A DNA stretch of 64,000 nt from Ignisphaera sp. GTDB taxonomy: Archaea > Thermoproteota > Thermoprotei_A > Sulfolobales > Ignisphaeraceae. Each line of letters starts with the position of its first letter. Position 1 is the stretch's first letter. The stretch covers positions 151,667 through 215,666 of the forward strand of contig JAWAHS010000001.1 in NCBI GenBank assembly GCA_038889075.1, in the 5' to 3' direction. The notes below the pieces were generated by a model. It did not search any database. It was not told where the DNA came from and saw only the letters and a program-made list of their open reading frames with translations. The position numbers and the translations under genes were made by a program. Below, one piece after another: positions 1-64,000 of the stretch.

Positions 1-545
1 AGATTTAGTGTTAGGACACCTATTGTAACATACAAATCTAGCCATGGTTTCTCCTCCAGCTTAACAATTCTATTGCCATCTATAGAGGCAACACCAACCG
101 GTACTTGGTATCTATCTGCAAGAACTACGACAGCATCGGAATTCCATGCAAAATGCTTATTTAAGAGATCGTGAATGTCTACAAGTGCTAGTATATCACC
201 GTACCAAATCAGTACAATGTTATCAATTAGACCGCATTTGAACGCTTTTAAAAGGGCTCCTCCCGTTCCCTTGTGGATTTCATCGTCAATACTGTACCTA
301 ATTTCTACACCGTGCCTAGAACCATTGTTAAAATAATTTCTTATTTGTTTCCATTTATATCCAACTAAGAACACATATTTAGATATTCCAAACCTCTTTA
401 ACCAGCAAACTATGTGTTCTAAAATAGGTCTTTCATCATATCCTATGGGAATCATTGGTTTTGGGATGATGTCTGTATATGGTTTAAATCTAGAACCTTC
501 ACCACCAGCAAGAATGACGCCGACCACGTCGCGTGTCGAAAGCAT
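1..545 (-). CDS. NDP-sugar pyrophosphorylase / nucleotidyltransferase family protein (3' end runs off the window)
   Basis: Hand translation from ATG at 545: MLSTRDVVGVILAGGEGSRFKPYTDIIPKPMIPIG...GTGGALL...WYGDIL. Contains the LAGGxGxR and PKP motifs of NTP transferases. Absent from the ORF track because it is truncated. Confidence 0.85.
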   Translation of the reverse strand, partial: MLSTRDVVGVILAGGEGSRFKPYTDIIPKPMIPIGYDERPILEHIVCWLKRFGISKYVFLVGYKWKQIRNYFNNGSRHGVEIRYSIDDEIHKGTGGALLKAFKCGLIDNIVLIWYGDILALVDIHDLLNKHFAWNSDAVVVLADRYQVPVGVASIDGNRIVKLEEKPWLDLYVTIGVLTLN

Positions 546-1073
546 TAAGGGACACCTTTAAAGAGGCTTATAAATGGTAATGGCAACTCTCTTTTTATAT
601 TTTTTTATTATCATACTTTAAATAAAGAGCAGGCGATACAAATACCATCTGCATTCTGATTTGTATTTTAGCAATATTATGTAGATACTAGGAAGCTTAA
701 GCTTAATGTAGAGATTTAAGTATGTAAAAGCTGTGCTAGATTTGTATTGGTTAGCAATAAGTCATCTGGAGAACGACTTGTTTTTATAACAATAAATCTT
801 AAGGACGATTTTTGGTACGGATTTTATACAAAGGTATTATCAAGCCATAGAATCAATACAAGTTATGGGAGACAATGGAGATTTGGATCCAGCTAAAAGA
901 TGCTAGCAAGTATGATGCTCCTAAATCACTATTATTGAAGCTAGATAGATTTAGTTTAGGAACAACATTCCTAGAAGGAGCTCTATACGCGTCTTGTACA
1001 GCATCGTTGGCTTCTAAATCTTATAGAATAAAAATGATTTGAACTCTTATGAAACGCGGTAAGAAGTATTTTG

Positions 1074-1697
1074 CTAGCTTTTTTGCAATAGAAGGGTCTT
1101 TATTTTTAGTGATCTTACCTTCTCCTCCCGTTCCATTTCGTCAAATTTCATTGTTAGATACATTATAGTTTTTAGTATCCTTGGTATTAGAACTTTTTCA
1201 AGCATTGTAACAATTCTCCTTACTCTCGCTATTTCTTTTCCTAAATTCAGCAACTCCTTCTCATATTCTGCTAATCTCGTAATAGTCTCTAAAACTTCTC
1301 TTCTTTTATTTTGAATAGTACTGACCTCTATTGGTAAAATGCTAGAACTTTCTGGAACCATAGCTAATTCTATCATTGGTGCAGGAACTCCCATAACATT
1401 TCTAACCCCAGCTATAATACTAATACCTTTAGCTGTTGCTAGTGAGGTTACATCCAGATACTCCAAGCCGTGGAGTGAAAGAGCTATATAATAGTAATAG
1501 TATATTTCATTCAATAGCTTGTTGAGTTTAGATCTCGTATCATAAGCCTTTTTAAGCACAACGTAAAACTCCTGTAAAAGGAATGTTAGTCTATCTCGTA
1601 GAATTCTATGAAGTCTTCTGGCTATTGTCAATCTTCTTCTAAGTCTGATTAACTCTATTTTTGTTGGTCTTGGTAATCTTAGGATTTCGCTACTCAT
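1074..1697 (-). CDS. atpD: A/V-type ATP synthase subunit D
   Basis: [14 protein letters not shown]-terminus, RNVMGV, LEKVLIP; last gene of the ATPase operon. Confidence 0.95.
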
Positions 1698-3115
1698 TGG
1701 CTTGATACCTGTTTTCTGTATGCTGGGTGGTATTTTTTCATGGTCTCTGAACTTATCTGCCGCAACTCTTCTTCAGGTAGAATGGATAGGAGACTCCATG
1801 CTATATCTAGTGTTTCTTCAAAGGCTCTTCTTTCATGTTCACCTTGGCTAATAAATTTGGCTTCAAAATTATCAGCAAATTCTAGATACCTCCTATCCCT
1901 TGCAGTAAGGGATTCTGTACCTACTATTGTTATTAATTCTCTTAAATACTGTCCCTCTGCATATGCAGATATTAATTGTGCAAATACCTCTCTATGATCC
2001 TCTCTAGTTTTACCCGGTCCTATTCCCTCCTTCATGAGTCTTGACAGTGATAGGAATACATCTACAGGGGGATACACACCCTTACGCCACATATCTCTTG
2101 ACAGAACTATCTGCCCCTCTGTTATATAGCCAGTTAAATCTGGTATTGGATGAGTTATATCATCATCAGGCATAGTGAGTATAGGCATTATGGTCATACT
2201 ACCTTTCTGATCGATAACCCTACCAGCCCTTTCATACATTGTTGCTAAATCCGTATACATGTATCCAGGGTATCCTCTTCTGCCAGGTACCTCTTCTCTA
2301 GCAGCTGAGATCTCCTTTAATGCTTCACAGTAGTTGGTCATATCTGTTAATATTGTCAGCATATGCATACCATACCTCCATGCAAGGAATTCAGCCGCTG
2401 TTAGTGCAACTCTCGGGAGTGCAAGCTTTTCAACTGTTGACGCTGATGCAGGTGCTAGAAATGCTATGGTTCTATCCAGTGCACCCATAGACTTTAATTC
2501 ATTCAGGAAATACATGGCCTCTTCATGTGTAACCCCAATAGCGCCAAATACGACAGCAAATCTCTCACCAGAACCCCTAACAGCTGCCTGTCTCACTATT
2601 TGCATGGCAATTCTATTATGAGGTAGCCCAGAACCACTGAAGATTGGTAGTTTCTGGCCTCTGACTAATGTCAGGAGGCCATCAATAACAGAAATTCCGG
2701 TCTCTATAGGTTCAGACGGCGGAATTCTTAGGGCTGGATTTAGCGGTTCTCCATGTATATCTAGGTAATCCTCCGGTACTATTGGAGGTCCGCCATCTAT
2801 TGGCCTTGCTAATCCATCAAATATTCTTCCAAGCATATCTGATGAAACTGGTATAGCTAGAGTCTCACCACGGAATTTAACAATAGTTTTACCTGGTGTA
2901 ACACCTAGGGAAGATCCGAATATCTGTATTAATGCTATATCTCTACTTACATCAACTACCTGGCCGAGCCTAGAATCGCCATCAACATCTATCTCTACAA
3001 GCTCACCATATCTGATACCACCCAAGGCTTTAACAAATATGAGAGAGCCTCTAACACCGGTAATTTGTCTACTCGACTTTGTGACAGCTAGTGTAGAGCT
3101 AGACATTTCAGCCAC
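1694..3115 (-). CDS. atpB: A/V-type ATP synthase subunit B
   Basis: [54 protein letters not shown]. Confidence 0.98.
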
Positions 3116-4886
3116 CCAATAGATCTAGGAATTCCCTCTTCATGGTTTCTAAAAGCTCAGGAATAAATTTACTCTTTAGTTCACCAATAGCATAGAACTT
3201 CATTCTGGACAGCATATACCTGCTCTTCAATTCCCTTATTCTGGCTACAGGAACACCCTTAGACAATGCTTCTTGAGCCAATCTGTAAAACTCCATTATA
3301 GCTTCCATCATTACAATACCCTTCTCAGGAGGTGAATATGCATCAACGGGATTGAGGGCACTTTGTTGCAGAAAGTCCTCCCTTATAATCCTAGCCATTT
3401 CGAGCAAAAGCTTATCCTCCTCGGGTAGTGCCTCAGGACCTACTAATCTAACTATATCACTTAGCTCGGCTTCCCTCTGCAAAATCTTGAGCATGGTTTC
3501 TCTATTTCTACTCCAGCTTCCCTCAGAAATTTTATCCCAATACAGCTTAACGAAATCTATGTATAGGCTGTAGCTTTGAAGCCAGTTGATGGCAGGAAAA
3601 TGCCTCCTTGTAGCTAATCCATAGTCCAATGCATAAAAGCTCTGAATATATCTAACGGTACCTCTAACCACAGGTTCGCTAAAATCTCCACCTGGTGGTG
3701 AAACTGCGCCAAATATAGTTAGGCTTCCAAAGCGCTCTGGATTTCCAAGCGCTACAATTCTACCTGCTCTCTCATAGAATTCGGCCAGTCTACTAGATAG
3801 GTAGGCTGGAAATCCCTCCTCACCAGGCATCTCCTCCATCCTACCACTTATCTCCCTCATAGCCTCAGCCCATCTACTTGTTGAATCGGCGACCATTATT
3901 ACATCATAGCCCATATCCCTAAAATACTCGCCTATAGTAACACCAAGAAATACGCTAGTTTCTCTAGCAGCAACAGGCATATTACTTGTATTAGCAATGA
4001 ATACAGATCTCTCCATCATTGGTCTACCCCTTCTAGTATCCATAAGCTTGAGGAAACTTGTTAGAGCATCCGACATTTCATTTCCCCGCTCGCCACATCC
4101 AACAAATATAGCTATATCAGCATGGCTCCACTTAGTCAATTCCTGTAGCAATACTGTTTTACCTGTGCCAAAGCCACCGGGAACAGCAGCTTTACCACCC
4201 TTAGCAATAGGGAATACATGGTCTATAACTCTTATACCTGTGATCAAAGGCTCGATGGGGTTTAGCTTCTCTCTGTATGGTCTAGGTCTTCTAATAGGCC
4301 AAATCTGATACAGCTTAACATCATAGCTATTGCCATCAGATTCAATAATGGCAATGGTATCTTCAATTCCGTAGTCACCATCGTCTGCCACCCACTTTAA
4401 CTTACCATGAATATTGGGGGGAATCATAATCTTATGGAGAACCAGCGGGGTTTCCTGTACATATCCTATTACATCGCCAGAGCTGATCTTATCCCCTAGA
4501 TTCAACTTTTTCTCTCTCCTAAAATTCCACTTGGCATTTCTACTTAGAGCATTCAGCTTAACCCCCCTCCTGATAAATATACTCCTAGTCAGTATACCAA
4601 TCTCCTTCTCAGGGCGTTGAAGACCGTCGTATATGGAACCTATAAGTCCTGGGCCAAGCTCAGCTGATAAGGGTCTTCCTGAAGCAACAACTTTTTCACC
4701 TACAGTAAGCCCTGTTGTCTCCTCATAAACTTGTATATAGATCTTATCACCACGGATAGCAATAACCTCACCTATAAGCCCCTCTTCACCAACATATACA
4801 ACTTCGTACATCATAATTCTGCCGAGACCTTCAGCCACTATTAATGGACCTGCAATCCTATATATGCGACCAGTAGTGGTAGACAT
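3108..4886 (-). CDS. atpA: A/V-type ATP synthase catalytic subunit A
   Basis: P-loop [32 protein letters not shown] at 4886 preferred; the GTG at 4895 overlaps the GAGGTG ribosome-binding site. No intein. Confidence 0.98.
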
Positions 4887-4995
4887 TAACCGCACCTCTA
4901 TATCTGAGATGCCAGATGCATTATTATATGTTTTTGAAACGTGGGAGGCCTATTATAGAACATGGATATCATTTCCAGACGACACCCCATTTATA

Positions 4996-5343
4996 CTATT
5001 CTAGGTAAACTTCATATCCAATAAATCTGCGAATTATATCCCTATAGAAAGCTTTTGGAGACTCGAGAATATCGTCAAGAGTATCAGGAATGGCGATGAT
5101 TGATGGGTAGATGTGAATGTTTTGGAGGTATGTAGTTAAATCGATACCTTTAACGAGACTCCTCTGTACAATGATAACTCCTAGATCTCTATCTTCAATA
5201 AGCTTTGTCAGGGCATTTAAAATCTCGCTCTGATTCTCAATAATGAATATAGCATCGATACCTAAAATTTTCATAAGGGGGGCGAGTTCCCTTCTTACAA
5301 TGGCTGCTATTTTAGATTTAGATTGTGAATGCAAGGGTATCAC
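4996..5343 (-). CDS. atpF: A/V-type ATP synthase subunit F
   Basis: 115 aa, KIAAI...LGID...DLGVIIV...IIRRFIG pattern; position between C and A. Confidence 0.85.
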   Translation of the reverse strand: MIPLHSQSKSKIAAIVRRELAPLMKILGIDAIFIIENQSEILNALTKLIEDRDLGVIIVQRSLVKGIDLTTYLQNIHIYPSIIAIPDTLDDILESPKAFYRDIIRRFIGYEVYLE

Positions 5344-6215
5344 CTAATCCTATATCTACCTCTTATCGAACTCACTAGTGGATGTACATATCTAATCATC
5401 TTCTGCTCATAGTATCTGTTTATTAGATATAGTGTGAGTTGATCAATTAATTGATAGGAGGGGTAGAGAAGGTTCTTAATAGCATCATATACATACGCTG
5501 CTTCGTATATTTCTAAAGTATCTAGGGATTCTCTAATAAATTTTTCAATATTTTCTAAAATTGTATGGAGTTTATATACAATTAATTGATTAGAAAGATT
5601 TAGTTTCTGATTGATAAATTTAACAAACTCATTATAACTATATTCTGCTAATGCTAAGATGTGAGAATTTTTTAAATAAATAAAGTATCTTATTGATGTG
5701 AAAATTGCTATAGCATTCAAAGCATTTATATAGGATTCTAGATATGCCCTATAAATCTTTTTAAGTATAGAGGCAGTTTTATCTATGTAGATCTCTAGAA
5801 GACATCTATAGGAGTAGTCTCTGCAGCACTGCTTATATTGAGGATCGTTTAATACATTGGTATACATGTATGTAGGTTGGGTAGTCTTCTTCGGGGTAGA
5901 AGATATCGCTAGGAGTTTTTCAAAATCATAAATCTCAAGAAATGTATAGAGATAGTACGAATATTCTTCAGGTAGAATGTTTCCTATATATTCAAATTCA
6001 CTTCTATATATATCAAAGATATATCTATCCAACTCATCGATACTACTAGCGGATAGAAGTTTTACAAAACTATTTCGAGCATCTTTTTCCAATAAAAGGC
6101 GACTATATTCTATGGCGGCATTTTTCGTTAAACCATCTATCAACTCTTCTAGCCTTGGCGGTTTAGCTAAATAGATGATTACCGTAGCCAGTGAAGCTTC
6201 GCGCGATAATTTCAT
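5340..6215 (-). CDS. atpC: A/V-type ATP synthase subunit C (divergent)
   Basis: Position between E and F with overlapping stop/start codons, helical, 291 aa; sequence motifs weak. Confidence 0.6.
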   Translation of the reverse strand: MKLSREASLATVIIYLAKPPRLEELIDGLTKNAAIEYSRLLLEKDARNSFVKLLSASSIDELDRYIFDIYRSEFEYIGNILPEEYSYYLYTFLEIYDFEKLLAISSTPKKTTQPTYMYTNVLNDPQYKQCCRDYSYRCLLEIYIDKTASILKKIYRAYLESYINALNAIAIFTSIRYFIYLKNSHILALAEYSYNEFVKFINQKLNLSNQLIVYKLHTILENIEKFIRESLDTLEIYEAAYVYDAIKNLLYPSYQLIDQLTLYLINRYYEQKMIRYVHPLVSSIRGRYRIR

Positions 6216-6814
6216 TGATAGATCTCCTTAACGAGATTTGGCAGCATTTTCTTTAAGATAATTGAAATTCTAGAGTCGTAACTATTATCTATAGATATAG
6301 TACCATCGGCCAATTCAAGAATTAAACCGCCGAGGATTCCCGTGGATTCCACGTTAATTACCTCAATGCCATATTTATTCCTAATATACTCCCTTAATTG
6401 ATTACTTAAATGAATGTCACGTTCAGAAATCTTAATTGCTACTTGGTTTACGATACCATAACTATGAAAGATATGTTGTAGAGCTTCATCGAGGAGTCTG
6501 AACAGTGATTGAAGCCTTGTTTCCATATCTAAGTTAATCAAGAAATTGATAATATTCTTCTCCATCTCCTTAATAATTCGATGTTTTACATCGTGTATTA
6601 TGAGTCTTGCATTCAGTTTTGCTTCAGCGATCTTGGCATCGTAATTCAATTCCTCTAATATTTTTCTTTTTTCATCCTCTATCCTATTTCTTTTTATCTT
6701 TTCAGCTTCCTCAATAATCCTTCTTGCCTCCTCCTCAGCCCTACTTACCCTACTTTCAGCCTCTTTAAGAGCTTTCTCCAATACAGCTTTTCTTAGCAGC
6801 TCTATAGATTCCAT
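6212..6814 (-). CDS. atpE: A/V-type ATP synthase subunit E
   Basis: Charged coiled-coil N-terminus; ILGGLILE...IDNSYDSR C-terminal motif. Confidence 0.9.
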   Translation of the reverse strand: MESIELLRKAVLEKALKEAESRVSRAEEEARRIIEEAEKIKRNRIEDEKRKILEELNYDAKIAEAKLNARLIIHDVKHRIIKEMEKNIINFLINLDMETRLQSLFRLLDEALQHIFHSYGIVNQVAIKISERDIHLSNQLREYIRNKYGIEVINVESTGILGGLILELADGTISIDNSYDSRISIILKKMLPNLVKEIYQ

Positions 6815-6818
6815 GGAT

Positions 6819-7325
6819 TCACCAACCAGCTACTATACTAAGCATTAATATTCCGAAGATCATGCCAAGTATTCCAAATAGTTCTTCATAAGCAGCTAAA
6901 ACTATTCCCAGACCGAAAATTCCACCCTTTGTCTTAATTAGTTGTGTAGCAGTATCTGCACAAACTTGTCCCTGCGTATAGGCACTAAATGCTTCAGCGA
7001 AACCTACAAATATAGATATACCAATAATGGCAAAACTTATGTTGAGAGGTATCAAATCGAGTTTTCCATACTTAGCTAGTATGCTTGGTAGGTAAACATT
7101 ATATGTCATGAACATAAATATGAAACCATACACCATAGCCTGAGTAGCAGGTAGAAATGAGAGAGCTAACACTTTTCCTCGTTGGATTGGATCCTCAGAT
7201 ATTACAGCTGTGCCCACAGAGGCAACCTTTCGGATACCTAGCGTTGAACCTATAACGGCTAGGCCTTCAGCTATTGCAGGAAATGTATACATTATAGCAC
7301 CCGTATCCATAATCTGATACACCAA
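6819..7325 (-). CDS. atpK: ATP synthase subunit K/c, duplicated four-helix (V-type-like) proteolipid
   Basis: 168 aa hydrophobic; hairpin 1 LPATQAMVYG, hairpin 2 SAYTQGQV...AAYEELFGILG, resembling Enterococcus NtpK. Confidence 0.9.
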   Translation of the reverse strand: MVYQIMDTGAIMYTFPAIAEGLAVIGSTLGIRKVASVGTAVISEDPIQRGKVLALSFLPATQAMVYGFIFMFMTYNVYLPSILAKYGKLDLIPLNISFAIIGISIFVGFAEAFSAYTQGQVCADTATQLIKTKGGIFGLGIVLAAYEELFGILGMIFGILMLSIVAGW

Positions 7326-7439
7326 TCTGATTTATCTTGACTCGGCTAAAAATAGTATAAGCCCTGCATTAAAAAGCTTATATACTAGTTATATAGATTA
7401 CTGTTACAACCTAAAACAATCATAGCTACCGTTTTTATA

Positions 7440-9395
7440 CTATCTCACACTTACACTTCCCAATACAATAGGTTCTATAGCTATTTTGACTGGCTGGATT
7501 CTTCTTCCAGCACCTTCAAGAAACTTTGATGATATTTCAAAGAGGCATAGCCTTAATGAATGTACGAATGGTCCTATTGCAGAGACTGCTAAATTGAATA
7601 GATGAAGTATGAAGGACATCAGTATTCCAGCAACCATTCCAACAATAATATTTGGCATTGTGAAAGCACCTGTTATAAAACCATTGAATATCTCTGCGAG
7701 CATCGCCGAACCCATGCCTATTCCAGCTATTCTTATAAATGAAAAGACATCACCAATTATTCCGAGAACGTCAAATAGCCATAATAGCGCACCGAGACCG
7801 TGTAGGGAAATGATTTTACCTATAATGATGATTGCTATAGAGGCTAAACTTATCCACAGACTATATTCGTAGAAAATTGGTATTACAGGAATATTTGCTC
7901 TAAAGTAACTATATAGATATGGTCTTAAATACTGAGCACCAGCAATCATAATAAGCACTATACCTACTTCCGATAAGAATCCACCTCTATCCTTCAATCT
8001 AAAGTTCTTTAGGGCTGCAAATACATGTGATATTAATACAAATATATAGCCTATAGTTATGCTCAGACCCATCATAGACATTAGATCTGAGTAGTCCAAG
8101 ATGCGCGGTATAGGTAGATGAGTACCTAGTAACGAACCTAGGAAGCTCTTAGATAAAATTCCCAAGATGATACAGCCTGCTGATGATATATAGAGAACTT
8201 GTTGAAGTCTTCTAAAGCCTAAGGCTTTTGGATTTTCAACAAATTTTGGTAGAACATACCTTGCTGCTAGGGCTAGACCTATACCATAACCAACATCAGC
8301 GAACATTAATGAGAAGAATAGAATGAATGAATAGGTGAGGAAGGGTGTCGGATCCCATTCGTTTGGCGATGGTATGCCATACATTTCGGTTATGATTTCA
8401 AACGGCTTGAATGGTTTAAGATTGTTAAAATCTACAGGTGGGTTTGGATCTACCTCATACATAGTGTACACTGGCAGTCCCTGTAAGATTTTTATTGCAC
8501 TATCTATTTTTGACTTTGGTATCCATCCTACTAGTGTTGTGAGATATTTTGAACTCAGTGTATTCTTCCATATCTCAATTTTCTTGTATTCGATATCTAG
8601 AAGTAGTTTAAGCATAGCAATTTCATTAATGTTTCTTTCTATAATATTCTCTATCCTAGATGTGACATTCGATATGTGTTGGCTTAAACTCTCTATTTCA
8701 ATATTTAATCTATTTAAAACGGCATCTAACTTGGTAATACCGTATTTCTCTACTACATTAAATATCCTTACATCTTGGGGGAGAGCTCTAAATAGCTCTT
8801 CATACCCTTTTAATGGTAGTAGAGCAGATATAGCAGCATAATTATCACCTTCAGCTTCAGCTATAGTGAGTAGGGCCTTGCTACGTATGAGATTTACTGA
8901 CTGTTTTGATGCAATAAAAGTCTCCACGGCATAGATAGAACCTCTATAATGAAGTATTGATGTATCGGCATTTGGATACTTCTCTAAAATTTTCTCGATT
9001 AGTTGTTTGATTAATAGTAGTATTTCAATACTTCTCTTCATATTCAATACCTCATTATTAAGCACTTCTATATCTGATAGAATGGATGAAAGGTTTGCAT
9101 ATACTCGTTTAATGCCTTCTCTTATATCTGTAGGAATCTCAGTTATTTCAATGGTTATAGGTTGTTTAATATATGAGGAGATCTCATTATATAATAGTTT
9201 AGCCCGCTCAATGAACCCTATGTACTCTTTTATCTCTCTTAATTCCCTTTCCTTAGACTCTTGCTGTATTGGTTCAAAAACTCCTAATCTAAATAATTTC
9301 TCAGTTATTTCACTTATGTACTCAGTAGGTGTAATTACATATACTTTGAAAGCTGTATCAGGATCACTTAGTATTAGAGATCTAAGACTGGACAT
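7440..9395 (-). CDS. atpI: A/V-type ATP synthase subunit I (a)
   Basis: YGIPSPNEWDPT, MFADVGYG, conserved Arg in FSFIRIAG, HSLRLCLFE. Confidence 0.95.
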   Translation of the reverse strand: MSSLRSLILSDPDTAFKVYVITPTEYISEITEKLFRLGVFEPIQQESKERELREIKEYIGFIERAKLLYNEISSYIKQPITIEITEIPTDIREGIKRVYANLSSILSDIEVLNNEVLNMKRSIEILLLIKQLIEKILEKYPNADTSILHYRGSIYAVETFIASKQSVNLIRSKALLTIAEAEGDNYAAISALLPLKGYEELFRALPQDVRIFNVVEKYGITKLDAVLNRLNIEIESLSQHISNVTSRIENIIERNINEIAMLKLLLDIEYKKIEIWKNTLSSKYLTTLVGWIPKSKIDSAIKILQGLPVYTMYEVDPNPPVDFNNLKPFKPFEIITEMYGIPSPNEWDPTPFLTYSFILFFSLMFADVGYGIGLALAARYVLPKFVENPKALGFRRLQQVLYISSAGCIILGILSKSFLGSLLGTHLPIPRILDYSDLMSMMGLSITIGYIFVLISHVFAALKNFRLKDRGGFLSEVGIVLIMIAGAQYLRPYLYSYFRANIPVIPIFYEYSLWISLASIAIIIIGKIISLHGLGALLWLFDVLGIIGDVFSFIRIAGIGMGSAMLAEIFNGFITGAFTMPNIIVGMVAGILMSFILHLFNLAVSAIGPFVHSLRLCLFEISSKFLEGAGRRIQPVKIAIEPIVLGSVSVR

Positions 9396-9405
9396 GATTT
9401 ACATC

Positions 9406-9723
9406 CTACTCAATCTCGATGCCTGCAACTATTGATGCAATTCTTTTTGCAATATTCTGGACAGATTTTTGAGCTTTACTCCATAAGAGTTCAGCTTCTT
9501 TTTTTGCATTGAGTATTATCTCCTTAACGTCTCTCTCTATCTTTTCTTCATATTCTCTTCTCCATCTTTCTAAATCATTACGGTAGCTATCATCAGATAG
9601 TATCTCATGTGCTCTTCTCTTAGCATCATCGATGATTTTCTGAACTTTCCTTTCAGCTTCATTGAGAATTTCCTCAGCCTCCTTCTCTATTTTAGAAATA
9701 ATATTGTCCGACATTATTATCAC
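9406..9723 (-). CDS. atpH: A-type ATP synthase subunit H (G)
   Basis: Short E/K-rich coiled coil, first gene of the operon. Confidence 0.75.
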   Translation of the reverse strand: MIIMSDNIISKIEKEAEEILNEAERKVQKIIDDAKRRAHEILSDDSYRNDLERWRREYEEKIERDVKEIILNAKKEAELLWSKAQKSVQNIAKRIASIVAGIEIE

Positions 9724-9858
9724 TCTACCTCTACAATAGACTATAAAGTAGCTTGATCTGAAATTTTAAACTTTTATAGAGTAAATTATTGCAGAAGAGT
9801 GATGATAATAAATAGGGAGTCTATATTAATGAGAATAGCTGCATGGAAGTGATAGACT

Positions 9859-10758
9859 ATGTTAATAGGGATTTTAACCCAAAATCCTAATGGGTGGGCA
9901 TCGTCTAGACTTATAAAAGCTATTGAACTGTTAGGACATAGAGCATTTCCATTTAGATTTAGAGATGTCGTTACCCATATTGATGATGGGCTATTCAAAG
10001 TAATTGTAAATGATCTGGATATAGTTAGGGAGATCAATGCTATCATTGTGAGGCCTATTGGTAGATGTAGTCTTGAGTGGGCAATTTTTAGAATGGACTT
10101 GCTCTACGCCCTCCAAGACTACGGTTTAACAATAGTAAATAAACCACAGGCGATAGAGAGATGTGTAGATAAGTTTAGGGCACTATATCTCTTACAGCTT
10201 CGTGGGATTCCAGTACCGGAGACTATTGTGACAGAAAATGCTGCACTTGCACATGAATATTCAAAGCGTCTTAGGAATAGGGAAGTGGTTGTTAAGCCGA
10301 TATTTGGATCTAGGGGTCACGGTTCTACAAAGATAGTATTAAGCGATAGGGATGTTCTCTGGGAAGTGCTTCACGCAATGGCATTTACAAAGCATGTACT
10401 TTATGTCCAGAAGTTTTTACGCCATGGCGGCATGGATATAAGGGTCTTAGTTATAGGTGATAGAGTTATAGCATCTATGTATAGAGTTGCACCGAGAGGT
10501 ATGTGGAAAACCAATGTAGCACAGGGAGCCCAACCACTAGCCATAGAGAGGCTTAGCCCTGAAATTGAGGATATTGCAATAAGGTCAGCAAGAGCTGTAG
10601 AATGCGATGTAGCTGGGGTAGACATTGCTGTAGCTGATGGAAGGCCATATGTACTTGAGATTAATAGTCAGCCAGGGTGGAGAGGTCTTCAGAGCACTAC
10701 TGAAAGGGATATCGCATTGGAAATAGTAAAGTATGTTATAGAAAAAGCAAAAAAATAG
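9859..10758 (+). CDS. RimK-family ATP-grasp alpha-L-glutamate ligase, probably H4MPT:glutamate ligase (MptN-like)
   Basis: VVKPIFGSRG, DIRVLVIG, WKTNVAQG, GVDI, LEINSQPGW; convergent with mch. Confidence 0.8.
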   Translation: MLIGILTQNPNGWASSRLIKAIELLGHRAFPFRFRDVVTHIDDGLFKVIVNDLDIVREINAIIVRPIGRCSLEWAIFRMDLLYALQDYGLTIVNKPQAIERCVDKFRALYLLQLRGIPVPETIVTENAALAHEYSKRLRNREVVVKPIFGSRGHGSTKIVLSDRDVLWEVLHAMAFTKHVLYVQKFLRHGGMDIRVLVIGDRVIASMYRVAPRGMWKTNVAQGAQPLAIERLSPEIEDIAIRSARAVECDVAGVDIAVADGRPYVLEINSQPGWRGLQSTTERDIALEIVKYVIEKAKK

Positions 10759-10759
10759 T

Positions 10760-11722
10760 TTAACCTAGACTTAAAGCTATAGAATTTTTAATAACACTAA
10801 TGTTTATGTAACCGGCCTTGAACGTTCTACCAGAGCTGACATTATTTACAGTAACCATAGCAGGTGCAAATACATTTGGATCAACCTTATAGAGAATCTC
10901 CTCGCCAAACTGCTTTACGAGAACTACAAATGATTTACCATAATCTCTAGAGGAAGAGCTGGGAGTTTTCTTCACATACTCCTCAAGTTTTGCATCATCT
11001 GGATAGCTAACTATATAGTACGTGGATCCTCCATAGAGTAACATATCGTTTGTTCTACCCATCATTACTAAGGGATCTGGGTGGAGAGGTGCTATGGGAC
11101 ATACGCCAAATCCGTATCTAATACACTTTATATCGAATCCTATTGTGTTAAATTTAAATATGCCAGTCTCAACTATCCTTGCACTCACCTGCACACTACC
11201 AGCTATACTATTTGGTGCTACCACCATAATATAGATATTTTTAGATTCAACACCGGTTTCATTACCGATATACTTTATTACATCTTCACTAGGCATTCTA
11301 CTCGTCTCTAGGACAAGGGCAGCTTCATCAGACTGTTCTGTATAGCCTATACTTTCAAGGAGTTTCCTAGGCTTTTTAGCAAGCACTCTTGCAGGTCCAC
11401 TACCATTAGCAAAGAAATCTCCTACCCTAATTCTCCAGCCAGCTAGCTGGGAAGCAATACACGATTCGATTGGATGGTCTGTCGATACAGCTACAGCAGG
11501 CAATACTATATCTTCAATAAGTAGGGGTGTTAGGGATACTGCGGCGAGTCCTCCAAGACAAACCTTGGAGACGACTATACCAGCATCTATACTGCCACTA
11601 GCCTTAACACCAGCATCAACTACTGTCGCACCTCCTATATTTAGGATCTCTACCTTAAGCTCGTCAGCCATATCAATACCCTTTTTAATTATGTCAACTG
11701 CAAGCTTATTCATAGGTTTCAC
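10760..11722 (-). CDS. mch: Methenyl-H4MPT cyclohydrolase
   Basis: DAGV...VCLGGL, STDHP, SQLAGW, GSGPAR, MGRTND, DPNVFAPA. Confidence 0.95.
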   Translation of the reverse strand: MKPMNKLAVDIIKKGIDMADELKVEILNIGGATVVDAGVKASGSIDAGIVVSKVCLGGLAAVSLTPLLIEDIVLPAVAVSTDHPIESCIASQLAGWRIRVGDFFANGSGPARVLAKKPRKLLESIGYTEQSDEAALVLETSRMPSEDVIKYIGNETGVESKNIYIMVVAPNSIAGSVQVSARIVETGIFKFNTIGFDIKCIRYGFGVCPIAPLHPDPLVMMGRTNDMLLYGGSTYYIVSYPDDAKLEEYVKKTPSSSSRDYGKSFVVLVKQFGEEILYKVDPNVFAPAMVTVNNVSSGRTFKAGYINISVIKNSIALSLG

Positions 11723-12600
11723 GGTATTCTCACCTCTTCAATAAGTTGTAGTAGGGGCTGTAGAATAGCTTTATTCTCTTCTAGTGATACTGCGAGAGTT
11801 CCCCTTCCAGAGGCAAGGGCATCTCCTATAAATATGGCAAAAGGCTTCTTAAATACTCTTCCCCTTGCCCTAACCTCACCTACTATAGAGTCTATATAGA
11901 AGCTAGGTAGTATTCCTCCAATACCACCAACTATAATTATTCTACCACCGGACATTCTTGCACCAACAAAATCGCCACAGTTTCCCTGTACAATGATTAA
12001 CCCCCCAGTCATATATCCCCCAACCATATTACCAGCACTCTTTTCAACTATTATTGTACCGCCAGCCATACCCAACCCAATATACGATCCTGCATTACCA
12101 TGGATTATTATCGCACCATCCTTCATACCCTTTCCAGGCTTTTCACCAGGGAGCTTTGCTCCTATAAAGTTTCCAGCATCGCCAAATACCTCTATCGAGC
12201 CGCCTTTCATCTTAGCGCCCAGCCAGTTTCCAGCAGATCCCTTGATCACTATATTGCCTTTAGACATTTTATAGCCAGTTAAGGGACCAGCGCTACCCTC
12301 AACGATAATCCTTCCACCATCCATTTTATAGCCGAGATATCTGATCTTGCTAGTACCATCACCTAGTACTATAATTTCTATGTTTTCAGGATTCGGTGGA
12401 AGCGTGGCTGGGCTCTCAACATCGAATAAATCTTCTAAAACGGTCTCTCTACCACCCTCTATTATCTTAATGTTCTTTACATCACTATTTCTTAGACTAG
12501 CTATTCGATCAGGTCTAAGTGCCCTTAAATCTATTGGAACAGTAGGTCTAGCCTTTAGCCTTACATAAACGGATATCTTCTCCTGTGACATCCGAATCAC
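11719..12600 (-). CDS. fwdC: Formylmethanofuran dehydrogenase subunit C
   Basis: Repeated G-x-x-M-x-x-G beta-helix units; downstream of fwdA. Confidence 0.93.
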   Translation of the reverse strand: MIRMSQEKISVYVRLKARPTVPIDLRALRPDRIASLRNSDVKNIKIIEGGRETVLEDLFDVESPATLPPNPENIEIIVLGDGTSKIRYLGYKMDGGRIIVEGSAGPLTGYKMSKGNIVIKGSAGNWLGAKMKGGSIEVFGDAGNFIGAKLPGEKPGKGMKDGAIIIHGNAGSYIGLGMAGGTIIVEKSAGNMVGGYMTGGLIIVQGNCGDFVGARMSGGRIIIVGGIGGILPSFYIDSIVGEVRARGRVFKKPFAIFIGDALASGRGTLAVSLEENKAILQPLLQLIEEVRIP

Positions 12601-12601
12601 C

Positions 12602-14320
12602 CTATAGCTTAGGCTCCACTCTGATTTCCTTCAATCTCTTAATCTCATGATCTCCAATCACAAAATTTTCAAGTGAGATTGTATAGTACTGTTTAAATCT
12701 ATCCTTAAGATATGCCTCAAATTCCTTACGTATATCCTCAGAGATAGCTATGTATGGATTGACGGAATACGTCTTACCATAAACAGACTGTACTATTTCC
12801 CCCTCCTTGACTACAATCTCACCATCTTTAATAACACACCATGCTCTTTGAAATGCCTTTAGAATTTTCTCATATTCTCTACTAGGATCTATAACTCTGG
12901 GATCAATATCATATATTGCAACATCAGCATCGGCACCTACACCGAGATGCCCCTTCATAGTTTCTAGCCCTAGGAGTTTGGCAGGTGCAGCTCTAGTAAT
13001 GATGACCAGTTCATATAGTGTAATCTCTCTATCTATAGATGGAAGTACACACCTTCGTAGAGCTCTTTGGTTTACCTCCTTTAGTGTTTCATCTCGATAC
13101 TTTTTACTCATAGCCCACGCAAATATCTTTGGATAATCCGTAAATACTCCAGCATTAGGGTGATCTGTTGTTATAAAGCTCCTCCAAGGATCTCTTGATA
13201 GTAGTAGAACCTCAAGACCTATTGCCCACTGTATGGTATTTACATAACTCTTCTTACGGTATCTATATGGCACTATTCCTGAGGCTGCTTCATTCTCGAT
13301 ATCAGCATTTGCCCACTTCCACCTAGTTAAATGGTATAATATGAATTCAAAGGGAGCATCGGCTGTCATGGTAGTTGCTTCACCAAATGTTACCTGTCCA
13401 AGATCTAGTGTTACATAGGGATTTACATTAAGTTCATTGGCTATTGCTTCGCCACCGCTTTCCAACGTTGCCCACGAATCTCCTCCATATCCCGTAAATT
13501 GTACGTGTGTAATATGGATGCTATTTCTATTTCTTAGTGCAAAATTCCTTCCAAGTTTCATGGTATTTAGTGTTGTTATGTAGTTTCCTGGGAAGCCCAG
13601 TCTGTTGCAGTGTACATGTATTGTGTGAGGAAGATTTAGAGATTCATTTGCTTCGCCAGCTAGCTGTACTATATCCTTAGGTGTTAGGTTGTACCCGGGA
13701 ACCTGGTCGTCTAGGTCCAAACCTACTTTACCCATCATCCAAGCAGCATCGCTTCCTGGGTCAACAAGCTTTAGAGCATAGGCTTTTGTCGCATATAAAA
13801 GCCATGCTAGATAAGTCTTCAATAAATCTTTTCTATTCTCAGCCATAAGATCTAGAGCAAGCCAATTGGAATCAACGAGTACAAAGACCATTTTATCGAT
13901 AATTGGTATCGCATTAAGTTCGTCATGGGCATGCCTCATTTTTAGGGGTGCACATGCAGGTTCAGCAACAAGTGTATAGCCCATCATAGCATATTTATAC
14001 CCTATAGCAAAGACATTGGGTACAGTTCTGCCCGTCATGGCTCTTCTGAACGGTAGCTTACTTGGAATATTAGTTAGATAGTGGTCTTCAGGTCTCATAA
14101 GTCTTCCAGTATTGACCTTGGGTCCGGCTATATGGGAGTGTATATCTATTCCTCCAGCTAGAACTAATCTTCCACCAGCGTCTATTACCATAGCTTCAGA
14201 TTCTCTTATTCTACCTGGATCGACTATCCTACCATCTCTAATACCAATATCCATCAGCTCTCCTTTAATATCGTTAAGAGGATCTATCACAAAACCATTT
14301 TTTATAATGATGTCCACCAT
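12602..14320 (-). CDS. fwdA: Formylmethanofuran dehydrogenase subunit A
   Basis: Amidohydrolase HxH (DIHSHIAG), RPEDH, HVHCNRLG, HITHVQF, TTDHPNAG. Confidence 0.97.
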   Translation of the reverse strand: MVDIIIKNGFVIDPLNDIKGELMDIGIRDGRIVDPGRIRESEAMVIDAGGRLVLAGGIDIHSHIAGPKVNTGRLMRPEDHYLTNIPSKLPFRRAMTGRTVPNVFAIGYKYAMMGYTLVAEPACAPLKMRHAHDELNAIPIIDKMVFVLVDSNWLALDLMAENRKDLLKTYLAWLLYATKAYALKLVDPGSDAAWMMGKVGLDLDDQVPGYNLTPKDIVQLAGEANESLNLPHTIHVHCNRLGFPGNYITTLNTMKLGRNFALRNRNSIHITHVQFTGYGGDSWATLESGGEAIANELNVNPYVTLDLGQVTFGEATTMTADAPFEFILYHLTRWKWANADIENEAASGIVPYRYRKKSYVNTIQWAIGLEVLLLSRDPWRSFITTDHPNAGVFTDYPKIFAWAMSKKYRDETLKEVNQRALRRCVLPSIDREITLYELVIITRAAPAKLLGLETMKGHLGVGADADVAIYDIDPRVIDPSREYEKILKAFQRAWCVIKDGEIVVKEGEIVQSVYGKTYSVNPYIAISEDIRKEFEAYLKDRFKQYYTISLENFVIGDHEIKRLKEIRVEPKL

Positions 14321-14321
14321 T

Positions 14322-16064
14322 TTAAGTCAACCTTTTTAACTTTTTAACTCTATTGATAAGTCTGGAAAGGATTTCCGTATCGCATAGTACGCCTTTTGGA
14401 GGGTCTACAAGTCGCTTAACTTTAAGTGGGACATCATCTAACCTGTACACTGTTCCCTCACACTCTATACCGGTAACAGCAGATGGTATAAGGATGTCCG
14501 CAACACTAGCAGTTAATGACCAGAAAGGATCTATAACTATCTTTGGGATCTTCATTAGATTCTCAACTGCTTTTTGTGGGAAGTGCGCCACGGGATCGCT
14601 GGCAATTATTAAAGCCGCATCTACATCTGAATTTATGAGTAGATCTATAGTTGTTGTCACACCTGGAATCATCTTTGGAAATCCTCTTGAAAATTCTACA
14701 CCATATGGATAACCTGTTAGCCAAAGCATTGCATGATTTGAACCTGTAACATTGTAGTGACCACGCATTGGTAGAAGAGTCCACTTGGTCCACTCATTAA
14801 GTTCCTGTACAAGTCTTATAACCTCTTCAAGATTCTTGTACTTTGCACCTCCTTGTGTCAACCCCATGCCGAAGAATATAACACCGAATTTAGCTGTTTT
14901 CATAACCTCTACAAGTTTGTATACCTCCTCCCTTGGAACACCAGCTACCTTGGGACTCTCTATCTCATAGTCTCTTAGAGCCATTCTTAGGGCTGTGAAT
15001 AGCTCGTAATCTTTACCGGGCTCTATTTGTATAAAGATATCGGCAAGTTTAGCTGTATCACTCCTTCTCACATCTATCACAATGATCTTTCTCTCCTTAC
15101 GTCCCTTCACGAATTTTCCATCTGGAAGAACAACACGTCTAATGTGATTTATGTGTGCATTCATTGGATTACAGCCCCAGAACACTATGGTATCTGCTAG
15201 ATTCATGGCCATACCCAATGTAATTCGAACTGTACCCACCTCTTGAACCGCCAATACTGTTGGGCCATGACATAGCGTAGTAGTGTTATCAACAACACCA
15301 CGGGTAATTTCAGCAAGCTCTACGGCAAGCTCTGTAGCTTCTACACATGTATTCGACAGACCATAGATTAAGGGATACTTGGCATTAGCTAAAATTTCAG
15401 CTGCTCTATCTATGGCGTACTCAAGATCGACCTCTATAAAATTTCCATTCTTTACAGTTCTAATCATGGGGGTTAGAACTCTGTGTTTATAATAGTTCAT
15501 GAACTTTGCATGTCCTATTGGACAAGCATTTACGACTCTAACAGTTTTTTCACCATCTAGCTCCACGCTAAGGAAATCACATACTTCACCACAGAATGTA
15601 CATGGTACATCATGTACCACTTTTTTAATACCTGTTGTCAAGGATCTTTCTGTTATCTTGTAATTGATTTTCTCAGCTCCAAGGAATCTGAATATAGCAT
15701 CGAGCGGAGTTGCCTCCTCTGATGTAGCCTCAACATATACATCAACGTTTTTTAATGATGGCATACCGGTTCCTTCGGTTATTGGTAACGTTAGCACATT
15801 TGCCCAAGGACCCATTGGAACGAAAACTATACCTGGGGGAACGTCATTATTTGGTTTCACATTAACTACTATACTTCCATATACACTTGTAATCTTTGCA
15901 TTATTCTTTATACCCAGAGCTTCGATATCCTTAGGGTTCATCTCAGCTATAGCAACGGCCTTTCTATATCCTTCGCCAAACTTCCCCTCTATTTCCATGG
16001 AACGTCCTTGCTCTGTTGTACGGCCTGTTACTAGCTTAAACATCAGTGGCATTGTTGCAATCAC
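14322..16064 (-). CDS. fwdB: Fused formylmethanofuran dehydrogenase subunits D and B (Mo/W-bisPGD)
   Basis: First ~125 aa FwdD-like (LVTGRTTEQG...VPMGPWAN...GTGMP); then FwdB (CTFCGEVCD, Cys ligand in LCHGP, MRGHYNV); one uninterrupted ORF. Confidence 0.93.
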   Translation of the reverse strand: MIATMPLMFKLVTGRTTEQGRSMEIEGKFGEGYRKAVAIAEMNPKDIEALGIKNNAKITSVYGSIVVNVKPNNDVPPGIVFVPMGPWANVLTLPITEGTGMPSLKNVDVYVEATSEEATPLDAIFRFLGAEKINYKITERSLTTGIKKVVHDVPCTFCGEVCDFLSVELDGEKTVRVVNACPIGHAKFMNYYKHRVLTPMIRTVKNGNFIEVDLEYAIDRAAEILANAKYPLIYGLSNTCVEATELAVELAEITRGVVDNTTTLCHGPTVLAVQEVGTVRITLGMAMNLADTIVFWGCNPMNAHINHIRRVVLPDGKFVKGRKERKIIVIDVRRSDTAKLADIFIQIEPGKDYELFTALRMALRDYEIESPKVAGVPREEVYKLVEVMKTAKFGVIFFGMGLTQGGAKYKNLEEVIRLVQELNEWTKWTLLPMRGHYNVTGSNHAMLWLTGYPYGVEFSRGFPKMIPGVTTTIDLLINSDVDAALIIASDPVAHFPQKAVENLMKIPKIVIDPFWSLTASVADILIPSAVTGIECEGTVYRLDDVPLKVKRLVDPPKGVLCDTEILSRLINRVKKLKRLT

Positions 16065-16067
16065 ATT

Positions 16068-16934
16068 CTATTCCTTTTTAACAGGCTTTTCAGCCAACTT
16101 CTCTTTAAACAGAACCTCACCCTTTGTACTATGTGGTGTTCTTACAACCGTATCTCCATACTTCTCAATCTCCCTAGCCTCATCTGCTAAGAGGGCAGCA
16201 TACCTCATCATTTCATGCGCAGCTGCTACTATCGGGATGTACCTATCCGCTTCCTTGACTCTGAAGCATCCCTCAGTAGTTAAATCAGCGACATGCCGAG
16301 CAATTTCATAGGCTGCCATAGCTTTGACCTTTGCATACGGATTCCTAAACTCAGCGTATCGTACAGCAGTTTCCTTGTCGACTACAATTTTGGGTAGCTG
16401 TATGTTCGTAATACCTTTTTTAATCTGATCGATTACATTGTCGATCTCCCGTTGGAGGAGTCTGTAAACGCCTGTTATGGCCAGAACACGTATCAAATCG
16501 CCGTTGAAGAGCGTCATTTCAACGGGATCTAGAAATTCTCTCCTTGCCCCAATCATTGAATCAGCTAAAACTATTATATAGCCAAACCCCTTAGCTTCAA
16601 GGTCCTTTACAATTTTGGATGTCGGTGCATCAGATACTACAATGACATGTTTACCTTTCTCCTTAAGGGTTTCTCTAGCTTTTGTAGGTCCGGGGGTTGT
16701 TGCATTAGGGCTTACAACTAAATATATGTCGCAATCTTCCCTAAAGCCTTTTTCAGCGAGTTCTAAACCATACTTTTCGTCATACATCTTGGCCCCTGTT
16801 GTGACAACTCTAACCTCAATGTCCATCCTATCAGCTCTTTCATCAAGGATGTACTCTAGGAGAGGTGCTGAAGCGATGCAACCAAGTTTTAGAATACATA
16901 CCTTTACTGTTTTAGTTACCTCGGATTGAGACAT
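16068..16934 (-). CDS. mtd: F420-dependent methylene-H4MPT dehydrogenase
   Basis: KLGCIA...LDERADR, SPN...PGP, DSMIGARREFLDPVEM, AHEMMR. Confidence 0.96.
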   Translation of the reverse strand: MSQSEVTKTVKVCILKLGCIASAPLLEYILDERADRMDIEVRVVTTGAKMYDEKYGLELAEKGFREDCDIYLVVSPNATTPGPTKARETLKEKGKHVIVVSDAPTSKIVKDLEAKGFGYIIVLADSMIGARREFLDPVEMTLFNGDLIRVLAITGVYRLLQREIDNVIDQIKKGITNIQLPKIVVDKETAVRYAEFRNPYAKVKAMAAYEIARHVADLTTEGCFRVKEADRYIPIVAAAHEMMRYAALLADEAREIEKYGDTVVRTPHSTKGEVLFKEKLAEKPVKKE

Positions 16935-16992
16935 ATACCTTCCCTAAGAACTATTTTGTACTAAAGTACTTAAATCTTAATGATATAACATG

Positions 16993-17928
16993 TTACTGAA
17001 TTTGTATATCGATATTCTTGGTTACCTCAAGAGCCTCCCTTAGATATAGATGGTATGGCCCAAGCTTGCCACCATAATTACCCGCATCGATCTTTACCAC
17101 ACCAGGTACTGTTGAAGCAGCTCGTATTGCTACACCCATTGCAAATAATACATCCTCCTTCTTTAATCCATTTATAACAATCTCGTACACTGAATTAACC
17201 TCCTGTGGTAACTTGGAATCTTTAACAGCTCCCTTTAGTGTAGGACAGTAGAGATGGTTTGTTGTTGCTCTAAGCTTAGGATACTTTAGCGAGCCAACCT
17301 TGGAACCCGATCTCACTATACCACCTGGAAATGGTGTTATAACTCTCCTAGCGTATCTCCTTATGGCTTTAACAGCCTTCTCAGCAGCCATCAGACCAGC
17401 TTCACTACTCTTAGCTAGAATAAGAATGTTCCCCCCTGCAACACCTTTGATTACACCAAAGGAGTCCTCAATTATGAATTCACCTTCCATAACTGGAATC
17501 CTCCACACTTTCCTACCATGTAGTTCATCCTCTTTTTCAAAACCATCTCCAAATTTTGCAAGTGCGGTGCCCACACCCATTCTCCTTTTAGCCCATGGCA
17601 AACCATCGAATGCTGCTGTGGTAGGGCATGTGAGTATGGTTTGGCCAATCCGTGAAATTGTAATCATTTTAAGATTTACAGGATCTGTATGATAGAATTG
17701 AATTGCTATACCAACCCGCTTATCAGGTGTAAGTCTAGGCGATAAAAGGCATTCAATACCGGTTTCCCCAGGACTAGCAATGACAGAGGTACCGAAGCCT
17801 GTTGCAACCCGTCCAGCTATTAGTGCCCATTTACGGTTCTTAGCTGTTACAATAATTCTTGTAGCATACATTGGGAATGCTTCTGCAAAAGTATCCTCAA
17901 TTGAAGTACTTCCAATATCACGATTCAC
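16993..17928 (-). CDS. ftr: Formylmethanofuran:H4MPT formyltransferase
   Basis: IEDTFAEAF, RIGQTILTCPT, GVAGGN, PFPGGIVRSGSK, AGNYGGKLG. Confidence 0.97.
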   Translation of the reverse strand: MNRDIGSTSIEDTFAEAFPMYATRIIVTAKNRKWALIAGRVATGFGTSVIASPGETGIECLLSPRLTPDKRVGIAIQFYHTDPVNLKMITISRIGQTILTCPTTAAFDGLPWAKRRMGVGTALAKFGDGFEKEDELHGRKVWRIPVMEGEFIIEDSFGVIKGVAGGNILILAKSSEAGLMAAEKAVKAIRRYARRVITPFPGGIVRSGSKVGSLKYPKLRATTNHLYCPTLKGAVKDSKLPQEVNSVYEIVINGLKKEDVLFAMGVAIRAASTVPGVVKIDAGNYGGKLGPYHLYLREALEVTKNIDIQIQ

Positions 17929-18015
17929 ATTTCATCCCCTAAGAAATAGACCATTATTACTTATAAATTTTTAGCTCACAAGTACGTGGTGATGGATATT
18001 AAGAGGAGCTCATGA

Positions 18016-18774
18016 ATGAGGAGAATAGAGATCTATGGGCTTAGAATAGACAAGGAAATTTTACCTGGGGATAATATAGCTGAAACGTTAATTATGGCAG
18101 CAGAAAGCAATGGTATTAGGATATTGGATGGTGATATAATTGTCGTAAGTAGTAAGGTCATAGCTAAATCAGAGGGTCGAGTTGTTCCTCTGGATAGTGT
18201 GGAGCCGTCTGAGGAGGCTATGAGAATAGCTAATATAAGTAATAAGGATCCTAAACTAGTTGAATTGATATTGAGGGAATCAAAGGAAATTCTAAAAGTA
18301 GAGAGAAACAATATTATTGTGCTTACAAGACACGGTATTGTAGGAGCTAATGCAGGAATAGATCAGTCAAACACGGGAGGTACGGGAAAGGTTGTTTTGT
18401 TGCCTATAGATCCAGATGATTCAGCTAGGAAAATTCGAAGATATATTAATGATAAGCTAGGAGTTAATGTAGCAGTAATAGTATCGGACACCTACGGCAG
18501 ACCATTTAGAGAAGGACAAATCAATCTGGCAATAGGATTTGCAGGTATATGTCCGTACAGAGACTATAGGGGTCAAAGTGATAGGGATGGGTATATACTT
18601 AGAGTTAAGAATATTGCAATTGTGGATGAGATAGCAGCTGCCGCGGAGCTCGTTATGGGCCAATCAATAGAGAATACACCCTTTGCAATAGTTCGAGGAG
18701 TTGAATATGGTCGATGTGAGGAGGCCGGTTTTAAAGACATTGTAATGCCTAAAGAGCGGTGGCTGTTCAGATAA
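18016..18774 (+). CDS. cofE: Coenzyme F420-0:L-glutamate ligase
   Basis: SSKVIAKSEGR, ANAGIDQSN, LLPIDPD, SDTYGRPFREG, DEIAAAAELVMG. Confidence 0.93.
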   Translation: MRRIEIYGLRIDKEILPGDNIAETLIMAAESNGIRILDGDIIVVSSKVIAKSEGRVVPLDSVEPSEEAMRIANISNKDPKLVELILRESKEILKVERNNIIVLTRHGIVGANAGIDQSNTGGTGKVVLLPIDPDDSARKIRRYINDKLGVNVAVIVSDTYGRPFREGQINLAIGFAGICPYRDYRGQSDRDGYILRVKNIAIVDEIAAAAELVMGQSIENTPFAIVRGVEYGRCEEAGFKDIVMPKERWLFR

Positions 18775-18808
18775 ATAATCATAACATACCATATTGTGAA
18801 GCAGGGTA

Positions 18809-18833
18809 AATTTAAATACCATAGATTTAAATT
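18809..18833 (+). promoter_or_regulatory. TATA box within a 9-bp inverted repeat upstream of the FrhB-like gene
   Basis: AATTTAAAT-accatag-ATTTAAATT; includes TTTAAATA; AT-only, so it may be chance. Confidence 0.4.
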
Positions 18834-18861
18834 CTACATATGTTACAGAGATTTAATGTGA

Positions 18862-20013
18862 TTGGCTTTGAGCAATACAAAGGTAACTAATGTATCGATG
18901 AACATAGATGTAGGTCTTTGTTCATTTTGTGGGGCATGTATAGCTATCTGTCCGACGCATGTAGGTTCAAAGAACCTTGATTACATTCCAGAGAAATCTG
19001 CCGATAAACCTGTTGTTAAGGATTTCCAAAAATGTGAGAAATGTAGACACACACTATGTATGCAGATATGTCCACAGTTAAACATACCGAGTAGCTCATT
19101 TAATACAAATAGTTACGGTTACCAAGGAGCATACTATTCGAGGTCAAGGATGCAAGAAGTATTAAGTAGGGTACAGGATGGAGGGACGACCACAACACTT
19201 CTTCTTACAGCTCTAAGAGCAAAATTTGTGGACCATGTATTAATCCTTAAAAAGGATGATGAATGGTATCCTAAACCTATGATTACTCAGAGTGAAAATG
19301 ATGTTATAGAAGCAGGTGGTTCGAAATATGTTTTCTCTCCAATCCTTTCGGTTTTAGAAGAGGTTATAGATCGAATTGATATTGGTAAAGTAGCAGTTGT
19401 TGGTATTCCGTGTCAGTTGAGGGCTCTTGAAAACATTAGTAGACTTGGATTTAAACATAATAGTATCGCAGCTCTTAGAATCGGGTTATTCTGCATGCAC
19501 AGTTTTTCAAGAGATAGAATGGAATTGATACTAAAGGAGCTTGGCGTACAATTCAAAGATGTGGTAAAAATGAATATAAAGAAAGGAAAGCTATGGTTTA
19601 CACTAAGAGATGGAAGAATATTAGATTACCCATTAAGAAAAGCAGAGAAAGTACTCAGACCAGCATGTAGACAGTGTCCAGAGCTCTTTTCACCGTATGC
19701 CGATGTAAATGTGGGATCCATAGGAGCAGAGGAGAATTGGAATAGCCTATTGATTATGAATTCGAGAGGAAGAGAGCTTGTTGAAAAAGCGATTGACATG
19801 GGACTATTAGAGATTAAGCCTATGGACAATAGCGGTACTGAAACCATAGAAAAATATGTAAATAAAAAGGTTAGTGAAGCATTAAAGTATAGAGAGCTAT
19901 ATACTAAGGAGTTCCAAAATGTTCTACTCATAACTCCTACAAAGAGAGGTAGAAAATTAAATGAGATCTTAGAACACAAGTCTGGAAGAAGTATCTATCT
20001 ATCACCACTCTAG
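18862..20013 (+). CDS. F420-binding FrhB/FdhB/FpoF-family flavoprotein with N-terminal ferredoxin domain
   Basis: CSFCGACIAICP and CEKC...CMQICP; QDGGTTTTLL, GSKY, VGIPCQ, IGLFC, CRQC, DVNVGSIG. Confidence 0.9.
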   Translation: MALSNTKVTNVSMNIDVGLCSFCGACIAICPTHVGSKNLDYIPEKSADKPVVKDFQKCEKCRHTLCMQICPQLNIPSSSFNTNSYGYQGAYYSRSRMQEVLSRVQDGGTTTTLLLTALRAKFVDHVLILKKDDEWYPKPMITQSENDVIEAGGSKYVFSPILSVLEEVIDRIDIGKVAVVGIPCQLRALENISRLGFKHNSIAALRIGLFCMHSFSRDRMELILKELGVQFKDVVKMNIKKGKLWFTLRDGRILDYPLRKAEKVLRPACRQCPELFSPYADVNVGSIGAEENWNSLLIMNSRGRELVEKAIDMGLLEIKPMDNSGTETIEKYVNKKVSEALKYRELYTKEFQNVLLITPTKRGRKLNEILEHKSGRSIYLSPL

Positions 20014-20015
20014 GG

Positions 20016-20492
20016 GTGGCTACAATGGTTAAAAAGATATTTATAGACATAGCGAAATGCATTGGCTGTCATGCTTGTGAAATAGCCTGTGAAGAAACTC
20101 ATGGAAAATCGTACATATCTGTATATGAGGTTACGGACTTCCTTACAATACCATTGAAGTGCATGCATTGTGAGAAAGCACCATGTATCAGAGTATGTCC
20201 GACTAGAGCTATGAGGAGAGCTGATGGTATCGTTGTCGTTGATGATGCTAGATGCATTGGCTGTACCTCTTGTATATCAGTATGTCCATTTGGAGCACCA
20301 GAGCTCAATATGAAAGGAATTATAGAAAAGTGTGATCAATGTAGAATGCGTACTATGAAGGGTCTACTACCAGCATGTGTAGCAGTATGCCCTACGGGAG
20401 CACTAGTATTTATGGAGGAAGAGGAGTTTACCAAATTAAGAAGATTAAATGTAGTAAAAGAACTGAGTGAAAAATTAGTAGCATATCAATGA
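20016..20492 (+). CDS. Four-cluster [4Fe-4S] electron-transfer protein (HycB/HydN/CooF-like)
   Basis: CIGCHACEIAC, CMHCEKAPCIRVCP, CIGCTSCISVCPFG, KCDQC...PACVAVCP. Confidence 0.9.
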   Translation: MATMVKKIFIDIAKCIGCHACEIACEETHGKSYISVYEVTDFLTIPLKCMHCEKAPCIRVCPTRAMRRADGIVVVDDARCIGCTSCISVCPFGAPELNMKGIIEKCDQCRMRTMKGLLPACVAVCPTGALVFMEEEEFTKLRRLNVVKELSEKLVAYQ

Positions 20493-20509
20493 ATGAAAAT
20501 GAAATATAT

Positions 20510-21256
20510 CTAGAATGTGTACAGTTCATTCCAATGTTTTTCGATTGCAATTTTTAAAGCGTTGATTGCTTCTCTAGAAACTCTCCCAAGTCTATTGCCG
20601 CTACATGCAGCCGTCCTAACGCCAATTACATTAAAACCCAGACTTACACATGTGGGGATGTGCTCAGCTCTTAAACCACCAGCAATAGCTGTATATAGAC
20701 CGTTCCTATTAGCATTTAGAACAAATTCCTCTAAATATCGAAGAGGGATGTGATCAAAGGTTGATTTGCCATCCTTAATTCGTGTATCAATCATAACCCC
20801 TTGAACTTTAGCTACTTTAGCTAGGTCAATGACTTTTAGAGGCTCTAATGTACCTATACTTTTCCAATCGGCATAACTAACTAAAACAATATCAGTTTCA
20901 TTATTACAGTAGGCAATAGTTCTTCTAATCTGTGAAACTGTGGATACAGCTTTATCGTAATCGTTCATCTCTATTCCTATTTTGATGTAATCGACGTCAA
21001 GTAGAGATAGTGTGTAGGCTATATAGCTAAGGGCATGACTATATTCTCTTACATCACCTATCGCTACGCTTATCTCCTTATAGTTTTCAACGCTATTCAC
21101 AATGCTGAGGACGACGTCTAGCGATGGAAGTCCTAGGGAGCCTATAGAGGGATCTTTAACATCAATTATATCAGCACTGCTATTTATTACCTCTGGTACT
21201 TCATCTACAGTCCATATGCTGATAAGAAGTTTTGGTTTTACCCTTACAATGGACAT
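20510..21256 (-). CDS. mfnB: (5-formylfuran-3-yl)methyl phosphate synthase (methanofuran biosynthesis)
   Basis: LLIS...E...DIIDVKDPSIGSLG, SVAIGD, DYIKIG, MIDTRIKDGK, AGGL, GVRTAAC. Confidence 0.9.
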   Translation of the reverse strand: MSIVRVKPKLLISIWTVDEVPEVINSSADIIDVKDPSIGSLGLPSLDVVLSIVNSVENYKEISVAIGDVREYSHALSYIAYTLSLLDVDYIKIGIEMNDYDKAVSTVSQIRRTIAYCNNETDIVLVSYADWKSIGTLEPLKVIDLAKVAKVQGVMIDTRIKDGKSTFDHIPLRYLEEFVLNANRNGLYTAIAGGLRAEHIPTCVSLGFNVIGVRTAACSGNRLGRVSREAINALKIAIEKHWNELYTF

Positions 21257-21428
21257 ATTTCTCTTACCCTATCGTTCCTGCATGTTTAAAGATTGCTGTA
21301 GCGTTAATAAATACACCATATCAGTTGCGATTAAGGTTCAAACGTTTTAAAGCTTAAATACGTGTACTATTTAAAGCCCTGTATCTAATGCTATGAATGT
21401 CTGTGGACATCTAGAAGGTGATGCGCTA

Positions 21429-23540
21429 TTGGCTAATGGAGGTGCAGATCTATTTAGACCTAGGAGCGTAGCGGTTATTGGAGCGTCTAGGGAACCAGGC
21501 AAGGTTGGATATGCAGTACTAAAAAATATTATTAATAGTGGCTTTCAAGGAAAGATATATCCTATAAATCCTAAGGCAGAAGAAATACTGGGTATTAAGG
21601 CATACAAATCGGTGTTAGATGTTTCTGACGATATAGATCTGGGTGTAATTGTTGTACCTGCTTCCATAGCTCTAGATGTTGCTGAAGAATGTGGTAAGAA
21701 GGGTATTAAGCATCTTGTTGTAATATCAGCTGGCTTTAAGGAGGTAGGGGGTGAGGGTATTGAGAGAGAGAAAAAGCTTGTGGATATAGCTAGAAAATAT
21801 GGTATGAGGATGGTAGGGCCTAACTGCCTTGGTATTATAGATACGTATACACCCATAAATGCATCATTCTCAGCTACTATGCCAAAAAGAGGTAGTATAG
21901 CTTTTATATCACAGAGTGGTGCGCTCCTTACCGCAATTCTTGACTGGAGTATTAAGAAGGGTATAGGTTTTTCAAGAATTGTAAGCTTAGGCAATAAAGC
22001 TGATTTGAACGAAGCTGACTTTATCCAGGCTGTTGAAGAGGATGTTAATACAAAAGTTGTTTTGCTATATTTAGAATCTATTGAAAATGGTAGAAAGCTT
22101 ATAGAGGTAGCGGCTAGAGTTGGTAGGAAGAAGCCTATTGTTCTACTTAAGGGTGGTGTTACAGAGGCTGGTGCTAGAGCTGCTATGAGCCATACTGGAG
22201 CTATGACAAGTAGTACAACGATTCTCGAAGCTGGGCTTAAAAAGGCAGGTATCTTGATTGCTCGTAACCTTTCAGAGCTATTCGATTATGCTGTGGCGTT
22301 TAGTTATCAGCCAATACCTTTAAATAATAGAATTGCTGTAGTAACCAATGCCGGAGGACCGGGAGTTATAACATCGGATTTGATTGTGTCTAGGGGACTG
22401 AGGCTAGCATCATTCACTTCAGATACTATAAATAGTCTTAGGTCAAAGCTTCCGCCAGCAGCAGCTGTGTACAATCCTGTTGATGTATTAGGGGATGCTA
22501 GAGCTGATAGGTATAGCTATGCTATAGAGACCGTGTTGAACGATGATAACGTAGATGGTCTGATAGTTATACTCACGCCCCAAGCTATGACAGAGCCTGT
22601 AGAGACTGCAAAGGCTATGCTAAGACTGAATAAAAAGCATCCAAACAAGCCGATGGTGGGAGTATTTATAGGGGGTGATATGGTTGAGGAGGCATCTAGA
22701 ATTCTTATGGAGAATGGTGTTCCAGTATATGATTTGCCTGAAAGGGGTGTTATTGCAATTTATGGTCTGTGTAGATATAGAGAAAGTCTAGAGTATTTGG
22801 AGAGAATTTTAGAGAGGGCAATATTCTTTGATGTTGATAAAGCTACGGCACTATCTATTATAGATAGCGTTAAGAGTGAAAATCGTAAAACATTGCTAGA
22901 ATCGGAAGCTAAGGATTTAATAAAAAGCTATGGTATTCCAGTAGCACCTACACGTCTTGCGAAAAATGAAGATGAGGCTGTTGAAATAGCTAGTAGGATC
23001 GGCTATCCAGTGGTACTGAAGATAGCTTCGCCAGATATTATGCACAAGACAGATATAGGAGGTGTTGTAATGAATATAAATTCGGAGAAGGAAGTAAGAG
23101 AAGCCTTTAGAACAATAATTGACAGAGCATATAAATATGCTCCAAGGGCACTGGTCTACGGAGTAGCAGTTCAGAAAATGGTTCCCAGAGGTAGGGAGGT
23201 AATAATTGGTGTATCTAAGGATCCATCATTTGGTCATGTTATAATGTTTGGTCTTGGCGGTATATATACAAATGTATTCAGAGATGTTTCATTCAGACTC
23301 GCCCCCCTCTCAGCGTATGAGGCTAGAGAGATGATTAGTGAAACGAAAGCATATACGTTACTAAGGGGTTATAGAGGGGAGCCACCAGCAGATGTATCCT
23401 CAATAGTAAATATACTGTTAAGAGTTAGTCAATTGGTTACCGAGATACCCGATATAGTAGAAATGGATATTAACCCCCTCTTTGTATATAATGAAGGTAT
23501 GGGTAGTCTAGCTATAGATGTAAAGGTGGTACTTTCATAG
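21429..23540 (+). CDS. acd: ADP-forming acetate/acyl-CoA ligase, fused alpha-beta
   Basis: AVIGAS, GPNCLG, SQSGA, phospho-His in SHTGA, NPVDVLGDA, beta-domain HKTDIGGV, DINP. TTG at 21429 follows GGTGA; ORF track starts at 21393. Confidence 0.92.
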   Translation: MANGGADLFRPRSVAVIGASREPGKVGYAVLKNIINSGFQGKIYPINPKAEEILGIKAYKSVLDVSDDIDLGVIVVPASIALDVAEECGKKGIKHLVVISAGFKEVGGEGIEREKKLVDIARKYGMRMVGPNCLGIIDTYTPINASFSATMPKRGSIAFISQSGALLTAILDWSIKKGIGFSRIVSLGNKADLNEADFIQAVEEDVNTKVVLLYLESIENGRKLIEVAARVGRKKPIVLLKGGVTEAGARAAMSHTGAMTSSTTILEAGLKKAGILIARNLSELFDYAVAFSYQPIPLNNRIAVVTNAGGPGVITSDLIVSRGLRLASFTSDTINSLRSKLPPAAAVYNPVDVLGDARADRYSYAIETVLNDDNVDGLIVILTPQAMTEPVETAKAMLRLNKKHPNKPMVGVFIGGDMVEEASRILMENGVPVYDLPERGVIAIYGLCRYRESLEYLERILERAIFFDVDKATALSIIDSVKSENRKTLLESEAKDLIKSYGIPVAPTRLAKNEDEAVEIASRIGYPVVLKIASPDIMHKTDIGGVVMNINSEKEVREAFRTIIDRAYKYAPRALVYGVAVQKMVPRGREVIIGVSKDPSFGHVIMFGLGGIYTNVFRDVSFRLAPLSAYEAREMISETKAYTLLRGYRGEPPADVSSIVNILLRVSQLVTEIPDIVEMDINPLFVYNEGMGSLAIDVKVVLS

Positions 23541-23550
23541 GTGGTGACTG

Positions 23551-24612
23551 ATGAGGGCTATATATGTAGTTGGTGAAAGAGGTAAAACTATTCTAATATA
23601 TGGGCTACTAAGAAGATTCTCCCTAGAGGGGTTTAAGGTAGCATACTTTAAGCCCATATCAATGGCTAGAATGAGAGTTGCATCTGGTAAATATGTAGAT
23701 ACAGATGTTATTGCAATTAAGGATGCGCTAAACCTTGAGAATTCTATAGAGCATATTTCACCGATAGTAATATCTAGGAGCTATCTTGAATTAAGTGAGC
23801 GTGTAGATGAGGTTAAAAGCAGCATCTTGGAGGGTTTTAAGAAAGTTGTTGAGGGAAAAGATATAGTCATTATTGAAGGATACACACCAGCCGAGGCACT
23901 AACATCTATAAATTGTAACTTTGTAGAGCTTGCAAAGTTGTTTGGAGCAAAAATCGTACTGGTTATGGATTGTAGAAGTAGGATTGTGATCGATGAAATA
24001 ATAGATAGGGCAATCCTATATAAATGCTTCATAGAGAAATCAGGCGGCGAACTGTATGGTGTTATACTCAATACTGTACCAATAGTGTACACCGAACGTG
24101 TTAAGAGCTTGATCGTGCCGTATCTAGAAAAGCTTGGGATTAGAGTACTTGGCGTAATTGAAGAAAGACCTAGACTTACGGCATTAACCGTAAAAGATAT
24201 TGTGGAAGCGCTAAACGCTGAGGTATTGGAGGGTAAAGATAGGCTAAATTCTATGGTGGAGGATATTCTAATAGGTGCTATGAGCCCTGAGGCTGCTCTT
24301 AGATGGTTTAGAAGAGCTGTAAATGCAGCTATTGTAACAGGTGGTGATAGAACTGATTTAATTATGCAGGCACTTGAAACTCGACCAAGTGTTGTAATTT
24401 TAACCGGGAATCTATATCCCTCTATAGGTGTTTTGGTAAAGGCTAGAGAAACGGGTACACCAATATTACTAGTACCATATGATACATTTACAACAGTTGA
24501 GAGGCTTAAAGAGATGCAGGGAATAATCACCGCAGATTCATTAAAAGCTAGAGACAAGGATTTGATAACAATAATTGAAAAGGAGATTAAATGGAGAGAG
24601 CTACTGGCATAG
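23551..24612 (+). CDS. Phosphotransacetylase N-terminal-like protein (BioD-like P-loop + DRTGG domain), no PTA catalytic domain
   Basis: GKT, YFKP, IIEG, IGAM, TGGDRTD, ILTG; 10 bp downstream of acd. Confidence 0.85.
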   Translation: MRAIYVVGERGKTILIYGLLRRFSLEGFKVAYFKPISMARMRVASGKYVDTDVIAIKDALNLENSIEHISPIVISRSYLELSERVDEVKSSILEGFKKVVEGKDIVIIEGYTPAEALTSINCNFVELAKLFGAKIVLVMDCRSRIVIDEIIDRAILYKCFIEKSGGELYGVILNTVPIVYTERVKSLIVPYLEKLGIRVLGVIEERPRLTALTVKDIVEALNAEVLEGKDRLNSMVEDILIGAMSPEAALRWFRRAVNAAIVTGGDRTDLIMQALETRPSVVILTGNLYPSIGVLVKARETGTPILLVPYDTFTTVERLKEMQGIITADSLKARDKDLITIIEKEIKWRELLA

Positions 24613-24617
24613 TAATT

Positions 24618-25511
24618 CTACATCTTTTTAAATCTCAACACTATAATGGGATAGTGCTTAACTCTTCTGAGAGATAGCCATGTGACAGATCTAAAATGTT
24701 CCATACCCAACGCTTTAACCATTTCAATAATGTTCCTTCCAATACCATAACCACGGAATTTCTCGCCTATACGTGCTAGCCTAAGTAATGTATAGAGATC
24801 GAGTTGAATACCTATATATGCTGTCGGGGTTGGAAATTTCTCAAATAAATTTCTAAATACCTTTCCAAGAATGTAGGCAGCAACACCGAGATCTATAATA
24901 CCCTTTACCGTAGAGGGTCTTGTTGCTATTGCAAGAGATTTAATATTCTTTGGAACAAAACAGCTATCGGTATCAACAACGAGAATGTTTATGTTTGCGG
25001 ATAGCTTACCCTCTATGGATTGTTTCATCTCTCTAATTATCTTAGCAACATTTTTAACTGGTATAGATACGTAGTAGTACGGAAGATTTGTAGCATCTAT
25101 ACCAGATTCAGAAAGAGGTTTTAAAAAATGCCGCATTCCACCATAGTATAATGCTAATTTCTTGTGCTTTGCTAGAAGATCTATAGGGGTTTCACTTACA
25201 ATTCTAATTGTATTTATATCTGTAAACAGTTTTCTGAGAAGATATCCCCAGAGAATTCTTGAGGTAAAGAATGTCATCATAGACGTCATAGGATCAACAT
25301 TCACCGCATTCTCATCATAGATATTACCAAGAGCTATACTGAGGGCCTTGTCAGATATAACAATAATATCGTTATTTTTAATTGTATTACCATATACTTT
25401 TACAATCTCCTTAACAACATCTGTACCGGGCAGCCAATACTTACAAGGCTTTCTAATAACGCATAGCCTGTATCTGCTCCTTAGATTTAGATAATTCACG
25501 AATTGTTGCAC
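24618..25511 (-). CDS. Second, divergent CofE-like gamma-glutamyl ligase family protein
   Basis: YWLPG, DIIVISDKALS, SESGIDATNLP, VVDTD pattern matches the CofE fold. Confidence 0.7.
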   Translation of the reverse strand: MQQFVNYLNLRSRYRLCVIRKPCKYWLPGTDVVKEIVKVYGNTIKNNDIIVISDKALSIALGNIYDENAVNVDPMTSMMTFFTSRILWGYLLRKLFTDINTIRIVSETPIDLLAKHKKLALYYGGMRHFLKPLSESGIDATNLPYYYVSIPVKNVAKIIREMKQSIEGKLSANINILVVDTDSCFVPKNIKSLAIATRPSTVKGIIDLGVAAYILGKVFRNLFEKFPTPTAYIGIQLDLYTLLRLARIGEKFRGYGIGRNIIEMVKALGMEHFRSVTWLSLRRVKHYPIIVLRFKKM

Positions 25512-25532
25512 CTTCCACCTACTAAATGTAGT

Positions 25533-26273
25533 CTATAGAAATGCATTTATGGTAATTGATAGGTATAGACATAATAGCAACATCATCGAGGACGCTACGA
25601 CTATTATAGCATCTACGATCTTTATTGAAGCATCTATTGGATACTTAGGTATGCCATAAATGTAGGTAGCCTCTGTGATTTCTTTAGCATAATTTACAGA
25701 ATGTAAAATCATTGGCAACAAGGCCTTGTATAGGTATCTTGAACCATACTTTAGCTTTACTGTTGATAGCGCCTCTGAATACACTATCATGATGTAGGGA
25801 ATCTGTGAAAAAGCAATAGCTATAGAGGTTCCCAATTCACCAAGGCCTATTTTTTCGAGAAACCATCGAATCTCTTCTATTCTAGTCCACTGGAATATCG
25901 ATGCTATGGTCATAAACATAAGGGCTCCTTTCAATGAGGCTATGGTTGCGCTAGTTATATCAACAACCCAGAAGTTGAAGAACTTAGCCAATAGATTTAT
26001 AGCCAGACCTATTGCTATAAAGATTACAACAAACTGCAGTCCTCCTAAAATCTTTCTAAAACTGCCACTCGTATGAAGAATGATTAGAATTGCAACTAAT
26101 GCAGGTAACATGTAGAACAAATTGGATAGAGGTTTTAGTTTTAGAAACGAGCTGATGAGAAGGTATAGAAGTAGAATGGTAGGAATAGCTATCCTCGTGA
26201 TAACACTTAGCCCCGTAGATGAAGTGTAGATAAACGCATATGCTAGATTCTTCAACATTGATATGTTACCCAC
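25533..26273 (-). CDS. Probable ECF transporter transmembrane T component (divergent)
   Basis: About five N-terminal TM helices, then T..EE...L..IG...AIAFSQIP; canonical ARG coupling motifs not evident; follows an S component. Confidence 0.55.
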   Translation of the reverse strand: MGNISMLKNLAYAFIYTSSTGLSVITRIAIPTILLLYLLISSFLKLKPLSNLFYMLPALVAILIILHTSGSFRKILGGLQFVVIFIAIGLAINLLAKFFNFWVVDITSATIASLKGALMFMTIASIFQWTRIEEIRWFLEKIGLGELGTSIAIAFSQIPYIMIVYSEALSTVKLKYGSRYLYKALLPMILHSVNYAKEITEATYIYGIPKYPIDASIKIVDAIIVVASSMMLLLCLYLSITINAFL

Positions 26274-26389
26274 AGCAGCATATTATGGTACGACACTTGT
26301 TGTAAAATAATGTAGTTTTATAAGGTATTTAGCTTTACTATTTGACCTAGCACCAAACTATTTAATTTTAACTTAAAATAGAGTATTGA

Positions 26390-26992
26390 TTAGGTAACGA
26401 AACCCATTTTGCTGAGTATTCTCACTATAGGTATTGAGAATGTAGAGGTATATGCAGCTGAAATTGCATTGAATAGTACTATTAAGTGGAGAATAGGTAT
26501 AATGATACTATGCAATGCTACAGTATACGATGGTGCTCCCCAGAATAGTGTTGCTATTAATGGTGTTATAAGGATGTTTAATACTACCATAGCTATAGAC
26601 CTGCTTATTACTGCCACAAATATAAGTAGGAGAAACATCACTTTAGCAGATATGCGAGGATACGCCCTACGGAGATACCTGTATGTATATACCATCGGTA
26701 TATATGTTGAAGCCTCAGCTAAAACCTTCATAAGAGGGCTTAAAGGATTTGTAGCTCCCATTAGTAAGATTCCTAAATAGAATATGGGTAACCCTAGCGA
26801 AATTGAAAGTGGTAGATTTACAAATCCGGCTACTGCTAATGGTATTCCACAGAGATCAAATTTTAGGAACGGTGCTAATGGAAAGTCGATTTTCCCAAGA
26901 TGAATAGGTATAGCAAGGCTAGATAGTATAACCACTAGAGCTTTAGTTAAACTGAATGTTTTTGAAGATATTTTGGGGACTGGTGTAGTCAA
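26390..26992 (-). CDS. ECF transporter S component, RibU-like
   Basis: 200 aa hydrophobic; IDFPLAPFLKFDLCGIP resembles the RibU-family FLKxDxxDxP loop; VLNxLITP, I..FN. Confidence 0.8.
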   Translation of the reverse strand: MTTPVPKISSKTFSLTKALVVILSSLAIPIHLGKIDFPLAPFLKFDLCGIPLAVAGFVNLPLSISLGLPIFYLGILLMGATNPLSPLMKVLAEASTYIPMVYTYRYLRRAYPRISAKVMFLLLIFVAVISRSIAMVVLNILITPLIATLFWGAPSYTVALHSIIIPILHLIVLFNAISAAYTSTFSIPIVRILSKMGFVT

Positions 26993-26996
26993 TCTA

Positions 26997-27968
26997 TCAT
27001 ACCGCCCTTCTATAGCTCTTCACTATATTTAAAACTTTTTGTGCTAATATCACCTTAGCATCTATGCTATCCATAGCTATATTAGCTAGTGTCACATCTA
27101 CTCCTATTTCTCCTTTTATCCTATGTGCTAAGTGTTCATCGGAAGAGTCTATAACGATGTCTGATATGATATCAGAATACATCTCAGCAATACTATATGC
27201 CGTTGGTTCGTAGCCTAAATACTTCAATAGAACATGGGCTACCCCAGTAAAGGCTCTACCATTCCTAATTGGGGAAACTGCCACTATTGGTACCCCTGCT
27301 TCACGTTTCTTTCTAATACATTCTCTTATACCTCTAGTGCTAAGTATTGGATTTATGCTTAGGAATGGGTTGCTAGGTCCTATTACAATTATATCAGCGT
27401 TAGTTATAGCATTTAGAACTTCAGGTGGGGCCTTAGCTTCACCTATACCTCTGTATTCGATCTTGAAGACTTTTACCTTTTCAGGGTTCTGTTTAGCTGC
27501 ATATTTAACGAGATATTCCTGAATGTGAAGGTCACCTAGATCTGTATATATGTGTGTTTCTACATGTTCATCGCTCATAGGTAGAATTACCCCTTTAGCT
27601 TTAAGGACTTTAGAAATATACCTTGTAATCTCTGTTAATCTAAATCCTTGTCTAAGCATGTGGGTTCTAACTATGTGTATAGCTAGATCTCTATCTCCTA
27701 ATACAAACCAGTCTAAAACGTTAAATCTCCTAATCATACTGTATGTATTGAAAGTATCATTAATAATGCCCCAATACCTGCCAGTATCAAGTAATCCACA
27801 GGCAAGGTATGTAGCAGAATCGACGTCAGGTGCTATGTAAAGGTCTAAAAGCCATATATTGTCAGCAGTGTTAACCACTACAGTTATCGTTTCTGGATCA
27901 ATCAGTTCCCTTAATCCTTCAAAAAGCTTTAGACCACCCTGGCCACCAGTAAGCAGGACAATATTCAC
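26997..27968 (-). CDS. cofD: 2-phospho-L-lactate (LPPG:Fo) transferase
   Basis: LTGGQGG, VNTADN, APDVD, WFVLGDRD, PMSD, IGPSNPFLSI. Confidence 0.95.
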   Translation of the reverse strand: MNIVLLTGGQGGLKLFEGLRELIDPETITVVVNTADNIWLLDLYIAPDVDSATYLACGLLDTGRYWGIINDTFNTYSMIRRFNVLDWFVLGDRDLAIHIVRTHMLRQGFRLTEITRYISKVLKAKGVILPMSDEHVETHIYTDLGDLHIQEYLVKYAAKQNPEKVKVFKIEYRGIGEAKAPPEVLNAITNADIIVIGPSNPFLSINPILSTRGIRECIRKKREAGVPIVAVSPIRNGRAFTGVAHVLLKYLGYEPTAYSIAEMYSDIISDIVIDSSDEHLAHRIKGEIGVDVTLANIAMDSIDAKVILAQKVLNIVKSYRRAV

Positions 27969-27981
27969 GTATGCGTCACCA

Positions 27982-28656
27982 CTATTTGTGTCTAATTAGG
28001 CTAGTCCCATACAGGGACAGAATTCTACATAGTTCCTTTCCTCCGTATATGCTACATAGCTGTTTGGCTATTATGAGATCCTCAGCTGTATCTATATCTA
28101 TAGATGTACCTAGAGTGCTATATACATTTACCCTTATTGTTTTTTGGAGAGCTCTAGCTAGATGTTTTTGAAAGCTATTTTTACCGTGCATAAGCTCTAT
28201 CATGAGTGGATACCTTTGTAACATTATATTTGTACCGCCATCAATTGAAGGCGTGAGAACTATATCAAATCCATCTCTATAGAATCCTACGATGGTATTC
28301 ACATCTTCACTTGAGACAAACGGAGCATCTGCTACCCCAAAAATTACTGCATCGATTTTATATGGTATTGTTTCAAGGGCTTTGAGATAGGCCTCAATCT
28401 GTCCATTGCCACCATCATAAACTATATCTATGGTGAAATCTCGAACAGTTTCTCTTATACTTGGATCTGGGGTCACTAAGATTGTCTTATCAACATATCT
28501 CGAGCATGCATAGACGTGAATGACGTCTCTTAGCATAGCTTTTACAATCTCTATACGAATAGATTTTTCTATTTCTTTAAGCCTGGATTTCGCTCTATTA
28601 AGATCTTTAATCGGTACCAGGGCAACAATCATTATTAGCAACCATAGGATCTGCAT
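27982..28656 (-). CDS. cofC: 2-phospho-L-lactate/PEP guanylyltransferase
   Basis: VPIKDLNRAKSRL, AMLRDV, ADAP, DGGTN, SFQKH, DIDTAEDL. Confidence 0.93.
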   Translation of the reverse strand: MQILWLLIMIVALVPIKDLNRAKSRLKEIEKSIRIEIVKAMLRDVIHVYACSRYVDKTILVTPDPSIRETVRDFTIDIVYDGGNGQIEAYLKALETIPYKIDAVIFGVADAPFVSSEDVNTIVGFYRDGFDIVLTPSIDGGTNIMLQRYPLMIELMHGKNSFQKHLARALQKTIRVNVYSTLGTSIDIDTAEDLIIAKQLCSIYGGKELCRILSLYGTSLIRHK

Positions 28657-28673
28657 CTAGTATGTGTTTCTAA

Positions 28674-29324
28674 CTATGGTATTATAAGCGTGTAAGGTGA
28701 GCAGCAGGAGGTTTTTTCTAATAAGCAATAGAGAGAATCTACATAGTGCGCATTTACAATAGCTGTAGGTATGCGATGTCTTCTGATTAATATAGGCGTA
28801 TATTCATCAATAACATTTTGATTTAATGGAACGCTATCCGCTTTAATGGTTCTAGCTATACTGCCATTGACAATTATACCACTTACAAGTTTTGTTAATA
28901 TGGCTATATCAGCCTTAAGTAGATGTGCTATGAATACGGTGATAGCATCGCTTGTTACAGACCACGAGTGGGGTAGCTCATCATATTTTTTAATGATATT
29001 GAAGGGCATTATTAGGGGAAGGCGATTTCTAGACCATACATCGTACACCCTCTCTAGGGTATCCGCACTCTCTATATAGCTACTTCTTGAGCTAATGAAT
29101 GCACCATATACTTCCATGGACTTTATCGCCATCCAGTGTGCTGTCGAATCGTCGAAGTTTAGTCTCCTTTGAAGATCGCGAATCACATCTGCAAATATAC
29201 TACCCCCTGGTACTATAGCTATTCTTATATCATTGTTCTGAAGCTTTGAGAGGGTATTGAGTAGCGTATCGAGAGTATCGGTACTCCATAGAAGATTGCC
29301 GCTAATTTTAACTACGGTTTTCAT
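28674..29324 (-). CDS. mfnE: Amino-acid-kinase family, [5-(aminomethyl)furan-3-yl]methyl phosphate kinase
   Basis: VVKISG, VPGGSIFADVIR, AHWMAI, LPHSWSVTSD; next to mfnF. Confidence 0.85.
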   Translation of the reverse strand: MKTVVKISGNLLWSTDTLDTLLNTLSKLQNNDIRIAIVPGGSIFADVIRDLQRRLNFDDSTAHWMAIKSMEVYGAFISSRSSYIESADTLERVYDVWSRNRLPLIMPFNIIKKYDELPHSWSVTSDAITVFIAHLLKADIAILTKLVSGIIVNGSIARTIKADSVPLNQNVIDEYTPILIRRHRIPTAIVNAHYVDSLYCLLEKTSCCSPYTLIIP

Positions 29325-29326
29325 AG

Positions 29327-30400
29327 TTACTTAGACACCCTTTGGCGCATCATCATAGTAGCAGCATATGCTGGAAATACAGCTGATATCTGTGGTTCTA
29401 TAAGATTATCTATATCTACAATTACTTTAAAGCCAGCTCTTTTTGCTGCTTCACTTGCTAGAAACTTTCCTACACCGGCTACAACTACCTTAAAAATCGA
29501 TGGATCTATATTAAGGGAAGCTATATAGCTTCTAATTTGCATTAAAGCACCAGACACCATATGTATCTGCATCTCGTAGATGTATCTAGCCATCTCCCTA
29601 ATTTCAAACTCGTTCAATATCATCATATCGCCACACACTACTCGAGCCAACCTCTCCATAGCCTCCTCTAAAGAGGTACCTCTGCCATCAGCCGTCTCTG
29701 TTGTATACTCGCTACTCGATATGTTTCTTAGTATGAGGTGGACATCGCCTACCAATGCGAATCTCTCATTGCATATTCTAGCGTAGAGTCCCTTTATGGG
29801 AACCCTATCAACAATGCCTACAACATTACTTCTTAGAATGCCGGTATATACAAGCTCGCCAACGATAAGTTTCTCGGTATCTGTAAATCCTCTTACACAA
29901 GCTTTTCCGCTGATTATAGGAATTAGAGTAGTCGTTGTACTACCTATATCAACAAATATGCTATTTTCAATACCCCATCTATACGAGTATCTCTCCAAAA
30001 ACCATGCAGAAGCAGCCCAGTTTGCTCCTGCAACTTTCAGATAGTTCTCAATAGCCTCATCACTAGATACTAGCTTCATATCACTAGAGACAAACTTTAT
30101 ATCGATCGCATCGCTAAATGCATCCATAGATGATCTGACTATGTGTTCAACACCTTCTCTTTTAACTCTATAGACATCACTTAGTTCAGCTGTCATGCAT
30201 ATAGCTATATAGTACTGTTCACTATCCGTAATAATACTTCTTCTAATCTCTCTAAGCTTTTCCTCTAAACCTTTTCTACCACGGATCCATATAGGGAAAT
30301 ATTCTCGCAGAACTGATAGCACCTTTACCTCATTATCGTATGCGTCTATTTTCACAGCCTTTATATTAGCACCTCCTATATCGAGACCAACAATAATCAA
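29327..30400 (-). CDS. mfnF: Hydantoinase/oxoprolinase-like methanofuran biosynthesis protein
   Basis: GLDIGGANIK, MTAELSD, ANW, DIGSTTT, ELVYTGILR, TADGRG, RLARVVCGD. Confidence 0.88.
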   Translation of the reverse strand: MIIVGLDIGGANIKAVKIDAYDNEVKVLSVLREYFPIWIRGRKGLEEKLREIRRSIITDSEQYYIAICMTAELSDVYRVKREGVEHIVRSSMDAFSDAIDIKFVSSDMKLVSSDEAIENYLKVAGANWAASAWFLERYSYRWGIENSIFVDIGSTTTTLIPIISGKACVRGFTDTEKLIVGELVYTGILRSNVVGIVDRVPIKGLYARICNERFALVGDVHLILRNISSSEYTTETADGRGTSLEEAMERLARVVCGDMMILNEFEIREMARYIYEMQIHMVSGALMQIRSYIASLNIDPSIFKVVVAGVGKFLASEAAKRAGFKVIVDIDNLIEPQISAVFPAYAATMMMRQRVSK

Positions 30401-30477
30401 GGTGCAGCACCTACGGCTAATTAGGTGAGCAACGCTATATATTAGCTATTGTAAACAGTCTCTAGGGCTGGCTATAT

Positions 30478-31164
30478 ATGATTGAAAAGGTTAAGGTTAT
30501 ACCTGTAGTGGATGTAATGAATGGTTTAGCAGTACATGCTATTGAGGGAAAGAGGGATATGTATAGACCTATAGAGGGTAGCATTATATCATCTTCTCCT
30601 GATCCCAGGGATGTCCTCCAGGGGCTGCATAGGTACGGATTTAGAGAAGTCTATATAGCTGATCTAGACGCTATTATGGGTAGGGGAGATAATACATGGG
30701 TTCTGGACTACGCTATTAGATTGGGATTCAAAGTTATAGCGGATATTGGCAGAGGAGGTCTCGAAAAAACAGATTCAAACAGTATTAGATATGTTATAGG
30801 GACGGAATACATTTCGTACCCATATGAGGTTAAAAAACTTAGCAATAGAATTGTAAGCCTGGACTGCCATAATTTAAATACAAAGTTTTCAGATAGATAT
30901 GTCGAGGCTTCGCTAGCAGCAGAACTACTTATGAGAATTGGTATAACTGAATTGATAGTTCTAGACCTTACACGCGTGGGATCTATGAGGGGTCCAAATC
31001 TCCAACTTATAAGTAGTGTTAGGGAAGTTTATAGAGGCACGATTTATGTAGGTGGCGGTATCAGGGGAAGGAGTGATATTGAGGAATTGAAGAGATTTGA
31101 TGTGGATGGCGTTCTACTGGCTACAGCAATACACAAGGGAATAATACTCAATGTATATCTCTAA
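30478..31164 (+). CDS. HisA/HisF-related TIM-barrel protein of H4MPT-linked C1 clusters
   Basis: IPVVD...AVHA, YIADLDAI, LDLTRVG, GGGIR; divergent from mfnF. Confidence 0.8.
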   Translation: MIEKVKVIPVVDVMNGLAVHAIEGKRDMYRPIEGSIISSSPDPRDVLQGLHRYGFREVYIADLDAIMGRGDNTWVLDYAIRLGFKVIADIGRGGLEKTDSNSIRYVIGTEYISYPYEVKKLSNRIVSLDCHNLNTKFSDRYVEASLAAELLMRIGITELIVLDLTRVGSMRGPNLQLISSVREVYRGTIYVGGGIRGRSDIEELKRFDVDGVLLATAIHKGIILNVYL

Positions 31165-31215
31165 CTTCAGGATAGATTTTTAATTTATTTACTGTATATA
31201 TTTTTGGTGGAAAAC

Positions 31216-31410
31216 GTGTGTGAATCCATAGCCTATATAAGGGAGGGCAACTCTGAAAAACTCTATGCACGAGATATAGCTACGTTGGTAATTGAAGAGA
31301 ATAAGATAGTACTCATAGATATTGCTGGCAATACATACACCTTAACAGATGCCGTATTAGAGTACGTAGACTTTGTTGGTCATAGAATCATTTTAAGAAA
31401 AACCGATTGA
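31216..31410 (+). CDS. cooT: CooT-family nickel-binding protein (copy 1)
   Basis: GTG at 31216 after GGTGG gives MCESIAY...DFVGHRIIL, the CooT M-C-E-S start and C-terminal His. Confidence 0.75.
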   Translation: MCESIAYIREGNSEKLYARDIATLVIEENKIVLIDIAGNTYTLTDAVLEYVDFVGHRIILRKTD

Positions 31411-31493
31411 GATCAATGTAGAATTGAGGATGACTGTGTTGATATATTAAGAACTAATTAATTAGTATTGGAGAAAAAATTATTTTTACCTAT

Positions 31494-32210
31494 TTATTTT
31501 GCAGGTTTGAATATATACTCATAGAGAGTCGCTCCTATTATACCCCCTATTATAGGTCCTATTAGATATATCCATACCTTGGATAGAGGCAGTAGATCAC
31601 CAGCAATAGCTGCAGCTATTGCCGGTCCAAGAGATCTTGCAAAATTCATGCTTGCACCTGTTAACGGTCCTCCAATCCATATATCGCAGGCTACTATCAT
31701 CCCTATTGAAAACCCTGCCCAGCCTGTCGGTGCCCGTTTATCTACGGCTACACCCATTATTACAAATAGTAGCCATAATGTGAGGATGATCTCTATAACT
31801 ACGGCTGCACCATCTCCTACTCCAGTACCTGGAAGTGTAGAACCAAAGCGAACAGCCTTACCTGCAACTGGGAAGAATCCGTAGAGGCAGAGACCTGCTA
31901 TAATGGAACCTATAATCTGAGCAGCTATATAGGGTGCTACAAGTTTAGCAGGAAGTCTTCCAATAGCAGCAAGGGCGACTGTTACAGAAGGGTTTATATG
32001 TGTACCCGAGATGTGACCCAGGGTATAGATCATTATCATTACAATAAAGCCGAATGTAGCACCTATACCAAATAGTGCAGCAGGGCCGCCACCAAGTATC
32101 GAGATTAGGGTTATAACTGATGCAGGTCCGAATAGTGTTAGAGCCCATGTGCCAAATATCTCTGCTATAAACATCTGTAGCAATGTAGGCTGGGTCTTTT
32201 GACTAGCCAA
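31494..32210 (-). CDS. MIP/aquaporin-family channel with variant NPS and NFA motifs
   Basis: AEIFGT, GHISGTHINPSVT, E..LT, TGASMNFARSLGP, WIYLIGP. Confidence 0.92.
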   Translation of the reverse strand: MASQKTQPTLLQMFIAEIFGTWALTLFGPASVITLISILGGGPAALFGIGATFGFIVMIMIYTLGHISGTHINPSVTVALAAIGRLPAKLVAPYIAAQIIGSIIAGLCLYGFFPVAGKAVRFGSTLPGTGVGDGAAVVIEIILTLWLLFVIMGVAVDKRAPTGWAGFSIGMIVACDIWIGGPLTGASMNFARSLGPAIAAAIAGDLLPLSKVWIYLIGPIIGGIIGATLYEYIFKPAK

Positions 32211-32348
32211 CCATTTTCACCCACAGTACTTAATCCGGTTATGGGGTATATAAGCTTTTCTCTATATATAGAAAGGGAATTCATGGCCTATGCAAGCTAT
32301 TGTTGAAAAAGAATTTAAAAATACGGATTATTTTTATTTTGTTTTAAT

Positions 32349-33902
32349 CTAGGCAGCCTCTACTCCAGCCGTTAATGGCACTGTTTTAGCTATACCTATT
32401 CTATACCAGCACCACTTACATCTACCACTTAGGAATGTCTGGCTAACGCCGCATGCCTTACATATTGGTGGTGGCGCTATTGGTTTTTCTGGATGTAGCG
32501 CTACAATATATGTATTGATTGTAGCAGTAACAGGTTCGCTTGTTAAGAGGCATGGGAAGTCCGCTAATCTCATAAGCGATGAAAATCTCACTGTTATTGC
32601 ACAACCTGGATAGGTGTATCTCTGCGGAGCCATCAGGACAGCATTTCTCTTTATGGGTGATAGATCTATCTTAAGACCCTTTAGTACATAGCCATCTCTT
32701 CCAAATGGTGAAGGTCTGATTACGTCTGCGCCTCTCATGATGAGGTCTATGAAGTCAGCATTGTGTAGTTCTGCAGCAGGGCTTCTAGTTGGGTATTTCA
32801 GTACAAAGTTGTGGAATCTCTTTACAAGTAGGTCAGCAACAGTTTCACCTGTGAAGCCATCCAATTCAAGTATAAATGTTGTTGCTCCAGCAAGGGTTCT
32901 ACCTGCGGCTGTTAAGGCATCATATTCGCTCTTTATAAGACCCTCCTTAACACCTTTAGTCAGAGTTACATCTAGGACATCTGTAACAGCCTCCATAATA
33001 GCCATAGTCATATCATCTTTAGCCATGTTGTACATGCTCTGAGATATATGGTGACCCACATCGCCAACACCATATGCTGGTACGACAGTGAGATTAGCGG
33101 GGTGTACACCTGCATTAAGTGCCGCCTTTATATATGGTAGCATCCTATCCTTAAATTTGCTCATATATGTTGCAGGATCAAAGCTCCTATGGCCAACAGC
33201 CTTCATGACATCTATCTGCATTTTTACAGGTTCTAGCCACATCTTCTTCAGAGCTTCGATCTCTTCCTTCACAGCCTCATCAAGGGATTTGCCAGCCTCA
33301 ACTGCTGCTACAAATGTTGCTCCAAAGCCATAGCTTGTAGCCATACCCCAGCTCTTAGCAGCAAGTATTATCTCCTTGTGCTCCTTTGGAATATCAAGCT
33401 TCTCAAGAATGGCTGCATGTATTCCCGGCATTCCTCCAACAGCATAGGCAAAGTCAACCACACATGTAGGTCCATAGAACCCTGCATACTTCCTAACGAG
33501 TTCTCTACCTATGAATCCTTTATGCTCCTCTAAAGCTTTTGTAAACTTTTCAACCGATTCTTTAAATTTTGGATCAAGCTCATACAGAATCTCAAGAACT
33601 ACAGGTGTCTGGTAGTGCTCAACGTAGGGATCGTCCTCAGGAACTATGGTTTTATCGACAGCAATTTCATTTAGAATATCGTAGTGTGCAACAACACTAG
33701 CTACAAACAGATCTATAACCTCCTTCTTCATAGGGCCAACAGCAGCCATTTTCTTTGTAGCTTCAACATACGGGGCTGCATCAGGTATGACGAATTTGCC
33801 TCCGCGCCTCTCTCTAATGACAGAAATATCAGCTTTTTGAGCAGCAATAGCATCTTCAACAATTTTGGTTACTACTTCAGGTGGAAGACTTGAAGTACCC
33901 AA
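32349..33902 (-). CDS. DUF2193-family protein with C-terminal Cys cluster (putative Fe-S)
   Basis: AAQKADI, PEDDPYVEHYQTP, GFYGPTCVVDF, KSWGM, GDVGHHISQS, RFSSLMRLADFPCLLTSEP, CKAC-x10-CKWC. Confidence 0.85.
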   Translation of the reverse strand: MGTSSLPPEVVTKIVEDAIAAQKADISVIRERRGGKFVIPDAAPYVEATKKMAAVGPMKKEVIDLFVASVVAHYDILNEIAVDKTIVPEDDPYVEHYQTPVVLEILYELDPKFKESVEKFTKALEEHKGFIGRELVRKYAGFYGPTCVVDFAYAVGGMPGIHAAILEKLDIPKEHKEIILAAKSWGMATSYGFGATFVAAVEAGKSLDEAVKEEIEALKKMWLEPVKMQIDVMKAVGHRSFDPATYMSKFKDRMLPYIKAALNAGVHPANLTVVPAYGVGDVGHHISQSMYNMAKDDMTMAIMEAVTDVLDVTLTKGVKEGLIKSEYDALTAAGRTLAGATTFILELDGFTGETVADLLVKRFHNFVLKYPTRSPAAELHNADFIDLIMRGADVIRPSPFGRDGYVLKGLKIDLSPIKRNAVLMAPQRYTYPGCAITVRFSSLMRLADFPCLLTSEPVTATINTYIVALHPEKPIAPPPICKACGVSQTFLSGRCKWCWYRIGIAKTVPLTAGVEAA

Positions 33903-33918
33903 TTATAACCACCACGTT

Positions 33919-33950
33919 CCTAACTGGTTAGGTAGTTATTTAAAGGTTTC
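33919..33950 (-). promoter_or_regulatory. Promoter of the DUF2193 gene: TATA box plus palindrome
   Basis: Minus strand GAAACCTTTAAATAACTACCTAACCAGTTAGG; perfect CCTAAC-tg-GTTAGG inverted repeat at 33919-33932. Confidence 0.55.
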
Positions 33951-34903
33951 TAAATATATTAGAATAGAATCGTTCGAATTTGAACTATTAATAATGTCAA
34001 GGTAATCACTGTTCTATGAATAGATAGATTCTAAGTATAGAAGGTAAACATTATCATGCATAGCGGCAACAACAATAGCAATGGAATAATGTCTCTCTTA
34101 CCGCTTACAGAGGTAGTTTGAGAGCCTATATTTAAGTTTTTATGCACCTTCAATGATAGAAGTACAATGGAGAAGAAATGTAACGTGTACATGGTAGAGG
34201 ATCTTGAATTGTAAACATTATTGAAATCCGGAAATAGTACATCTTTTTATAATAACGTATAGAGTACTTATTCTATTTGTTCTTGATGAACGTAATTAAT
34301 GATATACTCTCTTCTGCTCTAATGATCACTTGTTCTATAAGATCTTAGGCATAGTATTGACGAAATTTATACAGGCAATACTACCGATATTTTCGATGAT
34401 GCAACAATTGTAATCTTACTACATTAATTCCAAATTTGATTCTGAACTGTTGATTATACTGGTTAGCTTATAGAGATGTAGTGGCTAGAAGCAGTTTCGA
34501 CAGAGTTATCAAAATAGTATCTAATTCCGTAACATATATAAAGATGGAGATAGCCTATCTCAACCAGATATCCGTGAACGTTTTGATCTCTATTGATATT
34601 CTAAAATCTTCTATCTAAAATCTTCATTAACTGCGCTTTCTTCCTCGAATGGTTCCTTACTATAATCAGAAACGGTTCAGCTGTGCAGATTCCTCGATGC
34701 GCTGTATTAGTGTGCTATTGCGTAGCGTAGAGCAGGCTTTTTATGGAGGTATGTAATGTTTTCGAGTTTACGAATTTAAGTACCTGAAGGAATTCACATA
34801 GAGAATTTGACCGAAACTCTACTACAACTTTTCAACGGATTTTTAGTAAATGCTTCACACATTTCATATAACCAGTGATATTCATAACACAGTGTTCCAT
34901 TAC

Positions 34904-36049
34904 CTAGCATTTGTTCCAACTATTTAGTTTATCTATGGATATCCTCAATTCCCTTCCTCTATATGTAAATGATGATTCGTCAAAAAATAGATGCTGTGTA
35001 CCGGATTCCCTCTCCGATATGGTTACGATTGCAATTCCGCTGGCCACGTCCCCTAGGTATATATGGGTATCAAAGTTTCTATTCGTCATTGCATTTACGA
35101 TTATCTTACCCACCTCTGGATAGAGTCTTGCTATGGCTATAAATGGTGTTGTTAACCTTGGGTTAACCTCAACGACAATAGGTTTTCCATCCCACATAAC
35201 TATGTCAAATCCTATGTAACCTTCTATATCGTTATAGCATTGAATTAACTTTGTTAGAAACCTATGGACGTTTTTAACGATTTCACAATCTCTAACTGGA
35301 AGTATGTTTCCCCTATATCTAAATGCATTACCATCCAATTCTATAATTTGTTTGTTAACTGAATAGAACAATATTTTTCCATTGCTTATAATTGTTGAAA
35401 TGCTTCCATGAATTCCTTCAATGTATTGCTGGACGACAGCTCTACGAAGAGGATCGCACCGTAGAGCTCTTATAATATATCTCTCAGCATCGCTTGGGCT
35501 CCTCGCTATGTAGACACACTCTGAACCTGCAAGCATACAGGGTTTAACAACAACTGGGTATTCTAGCGATTTCAAATCAATATTACTGACATCTCTAACC
35601 TCTACAGTTTCAGGTACAGCTATCCCACATCTTCTGAGGACCATCATGGAGTTATACTTATCTGAAAGTAGTTGAATCGAATTTGTACTAGGTCCCCATA
35701 TCTTCCTACCTACAATTTCAGCTAATCTCACTAACTCCATAGGTGGTGCAATCACAATAATTTTATTGTATTCTTCTGCAATTTTAGAAACATTTTCTTC
35801 AAAGTAGTTACAGTCAATATAGTGGGCAATATCAATGTCATCTCTATAGACATGGGCTAGCAAACGTGAAACAGCAATGCGTGTTTCAACATATTTGTTG
35901 AGGAGTTTAGCTAGAGTATAAGCCATTGAGAAGCCCTCCGGAAGTAGGGCATCGTATTGGTTACGGCATTTGAATGTTGCTGTCACGTACTCTAGAACAA
36001 GTACCCTAAACTCTCTACCTCTAGGGTAATGCTCTATACTATGAGACAT
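34904..36049 (-). CDS. mfnD: ATP-grasp tyramine--L-glutamate ligase-like (methanofuran biosynthesis)
   Basis: VLVLEYV, EGFSM, VIAP, SDKY, VVKP..LAGSE, QQYIEG, GYIGFD, VEVNPRLTT. ATG at 36049 preferred; ORF track starts at 36109. Confidence 0.78.
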   Translation of the reverse strand: MSHSIEHYPRGREFRVLVLEYVTATFKCRNQYDALLPEGFSMAYTLAKLLNKYVETRIAVSRLLAHVYRDDIDIAHYIDCNYFEENVSKIAEEYNKIIVIAPPMELVRLAEIVGRKIWGPSTNSIQLLSDKYNSMMVLRRCGIAVPETVEVRDVSNIDLKSLEYPVVVKPCMLAGSECVYIARSPSDAERYIIRALRCDPLRRAVVQQYIEGIHGSISTIISNGKILFYSVNKQIIELDGNAFRYRGNILPVRDCEIVKNVHRFLTKLIQCYNDIEGYIGFDIVMWDGKPIVVEVNPRLTTPFIAIARLYPEVGKIIVNAMTNRNFDTHIYLGDVASGIAIVTISERESGTQHLFFDESSFTYRGRELRISIDKLNSWNKC

Positions 36050-36225
36050 AGTAAATAGAGGAGTAAAATAGACTTTATATACCTTATGGTATGAAAACCG
36101 TGTCAACATGGTGTGCAGCTATGGTATGGCTTACGCTAGATAGTGTATTGGTAAGTACTACTCTACCGATTCTACATAGTTAATGGGAGTGCACAATCAT
36201 AGACTGAAACACAAATCCAATATCA

Positions 36226-38640
36226 ATGGTCACAATAGAAATGTTTATAGCTGTAGTACTCCATACCACTAACAAGGCTATACTATACTTTAGCGGTTTT
36301 ATGGGGGTAGTATTGGGTTGTAGGGATGTTAGGGCTGTAAAGATAAGGATAGTAGGTACCGTACAAGGGGTTGGTTTTAGACCCTTTATCTATAGGCTTG
36401 CTACCTCTCTTAATTTAAAAGGGTATGTTGTTAATCTTGGTGGTAGCGAAGTTGAGATACATGTTGAGGGGGAAGAAAATCAGATTGAGATCTTTATATC
36501 AAGGCTCACTACTGAAAAGCCTCCACCTGCTAAGATAGTAAGCATTGAAATTAGAGAGGTTGAGCCTCAGTATTTTGCATCCTTTAAAATTCTAAGGAGT
36601 AGTAAGAGTCTATCTGCAAGAAGCTCTATACCACCAGACGTCGCTATATGTCGGGACTGTATCAATGAGATCTATACAGAGGGTTCGCGATTCTATAGAT
36701 ATCCATGGAATAGTTGTGCATGGTGTGGTCCTAGGTTTTCTATGATGTATGATATACCATATGATAGAGAAAATACAGCCATGTTTAAGTTTAAACTATG
36801 TGAAGAGTGTTCAAAAGAGTATAGCGATCCGAGCAATATTAGAAGATTTCATGCACAAGGTATAAGCTGTTCTAGATGTGGTCCAAAAACATTTGTATAT
36901 CGAAGTAGTGGTGAGAGGATCTATGTTGAAGATCCTGTAAGTTTCATAGCGCAGAAGATTCTTGAGGGCTGTATAGTTGCCATTAAGGGTATAGGTGGCT
37001 ATCACATAGCGTGTCTGGCTACGAGAGATGATGTTGTCCTAGAGTTGAGATCTAGGAAGAGGAGACCTTCACAACCATTTGCTCTAATGGCTAAGGATTT
37101 CGACATAGTGAATAGAATCGCTATACCTCCTCCAGGTGCAAGAGAATTGCTAGAGTCTCCACAAAGACCTATAGTAGTTATGCCTAAGCGTCCTGGATCT
37201 CCACTGTCAGAATATGTGGCACCTGCACTTTCTACAATTGGTGTTATGCTTCCATATACGGGTTTTCAGGTTATGCTACTTAATACTACTCCAGACGGTT
37301 TTCTTATAATGACTAGTGGGAATGTTCATGGAAAGCCTATGTGTACGGATCTCGAATGTATTTTTAGCGAACTTGTAGATGTTGTGGATTATGTTGTTGA
37401 ACATGAGAGGCAGATCGTTCATAGAGTTGATGATAGTGTTATAAGGTTTACAGATGGTGTACCGGTGTTTCTTAGGAGGGCACGTGGATATGCTCCAGAA
37501 TGGATAGAAACACAAGTGGAGCTTTTAGAAGGCGTAGCTGTTGGTGCAGAGCTTCAAACAGCTGGTGCTGTAGGTTTTGAAAATAAGGTCGTTCTGACAC
37601 AGTTTATAGGTGATATCGATGAACCTGCACAGCTGGAGGATCTTGAGAAAGAGCTTAGGTGGTTTATAAAGGTGTACAGACTTAATCCCATGTTTATAGC
37701 ACTGGATAAGCATCCCCTTTATCATAACAGATCAGCTGCGAAGAAGTTGGCTAGAGAATTTGGTGCAGAACTTATCGAGGTTCAGCACCATCATGCACAT
37801 ATAGCATCCGTTATGGGTGAAGTAGGGGTTTCGAAGGATGAAGAAGTTGTTGGTATAGCAATTGATGGAACAGGTTATGGAGACGATGGAGGTATATGGG
37901 GTGGTGAGGTGATAACCGCTAGCTATAGGGATTATATGAGAACTGGCAGTCTAGAGCCCTTTATACTTCCGGGTGGAGATTCCTCTGCTATATATCCAGT
38001 TAAGTCTCTTATCAGCATAATGGCTTCAGCTGGTTACAGTGAAGATGAGGTTCTAGATACTCTTGATAAAATGGATTTGTTTAAAGGCCTTCCACATGGT
38101 CGTAAGGAGGGTGAGGTAATATATTACCTATCTAAGAGTGGAAAGGGTATGGTTACAACGAGTATCGGTAGAGTACTAGATGCTTTTTCAGCTCTATTAA
38201 ATATATGTACGTTCAGAAGCTATGAGGGTGAACCACCAATAAAGCTTGAGGCTGTAGCTGATATAGGTAAGGATCTAGGCTATACACCAAGGTTAAGAAG
38301 CTTTGGTGATAGAATAATTGTAAGCGTTTCAGATATGCTTAGATGGGTTCTCGACAATATTGGTAAAGAGAGAAAGGAGGATATAGCTACCACAATACAG
38401 AGAGGTTTTGGCAGAGCATTAGGTGAAGCGGCACTGGTATCGTTAAAGGGAAGGAGAAATGCAAAGCAATACATTGTTATTGGAGGTGGTGCAGCTGCAA
38501 ATACTCATATAGTTAGAGGTGTGAAGGAGGTGTTAAAGGAATATGGTGTAGATGTTATCTTGCCCAGAAGATTGCCTCCTAGTGACGGTGGAATAGCATT
38601 TGGCCAGATAATCATAGCATCCAGTAAAGCCGGGAAGTGA
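36226..38640 (+). CDS. hypF: Hydrogenase maturation carbamoyltransferase
   Basis: Acylphosphatase VQGVGFRP, two Zn fingers (CRDC/CAWC, CEEC/CSRC), RRARG, QHHHAH, DGTGYG, SDGG; true start probably near 36301. Confidence 0.96.
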   Translation: MVTIEMFIAVVLHTTNKAILYFSGFMGVVLGCRDVRAVKIRIVGTVQGVGFRPFIYRLATSLNLKGYVVNLGGSEVEIHVEGEENQIEIFISRLTTEKPPPAKIVSIEIREVEPQYFASFKILRSSKSLSARSSIPPDVAICRDCINEIYTEGSRFYRYPWNSCAWCGPRFSMMYDIPYDRENTAMFKFKLCEECSKEYSDPSNIRRFHAQGISCSRCGPKTFVYRSSGERIYVEDPVSFIAQKILEGCIVAIKGIGGYHIACLATRDDVVLELRSRKRRPSQPFALMAKDFDIVNRIAIPPPGARELLESPQRPIVVMPKRPGSPLSEYVAPALSTIGVMLPYTGFQVMLLNTTPDGFLIMTSGNVHGKPMCTDLECIFSELVDVVDYVVEHERQIVHRVDDSVIRFTDGVPVFLRRARGYAPEWIETQVELLEGVAVGAELQTAGAVGFENKVVLTQFIGDIDEPAQLEDLEKELRWFIKVYRLNPMFIALDKHPLYHNRSAAKKLAREFGAELIEVQHHHAHIASVMGEVGVSKDEEVVGIAIDGTGYGDDGGIWGGEVITASYRDYMRTGSLEPFILPGGDSSAIYPVKSLISIMASAGYSEDEVLDTLDKMDLFKGLPHGRKEGEVIYYLSKSGKGMVTTSIGRVLDAFSALLNICTFRSYEGEPPIKLEAVADIGKDLGYTPRLRSFGDRIIVSVSDMLRWVLDNIGKERKEDIATTIQRGFGRALGEAALVSLKGRRNAKQYIVIGGGAAANTHIVRGVKEVLKEYGVDVILPRRLPPSDGGIAFGQIIIASSKAGK

Positions 38641-38895
38641 TTATAGAGGATAGTATTCTATACCACGGGGACGAATCTCCATGAAAATTGGGAATAGGAG
38701 GTTTGAATGCAATGGCCGAAAGCATGCACTATTAGTTAGCACTCGAGTTTTAAATCCATTGAATGCAACCCTTAGATAGTTCTGTCAGCTCTAGAACTAC
38801 GAATGACATTTATCTAGCGCTATGGATACGAGAAATTCTATGCAGGTAGTTTAGTTAATAAAGCTACAGAGAAGATAGGGTTAGTGTGAAATCAA

Positions 38896-39204
38896 ATGTG
38901 TCTAGGGGTACCCGCAGTAGTTGTAGATATCGATGAGAATAGCAATATCGTAAAGATAGACTATGGTGATGGTATTGTGAGAGAGGCTTTACTTGGCATT
39001 TCTGAGGAAAGAGTGGCAAGGGGGGATATTGTAATGGTGCATGCAGGCATAGTCATATCAAGGCTTAGTGTGGAAGGCTTGTACGAGCAGATCGAATTTG
39101 TGAGGAACCTTCTTAGCGATACTGAAGGTGGTGATTCATCGGAAGGATTAATAAGACTTTATGAGAATATAGCACAGCTTGCTAAAAAGCTGAAATCCAA
39201 GTAG
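38896..39204 (+). CDS. hypC: Hydrogenase maturation chaperone
   Basis: MCLGVPA, GDIVMVHAG. Confidence 0.95.
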   Translation: MCLGVPAVVVDIDENSNIVKIDYGDGIVREALLGISEERVARGDIVMVHAGIVISRLSVEGLYEQIEFVRNLLSDTEGGDSSEGLIRLYENIAQLAKKLKSK

Positions 39205-39215
39205 CAATACTATGG

Positions 39216-40274
39216 GTGATGATAGTGGATGACGTCATTAGATTACTACACGGTTCTGGAGGTATTGAGATGAGAGAAATTTTGGAAAGAGTTATATTCT
39301 CAAGGGTTGATCCGTCGCTGAAGAGAATTGGCGGAGGTATAGGAATTGATTGGCCAGACGATGGTGCTCTAATACCTCTACCAGATGGAAAGTACCTTGT
39401 TGTTACAATGGATAGCTACACCGTTAATCCACTATTCTTCCCTGGGGGCAATATAGGTTCACTAGCCGCCTCAGGTACTATAAATGATGTTGTTATGATG
39501 GGTGGCAAACCCATTGCACTGCTCGATTCAATAGTTGTTGAAGAGGGTTTTCCTATTAAGGATCTTCAAATAATAGTGGACTCTTTCATAGATGTTATTA
39601 GAAATGAGGGAGTGGCATTGATAGGAGGAGACTTTAAAGTTATGCCGAGAGGCCAGGTGGATAAGATTGTAATAACTACTGTGGGTATAGGTATAGCAGG
39701 CAGACCTATAGTGGATAGACCTAGGGCAGGGGATAAGATCATAGTTAGTGATTATGTTGGCGATCATGGAGCGGTGATCATGATGCTTCAATTAGGTCTC
39801 GAAAAGCGCATTGATGAATTAGCTGAGGGTATTTTAAAAAGCGATGTGAAACCGTTAACAAAGCTTATGATCCCAGTAATTGAAAGATACGGCGACTACA
39901 TCCATGCTGCAAGAGACCCTACACGTGGGGGTCTTTCTGGGGTCTTAAATGAATGGGCATCCTCCTTAGATATTGTGATAGTTGTTGACGAAGGGAATAT
40001 ACCTATTAGAGAACCAGTAGCTAGATACTGTGAAATGTTAGGCATAGACCCCCTCTATCTAGCAAGTGAAGGTATAGCAGTTCTCTCCGTTGATCCACTA
40101 ATGGCCGAAGACATAGTCAACTACATGAAGAGTCTTGGGTATACAAATGCCAGAATTATAGGCGAAGTTAAAGCCAGTGAAAAGTACAAAAACTATGTAA
40201 TTTTGAAGACTGCCGTAGGAGGTTTTAGAATTCTTGAACCACCACATGGCGAGCTCGTACCTAGAATATGCTAG
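39216..40274 (+). CDS. hypE: Hydrogenase maturation protein
   Basis: HGSGG, DSYTVNPLFFPGGNIG, GGDFKV, RDPTRGG, C-terminal PRIC. Confidence 0.96.
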   Translation: MMIVDDVIRLLHGSGGIEMREILERVIFSRVDPSLKRIGGGIGIDWPDDGALIPLPDGKYLVVTMDSYTVNPLFFPGGNIGSLAASGTINDVVMMGGKPIALLDSIVVEEGFPIKDLQIIVDSFIDVIRNEGVALIGGDFKVMPRGQVDKIVITTVGIGIAGRPIVDRPRAGDKIIVSDYVGDHGAVIMMLQLGLEKRIDELAEGILKSDVKPLTKLMIPVIERYGDYIHAARDPTRGGLSGVLNEWASSLDIVIVVDEGNIPIREPVARYCEMLGIDPLYLASEGIAVLSVDPLMAEDIVNYMKSLGYTNARIIGEVKASEKYKNYVILKTAVGGFRILEPPHGELVPRIC

Positions 40275-40596
40275 GGGTCACCATACCAGGGTTGGTATAT
40301 TCAAGCAAACTCCCTATAACCATGCATAATAGTACCCTTGCTTAAATCTCAACGGGAAGAGATTTCTAAGAACTATAGGCATTATCATACGACATTTAAT
40401 CGCTATATACCTATTTATTGAAATCTAAATAAGATTAAGGAGCAGTGCTACGGACCAGTCAATTTAATTGAAAAATATAGATGATTTAAAGAAGTCCTTA
40501 AACATTAGATGGAATATTGTAGCTGTTAGGGTTGTATTGTTAAGAGGCTTTACTGATGGAAAATCGTAAATCTGGAATATATCAAAGTAGTGTACT

Positions 40597-41475
40597 TTAA
40601 ATCTCTATCAACAGATCCTTCTTTCTACCTAGGTATCTATATGATGTATAGACTGTATAGGTGGCTGGGAAGATCTCTACAGCACTTTCTATAGGACCGT
40701 ATAACAGGAAGTCGGCTCCTAACGCTATTGTGGTTAGATTGCTTGCCAATTCACAAGCCTTTGTACCATCGATACCAAATCTTTCCTTAAAGGATTTTCT
40801 CTGTGATGAGATAGCATTGTGAGCCCCAGCACCGCATGGTAAGCCATATTTTGATTTGATTTCAATTAGTGTTCTTATGGCTGCTGAAAGGCTTGGGACA
40901 TCTATAACGAAGGTGTCTATGAGTACCTTTTCTATGCCGTAGTTTTTGGCTTTATCAAGGAGGAGTTCAAGGTTCTTTAGCCTGACGTCGATATCCACTA
41001 CTCGTTCTGTATAGAGCAGTAGTACAGATGATTTTATATTGAATTCTTGGAGAAGTGAAAATTCTTCATCTTTCGATTTAGCATTTAGAGAATTGAAGAT
41101 GACTCTATCATTGAGTCCTACATCTTTCACAAACTGAAATGCTGCCCTCATTGTCTCAATCGATAGTGCGTCGAGCATTATGGGCATTTTGGTTATGCTT
41201 GAAACGAAGTCTATGTATTTAACTATTGCATTAGGGGAGCTACTAACAACATCTAACATAGCAGGTATTCTTGTTTTATTGGAGAGTTCTTCAACTGTTT
41301 TAATAAGCTCTTCGGCAGCGGTCTTATCGAATTCACCATTCTTCTCATCTTTAACTACCTTATGTCTATGATAAAATATAGAGCCTACTAAAACAGGTGG
41401 GTTTTCCCAAGGAGCTCCTCCGATCCTAACTCCGCCTATCTCGTACACTTTTTGTATGCTTTTAAATCTAAACAC
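40597..41475 (-). CDS. mtrH: Stand-alone MtrH-like methyl-H4MPT:corrinoid methyltransferase
   Basis: MFRF...IGG.PWENPPVLVGSIFYHRH, FNSL, GLPCGAGAHN, GADFLLYGPIE. Confidence 0.85.
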   Translation of the reverse strand: MFRFKSIQKVYEIGGVRIGGAPWENPPVLVGSIFYHRHKVVKDEKNGEFDKTAAEELIKTVEELSNKTRIPAMLDVVSSSPNAIVKYIDFVSSITKMPIMLDALSIETMRAAFQFVKDVGLNDRVIFNSLNAKSKDEEFSLLQEFNIKSSVLLLYTERVVDIDVRLKNLELLLDKAKNYGIEKVLIDTFVIDVPSLSAAIRTLIEIKSKYGLPCGAGAHNAISSQRKSFKERFGIDGTKACELASNLTTIALGADFLLYGPIESAVEIFPATYTVYTSYRYLGRKKDLLIEI

Positions 41476-41502
41476 TGTGTTTCACCATGGTTGCAGGGTA
41501 TT

Positions 41503-41550
41503 CTGAGTTAGGGTAGTTATAAAAGTTTTATCCAGTAGTAAAGTTTTTAA
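41503..41550. promoter_or_regulatory. Back-to-back BRE/TATA promoters for mtrH (-) and the mer-Mrp-hydrogenase operon (+)
   Basis: Minus strand AAAACTTTTATAACTACCCTAAC; plus strand AAAGTTTTTAA about 30 nt before mer. Confidence 0.5.
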
Positions 41551-41579
41551 CCTCAGCCTCTTACACCATTTATGGTGTC

Positions 41580-42575
41580 ATGGTAGTGGAACTTAGATTT
41601 GGAATTGAGTTAGTCCCTTCATCACCTATTTCAGAGCTCGTTAACCTCTCTATACATGCTGAAAATCTCGGATTCAATTATGTCTGGATAACAGATCACT
41701 TTAACAATAGAAATGTCTATGTAACATTGACATCGATTGCATTGAATAGTAAGAAGATTATGCTCGGACCTGGTGTAACAAATCCCTATGTAATTAGCCC
41801 CGTCTGGACAGCATCGGCTGTGGCCTCACTAGATGAGGTATCCAATGGTAGAGCTGTCCTTGGTATCGGAGCTGGTGATAGGGCAACGCTTGAAAAGATA
41901 TCTATTGAATGGAAAAAACCTCTTGCAACAATTAGGGAAAGTGTTGAGATTATAAGGAAGCTGCTTAGGGGTGAGGTAGTTACATATAGTGGTGAAATCT
42001 TTAAAGTTTTTGGCGCGGCTCTGAACTATAAACCTGTACATGAGATACCTATATATATAGGTGCTCAGGCACCTAAAATGCTACAGCTAGCTGCATTACT
42101 GGGTGACGGTATACTGATAAATGCCTCTAACCCTAAAGACTATGAGTATGCGATGAATATTATTAGGGAAGGGGCTAAAGAAAGAATTGGGAAACTAGAT
42201 ATTGTTGCCTATACAAGCTTCTCGATAGACAGAGATAGATCTGTAGCTAGGAAAACTGTGAGACCGATAGTTGCATTTATTGTTGCTGGAGCACCAGAGG
42301 AGGTTCTCAGGAGACATGGAATAGATGTAGAGAAGGCTAAAGAGATAGGAGAAAATATATCGAAAGGAAGATTCAAGGACGCATTTTCACTTGTTACAGA
42401 TGAGATGATAGATGCATTCTCAATTTCAGGAACACCAACAGAGTGTATAGAAGTGTTAAATAGACTAGTAAAGCTTGGGGTTACCCAGATAGTATTTGGA
42501 TCACCTATAGGTAAGGATAAGAAGAGTGCATTAGAGCTAATAGCATCAGATGTAGTAGCACACTTTAAAGCATAG
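41580..42575 (+). CDS. mer: F420-dependent methylene-H4MPT reductase
   Basis: FGIELVP, WITDHFNNRNVY, GPGVTNPY, GIGAGD, GAQAPKML, LINAS, GSPIG. Confidence 0.93.
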   Translation: MVVELRFGIELVPSSPISELVNLSIHAENLGFNYVWITDHFNNRNVYVTLTSIALNSKKIMLGPGVTNPYVISPVWTASAVASLDEVSNGRAVLGIGAGDRATLEKISIEWKKPLATIRESVEIIRKLLRGEVVTYSGEIFKVFGAALNYKPVHEIPIYIGAQAPKMLQLAALLGDGILINASNPKDYEYAMNIIREGAKERIGKLDIVAYTSFSIDRDRSVARKTVRPIVAFIVAGAPEEVLRRHGIDVEKAKEIGENISKGRFKDAFSLVTDEMIDAFSISGTPTECIEVLNRLVKLGVTQIVFGSPIGKDKKSALELIASDVVAHFKA

Positions 42576-42602
42576 AATAATAGAAATAGGAAAGAGAGTG
42601 GG

Positions 42603-42899
42603 ATGAAGACCTTGAATTTTTTAGAGTCATGGGTAACAAATTTTTTAACCATTGCAATGTTTTTCTACTTAGCTTCCTTTCTTCTATACCTTGTGAGACT
42701 ATTTAAAGGTCCTACCATTCCGGATATGGTCTTAGTTATAGATGCCTTAGGCTATGATTTAGCAGCATTTCTAATTATTCTCAGCATCCTTCTTAGAAGT
42801 CCAATACTAATTCCATGTGCAATTGTTTTAACGCTATGGATCTACGCACTAGATATATATGTGGCTAAGTATCTAGAAGCAAAGGAAATGGGTGAATAG
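42603..42899 (+). CDS. Mrp Na+/H+ antiporter subunit F (MbhB-like)
   Basis: RLFKGPTIPD...D, AKYLE. Confidence 0.88.
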   Translation: MKTLNFLESWVTNFLTIAMFFYLASFLLYLVRLFKGPTIPDMVLVIDALGYDLAAFLIILSILLRSPILIPCAIVLTLWIYALDIYVAKYLEAKEMGE

Positions 42900-43287
42900 T
42901 ATGGATGTAGAGTTGATTAACTGGATTCTTGTTGTAATTGGTCAGATACTTGTTGCTATAGGAGTCCTTTGCGATCTCATTGCGGCAATACTGATGATAA
43001 GATTTCCCAACTTCTATATAAGACTTCATGCACTAACTATTGGTAGTATCGGTGGTGCTATTATTCCAGCAATAGGTGCAGCGCTGATTGCATTTGGATC
43101 GCCATTTCTTGGTATGTTTAGATGGTTTGTAGCTGGTGGAGCTCTCGTTACAGCTCTATTTATATTTATACTTGGAGGTGCAGGAGCCCATGCAATAGCT
43201 AGAGCAGCCTATAAATCTAAAGTAGTCGCATATCAACCCTGTTATGTGAATCAGTTAGCAGAGGATAGAGGTGGGGATAAGTGTTAG
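42892..43287 (+). CDS. Mrp antiporter subunit G (MbhC-like)
   Basis: RFPNFYIRLHA, AHAIARAAY. Confidence 0.9.
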   Translation: MNSMDVELINWILVVIGQILVAIGVLCDLIAAILMIRFPNFYIRLHALTIGSIGGAIIPAIGAALIAFGSPFLGMFRWFVAGGALVTALFIFILGGAGAHAIARAAYKSKVVAYQPCYVNQLAEDRGGDKC

Positions 43288-43544
43288 AACTTGCTGACCT
43301 AGTATTTGTAATGCTCGGTATTTCAGCTCTATTAAGCATCCCAGCAACTATATTAGCAATAATATCTAGAGATCTCCTAAGAGCAGTCATATTTTCAGCA
43401 TTGCAAAGTACTATGTATACGCTAATGTTCTTTCTACTTATGGCCCCTGATATAGTTCTCGTTTATGTAGCAGTTTCAATTGGGTTTATGTCATTATTGA
43501 TAATACTATTGATAAAAAAGGTGGGGAGGTATGAAAGGTACTAG
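43281..43544 (+). CDS. MbhD/DUF4040-like membrane subunit
   Basis: RDLLRAV, LMAPDIVL. Confidence 0.85.
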   Translation: MLELADLVFVMLGISALLSIPATILAIISRDLLRAVIFSALQSTMYTLMFFLLMAPDIVLVYVAVSIGFMSLLIILLIKKVGRYERY

Positions 43545-44355
43545 GATTAGAGACGCAATATTTATTGCATCGATAGTATTCGCTGTAACTATTCTTGCTG
43601 TACCCACCCTCTTAGGTGCCCTAGGTCATATGCCACCGGTAGATGTAAGAACTATCGCTATCAAATATCTCAATAATACATACAATCCATTTAATCAGAG
43701 CATATGGACATCGTCACCTGAAGCAGTAACGGCGATTGTTTGGGACTATAGAGGGCTTGATACACTGTTTGAAACCGCAGTATTTTATAGTGCTATAATA
43801 GCAGCTTTAGCACTATATAGAGAGATTTTAGGAAAGAAGGATACGTTAGAGGGTAGAGGTCTATCGATAATAGTTCAGAGATCGACAGCGATATCAATGG
43901 TTGGAATTCTAGTAGTAGGTTTTGCAACTATTCTACATGGACAGTTAACTCCTGGTGGAGGTTTCCAAGGGGGAGCCATTGCTGCTGTTACATCAGTAGT
44001 TGCTATAGTTGTTTTCTCTAGACTCTTTATAGACAGATCTAGGCTATCATATAAACACCTTCTAGTAATTAGAAATACAGCATTAGTTGGTATAGCACTA
44101 ACTGCTATAATACCTCTAATCTTCCAGCTCTTCAGCAATCAAACGACCTTTATCTTTCAGAACCAGGGTAAAGCTATGAGCGGCTTTAGCTACCCTCATA
44201 CAATTGCTGATGCCCCTATGGGTGGCAGCATATGGTTCTATAACCTATTTGAGGGATTGGCTGTGGTTTCGGCATTCAGCTTAGCTATGATTATTGTCTT
44301 CTATAGTGAAGAGCTTTCAAGAAAGACTATAGAGGGTGAGGAGAGTGGGTTCTGA
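43531..44355 (+). CDS. Mrp antiporter subunit B (MbhE+F-like)
   Basis: VTAIVWDYRGLDTLFE, HGQLTPGGGFQGG. Confidence 0.9.
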   Translation: MKGTRIRDAIFIASIVFAVTILAVPTLLGALGHMPPVDVRTIAIKYLNNTYNPFNQSIWTSSPEAVTAIVWDYRGLDTLFETAVFYSAIIAALALYREILGKKDTLEGRGLSIIVQRSTAISMVGILVVGFATILHGQLTPGGGFQGGAIAAVTSVVAIVVFSRLFIDRSRLSYKHLLVIRNTALVGIALTAIIPLIFQLFSNQTTFIFQNQGKAMSGFSYPHTIADAPMGGSIWFYNLFEGLAVVSAFSLAMIIVFYSEELSRKTIEGEESGF

Positions 44356-44776
44356 ACTGCAGATATCTATGTATGTAATCGTAATAGTTTCACTATATGT
44401 GAACATAGCTGTATGTATGTATGGTGTTATATCCAAGCCCAATTTGGTAAAGAAATTAATATCTTTTACAATACTTCAAGATTCTATCAATGCATTCCTA
44501 ATACTTATAGGATATAGATTGTGGAAGCCTGGCATACTTCTACAACCACCTGTTCTCTTAGACTGGAATCCTACATCAGAAGTCTTAAAACAATTCTTAG
44601 AAAGAGCCGTAGATCCATTACCACAGGCACTAGTTCTAACAGCTATAGTGATAGGGTTAGCTGTAAACATATTTTTAGTTACAGCCATATTACACTTGTA
44701 TAGACATTTTAATACAGTTGATATGGATGAAATAGGGAAGCTGAAGAGGGTGGTAGTTGTTGAGGAGACTACTTAG
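44336..44776 (+). CDS. Mrp antiporter subunit C (MbhG-like)
   Basis: NLVKKLI, DPLPQALVLTAIVIG. Confidence 0.92.
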   Translation: MRRVGSELQISMYVIVIVSLYVNIAVCMYGVISKPNLVKKLISFTILQDSINAFLILIGYRLWKPGILLQPPVLLDWNPTSEVLKQFLERAVDPLPQALVLTAIVIGLAVNIFLVTAILHLYRHFNTVDMDEIGKLKRVVVVEETT

Positions 44777-45266
44777 AGCACTTCCGATATTTCTATTCTC
44801 CTTTTTGCTGTACCTAGTGTACTCTGGTTCACTAAAACTCTATGATATAGCTACAGGAATCGTCGTATCCATAGCTATAGGAATTATAATAGCACCTATA
44901 GTTGTTGAAAATTGGAGAAAGGCTCTGGATATCTCTAGGTTGTTCTATCTAATTAAGTACATTATAATCTACTTCCTAATATATGAAGTCAAGGCACATC
45001 TAAACGTTATAAAAATAGGTTTGAGCCCGTCCATACAGATAAAGCCTGGTATTGTTAGAGTACCTATACACTCTAAAAGTGGCTATGCCTTAACACTTGT
45101 ATCGCTATCTATAACAAATACCCCTGGTACAGTTGTTATTGATGTTGATGAAGAGAAAAACATTCTATATGTTAATTGGATCTATGTAACAACTACAAAA
45201 ACTGAGGATATGTATAGAGAAATCGCGGAGGAGTTTGATATATATGCAAAAAAGATTTTTGACTAG
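44757..45266 (+). CDS. Mrp antiporter subunit E (MbhA-like)
   Basis: IKPGIV, SITNTPGT, LYVNWI. Confidence 0.92.
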   Translation: MLRRLLRALPIFLFSFLLYLVYSGSLKLYDIATGIVVSIAIGIIIAPIVVENWRKALDISRLFYLIKYIIIYFLIYEVKAHLNVIKIGLSPSIQIKPGIVRVPIHSKSGYALTLVSLSITNTPGTVVIDVDEEKNILYVNWIYVTTTKTEDMYREIAEEFDIYAKKIFD

Positions 45267-46931
45267 GTGATCATTATGATGTTGCATGAAGTAGGTCTGA
45301 TTCCAATACTCTTAGTATTAGCTGCTTTTATCACACCGATCTTTTCGTTATTTACACGAAATAGATACTTCTATTCGACATACATGTTGATAGTGGCTAT
45401 CATAATCACACTTTTTTCTTATAAAACGATAGACGCTGTAATGAGAGGTCATATACTCGTCTATCCCTTTGGAGGATGGCCGCCACCTTTAGGTATAGTA
45501 TACACTGTGGACTTCATGAATGGTATCCTAGGTTTTCTAGCATCTATACTATTTCTAAAGATTTCCATCTATAGTTTTTGGTACTACGGAAAAGTTGCTG
45601 GATATGAGTGGCTTACAACCTTGATGTTGCTACTCATGGCCGGTGTTATGGGTTGCATATATACAGGTGATATATTCAACTTCTTTGTTATGCTTGAGGT
45701 ACTATGCATATCCTCATATGCTCTCGTATCATTCTTTAAGAGAAGGAGATGGGCTGTAGAGGCATCCATAAGCTATGCATTTATAGGAGCATTGGCAACA
45801 ACATTCTTCCTATTTGGGGTATCATTTATATATGCAGCTTATGGTACGCTGAATATAGCTGATATAGCTGCAAAGGCCCAAGGTATCGTGCCGGATACAA
45901 TTAGCTCATGGAGTGGGGTATGTGTTGGTGATGTGTGTTTTGGCAATATAGTGTTGGCGTCAGCTGTATCAATAGCTCTAACGCTATGGGCACTAACCTT
46001 TGAGGCAGGTCTCTTTCCAAATAACTACTGGCTTCCAAGCGCATATACTGAAGCACCGACACCTGCTTCCGCTCTATTTGCTGGAATAGTTGATAAGGTT
46101 GGTACATACGGTGTACTCAGGATAATGCTGACAATATTCTCTGGTGGCTCAATGCTGATGTTCAAAGTTTTTGAGATACCCTTTAGAGATCTTGTACTAA
46201 TGATTTTAAGTATGCTTGGTATAGTGTCAGGGTATCTGGGCTCACTCGTAATGGTTATACAAAGGGATGTGAAGAGATTCCTCTCTTACAGTACTATAAG
46301 CCACATAGGGCTACTCTTCATACCATTTATAGGTTTTACATCCAACCATCCTGAGGAGATCATGGCCAAGACACTTGCGGCGATACTATTCCATAGTATT
46401 GTACACGCCTTAAGCGAATCCATGCTATTTACAGGCTTTGGAACCTTGGCTACCATAGCAGGTAGTAGAAAAATAGATGATATGAGAGGTTATGGAAGGC
46501 GATATCCGGCCATAGCACTGGCTGTTACTATAGGGATGCTAAGTTTACTGGGTTTAGCGCCTCTTCCAGGCTTCTTTAGTAAATACATGATATTTCTACC
46601 AATGATAGAGGCATCTGCATACATACAAGCTCTATCAATCATAATCATCTCTGGGATCTCGGCTATAGGCTACTTTAGGGTAATCTATACACTATTTCTA
46701 CCTAAATTAGAGGATTCTAAGAAGAGTGAGTACGGGATTGTATTACCATCGATACTATGCATTAGTGTGGCATTAATTCTTTTAATACTTGGACTAACGT
46801 ATATAACGTATGATATTTACAGTATATTAGTGAGTGGTAGCAAAATGGTGGTATCTACTAATGGTATTAGGAAATACATAATGACTGTAGATTCGATCTA
46901 TCTGAAGCTATTTACCGCAGGTGGTGGATAG
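45267..46931 (+). CDS. Mrp antiporter subunit D (MbhH/NuoM-like)
   Basis: GGWPPPLGI, GDIFNFFVMLEV, WLPSAYTEAP, KRFLSYSTISH, PLPGFFSK. Confidence 0.92.
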   Translation: MIIMMLHEVGLIPILLVLAAFITPIFSLFTRNRYFYSTYMLIVAIIITLFSYKTIDAVMRGHILVYPFGGWPPPLGIVYTVDFMNGILGFLASILFLKISIYSFWYYGKVAGYEWLTTLMLLLMAGVMGCIYTGDIFNFFVMLEVLCISSYALVSFFKRRRWAVEASISYAFIGALATTFFLFGVSFIYAAYGTLNIADIAAKAQGIVPDTISSWSGVCVGDVCFGNIVLASAVSIALTLWALTFEAGLFPNNYWLPSAYTEAPTPASALFAGIVDKVGTYGVLRIMLTIFSGGSMLMFKVFEIPFRDLVLMILSMLGIVSGYLGSLVMVIQRDVKRFLSYSTISHIGLLFIPFIGFTSNHPEEIMAKTLAAILFHSIVHALSESMLFTGFGTLATIAGSRKIDDMRGYGRRYPAIALAVTIGMLSLLGLAPLPGFFSKYMIFLPMIEASAYIQALSIIIISGISAIGYFRVIYTLFLPKLEDSKKSEYGIVLPSILCISVALILLILGLTYITYDIYSILVSGSKMVVSTNGIRKYIMTVDSIYLKLFTAGGG

Positions 46932-48436
46932 TGGAGATACTTAAGTACATAGCTATAGTTGTAGCGCTACTTGTAATTGCAGCAAGCAGACTCAGAAGTA
47001 AAATTATGAAAAGTATCGGGTACTTAGTTCTTATTGCAATGCCGCTCTACTCAATTATTTCAGGAGGACCCTGGGACTTCACATCATCCATTATTGCAAC
47101 ACTAGCAGCTATAATAGGATTCGCATCATCAATGTATACAAATGGTTATCAGGAGCTTAAGTACGGCGGAGGTCATCTGCATATACTTATAGACGTATTC
47201 GCAGTAACGGTGTATACCACCTTTGTAGCAATGAATGTTATATCATTTATAGTGTGTTGGCTAATTGCAGAGATGGTTGGATTCTTTACCATAGTGTATG
47301 AGGTTGAGAGAAGGACGCTCGCAGCTGGACTAAGATATATAGCTGTATCCATGGTACCCTCAGATATGGCGTTAATGACTCTTTTAGCATCTCTATCTAT
47401 TAAAATGCCAATCACCGAAGCACTATTTACTCCAATTACTGAAGTAGCTCATCTGCTAAGCGGATTGCCCCCAGTACTATACATTATAATGGTACTAGGG
47501 TTCATAGCTAAGGCTGCTGTAATACCACTCCACTTTTGGCTTCCAGATGCACATTCACTTGCCCCAGCTCCAGCCTCGGCAATACTATCTGGTATTATGG
47601 TTAAAATGGGTGTATATGGTGTGCTCAGGGTGCTACCATCGATAGATACGGCCTATACGCCTACTATATTTCTATTCTTTGGCATTCTAACAAGTATCTA
47701 TGGAGGTCTTCTAGCGTTAGTACAAACAGATATTAAGAGAATCCTCGCATACAGTACAATTGAACATACGGGGCTCATAATATCCGTACTCATGCTGTAT
47801 AGGTTGTCCAACCTTTCAGTATTTTTAGAGGCTGCCTTAGCCATTATATGTTCGCATGCAATGTACAAAGCTGCACTATTCCTAAACTCAGGTTCCATTG
47901 AAGTCTACTCACATACAAGAGAGATATCCAAATTGGGTTATCTAGCAAGAGAAATACCTGCTGAGGCATTTTCAGCACTAATCTCTATTCTATCTTTAAT
48001 GGGAGTACCCCCAACAATAGGATTCATAGCAAAGCTGTACCTCCTCATCTCATTGCTGTCGTATTTAATTGTAAACCCAGTAGTAGGAACGGTAATTGTA
48101 GTCTCTACATCGGTCGCTATAGTACTGGCAGCAATATACAGCATTAGATATATTACCGTATATTGGGGTACATGGAGAGGTGGTACAGAGGCTAAGAAAA
48201 CGGGTATAGAGCTTTTAAGAAGATTGACTATATGGGAGTGCATACCTGCGTGGCTGGGTATTGTCGGTACACCTTTAGTCATAATTGCCATATGGGGAAT
48301 TGAGACAATGAAACCCGATATATTAGCACCACTACTTCTAGCTATCCTGCTATTTCTAGCACTTGTCTACTATATATACATGCGTCTAAGGACAGCATCA
48401 AGAGATATGCAGTGGCTTGGGGGTGCAGTACCGTGA
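46931..48436 (+). CDS. Antiporter-like hydrogenase membrane subunit (HyfB/HycC/NuoL-like)
   Basis: KAAVIPLHFWLPDAHSLAPAPASAILSGIMVKMG, KRILAYST, HAMYKAALF, PPTIGF. Confidence 0.9.
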   Translation: MEILKYIAIVVALLVIAASRLRSKIMKSIGYLVLIAMPLYSIISGGPWDFTSSIIATLAAIIGFASSMYTNGYQELKYGGGHLHILIDVFAVTVYTTFVAMNVISFIVCWLIAEMVGFFTIVYEVERRTLAAGLRYIAVSMVPSDMALMTLLASLSIKMPITEALFTPITEVAHLLSGLPPVLYIIMVLGFIAKAAVIPLHFWLPDAHSLAPAPASAILSGIMVKMGVYGVLRVLPSIDTAYTPTIFLFFGILTSIYGGLLALVQTDIKRILAYSTIEHTGLIISVLMLYRLSNLSVFLEAALAIICSHAMYKAALFLNSGSIEVYSHTREISKLGYLAREIPAEAFSALISILSLMGVPPTIGFIAKLYLLISLLSYLIVNPVVGTVIVVSTSVAIVLAAIYSIRYITVYWGTWRGGTEAKKTGIELLRRLTIWECIPAWLGIVGTPLVIIAIWGIETMKPDILAPLLLAILLFLALVYYIYMRLRTASRDMQWLGGAVP

Positions 48437-48729
48437 GCTATTCGATGGGATCTGTAATACAACGGTTAGTTGAACGTCTTCAGCGTCGAGTAGAGTATAC
48501 ACTTGTCCTCAGTAAAGGATTCTACAATATGATAGTGGGTAAAATAATTAAAGCACACAATTGTATTGCCAGAGAAGATGTTGCTATAAAAATACTAAAA
48601 TCTATCGCACTATTCATACTGAGGCTTCAGTGCAGCTTAGAGGATGCATTATCAGCTACATCAATTTTATTTGAACTCTTCACATCTATTTCAATAATAC
48701 TTGTGATGGTGCTGGTATGGCATTTGTAG
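48433..48729 (+). CDS. Small membrane-anchored protein of the hydrogenase operon
   Basis: GTG overlaps the upstream TGA (GTGA); amphipathic helix plus one C-terminal TM; ORF track 48412-48729. Confidence 0.6.
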   Translation: MSYSMGSVIQRLVERLQRRVEYTLVLSKGFYNMIVGKIIKAHNCIAREDVAIKILKSIALFILRLQCSLEDALSATSILFELFTSISIILVMVLVWHL

Positions 48730-49598
48730 AGACTGTGTTAGCCATAGTTACTTCAATGCTTCTATACATTTTTCTTCCACCTCTTCTTGACGGAATTGAG
48801 AGGAAAATTAGGGCAAAGATACAGACTCGCTATGGTCCTCCAACAATCCTGCAGACCTGGTATGACATAATAAAGCTTTCCTCTAAAGAACTTAGGATAC
48901 CTCCTACTCTACAATATAGCATATTTCTATTCATTCTCGCACTTTCACTTTCAATTACAACGCTGTATCTGCTATCCTATATTCTAATATCATTTGATAT
49001 ATACACACTGACGATAATTATTGTATTAATCATCTCTACACACAGCCTACTAATACTCGTAAGCACACTATCATCGAATCCATTCTCAATAATTGGTGTT
49101 TTTAGAGGCTTAACCATCGATATAGTGAATGAAATGGGATTCATAGCGTCCATACCCCTGTACTATTTATCTATAAAGACCTTTGATTCATCAGTAAAAT
49201 CTTTCATACTTCTACTATTCTCAATACTATTTATATTTATCGTATCCTATGTAGGTAGTAAGAGACTTCCATATGATTTGCACGAAGCTGAACCAGAATT
49301 AGCTTCAGGTTCAATAATCGAATTCTCAGGGCCGATGCTAGCACTCTATCTCTATCTACATCTCATTGATAGATATACCATAATTGCTCTACCCATAACG
49401 ATGGGGATAGGTATAGGATTAGCAGTAACACCATTTGTCTCACTGTTTTTCATTCATGTTATTGCTGCATTAGTATATATAATATTTGGTGCTGTTGCCG
49501 CACTTCTAGGACGGTCTAGAATTGATATAGCTGTCAAAACACTTATGCTTATATACTTATTAATCATTATAGCATGGATAGTGGTGAAGCTAATATGA
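48717..49598 (+). CDS. Hydrogenase membrane subunit HycD/NuoH-like
   Basis: GIERKIRAKIQTRYGPP, QTWYD..KL, RLPYDLHEAEPELASG. Confidence 0.92.
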   Translation: MAFVETVLAIVTSMLLYIFLPPLLDGIERKIRAKIQTRYGPPTILQTWYDIIKLSSKELRIPPTLQYSIFLFILALSLSITTLYLLSYILISFDIYTLTIIIVLIISTHSLLILVSTLSSNPFSIIGVFRGLTIDIVNEMGFIASIPLYYLSIKTFDSSVKSFILLLFSILFIFIVSYVGSKRLPYDLHEAEPELASGSIIEFSGPMLALYLYLHLIDRYTIIALPITMGIGIGLAVTPFVSLFFIHVIAALVYIIFGAVAALLGRSRIDIAVKTLMLIYLLIIIAWIVVKLI

Positions 49599-51292
49599 GT
49601 GGTGCCTCTATGGTCTCTGCGCACTCTACTAACATTGTTGGAGATGCTATCTCAAAGATTATGGAATTCAAAGATAAGGTATTCAGTATAGAGCAGAGAG
49701 GTGGTATTGTAAGGATTAAAATTCACAGGGATATACTTCCGCATATTGTACAGAGATTAGCTATCTTAAAGGGGATATATCTGAGAACGATGATGGCATC
49801 TGATGAAAGAGGTCTAGAGGGTGTATATAGGCTATACTACGTATTTGGTGTCGATAAGGAGCATACAAATCTTGTATTTGAGGTAGCGCTTCCTCAAGAG
49901 GATCCAAAGGTACCCACAGTTGTTGATATTAATAGGGCGAGTGATTGGTATGAGCTTGAAGCACATGATATGCTTGGCGTAGAGTTTTTGAATAGAAAGC
50001 TTTACAGACTTGTATTGCCCGAGGATTGGCCCGAGAAGGTGCACCCTCTTAAGAAAGAGTATAGTGTGTCTGAACTTCTAAAGCTTTATAGACCTAAGGC
50101 AGTAGAGTATGCAAAAGAAATAGGTGCAGAGAATATTGTAACGATACCAATTGGACCATATCATCCGGCTCTCCATGAACCGGAGTTCTTTGAGCTCTAT
50201 GTTAGAGGAGAAAAAGTTATAGATGCTAGGTATATGGGATTCATGGTTCATAGAGGTATTGAGAAACTTGGGGAAAATATGAAATACGACCAGGTTCCAT
50301 TTCTTGCCGAGAGAATTTGTGGAATATGTGGATTTGTGCATTCAACATCGTATTGCCAAGCAGTTGAAAATGCTTTAGATATAGATGTACCTGAAAGAGC
50401 GCTATTCATAAGATCCATAATACTAGAGATTGAGAGAATACATAGCCATCTACTATGGGTTGGAGTTGCACTCCATCTATTGGGATATGATACAGGCTTC
50501 ATGCATTCCTGGAGGATTAGAGAAAGGGTTATGATACTTGCGGAACTTCTAACAGGTAGTAGAAAGACCTATGGAATAAATGTTGTTGGAGGTGTTAGAA
50601 GGGATATAGATAATGATAAGATTAGGAAAGCTATCGATGTTCTAAATTATGTTAGAGAGGAGTTCAAGAAACTCGTAGAGATATCCATTAATGTACCACA
50701 AGTTACTGCAAGACTTAGAGGAACAGGTGTACTACCCCTTGGAGAGGCCATTGCACTCTCTCTTGTTGGCCCAACTGCTAGAGGATCAGGACTTGATAGA
50801 GATGTTAGAAGGGACTACCCATATGCAGCCTATAAATATGTAAGCTTTAGAGTTCCAACATATAGCGAAGGTGATAACCTAGCTAGAACGCTCGTTAGAG
50901 TCGATGAAACCTTTGAAAGCATTGACATGCTGTATCAGCTACTGGACAAACTTCCTTCAGGAAGTATAAGAAATGAATCATGGTCAGTGGAACCGTATAG
51001 ACTAGGTATAGGATCTGTTGAAGCTCCTAGAGGTGAGGTCATACACGTACTCTTAACAGGAGAATACTCCCCGTACAGATGGAGAGTCAGAGCACCAACA
51101 TATCAGAATTTACCTGCCATCCCAATAATGCTTAAAGGGATAGATTTAGCAGACGCACCTCTAACAATAGCAAGTATTGATCCATGTTTCTCCTGCACCG
51201 ATAGAGCTATTGTAGTAGATGTAGATAGAAATACCGTAAAATCTATTCCTATAGAAGCTCTTTCATTAAAGGGCACTAGAGCTATAAGGTGA
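49574..51292 (+). CDS. Group 4 [NiFe]-hydrogenase large subunit, HycE-type (NuoC+NuoD fused)
   Basis: WYELE..DMLG, GPYHP, HRGIEK, L1 RICGICGFVH, L2 DPCFSC followed by TDR and a C-terminal extension; start possibly 49595. Confidence 0.95.
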   Translation: MDSGEANMSGASMVSAHSTNIVGDAISKIMEFKDKVFSIEQRGGIVRIKIHRDILPHIVQRLAILKGIYLRTMMASDERGLEGVYRLYYVFGVDKEHTNLVFEVALPQEDPKVPTVVDINRASDWYELEAHDMLGVEFLNRKLYRLVLPEDWPEKVHPLKKEYSVSELLKLYRPKAVEYAKEIGAENIVTIPIGPYHPALHEPEFFELYVRGEKVIDARYMGFMVHRGIEKLGENMKYDQVPFLAERICGICGFVHSTSYCQAVENALDIDVPERALFIRSIILEIERIHSHLLWVGVALHLLGYDTGFMHSWRIRERVMILAELLTGSRKTYGINVVGGVRRDIDNDKIRKAIDVLNYVREEFKKLVEISINVPQVTARLRGTGVLPLGEAIALSLVGPTARGSGLDRDVRRDYPYAAYKYVSFRVPTYSEGDNLARTLVRVDETFESIDMLYQLLDKLPSGSIRNESWSVEPYRLGIGSVEAPRGEVIHVLLTGEYSPYRWRVRAPTYQNLPAIPIMLKGIDLADAPLTIASIDPCFSCTDRAIVVDVDRNTVKSIPIEALSLKGTRAIR

Positions 51293-51801
51293 TCTACATG
51301 GTTAAATTTCTGAAGATAATTCCAATAGCGGTAAAAACGGGTACTGTCACCATAAAATATCCATATCAAGAACCACTAGTTACGGACTCATTTCGAGGCG
51401 CTATAGAGATTGATCCAAATAAGTGTGTAGGATGTGGTGCATGCACGCGAATATGTCCCCCTAAAGCTCTTACGTTAACAACAGAGAGCAATACAATGAT
51501 CCTAAGATATTTTGTTGGAAGATGTATATTTTGTGGTATGTGTGCCGATACATGTCCGGAGAAAGCAATTAAAATAACAAAAGAATTTGAATTAGCTACA
51601 GGCAATATATACGATCTCTATTCGGATGTAGAGCACGAGGTTAAAACATGCTCTATATGTGGCAAAACCTTTACCTCTAAGAAGCTTAGCAATAAAATTG
51701 CATCAAAGGTTCCCGATATTCCAACGGAGACCATGGATCTATGTCCTGATTGTAGAAGAAAGGAAACATTAAAGAAATTCATAGGTGTTCCGGAACAATG
51801 A
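51289..51801 (+). CDS. HycF/NuoI-like 2x[4Fe-4S] subunit
   Basis: TIKYP, FRG, CVGCGACTRICP, CIFCGMCADTCP, extra CSIC...CPDC. Confidence 0.92.
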   Translation: MIYMVKFLKIIPIAVKTGTVTIKYPYQEPLVTDSFRGAIEIDPNKCVGCGACTRICPPKALTLTTESNTMILRYFVGRCIFCGMCADTCPEKAIKITKEFELATGNIYDLYSDVEHEVKTCSICGKTFTSKKLSNKIASKVPDIPTETMDLCPDCRRKETLKKFIGVPEQ

Positions 51802-52319
51802 GTCAGTCAACCATTAAGGAATCCAGCTCTAAAAGCATAGATTTGAAGAAGGCTCTATCTAGAATTAAGAGAAGTATATGGGTTTTTCATATAAATACGG
51901 GGAGCTGTAATGGTTGTGACATAGAAATTTTAGATGTTCTAACCCCCTACTTTGATGTTGAAAGATTTGGTATAAAACTTGTGGTAAGCCCTAGACATGC
52001 TGATCTAGCACTTCTCACAGGACCTGTAACAATAAAAACGTTTTCAAAGGTCTATAGAGCTCTTAGTGCAATGCCTAGACCGAGATTTGTGCTAGCTATA
52101 GGTTCGTGTGCCGTTGGCGGCAACATATGGTTCGAATCCTACTCAACTATGGGCGGATTTCCAAAGGTTCTTGAAATGTTTAGCGAAATGGGTTTAGAGA
52201 TAGACGGTGTTGTATACGTTCCTGGCTGTCCAGCAAGACCAGAAGCTATAATATATGGAGCAGCGACGCTACTTGGCCTACAGAAACCTAAAACAGTATA
52301 TCGGAGGTTTAAGGCATGA
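51798..52319 (+). CDS. Hydrogenase small subunit HycG/NuoB-like
   Basis: GSCNGCDIE, SPRHAD, IGSCA, VPGCPARP. Confidence 0.94.
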   Translation: MSQSTIKESSSKSIDLKKALSRIKRSIWVFHINTGSCNGCDIEILDVLTPYFDVERFGIKLVVSPRHADLALLTGPVTIKTFSKVYRALSAMPRPRFVLAIGSCAVGGNIWFESYSTMGGFPKVLEMFSEMGLEIDGVVYVPGCPARPEAIIYGAATLLGLQKPKTVYRRFKA

Positions 52320-52576
52320 GGATAAGGATATCTCTATGTAGCATGTATTCCTATAGAGACCCACCTATACCTAGATCAAGGCACATCACTCCTATGATAA
52401 GCTTGTGTCATGAAGTAAGTGAAAGAATTATTGATAAACATGCATTGCCTGAAGATATTTTGGATTCCATTAATAGAGTTGGCTATGCAGATATATTTAA
52501 TGTTGAGAAAGCCAAGGTTCTTTTTGGAATTGAGCTTTCAGAAAATCAATATGTAAAGATAGTTCTCATCGAATAG
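52316..52576 (+). CDS. Hypothetical protein in the hydrogenase operon
   Basis: ATGA overlap with the small-subunit gene and abuts the next gene; no motif recognised. Confidence 0.6.
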   Translation: MRIRISLCSMYSYRDPPIPRSRHITPMISLCHEVSERIIDKHALPEDILDSINRVGYADIFNVEKAKVLFGIELSENQYVKIVLIE

Positions 52577-53599
52577 GTGAATAAATTGAAGTTTGCCTTC
52601 ATGTGTCGTGAACCAAGTAATAGAAGGGGGAATATAGCTGTTATAGGAGCGGGTCCCGCGGGACTTGCTGCAACAGGATACCTTGCCTGCCAAGGATATG
52701 AGGTGGATGTCTATGAGAAACTACCCTATGCAGGTGGTACAATGATGTTTGCTATCCCTTCATATAAAATTTCTTCAGATAGTATTATAGAGGGTGTAGA
52801 AGATTTGAGGGATAGATTTTCCGTAAAATTTTTCTTCAGGACAAAGGTATTTAGATATGGACAGAGTAGAAATGATTTTGGTGATGAATTTGTTGAAAGA
52901 GTAGTACAATTGGAGAACATTGTAGAGAAGTACAGTGCTATTCTAATATCTACAGGTACTTGGCAGCCAATTAACATTGCTGAGAATGTTAAGAATGTCA
53001 TTACAGCATTTGGATATCTATACTCCTGGCGTCTACATGAAGAGGGATTTTCATCAAACCAGATAGGTAGGGGTAGGAGGGCAGCAGTCATAGGCACGGA
53101 TATTCCAGCTGTTGAAGTGGTTAGAAAGATGATCGAACAGGGTTTTGAGGAAATCTACGTTCTATATGGTGGTAGAGCTAGTGAAACTCATATGGGCTGG
53201 TATTGGATGACGAATCTATATAAAGAGAATGTAAAGCTTATGCGGTATATAGATATCAAGAGGGTTGTGGTAGAACACGATTTCGCTAAGGCTTTAGAGT
53301 ACACAGAGTTTGACTATAAGGCATCTCAACATACCACAAAGTTAATAGAGGTTGATCTAGTTGTAGTTTCATTAGGCTCTAAACCAACACCACCAGCACT
53401 ATACAACTCTAAAGATATAGGTCTTGATGATTCTGGTAGAATAGTCGTTGATGGACAGTTTCGTACTAAAATTGAAAAGGTCTACGCCTCTGGAAGTATT
53501 GTATACGGTTTGATATATAAGCTGGGAAGAGCATTCAGGGACGGATTAAATGCAGCTAAAAATATTGATCTATACCTCTATAGAAGGAGGTATGCATAG
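52577..53599 (+). CDS. GltD-like FAD-dependent oxidoreductase (short form)
   Basis: FAFMCRE, FAD motif IGAGPAGL, ISTGTW; second Rossmann motif degenerate (IGTDIPAVE). Confidence 0.85.
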   Translation: MNKLKFAFMCREPSNRRGNIAVIGAGPAGLAATGYLACQGYEVDVYEKLPYAGGTMMFAIPSYKISSDSIIEGVEDLRDRFSVKFFFRTKVFRYGQSRNDFGDEFVERVVQLENIVEKYSAILISTGTWQPINIAENVKNVITAFGYLYSWRLHEEGFSSNQIGRGRRAAVIGTDIPAVEVVRKMIEQGFEEIYVLYGGRASETHMGWYWMTNLYKENVKLMRYIDIKRVVVEHDFAKALEYTEFDYKASQHTTKLIEVDLVVVSLGSKPTPPALYNSKDIGLDDSGRIVVDGQFRTKIEKVYASGSIVYGLIYKLGRAFRDGLNAAKNIDLYLYRRRYA

Positions 53600-54116
53600 G
53601 GTGAGTATAATGAGTGGCATAGAATCGTCAACACCGGCTACGATGAGTTTTAGAAGACTTATAGACTATGATAAATGTATAGGCTGTGGAGTTTGTGAGG
53701 AAGTATGCAGATTTCTTCACGAGAATCGACCCCTTATTCTACTCTATAGAGTTGCTGAGGACGTCGATAGGCCGATATCATGCTTCCACTGTGCTAGAGC
53801 ACCATGTATAGCGGTATGTCCAACAAATGCTTTAAGCTATGATAGCCAGGGAGCAGTCACAGTATCCATTGCTAAATGTATTGGCTGTACATCCTGTATA
53901 GCAGCATGTCCGTTTGGAATACCTGAGCTACTGCCAATAGGACACATTACTAAATGTGATCTCTGTAAAAAACTTAGGGCAGAGAATTTAGAACCTGGAT
54001 GTATAGCTACATGTCCATCAGATGCAATTCTATGGGGATCCTCCGAATCAATAACAAAGATGATGCGTAAAAAACATCTCAAGAGAATTGTGAAGGCATA
54101 TAGTCTCTACATATAA
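53550..54116 (+). CDS. Four-cluster [4Fe-4S] protein (HycB/HydN-like), paralogue of 20016-20492
   Basis: CIGCGVCEEVC, CFHCARAPCIAVCP, CIGCTSCIAACPFG, KCDLC...PGCIATCP; true start probably near 53592-53610. Confidence 0.9.
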   Translation: MQLKILIYTSIEGGMHRVSIMSGIESSTPATMSFRRLIDYDKCIGCGVCEEVCRFLHENRPLILLYRVAEDVDRPISCFHCARAPCIAVCPTNALSYDSQGAVTVSIAKCIGCTSCIAACPFGIPELLPIGHITKCDLCKKLRAENLEPGCIATCPSDAILWGSSESITKMMRKKHLKRIVKAYSLYI

Positions 54117-54190
54117 CGGGAGATCGTAATAGATATTGTTAAGTTGGCTAGTAACCCAAAATTCGATTTCAATGTATGTAATCCAGATTT

Positions 54191-54805
54191 TCAAATCCGA
54201 TTTGTATTAGGTTCAGACTCTTCCGTTTCTTCAATGCCTGTTTTGGATATTTCAAATAGTATCTTTTCATAGCCACCTGTCCTCCTACCCTTGTATCCAT
54301 ATATGGCTAAGATATTCCCCTTTACTACATCCCACTCCTCACCGCCAGAACCCATATTAACCTCTAGTATTTTTGAACCTGGAGGAAATACCCAATATAC
54401 CACATAGTTGTATTCAGGTACTTCAGACTCATAGAAATTCTCATACATATTTCTTCCCATCCTTATTGGGGCTCTAAACCTTACTGTGAAGACTATATAT
54501 GGTCTCTTCCTAGATTCTGCAAAACCTAGGTCTATCATGACCACACGTGGATATACCCTAACACCATTAACCATAACCCTTTCCTGATCTAGAAATCCTT
54601 GCATATTTGTCCAGAGTCTTGCTATCTCATCATTAAAAAGTTTTTCATCTTTCACAACAATGCTATAATACTCTAACGGATCATGGTAGTGGAATACTAA
54701 ATAGTACGCTATATAATCTATACTAACAAAGAATAGACCATGTGCATAGATCGGCCTTACCTGCTTACTCGCCTCCTCTAAAAATTTTGGGCTTACCATA
54801 ATCAA
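54191..54805 (-). CDS. Hypothetical protein (archaeal, function unknown)
   Basis: 204-aa ORF with normal codon usage, GGTG ribosome-binding site and TATA upstream. Confidence 0.75.
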   Translation of the reverse strand: MIMVSPKFLEEASKQVRPIYAHGLFFVSIDYIAYYLVFHYHDPLEYYSIVVKDEKLFNDEIARLWTNMQGFLDQERVMVNGVRVYPRVVMIDLGFAESRKRPYIVFTVRFRAPIRMGRNMYENFYESEVPEYNYVVYWVFPPGSKILEVNMGSGGEEWDVVKGNILAIYGYKGRRTGGYEKILFEISKTGIEETEESEPNTNRI

Positions 54806-55442
54806 TACACCACTGTTACTAATGGTATATAGTTCTGACCATCTTTAACCTTTTTCAACACGGTATTCATGTATAGTCTTCTAAATATATAGAGACAGAT
54901 AGCTAGTTGACATAAATAAGGTCGGTATTTTAAATAAATCTCGAAGGTCTTTAGAGGCGATTTTAGCAATCAATTCCTCACGTAAAAGTAGTGTATGATG
55001 AAGGACGCGGTGTTGCTACCAAGGTTATTGAAAATACATGCTTTAGACAAAGGGTATTACTGATATTTTAATTTTCGGTGGTCATGGCATTATAGTCTAA
55101 TCTGATTGGAGCAGATATAGCGATCTTCTCTGGATGTTTTCACTACTGTTTTACGGTTTTAGGTGTAGAGTAGAGCTATGTAACTATCTCTATAACAGTA
55201 GTATAATTAGAAAATGAATGAATGGTTAACCGATATACTTGAAGAATTAAAGTTGGCTAGAGGGGTTGGCTTATATATCATAAAATCGAAGATTAGTAAC
55301 GCTGAGGAGGAACCATCAATACTAGAGCTATCTGCACAGGTAATACCATATCCTCAAAGAATACTTGAACAATGGAGTGAGTATGCTATCAAAGAATAGC
55401 AAAAAGGTTTAGGTGTTGGGATTTAGTGCTATAATTGCCTTA

Positions 55443-55630
55443 CTCTGGGGTTCAGCTCTTGTATAGGTTTATATTGGTTGGTTTTATTGCCTCATACTTT
55501 TCCTCTGCATTCTGCTCGGGTTTTCATTGGGCTTGGGGGTATTCAGGAGCACCCCTAGACATCCACATCTTGGGTATCTCGGGGAGAGCCGCTATCTATA
55601 GCATCTCAGCGGCTCCCGAACCCCTCATCC
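55443..55630 (-). mobile_element. Probable non-autonomous IS200/IS605 (TnpB)-derived remnant
   Basis: GC-rich patch; hairpin GAGCCGCT-N14-AGCGGCTC (55586-55615); broken minus-strand reading MW...LNTPKPNENPSRMQ/EAIKPTNINLYKS* recalls TnpB C-terminal tails of thermophilic archaea (pattern recognition only). Confidence 0.45.
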
Positions 55631-55730
55631 AGCTACCTCCACACATATCGCTATATAATAGTATACCTATAGATGTTACAACCAATACCAACCAATACAA
55701 ACAGATATGAAAACCAAAACAGTTGCACAA

Positions 55731-56420
55731 GGCTACTCTTCTTAGATATCTTCTTGCTTCTTCCATATTTTCAGGACTTCCCGCTTTGTAGCAGAACCAT
55801 CAATCATAGCACTCGTATTGTTTCACCCTTTCTGCAGCCTTCCTGTACAGTTCGTGCTGGTGGTACAATAACTCTATCCCCTACAAGTTCATTATTTGGC
55901 CAGTTTGCTGGTATAGCTACCTTCTGTTTATCACTTGTTTGCATAGCAACGACCATTCTCAGAATTTCATCAATATTCCTACCTAGCTCTTGTGAATAGT
56001 AGAGTACGGGCCTGATCATACCATTAGGATCTACTATGAATACTACCCTAACTGTGTTTGCGTAGCTGACTGTGCGTGGAGCATTCCAAGCCTTAATGCC
56101 ACCTCTCCTCTAGGATCAGCTATTATTGGGAATGGTGTTTCTACATTTAGCTTCTCTTTTATCCACTCAACCCATTTTATATGACTAAATGTGTTATCAA
56201 CGCTGAGACCTAGAAGTTCAGTATCTAGCTTTTTAAAGTCTTCATGTCTCTTCGCAAAGGCTACAAAACTCTGTTGTACATACAGGTGTAGAGTCCGCTG
56301 ATGACTAAATATTACAAGCCGCCTACCTCTATAGTCATCAGGTAGGGTTCTTACTCCATGTGTTGTTTGGACGACCATCTTCGGCAACTCTCCACCTATT
56401 AATGGTATTGTGTCAGGCAT
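55731..56420 (-). pseudogene. Peroxiredoxin (Prx6/archaeal type) pseudogene
   Basis: Reconstructs to MPDTIPLIG...FSH(P)[11 protein letters not shown]...[11 protein letters not shown]...VFIVDP...[11 protein letters not shown]...YECYD*WFC...EEARRYLRR. Frameshifts near 56300, 56266, 56053 and 55840; in-frame TGA at 55800-55802. Confidence 0.9.
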
Positions 56421-56573
56421 ATCCAACCACTTATTTTAACAAATTGAATGCACCTTCTTTGGCCGCGTTACTATCGCTGTTCAGAACGAGGATTAACCGC
56501 TATAGAAACCGAGCTGTGCAGTATTATTTTAATTATTTTAGAAGATATTAATGGGAAAGTTAAGCCAGATGAA

Positions 56574-57353
56574 TTAAGATTGTAGCTCATCGTATATGGA
56601 TTTGCAGAATGATTTTGTACCGGAACCGCTTTCAGCAGGTATCTTAATCCTTTCAGCGATATTGTGCAAACCTACTTCATTTAGTATCTCTCTCAGTACT
56701 TCCTTGCCTTGAAATTTATCTGATCTTAAACAGTGTAAGGGGATTTTGTATGCTAGCTCTACAGCTTTTTCATTTAGAAGGGGTGCTACAGCATCTATGT
56801 TAATACATTTAGCTATTTCTAGCTCTGGAAATCTACCTCTACTAAGTTTCTTTATAGCATTTTTAAGCTCCTCACCAATTAGGTTGAGCATGAAGTTGTA
56901 TCCGGTGAGGATTTCATCCCCTCCAGATCCAAGATATATACAATCACAACCATCACTTTTAGCCTTAGCTAAGACGCTGTAGAATACTATATCATTTCTA
57001 ATCTCTATACACCCTCCATCACCATGCGAGTTCGTCTTCTCTAAACCTATACATTTAATGATGTCATCCCTGATTTTAAGAGCGTGGCTATAATCTATAA
57101 ATATATGGTTTAATTCGATATTGAATATTTTAGCTAGATGCTCAGCATATATCAAATCTCCCGGAACACCATTCCTGTATATGACTATGTATGCCCTTGG
57201 CTTAATACCCGCTTTCAAAGATGCTAATAGAACTGCTGATGTATCTATACCACCACTCAATGCAATGCAGTGGCATCTATGTTCTCGGACAATGTCGATG
57301 AGTACATTAAATAGTTTTTCCGCTAGGATACTACAGGGCATATTTAACTCCAT
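56574..57353 (-). CDS. Asparagine-synthase C-terminal-domain (PP-loop) protein, no glutaminase domain
   Basis: ALSGGIDTS, GSGGDEILTGY, GKEVLR, RIKIPAESGSG. Confidence 0.82.
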   Translation of the reverse strand: MELNMPCSILAEKLFNVLIDIVREHRCHCIALSGGIDTSAVLLASLKAGIKPRAYIVIYRNGVPGDLIYAEHLAKIFNIELNHIFIDYSHALKIRDDIIKCIGLEKTNSHGDGGCIEIRNDIVFYSVLAKAKSDGCDCIYLGSGGDEILTGYNFMLNLIGEELKNAIKKLSRGRFPELEIAKCINIDAVAPLLNEKAVELAYKIPLHCLRSDKFQGKEVLREILNEVGLHNIAERIKIPAESGSGTKSFCKSIYDELQS

Positions 57354-57985
57354 TACACAACCCTCAGAATACCGTAACCTTCATATTCTTCAAATCCTAT
57401 AACTCTATATTGAAGAGCTGCTATATGGAGGGGACCTTGTAGTACAAGTGTATGGTACTCCCCATTTTCACCCAAAGGGTCTATGCCTATATTTTTTACA
57501 TATCTGACAAAATTATCGATATTTTCTAGGTTCAGCACCTCTCCAACCCAATTAGAAATCCTCTTGTCACCGCCTATAATGAGAGTCCTAATACCACTCT
57601 CAATCTCCTTATAAAGAAGCTCTATTGCATCCATACCCCATAAAGGCTCATATAGTTTGGCTCCAATAGACTCAGCTACATGCTCCATGTACTTTAAATG
57701 CTCCTCGATATACACGTCACCAGCTACAATAGTATTTGTAGAGAATTTCTTGAGTATTTCAATAGTTTCGGTAAATTCCCTACCTTTGTCTAACTTAGCA
57801 ACAATAATAGGTATTCTGCATAGAAGCATCGTTTCGATACTTTTACCAAGATTTAGGATATGTGGACTAGGTCTAGGAAAATCATAGATAAGCATAAGTC
57901 CTAGATCTACTGCTCCAAACCGATACACAGCGTAGTAAGAATCTTTTCCTCCTGAGATAAACGCCACCCTCAATATGATCACCAT
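57353..57985 (-). CDS. Diphthine--ammonia ligase-like (Dph6/DUF71) PP-loop ATPase
   Basis: SGGKDS, GDV..EEH, EPLWG, DPLGENGEYHTLV. Confidence 0.85.
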   Translation of the reverse strand: MVIILRVAFISGGKDSYYAVYRFGAVDLGLMLIYDFPRPSPHILNLGKSIETMLLCRIPIIVAKLDKGREFTETIEILKKFSTNTIVAGDVYIEEHLKYMEHVAESIGAKLYEPLWGMDAIELLYKEIESGIRTLIIGGDKRISNWVGEVLNLENIDNFVRYVKNIGIDPLGENGEYHTLVLQGPLHIAALQYRVIGFEEYEGYGILRVV

Positions 57986-58089
57986 ATGGTTGCTCCAGCC
58001 ATATGTAGATTCATTAGGAGTTGCGAATAAAAGTATTCATTCAAATAGACATTGAAGAGAGTTGATATTGAAAAGAGACGAGTGTATTA

Positions 58090-58142
58090 TTTTCAAATAC
58101 CTGTCATGGTTTGAATAAATTTATATCGGTTTTCAAATACCT
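58090..58142 (+). promoter_or_regulatory. Promoter of cooT-cooC(-cdh) with a 13-bp direct repeat flanking the TATA box
   Basis: TTTTCAAATACCT at 58090-58102 and 58130-58142, around AAATTTATAT (58117-58126). Confidence 0.5.
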
Positions 58143-58160
58143 ATAACACGTGGTCTACCA

Positions 58161-58367
58161 ATGTGTGAATCTGCAATATATTTAAGGAGTATCAGTGATG
58201 AGGAGCTTTTAACTAAAGATTTCGTGCTTATGGAGTTTAAGGAGAGTAGGTATGTGTTTACTGATATAGTTTGCAATAGAGTAGTTGTGGGTAATGTTGA
58301 AGCAGGGTATATTGATTTTACAGAGCATAGAGCTGCTTTGAGAAGATCTGGAAACCGAGGTAGCTAG
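58161..58367 (+). CDS. cooT: CooT-family nickel-binding protein (copy 2)
   Basis: MCESAIYL...IDFTEHR; directly upstream of cooC. Confidence 0.8.
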   Translation: MCESAIYLRSISDEELLTKDFVLMEFKESRYVFTDIVCNRVVVGNVEAGYIDFTEHRAALRRSGNRGS

Positions 58368-58370
58368 ACT

Positions 58371-59135
58371 ATGAAGATAGCTATCGTGGGTAAGGGTGGT
58401 GTTGGTAAGACAACTGTGGCTGCTGTATTGTCTCGTTTAATTGGTAGAAGAGGATACAGTGTTATCGCCATTGATGCAGATCCTAGTCTTAATCTTGCTC
58501 AAGCTCTTGGTATACCTAGGGAGGTTGCTAGTAAAGCTCCTACGCTCTTTGATGAGGAAGAGTTCGTAAAGTCTAGGACACTCCTACCTGGAGGAGCGTA
58601 TAGATTGAATCCTAAGGTTGATGATATTGTTGAAAGATTTGGTATAAGAGGTCCTGATAACGTTGTTTTGCTTAAACTTGGCGAGGTTAAACGAGGTGGA
58701 ACAAGATGTCTCTGTCCAGAATATGCTCTTTTAAGGGCACTGCTATCACATCTTGTATTGGGTAGAAAGGAGATCGTGGTACTCGATATGGTTGCAGGGT
58801 TAGAGCCTATGAGCAGGGGTGCTGCTAAGGGAGTTGATTACATGCTATGCGTTGTCGAACCAAGTATGAAAGCTATCGATGTAGCTCTACAAACGATGAA
58901 GCTTGCAGAAGATATAGAGGTTAGGAAATTCTTCATAGTTATAAATAAGGTGCGGTGTGATAGAGATGTAGATTATGTGGAAAAGGCTGTAGGAAGGGAT
59001 AGAGTTATAGCTGTTATACCATATGATGAGAGCGTTGCTGAAGCTGATAGAAGGGGGGTATCCGTATTGGACTACAATCCAGAGGCGCCTATAGTTGTAG
59101 CCGTAGAGAATTTGAGAGTGAAACTCACCAAGTAA
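58371..59135 (+). CDS. cooC: CODH/ACS nickel-insertion ATPase
   Basis: GKGGVGKT, DADP, CLC metal motif, DMVAGLE..SRG, NKVR. Confidence 0.92.
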   Translation: MKIAIVGKGGVGKTTVAAVLSRLIGRRGYSVIAIDADPSLNLAQALGIPREVASKAPTLFDEEEFVKSRTLLPGGAYRLNPKVDDIVERFGIRGPDNVVLLKLGEVKRGGTRCLCPEYALLRALLSHLVLGRKEIVVLDMVAGLEPMSRGAAKGVDYMLCVVEPSMKAIDVALQTMKLAEDIEVRKFFIVINKVRCDRDVDYVEKAVGRDRVIAVIPYDESVAEADRRGVSVLDYNPEAPIVVAVENLRVKLTK

Positions 59136-59218
59136 GAATGTTTGCAAGGTTACTACATAAAAGTTTATTTTTGTAAATATCAGTATCTATAAATTATGAT
59201 AATATCCTTAAGTGATTT

Positions 59219-61606
59219 ATGATGGGTATTCCCTATAAAGAGTTCAGAATTAGAGTTGACGAATTGAAGAGCTCTCTTGCTGAAATTAGAGGTCTAGATG
59301 TAAGTATTGGATACATTGTTGAAGAGTGGGAGGAACCCCCAGGCCCAACGCCATTTCCATCCATTGCTACACTGAGGAAATGGGATCACGTACTGTTGAA
59401 GAGGTACAGACCTCTATATCTACCGTACTGTGACCTCTGCTGTCTATGTACCTATGGAAGGTGTGATCTATCTAGGGATAAGAGAGGGTCTTGTGGAATT
59501 GGTTTATCAGAACAGCAGTCACGTCTGGTAACACTTGTTTGCGCCATTGGTGCTTCAACCCATGCAAGCCATGCTAGAGAGCTTTTAGATAAACTTATTG
59601 CTAGATATGGTGAGGACACGCCTATAGATCTAGGTGGTGAAGTATACGTTGAAATGCCTATAACTAGGCTTGTAACGGGTGTTAGACCACGTACACTTAG
59701 AGATCTAAAGATTGTTATAGAATATGTTGAAAGACAGATTGTACAGACCTTGGCTAGTGTCCATACTGGTCAGGAGGGTAGTTGGATAGATTACGAATCT
59801 AAGGTTCTCCATCTCGGTATGCTAGATCACGTAGCACTGGAGGTAGCTGACGTTGTACAGGTAGCATCATTAAATATGCCTAAGGCAGATCCAAATGCAC
59901 CGCTAGTGGATCTCGGAATCGGTACTGTAGATACTTCAAAGCCTGTGATCCTTGTCATAGGACACAATGTTCTCCCTTCGGCAGCAATAATAGACTATCT
60001 AGAGTCATTAGGTATTAGAGACAAGATTGAGGTTTGTGGTCTCTGTTGTACGGCACACGATATAGCTAGATATGAAAAGAAGAGAGCTAGAATTATAGGA
60101 CCGATGTCTTGGCAACTACGCTTTGTAAGAACTGGCATACCGGATGTTATTGTAATTGACGAGCAGTGCATTTATACCAACTTGACTGAGGAGGCTAGGA
60201 GGATAGGCGCCGTGGTAATAGCAACAACGGATAAGGCTATGAGAGGGCTTCCGGATAGAACGCATGCAGATCCAGATAATGTTGTAGAAGAGCTTGTGAC
60301 GGGCAAGATACCGGGAGCTGTAATACTTAATGAAGAGGAGGCAGCTGAGGTAGCCGTTAAGGTTGCTCTTAAAATAGCACCACAGAGGATCAAGTATAAA
60401 TGGGGTTTACTTACAAGGGATCAAGTGATAGAGTATGCAAAGAAGTGTAGTATGTGTAGAAATTGCGAGAGAAACTGTCCACAAAATCTATCTATATCCA
60501 GTGCAATAGTAAGAGCAGCTAAAGGAGATTTAGCTGGTCTTACTGAGCTCTATAAGAGGTGTTTTGCCTGTAGAAGATGTGAATACGACTGTCCTAGAGG
60601 AATACCAGTACTATCACTAATACTAGCTTCGGCAAGGGATATCATGGGATTTGAGGTGTATAAATGCAGAGCTGGAAGAGGACCTATTCAGGATACGGAG
60701 ATTAGGGCTGTGGGTAGGGATATCGTTTTAGGTACAATACCTGGTGTTGTAGCATTCGTTGGTTGCGCTAATTGGCCTGATGGCGCACAGGATGTTGCAG
60801 TTATGGCTAGAGAGTTTGCATCTAGGAGATATATTGTTGTAGCTTCGGGTTGCTCCGCTATGGCACTATCGATGTATAAGAATGAGGAGGGTAAGACACC
60901 GTATGAGGAGTTTTCAGGCGTATTTGAAGCTGGGGGTATAGTTAATGTAGGTTCCTGTGTCGCCAATTCCCATATAGCTGGAGCAGCAATAAAGATTGCA
61001 AATATCTTCGCTAAACTACCATTAAGAGCTAACTATGCTGAGATAGCAGACTATATACTGAATAGAGTGGGAGCCGTGGGCGTTGCATGGGGTGCTATGA
61101 GTCAGAAGGCAGCTGCTATAGCCTCAGGTTTCTGGCGTTTGGGTGTACCAGTAATTGTGGGACCTCACGGTATTAAGTATAGAAGAATGCTACTTGGTGA
61201 TAGGGATGCTGAGGAGAGCTGGTACGGTTACGATGCTATAACAGGTGAGAAGGTGTATCTAGGTCCTGCACCAGAACATCTATTCTATGCAGCTGAAACC
61301 TTGGAGGAGGCCATGGTTATGATTCCAAAACTCTGTATAAGACCGGCAGATACTCCACAGGGAAGAGCGATAAAGCTAACGAATTATATATCTCTTTACA
61401 AACAGTTCTATGGTGTTGATAAACTACCCTCTGATATACATCTCTATATTAGATTTGATGCTGATATACCCATACCTTATAGAGATGAAGTTGTTAGGTA
61501 CTTGAACGAGGTTGGCTGGAGGGAGAAACCAGCGGTTTCGAATCCAACTATCATGGAAGATATAATAGAAAAGTATAGGCTTAGGAGAGAGGGTGCAAAG
61601 GTATAG
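59219..61606 (+). CDS. cdhA: ACDS complex alpha subunit (CO dehydrogenase)
   Basis: GPTPFP, CDLCCLCTYGRC, IGHN, GLCCTAHD, DEQC, two extra CxxCxxCxxxCP motifs, GSCVANSH, WGAMSQKA. Confidence 0.97.
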   Translation: MMGIPYKEFRIRVDELKSSLAEIRGLDVSIGYIVEEWEEPPGPTPFPSIATLRKWDHVLLKRYRPLYLPYCDLCCLCTYGRCDLSRDKRGSCGIGLSEQQSRLVTLVCAIGASTHASHARELLDKLIARYGEDTPIDLGGEVYVEMPITRLVTGVRPRTLRDLKIVIEYVERQIVQTLASVHTGQEGSWIDYESKVLHLGMLDHVALEVADVVQVASLNMPKADPNAPLVDLGIGTVDTSKPVILVIGHNVLPSAAIIDYLESLGIRDKIEVCGLCCTAHDIARYEKKRARIIGPMSWQLRFVRTGIPDVIVIDEQCIYTNLTEEARRIGAVVIATTDKAMRGLPDRTHADPDNVVEELVTGKIPGAVILNEEEAAEVAVKVALKIAPQRIKYKWGLLTRDQVIEYAKKCSMCRNCERNCPQNLSISSAIVRAAKGDLAGLTELYKRCFACRRCEYDCPRGIPVLSLILASARDIMGFEVYKCRAGRGPIQDTEIRAVGRDIVLGTIPGVVAFVGCANWPDGAQDVAVMAREFASRRYIVVASGCSAMALSMYKNEEGKTPYEEFSGVFEAGGIVNVGSCVANSHIAGAAIKIANIFAKLPLRANYAEIADYILNRVGAVGVAWGAMSQKAAAIASGFWRLGVPVIVGPHGIKYRRMLLGDRDAEESWYGYDAITGEKVYLGPAPEHLFYAAETLEEAMVMIPKLCIRPADTPQGRAIKLTNYISLYKQFYGVDKLPSDIHLYIRFDADIPIPYRDEVVRYLNEVGWREKPAVSNPTIMEDIIEKYRLRREGAKV

Positions 61607-61616
61607 GTGGTTTAGG

Positions 61617-62156
61617 ATGGCTCTTGAGTACTGGCTTCGAGGAGATATACCCCCAGGACCGATAAAGGCTACGGTAGTAACAGATGTAAAGAGGATTGCT
61701 GAAATACTCCTACAGTTCAAAGGCTCTACAATAATCTTACTCGGTTCGCAACTTTGCCAAATTGAGGAATTGATTGGAGAGAAGGTCATTGAAAGTTTTA
61801 CTCAAATTGCTGAGATTATTGGTGGTGATGTTGTAGTATCGGATTCCAAAGTAATAGAAAGACTAGATGCATTGAACTATAGGAGGTACAAAATACTATT
61901 TCCTCTTGAGGTAGCTCAGAATCTCGCCAAAAATGGTTCGAAATACAAACTCGCAGTATTGGTAGGTTTTAGATACTCGTATGCATGGCTAATCCTAAAC
62001 CATCTTAAACACTATAGGCCGGATCTCAATACACTATCTCTAGATCCCTATGCTCAGCCAAATGCAACATGGACCACACCATCGCTACCTCTGCAAATAT
62101 GGTTTAAAAACATCGTACAGTTAACAGATACATTGAAAAATTTATTAAGTAGATAG
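61617..62156 (+). CDS. cdhB: ACDS complex epsilon subunit
   Basis: PGP..A, L..LKHY, TLSLDPYAQPNATW; between cdhA and cdhC. ATG at 61617 follows AGGTGG; ORF track starts at 61593. Confidence 0.85.
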   Translation: MALEYWLRGDIPPGPIKATVVTDVKRIAEILLQFKGSTIILLGSQLCQIEELIGEKVIESFTQIAEIIGGDVVVSDSKVIERLDALNYRRYKILFPLEVAQNLAKNGSKYKLAVLVGFRYSYAWLILNHLKHYRPDLNTLSLDPYAQPNATWTTPSLPLQIWFKNIVQLTDTLKNLLSR

Positions 62157-62195
62157 AATAAGCTAAGATAGTATGTTATGTGGTGAAATTCAAAC

Positions 62196-63833
62196 ATGCC
62201 TCTTAAAATATCTATAGTATCGCCTATCGAAGTTCCTGATGATATGGTAAAGATATTTAAAGTGCCTCCCCCACCCCCGAAGGCAATGTTTAGCGACATT
62301 CCTGTTGATGTTGGTCCGCAGTACGAGGGTCAGAGGGTTAGAGCACCGGAAATGTATGTAGAGTTGGGAGGTCCCAAGGTCAACCATAAGTTTGAGTTAT
62401 TCAGGGTCAGAGATCTCAATGAGATTGAGGATGGAGAGGTAATTGTTGTAGGCCCTGATGTAGGTGAACTTAAAGAGGGTAGCAGTAACCCATATGCAGT
62501 CATCATTGAAGCTGCTGGATCTAAGTTAGAAATGCAGGCTGAGGGAGTTCTGGAAAGGAGGCTTCACGAGTTTAGCAACTATATACAGGGATACATGCAT
62601 CTAAATCAAAGATATGATATATGGCTTAGAATCAGCAAGAGATCGTATCAGAAAGGGCTGAACTCGTTTAAGTATATTGGCACGGCGCTCTACAGGTTAT
62701 TCAAATCAGCGTTCCCAGTCATAGAGAAGATGAGGATAATATTTGTTACGGATCCAAAAACGGTTGAACTACTCTATGGTCAGGCGCTAAAAGTCTATGA
62801 TGAAAGGGATAGAAGGGCACTGGGTCTAAAAGATGAAGATGTAGATATGTTTTATTCGTGTAAGCTCTGCCAGTCCTTTGCACCAACACATGTATGCATA
62901 ATAACACCCGAAAGACCTTCGGCATGCGGAGCTATAACATGGCTTGATGCCAGAGTAGCAGCTTTAATTGATCCCAAGGGTCCTATTCAGCCCGTACCTA
63001 AGGGGAGAACTGTAGATCCTTTTGCAGGAGAGTATGAAGGGGCTAACGAAGTTGTAAAAAAGCTCTCCAGCGGCACTATACAGAGAATAAGACTCTATGC
63101 ACTGTTTGAATATCCACCAACTATATGTGGATGCTTTGAGATAGCAACCTTTTACATACCTGAGCTTGATGCTGTGGGGCTTGTTCATAGAGGATTTGCA
63201 GGGACTACACCAATAGGTCTTAGGTTTAGCCAGGTTGCTGATGCTGTTGGTGGTGGTAAGCAGGTTCCTGGTTTTCAGGGAATAGGACTCCTCTATCTTA
63301 GGAGTAGAAAGCTGTTTCAAGCTGATGGTGGATGGAATAGAATTGTTTGGATGCCTTCAGAGCTCAAACAGAGAATTCTAGATGCTATTCCTCCCGAGTT
63401 AAGGGATAGGATAGCAACGGAGAAAGAGGCTACGGATGTAGAATCCCTTAGAAAATTCTTGATGGAGAAAAAACACCCTATAGTGGAGAAGCTTTTAGCG
63501 AAGGAGGCTAAGAAGGAAGAGGCTAGGGAGGAGAAGCCCGTTGAAAAGACCAAGGAGGCAGAGATGTCAACTGTAACTCCACTACAGCCCTCCATGCCAT
63601 CGATGCAGGTTCCGCATCCACAGCAAGTTATCGCTACGGTAGCCTCTACACAGCAGACAGCTACGGCAACAGTAATACCAACATCAGCTGGAAATATAGT
63701 TGTAACGGTTTCCATACCTATGCAGATGCAACAAACCCAGACAAGTAGTAGGGGGATAAGCATAACTTTAAAGGGTGTTAAGATCAAGGCTGAGAAGCTG
63801 GTCATAAAAAAGGTGGAAGGTGGAGGGAAGTGA
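62196..63833 (+). CDS. cdhC: ACDS complex beta subunit (acetyl-CoA synthase)
   Basis: GPQYEGQRVR, VELGGP, EGVLERRLH, CKLCQSFAPTHVC, CGAI, CGCFE, GGWNRIVWMP. Confidence 0.97.
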   Translation: MPLKISIVSPIEVPDDMVKIFKVPPPPPKAMFSDIPVDVGPQYEGQRVRAPEMYVELGGPKVNHKFELFRVRDLNEIEDGEVIVVGPDVGELKEGSSNPYAVIIEAAGSKLEMQAEGVLERRLHEFSNYIQGYMHLNQRYDIWLRISKRSYQKGLNSFKYIGTALYRLFKSAFPVIEKMRIIFVTDPKTVELLYGQALKVYDERDRRALGLKDEDVDMFYSCKLCQSFAPTHVCIITPERPSACGAITWLDARVAALIDPKGPIQPVPKGRTVDPFAGEYEGANEVVKKLSSGTIQRIRLYALFEYPPTICGCFEIATFYIPELDAVGLVHRGFAGTTPIGLRFSQVADAVGGGKQVPGFQGIGLLYLRSRKLFQADGGWNRIVWMPSELKQRILDAIPPELRDRIATEKEATDVESLRKFLMEKKHPIVEKLLAKEAKKEEAREEKPVEKTKEAEMSTVTPLQPSMPSMQVPHPQQVIATVASTQQTATATVIPTSAGNIVVTVSIPMQMQQTQTSSRGISITLKGVKIKAEKLVIKKVEGGGK

Positions 63834-64000
63834 GTGGAGAGAAAAAAGGTGAAAAGCAGGAGTCAGAGGCAGGTAGACAAGCGAGTATATACAATCTTTT
63901 GGCAAAGCTTGCAGAGGCTCTTATCAACGGCGTTGTAGAGCTCTACAATGTTGAGATCGAAGCGGATGAATTAACTCTTATATTACCTGAAACAGTAGCC
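63830..64000 (+). CDS. cdhD: Probable ACDS delta subunit (corrinoid Fe-S protein small subunit), N-terminal fragment
   Basis: GTG overlapping the cdhC TGA; open to the window end: MSGEKK...LLAKLAEALINGVVELYNVEIEADELTLILP; assigned mainly by position. Confidence 0.6.
   Translation, partial: MSGEKKGEKQESEAGRQASIYNLLAKLAEALINGVVELYNVEIEADELTLILPETVA

Follow-up and report, generated by a model that had tools for sequence, protein, structure and literature searches.

Why does mer, a gene for an F420-dependent C1 enzyme, lie directly upstream of genes for an Mrp antiporter module and a membrane-bound hydrogenase, and does this placement tie the two systems together? We addressed this question in a window of 64,000 nucleotides from Ignisphaera sp., a hot-spring archaeon (contig JAWAHS010000001.1), the window being the whole stretch of DNA that was analysed. 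The ORF at 41580-42575 is, by its profile matches, a true mer (TIGR03555, 443.8 bits, cut-off 348.7; NF002619, 450.7 bits, cut-off 276), and it is followed on the same strand by the following features:

41580..42575, + strand: mer, F420-dependent 5,10-methylene-H4MPT reductase (equivalog profiles and Pfam Bac_luciferase match)
42576..42611, + strand: mer-mrpF spacer, purine-rich, with an SD-like GTGGG
42603..42899, + strand: mrpF-like subunit (PF04066)
42892-43287, + strand: mrpG (Pfam/NCBIfam)
43281-43544, + strand: MbhD-like (Pfam/NCBIfam)
43531-44355, + strand: MnhB-like (Pfam/NCBIfam)
44336-44776, + strand: mrpC/NuoK-like (Pfam/NCBIfam)
44757-45266, + strand: mrpE (Pfam/NCBIfam)
45267-46931, + strand: MrpD/NuoN-like antiporter-like subunit (PF00361)
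46931-48436, + strand: HyfB/HycC-like antiporter-like subunit (PF00361)
48412..48729, + strand: small conserved ORF, 105 aa, with a C-terminal hydrophobic segment (hydropathy)
48717..49598, + strand: NuoH/HycD-like membrane subunit (PF00146)
49574..51292, + strand: [NiFe] large subunit of HycE type, NuoC domain fused to NuoD (PF00329, PF00346, PF00374)
51289-51801, + strand: HycF/NuoI-like 2x[4Fe-4S] subunit (family matches, Cys pattern)
51798-52319, + strand: HycG/NuoB-like small subunit (family matches, Cys pattern)
52316..52576, + strand: small conserved soluble ORF, 86 aa (congener conservation)
52577..53599, + strand: GltD/NfnL-like FAD/NAD(P)H flavoprotein, without the N-terminal Fe-S domain (PF07992, PRK12770)
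53550..54116, + strand: HycB/HydN-like polyferredoxin, 4x[4Fe-4S] (HydN, HybA and AegA N-terminal families)

The original prediction was right to place mer first and to describe the later genes as overlapping or abutting (all junctions after mrpF fall between -50 and 0 nt), but its count of 16 genes becomes 17 ORFs with mer included. Among these are the two small conserved ORFs: 48412-48729 is 29-76% identical in congeners (tblastn) and had no family match in a Pfam search, and 52316..52576 had no match in a family search. For the two antiporter-like subunits (45267..48436), PRK08376 and hydrogenase 4 subunit B gave the best named matches.

The large subunit carries RICGICGFVH (L1) and DPCFSCTDR (L2), and so has both CxxC motifs and, as predicted, all four Ni-ligating cysteines; it also bears a 32-aa C-terminal extension. 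Among solved structures it matches E. coli HycE best (7Z0S, 427 bits vs 277 bits for P. furiosus MbhL), and the HycG/NuoB-like subunit retains 4 Cys. Pfam and NCBIfam searches of 41580-54116 found no Fdh or CooS gene. These features point to a formate-hydrogenlyase-like, Mrp-linked group 4 [NiFe]-hydrogenase.

We compared the locus with 41 relatives; because these are kin, shared synteny among them stands for few independent events. Of the 41, 29 encode an orthologue of the large subunit (at least 45% identity across most of its length), vs only four that encode Mer; F420-Mtd, an FpoF/FrhB-like protein and CofD are limited to the same four genomes. Five mer-less genomes (G006, G011, G004, G010 and G003) have the same order from mrpF to hydN, and a sixth (G001) has it from mrpG, where its contig begins. 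The mer-less congeners have their own non-coding region 5' of the operon, with AAA-N-TTTATA-type boxes, and an Nbp35/ApbC-like gene lies upstream in four of the five with upstream sequence. By gene order and distribution, the 16-gene Mrp/hydrogenase operon is judged to be ancestral and older than the placement of mer, which is a lineage-specific 5' addition, since Mer and its three companions are confined to four genomes. The idea of a dedicated C1-pathway module headed by mer is therefore not upheld, given the unequal distribution and the mer-less operons that start at mrpF.

Within the genus, mer and mrpF are adjacent in all four mer-bearing species (G000, G012, G014 and G009; in G009 the contig ends in mnhB and the rest of the operon is on another contig). 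Independently of the window's assembly, record 12 of DNA run X6 (42132-46049) bridges the junction, and record 4 of metatranscriptome X16 (1221 nt, 10 differences, 41582-42802) runs from mer into mrpF. A further X16 contig, record 8, extends from within the large-subunit gene to hydN (50242-53929). Because the junction recurs in three other species and in independent DNA and RNA-library contigs, it is more than a chance juxtaposition or an assembly artefact, and it is not unique to this assembly.

The junction itself looks like the start of an internal cistron. The spacer 42576-42602, AATAATAGAAATAGGAAAGAGAGTGGG, has 23 purines in 27 nt when counted to ATG 42603, and neither a lineage-type BRE/TATA nor a T run was found in it, much as originally described. 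In the four-species alignment the conserved mrpF start is probably TTG 42612; two of the four species do not have ATG 42603 in frame. Counted to TTG 42612, the spacer is 36 nt long (19-36 nt across the four). A scan of the 150 nt upstream of mrpF gave no match to a lineage-type BRE/TATA. On the + strand between 40 and 55 kb, such matches occur at 41522/41540, 41996, 50081 and 53338, and the one that would serve the mer-led unit lies just ahead of mer:

41540..41552, + strand: putative BRE/TATA box AAAGTTTTTAACC of the mer-led unit

This candidate promoter element is kept in all four mer-bearing species and is of the same type as the boxes 5' of mrpF in the mer-less congeners. The 5' end of the X16 contig, at 41582, lies just past it. 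Among the matches listed, no X16 contig covers the divergent promoter gap (41444-41581), a region that is spanned by a contig of DNA run X6; beyond the operon, mean X16 word depth is 0 in the bin 54659-55275, which X6 also spans. In the alignment of the four species, the conserved mer start is probably GTG 41586. A GGTG SD-like motif is present at about 41571-41576, 3' of the box and ahead of mer.

Two separate units would read the same junction differently. On that account, which we regard as unlikely, a monocistronic mer ends at the oligo-T of mrpF, the operon keeps a weak promoter in which TTTAAA at 42564 acts as TATA, and adjacency is a by-product of the assembly of a C1 gene island next to the operon. 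TTTAAA does stand 35 nt 5' of ATG 42603 (some 44 nt 5' of TTG 42612) and is conserved in G000, G012 and G014, but it overlaps the last Mer codons, where it encodes the C-terminal His-Phe-Lys, reads TCTCAAAG in G009, has no A-rich BRE and occurs at 0.73 per kb in the window. In archaea, oligo-T tracts signal termination, and the first 60 nt of mrpF hold T6 at 42617, T6 at 42641 and T5 at 42660, which include two of the three T6 runs in 41580-54200. These runs, however, encode conserved Phe/Leu of the first MrpF helix, and X16 record 4 passes through all three to 42802. As the mer-less congeners demonstrate, a promoter of its own can drive the operon, and X16 word depth is unequal (26-41 over the distal genes vs 14 over mer), although expression cannot validly be read from contig depth. 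The short spacer in all four species, with its SD-like motif, is what an internal cistron would have. RNA contigs cannot prove a single molecule, as a mer transcript that stopped at the T6/T6/T5 runs (42617-42664) and an mrpF transcript that began at about 42590 would overlap and co-assemble. Nevertheless, with the short spacer, the lack of a box at mrpF, conservation in four of four species and the bridging contig, mer and the Mrp/hydrogenase genes very probably form one transcription unit, for which we infer a single transcript.

How would electrons enter the complex? The claim that the operon has no head is correct as to Fdh and CooS but misleading, as it missed the GltD/NfnL-like and HycB/HydN-like pair, which is likely to be an electron-input module. 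The GltD-like protein scored 279 bits on PRK12770, under the model's 343-bit cut-off, aligns with residues 156-472 of the P. furiosus NfnI large subunit (the NADPH/FAD part) and has a GxGxxG motif invariant in 13 orthologues. HydN, whose start is probably M32 (53643) rather than 53550, has 16 invariant Cys forming four cluster motifs. Of the 18 complexes fetched, 12 have both genes in the cluster and three more (G012, G034 and G027) have hydN without gltD; in G026 the contig stops within gltD, and neither gene is seen in G022 or G017. In G008, G013 and G005 the pair is placed between mrpD and hyfB. Judged from these clusters, gltD-hydN is kept with the operon across families.

Among species of the mer clade, gltD is only 57-63% identical at 81-85% identity of the large subunit, vs 70-80% and 72-85% in mer-less pairs. 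As gltD evolves faster there, the NAD(P)H route may not be the one in use in these species. The genome holds another candidate:

18862..20492, + strand: FpoF/FrhB-like F420 oxidoreductase subunit and second HydN-like protein, candidate alternative input module

Docking of this pair on a co-transcribed hydrogenase would make F420H2 the donor, and a membrane-bound F420H2:H+ oxidoreductase would then directly recycle the cofactor of Mer and Mtd. The pair has matches with E below 1e-190 only in the four genomes with Mer, the same four to which F420-Mtd and CofD are limited, and its HydN-like member (20016-20492) is 43% identical to the operon HydN. A search of G000 found no Fno and no FrhA-type hydrogenase, so that the FpoF-like protein is the only recognisable F420 recycling enzyme; besides its relaxed conservation, gltD has been deleted from the operon in G012. 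But gltD is intact in the other three mer-bearing species, the docking is hypothetical, and the pair stands alone 22 kb away and could equally serve ferredoxin, a second Mrp/Mbx-like complex or Hdr-Mvh. We consider F420H2 an improbable donor.

The surroundings of the operon also bear on its link to C1 metabolism:

36226..40274, + strand: hypF, hypC and hypE hydrogenase maturation genes, upstream
40597..41475, - strand: mtrH-family methyl-H4MPT:corrinoid methyltransferase, divergent from mer (NF002142, 352.9 bits, above cut-off)

The divergent mtrH-mer pairing is kept in the four mer-bearing species. In five of nine mer-less WL-bearing operons examined, an mtdB-like gene (Pfam Mpt_N) and ftr lie codirectionally 2-162 nt 3' of the operon, and in mer-less G005 mtrH is downstream. 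The hydrogenase occurs together with Ftr and CdhA in 14 of 17 genomes of the genus, and all are absent from the other three. With H4MPT C1 genes beside the operon genus-wide, the hydrogenase is tied to C1 metabolism across the genus; it does not need the pathway, since outside the genus it is encoded in 13 genomes that have no Ftr or CdhA. That the complex is the chemiosmotic site of the pathway was not established, as the same genome encodes a second Mrp/Mbx-like complex (contig 2), an Hdr-Mvh cluster and a group 3b-like hydrogenase. ACDS, Fwd and F420 are hypothetical electron sources.

Taken as a whole, we moderately favour a mer-led ancestral operon for an FHL-like Mrp-hydrogenase with GltD-HydN input, coordinated with C1 metabolism, a reading built on the observed gene content, motifs, synteny, phyletic pattern and bridging RNA-library contig. 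In the four-species subclade, mer would have been placed directly 5' of the older 16-gene operon, giving a unit of about 12.5 kb (41.58-54.12 kb) read from the BRE/TATA-like box some 30 nt ahead of mer, with mrpF translated as an internal cistron from the SD-like GTGGG. The predicted membrane arm comprises MrpEFGBCD-like proteins, the HyfB/HycC-like antiporter subunit and the HycD-like subunit; HycE/HycF/HycG-like proteins would form the catalytic core, and the HycB-like polyferredoxin and GltD/NfnL-like flavoprotein would replace the FdhH or CooS/CooF of FHL and CO-dependent enzymes. Such a complex would most likely be an ion-translocating redox valve that works reversibly, linking H2 to a soluble carrier; this carrier would be NAD(P)H via GltD-HydN or possibly ferredoxin. 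We infer the donor, the direction in which electrons flow and which ion is pumped. As the operon lies beside C1 genes genus-wide, expression of the C1 methyl branch and the hydrogenase is probably coordinated.

The closest known system for the core is E. coli formate hydrogenlyase (Hyc, 7Z0S; group 4a/4b HycE-type), which shares the fused NuoC-NuoD large subunit (the match to HycE covers residues 49-563) and has counterparts of the HycF-, HycG-, HycD- and HycC/HyfB-like subunits and the HycB-like 4-cluster ferredoxin. The Ignisphaera operon differs in lacking FdhH, with the GltD/NfnL-like flavoprotein in the place of formate dehydrogenase, and in adding a full Mrp module (E, F, G, B, C, D) and mer at its 5' end. 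Thermococcus onnurineus has Fdh-Mfh-Mnh and Codh-Mch-Mnh clusters. In these group 4b clusters, too, an Mrp module is contiguous with a HycE-type hydrogenase and presumed to translocate ions, but the Ignisphaera cluster has GltD-like and HydN-like proteins as donor module instead of formate dehydrogenase or CooS/CooF. Group 4b is used here as HydDB describes it (PMC5037454). Staphylothermus marinus, a Desulfurococcales-type crenarchaeote, has the mbh/mbx-related cluster 'Smar3' (Smar_1057-1071), with no formate dehydrogenase, and, two locus tags off, a short SudA/GltD-like gene (Smar_1055) whose product has about 120 aa fewer than P. furiosus SudA; the description does not link this gene to the complex (PMC2678158). 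No H4MPT pathway genes lie beside the S. marinus cluster. E. coli AegA/YgfT (PRK12769/PRK12809) resembles the pair in one chain, HydN-like matching its N-terminal ferredoxin part and GltD-like its C-terminal flavoprotein part, and GltD-like aligns with the Nfn large subunit (5JCA_L) but lacks the Fe-S N-domain of NfnL/GltD; unlike in AegA/YgfT and Nfn, the two are separate genes here, within a membrane hydrogenase operon. Finally, Fpo/Fqo is the F420H2 dehydrogenase of Methanosarcina and Archaeoglobus. It similarly combines a complex-I-like membrane module with an organism that uses Mer and Mtd, and an FpoF-like subunit is encoded in the Ignisphaera genome, although outside the operon; with its Ni ligands kept, the Ignisphaera enzyme should reduce protons rather than quinone or phenazine.

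The first open reading frame (ORF) of the unit is, judged from its sequence, a genuine mer, encoding F420-dependent methylene-H4MPT reductase. In a profile search, residues 6-329 gave a full-length match above the curated equivalog cut-offs of TIGR03555 (443.8 bits; cut-off 348.7) and NF002619 (450.7 bits; cut-off 276). An H4MPT Wood-Ljungdahl island in the same window holds mptN, mch, fwdCABD, mtd, ftr, cofE, cofD and cofC, which would supply the substrates of Mer, together with mfnB, mfnE, mfnF, an ADP-forming acetyl-CoA synthetase, hypFCE, mtrH and cdhABC; McrA was not found in the genome (G000). The original prediction placed mer at the head of a 16-gene Mrp/hydrogenase operon. Its position and the gene content stand, and the number rises to 17 codirectional ORFs at 41580-54116, mer included. 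The features are as follows.

41580-42575, forward strand: mer
42603 onwards, forward strand: mrpF, mrpG, MbhD-like, MnhB-like, mrpC, mrpE, MrpD/NuoN-like and HyfB/HycC-like antiporter subunit genes
next, forward strand: a 105-aa ORF without a family, a NuoH/HycD-like gene and the gene for a 572-aa fused NuoC-NuoD large subunit
next, forward strand: a HycF/NuoI-like gene, a HycG/NuoB-like gene and an 86-aa ORF without a family
52577-53599, forward strand: 340-aa GltD-like flavoprotein
53550-54116, forward strand: HydN/HycB-like polyferredoxin, end of the operon
18862-20492: FpoF/FrhB-like gene and second HydN-like gene, outside the operon

The genes lie on one strand with short or overlapping junctions and no internal promoter or terminator consensus, apart from a TTTAAA at 42564 and T runs at 42617-42664. 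The spacer between mer and mrpF is 27 nt long (23 purines), all junctions after the mrpF start measure -50 to 0 nt, and the BRE/TATA pattern typical of the lineage had no match in the 150 nt ahead of mrpF. The two exceptions speak against a single unit: the TTTAAA, which coincides with the codons of Mer's last His-Phe-Lys and is absent in the mer-bearing relative G009, and the T6, T6 and T5 runs, which fall inside the first 60 nt of mrpF. A scan for sigma-70 promoters and hairpin terminators (54 sites vs. 54.2 expected) was disregarded as not applicable to archaea, and Rfam and tRNA scans of the window gave no matches.

The junction is not peculiar to this assembly. Mer is present in 4 of the 41 genomes of the order (G000, G009, G012 and G014, all of one genus), and in all four species mrpF follows mer after 19-36 nt, although in G009 the contig stops in mnhB and the remainder of the operon lies on another contig. 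The 3-kb stretch at the junction was found in runs of 10 studies, and a contig of the DNA run X6 (42132-46049) bridges it. Beyond the genus, none of 20 non-Ignisphaera Mer loci, sampled by two peptide patterns and including no methanogens, had mrp or hydrogenase genes within about 6 kb of Mer. Alignment of the four species that share the junction indicates that neither ATG 41580 (mer) nor ATG 42603 (mrpF) is conserved, and in G009 and G012 ATG 42603 does not lie in frame. Conservation points instead to a GTG/ATG at 41586 for mer and a TTG at 42612 for mrpF, each preceded by a Shine-Dalgarno-like GGTG/GTGGG motif.

Transcript evidence comes from the metatranscriptome X16, which belongs to another study than the window's likely source. 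A 1221-nt X16 contig, equivalent to 41582-42802 with 10 differences from the window, spans the mer-mrpF junction, starting a few bases ahead of the conserved start of mer and ending 200 nt inside mrpF. A second contig (50242-53929) runs from the large subunit into hydN. Among the X16 contigs listed, none covers the divergent promoter gap at 41444-41581, and past the end of the operon, at 54659-55275, X16 has a mean word depth of 0. Run X6 covers both places, which argues against carry-over of DNA. X16 is without cover at 44787-45403, as are runs X23 and X24 over the operon, and these blanks are uninformative on transcription there. A contig is no proof of a single molecule, and overlapping mer and mrpF transcripts would assemble alike. 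On balance, we think it probable that mer and the hydrogenase genes are co-transcribed.

The operon itself is older than its association with mer. Of the 41 relatives, 29 have an orthologue of the fused large subunit, with an identity of at least 45% across most of the protein. The order from mrpF to hydN is found without mer in five congeners (G006, G011, G004, G010 and G003), and in G001 from mrpG, where the contig begins. Upstream of mrpF, these mer-less congeners have a non-coding region with its own TATA-like box. The 104-nt divergent region between mer and mtrH contains two conserved boxes upstream of mer, one of which, AAAGTTTTTAAC at 41540, is similar to the AAA-N-TTTATA-type boxes ahead of mrpF in the mer-less congeners. 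Thus, in one subclade, a unit that already existed gained mer at its 5' end or kept it there. The predicted link in transcription between mer and the hydrogenase genes is likely, and it is conserved. We regard the operon as encoding an FHL-like, Mrp-linked hydrogenase of ancestral origin, equipped with a GltD/HydN input module, and mer as a lineage-specific addition.

The gene that precedes mrpF in mer-less congeners was considered as a MetF-type replacement for Mer and rejected: it encodes an Nbp35/ApbC-like P-loop NTPase (PF10609) in four of the five genomes with upstream sequence and a PspC-domain protein in G006. In G010 and G011, mtrH is found in opposite orientation some 7 kb ahead of mrpF. 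The interval, the site that mer holds in the mer clade, contains the Nbp35-like gene and genes for an ECF-type ABC transporter.

The hydrogenase genes carry the hallmarks of a group 4 [NiFe]-hydrogenase, with the ligand motifs and NuoB-, NuoI-, NuoH- and NuoL/M/N-like subunits. As predicted, the large subunit keeps all four Ni-ligating Cys, in an N-terminal RICGICGFVH and a C-terminal DPCFSCTDR (the two CxxC Ni/Fe ligand motifs), the latter followed by a 32-aa extension. The NuoB-like small subunit retains the proximal-cluster ligands Cys 37, 40, 104 and 144, and the NuoI-like subunit has two full CxxCxxCxxxC motifs (2x[4Fe-4S]). Of the maturation genes, hypF, hypC and hypE are located 1.3-5.4 kb upstream of the operon.

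The GltD-like and HydN-like genes accompany the complex across relatives, whatever their position: at the 3' end of the operon in genomes with the G000-type order, between mrpD and the HyfB-like gene in G008, G013 and G005, and upstream of the hydrogenase genes in G030, G033 and G026, which belong to other families. In the HydN-like protein, 16 Cys are invariant and make up four cluster motifs, as in HycB. The GltD-like protein has an invariant GxGxxG motif and aligns to residues 156-472 of the P. furiosus NfnI large subunit, its FAD/NADPH part, without NfnI's Fe-S N-domain. In models of E. coli AegA/YgfT, the two halves are matched by the HydN-like and GltD-like proteins, respectively, as two proteins. 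From gene order and family analogy, we infer that the two are in contact; by analogy with FHL, the HydN-like protein would link the flavoprotein to the HycF-like subunit. Wired in this way, the enzyme would resemble an FHL whose FdhH has given way to an NAD(P)H-dependent flavoprotein. A similar cluster in Staphylothermus marinus (Smar_1057-1071) is described with a short SudA-like gene, Smar_1055, adjoining (PMC2678158), and GltD-like subunits are noted for Thermotoga mbx-like operons (PMC4758237).

Across the order, the F420-dependent part of the pathway is far more restricted than the rest. Ftr and CdhA occur in 16 of the 41 relatives; Mer, F420-dependent Mtd, the FpoF/FrhB-like protein (E < 1e-190) and CofD (E < 1e-150) are confined to the same 4 genomes among 41. 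Twelve relatives have Ftr and CdhA and neither a Mer homologue (E <= 1e-30) nor MetF (G001, G003-G006, G008, G010, G011, G013, G016, G019 and G038). No MetF or luciferase-family substitute for Mer was found: PF02219 had no match in the 17 genomes of the genus, and PF00296 had none in five of the mer-less genomes that are near-complete (97-99%). The methylene-to-methyl H4MPT step is unaccounted for in these 12 genomes.

The hydrogenase keeps company with C1 genes even where mer is missing. In G011, G004, G010, G003 and G001, hydN is followed after 2-162 nt by an MtdB-like gene (Pfam Mpt_N) and ftr, read in the same direction; these are five of the nine mer-less operons examined from genomes with Ftr and CdhA. 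In G005, mtrH comes after the operon. Of the other 16 genomes in the genus, 15 encode MtrH. Fourteen genomes of the genus have both the hydrogenase orthologue and Ftr plus CdhA, and three (G002, G007 and G015) have neither; 13 genomes outside it have the hydrogenase without Ftr or CdhA. The genomes are all kin, so these counts stand for few independent events.

Several other features of these loci were observed. On the reverse strand of the window, a 580-aa ORF at 14322-16064 is a FwdD-FwdB fusion (FwdD-like residues 8-126, FwdB residues 152-573), and four ORFs of 200-517 aa at 24618-26992 and 32349-33902, amid F420, methanofuran and H4MPT cofactor genes, have no NCBIfam match (E <= 1e-10). 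At 2803-3677 of the G009 locus L033, mtrH aligns as two overlapping pieces (residues 1-252 and 247-292), which suggests a frameshift or assembly error. The peroxiredoxin ORF at 56043-56426 has 127 aa, against about 200-220 aa for the profiles, and in X6 the neighboring bin 55276-55892 reaches a word depth of about 318x and shows many loose ends. Either truncation of the gene next to a repeat or a sequence common to many members of the community may lie behind this.

The mer clade shows a shift in gltD. Between mer-clade pairs, gltD identity is 57-63%, vs. 81-85% for the large subunit, while in mer-less pairs gltD (70-80%) follows the large subunit (72-85%). G012 has lost the operon gltD altogether, with none between the 86-aa ORF and hydN (L031, 15388-16183), and retains a single 50%-identical paralogue on another contig. 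Neither Fno nor an FrhA-type hydrogenase was found in G000, where the FpoF/FrhB-like protein at 18862 is the sole recognizable F420-recycling enzyme; its HydN-like partner is 43% identical to the operon HydN. The drift or loss of gltD and the single F420 recycler leave room for a possible entry of F420H2 electrons into the hydrogenase. Speculatively, and with the odds well against it, the mer clade may have re-wired to F420 an FHL-type hydrogenase that was Mrp-coupled and, ancestrally, linked to NAD(P)H, with the FpoF-like protein and the HydN paralogue replacing a decaying GltD module and mer moving to the head, to give a membrane-bound, ion-translocating F420H2:H+ oxidoreductase. To our knowledge, no enzyme of this type has been known so far. 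If the re-wiring did occur, the Mer and Mtd steps of the H4MPT Wood-Ljungdahl pathway would themselves become sites at which a non-methanogenic crenarchaeote could conserve energy or drive reverse electron flow.

That the hydrogenase is the chemiosmotic coupling site of the pathway, as originally proposed, is plausible, but it need not be the only one. G000 also encodes an hdrC-hdrB-hdrA(MvhD-fused)-mvhG-mvhA cluster on contig 8 (L051, 2970-8580), a four-subunit sulfhydrogenase-like group 3b enzyme on contig 5 (L052, 2468-6379) and a second Mrp-linked, Mbx-like NuoBCDI/H complex on contig 2 (L053, 9426-17627).

It is unsettled how energy is conserved, and how F420, NAD(P)H, ferredoxin and H2 are kept in balance, in non-methanogenic archaea that have an H4MPT Wood-Ljungdahl pathway. 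The locus offers a purifiable candidate, an FHL-like, Mrp-linked hydrogenase with a GltD/HydN module in place of formate dehydrogenase. Within one genus, its cluster is physically joined to H4MPT genes in three different ways, and mer-bearing and mer-less species form a natural comparison for the cost or yield of the methylene-to-methyl step. The pathway is known from some Ignisphaera MAGs, which are claimed in print to carry 'all' of its genes (PMC6421429); the limitation of F420-dependent C1 enzymes, Mer included, to one subclade refines that claim. Our literature search found no paper on a mer-mrp/hydrogenase operon or on a restricted F420 module.

Among known systems, the unit resembles HydDB group 4b, with relatives judged from the PDB only, in that an Mrp antiporter module is encoded with a HycE-type hydrogenase. 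It differs from group 4b in having no formate dehydrogenase and no CooS/CooF within 41580-54116 (CdhA begins 5.1 kb downstream, past a convergent gene); the original prediction had rightly noted this missing head but overlooked the GltD/HydN input module. Group 4d Mbh, in contrast, has separate NuoC- and NuoD-like subunits and a large subunit closest to MbhL, whereas here the large subunit is a fused 572-aa protein whose closest solved relative, among PDB entries, is E. coli HycE (7Z0S; 427 bits, vs. 277 bits for P. furiosus MbhL).
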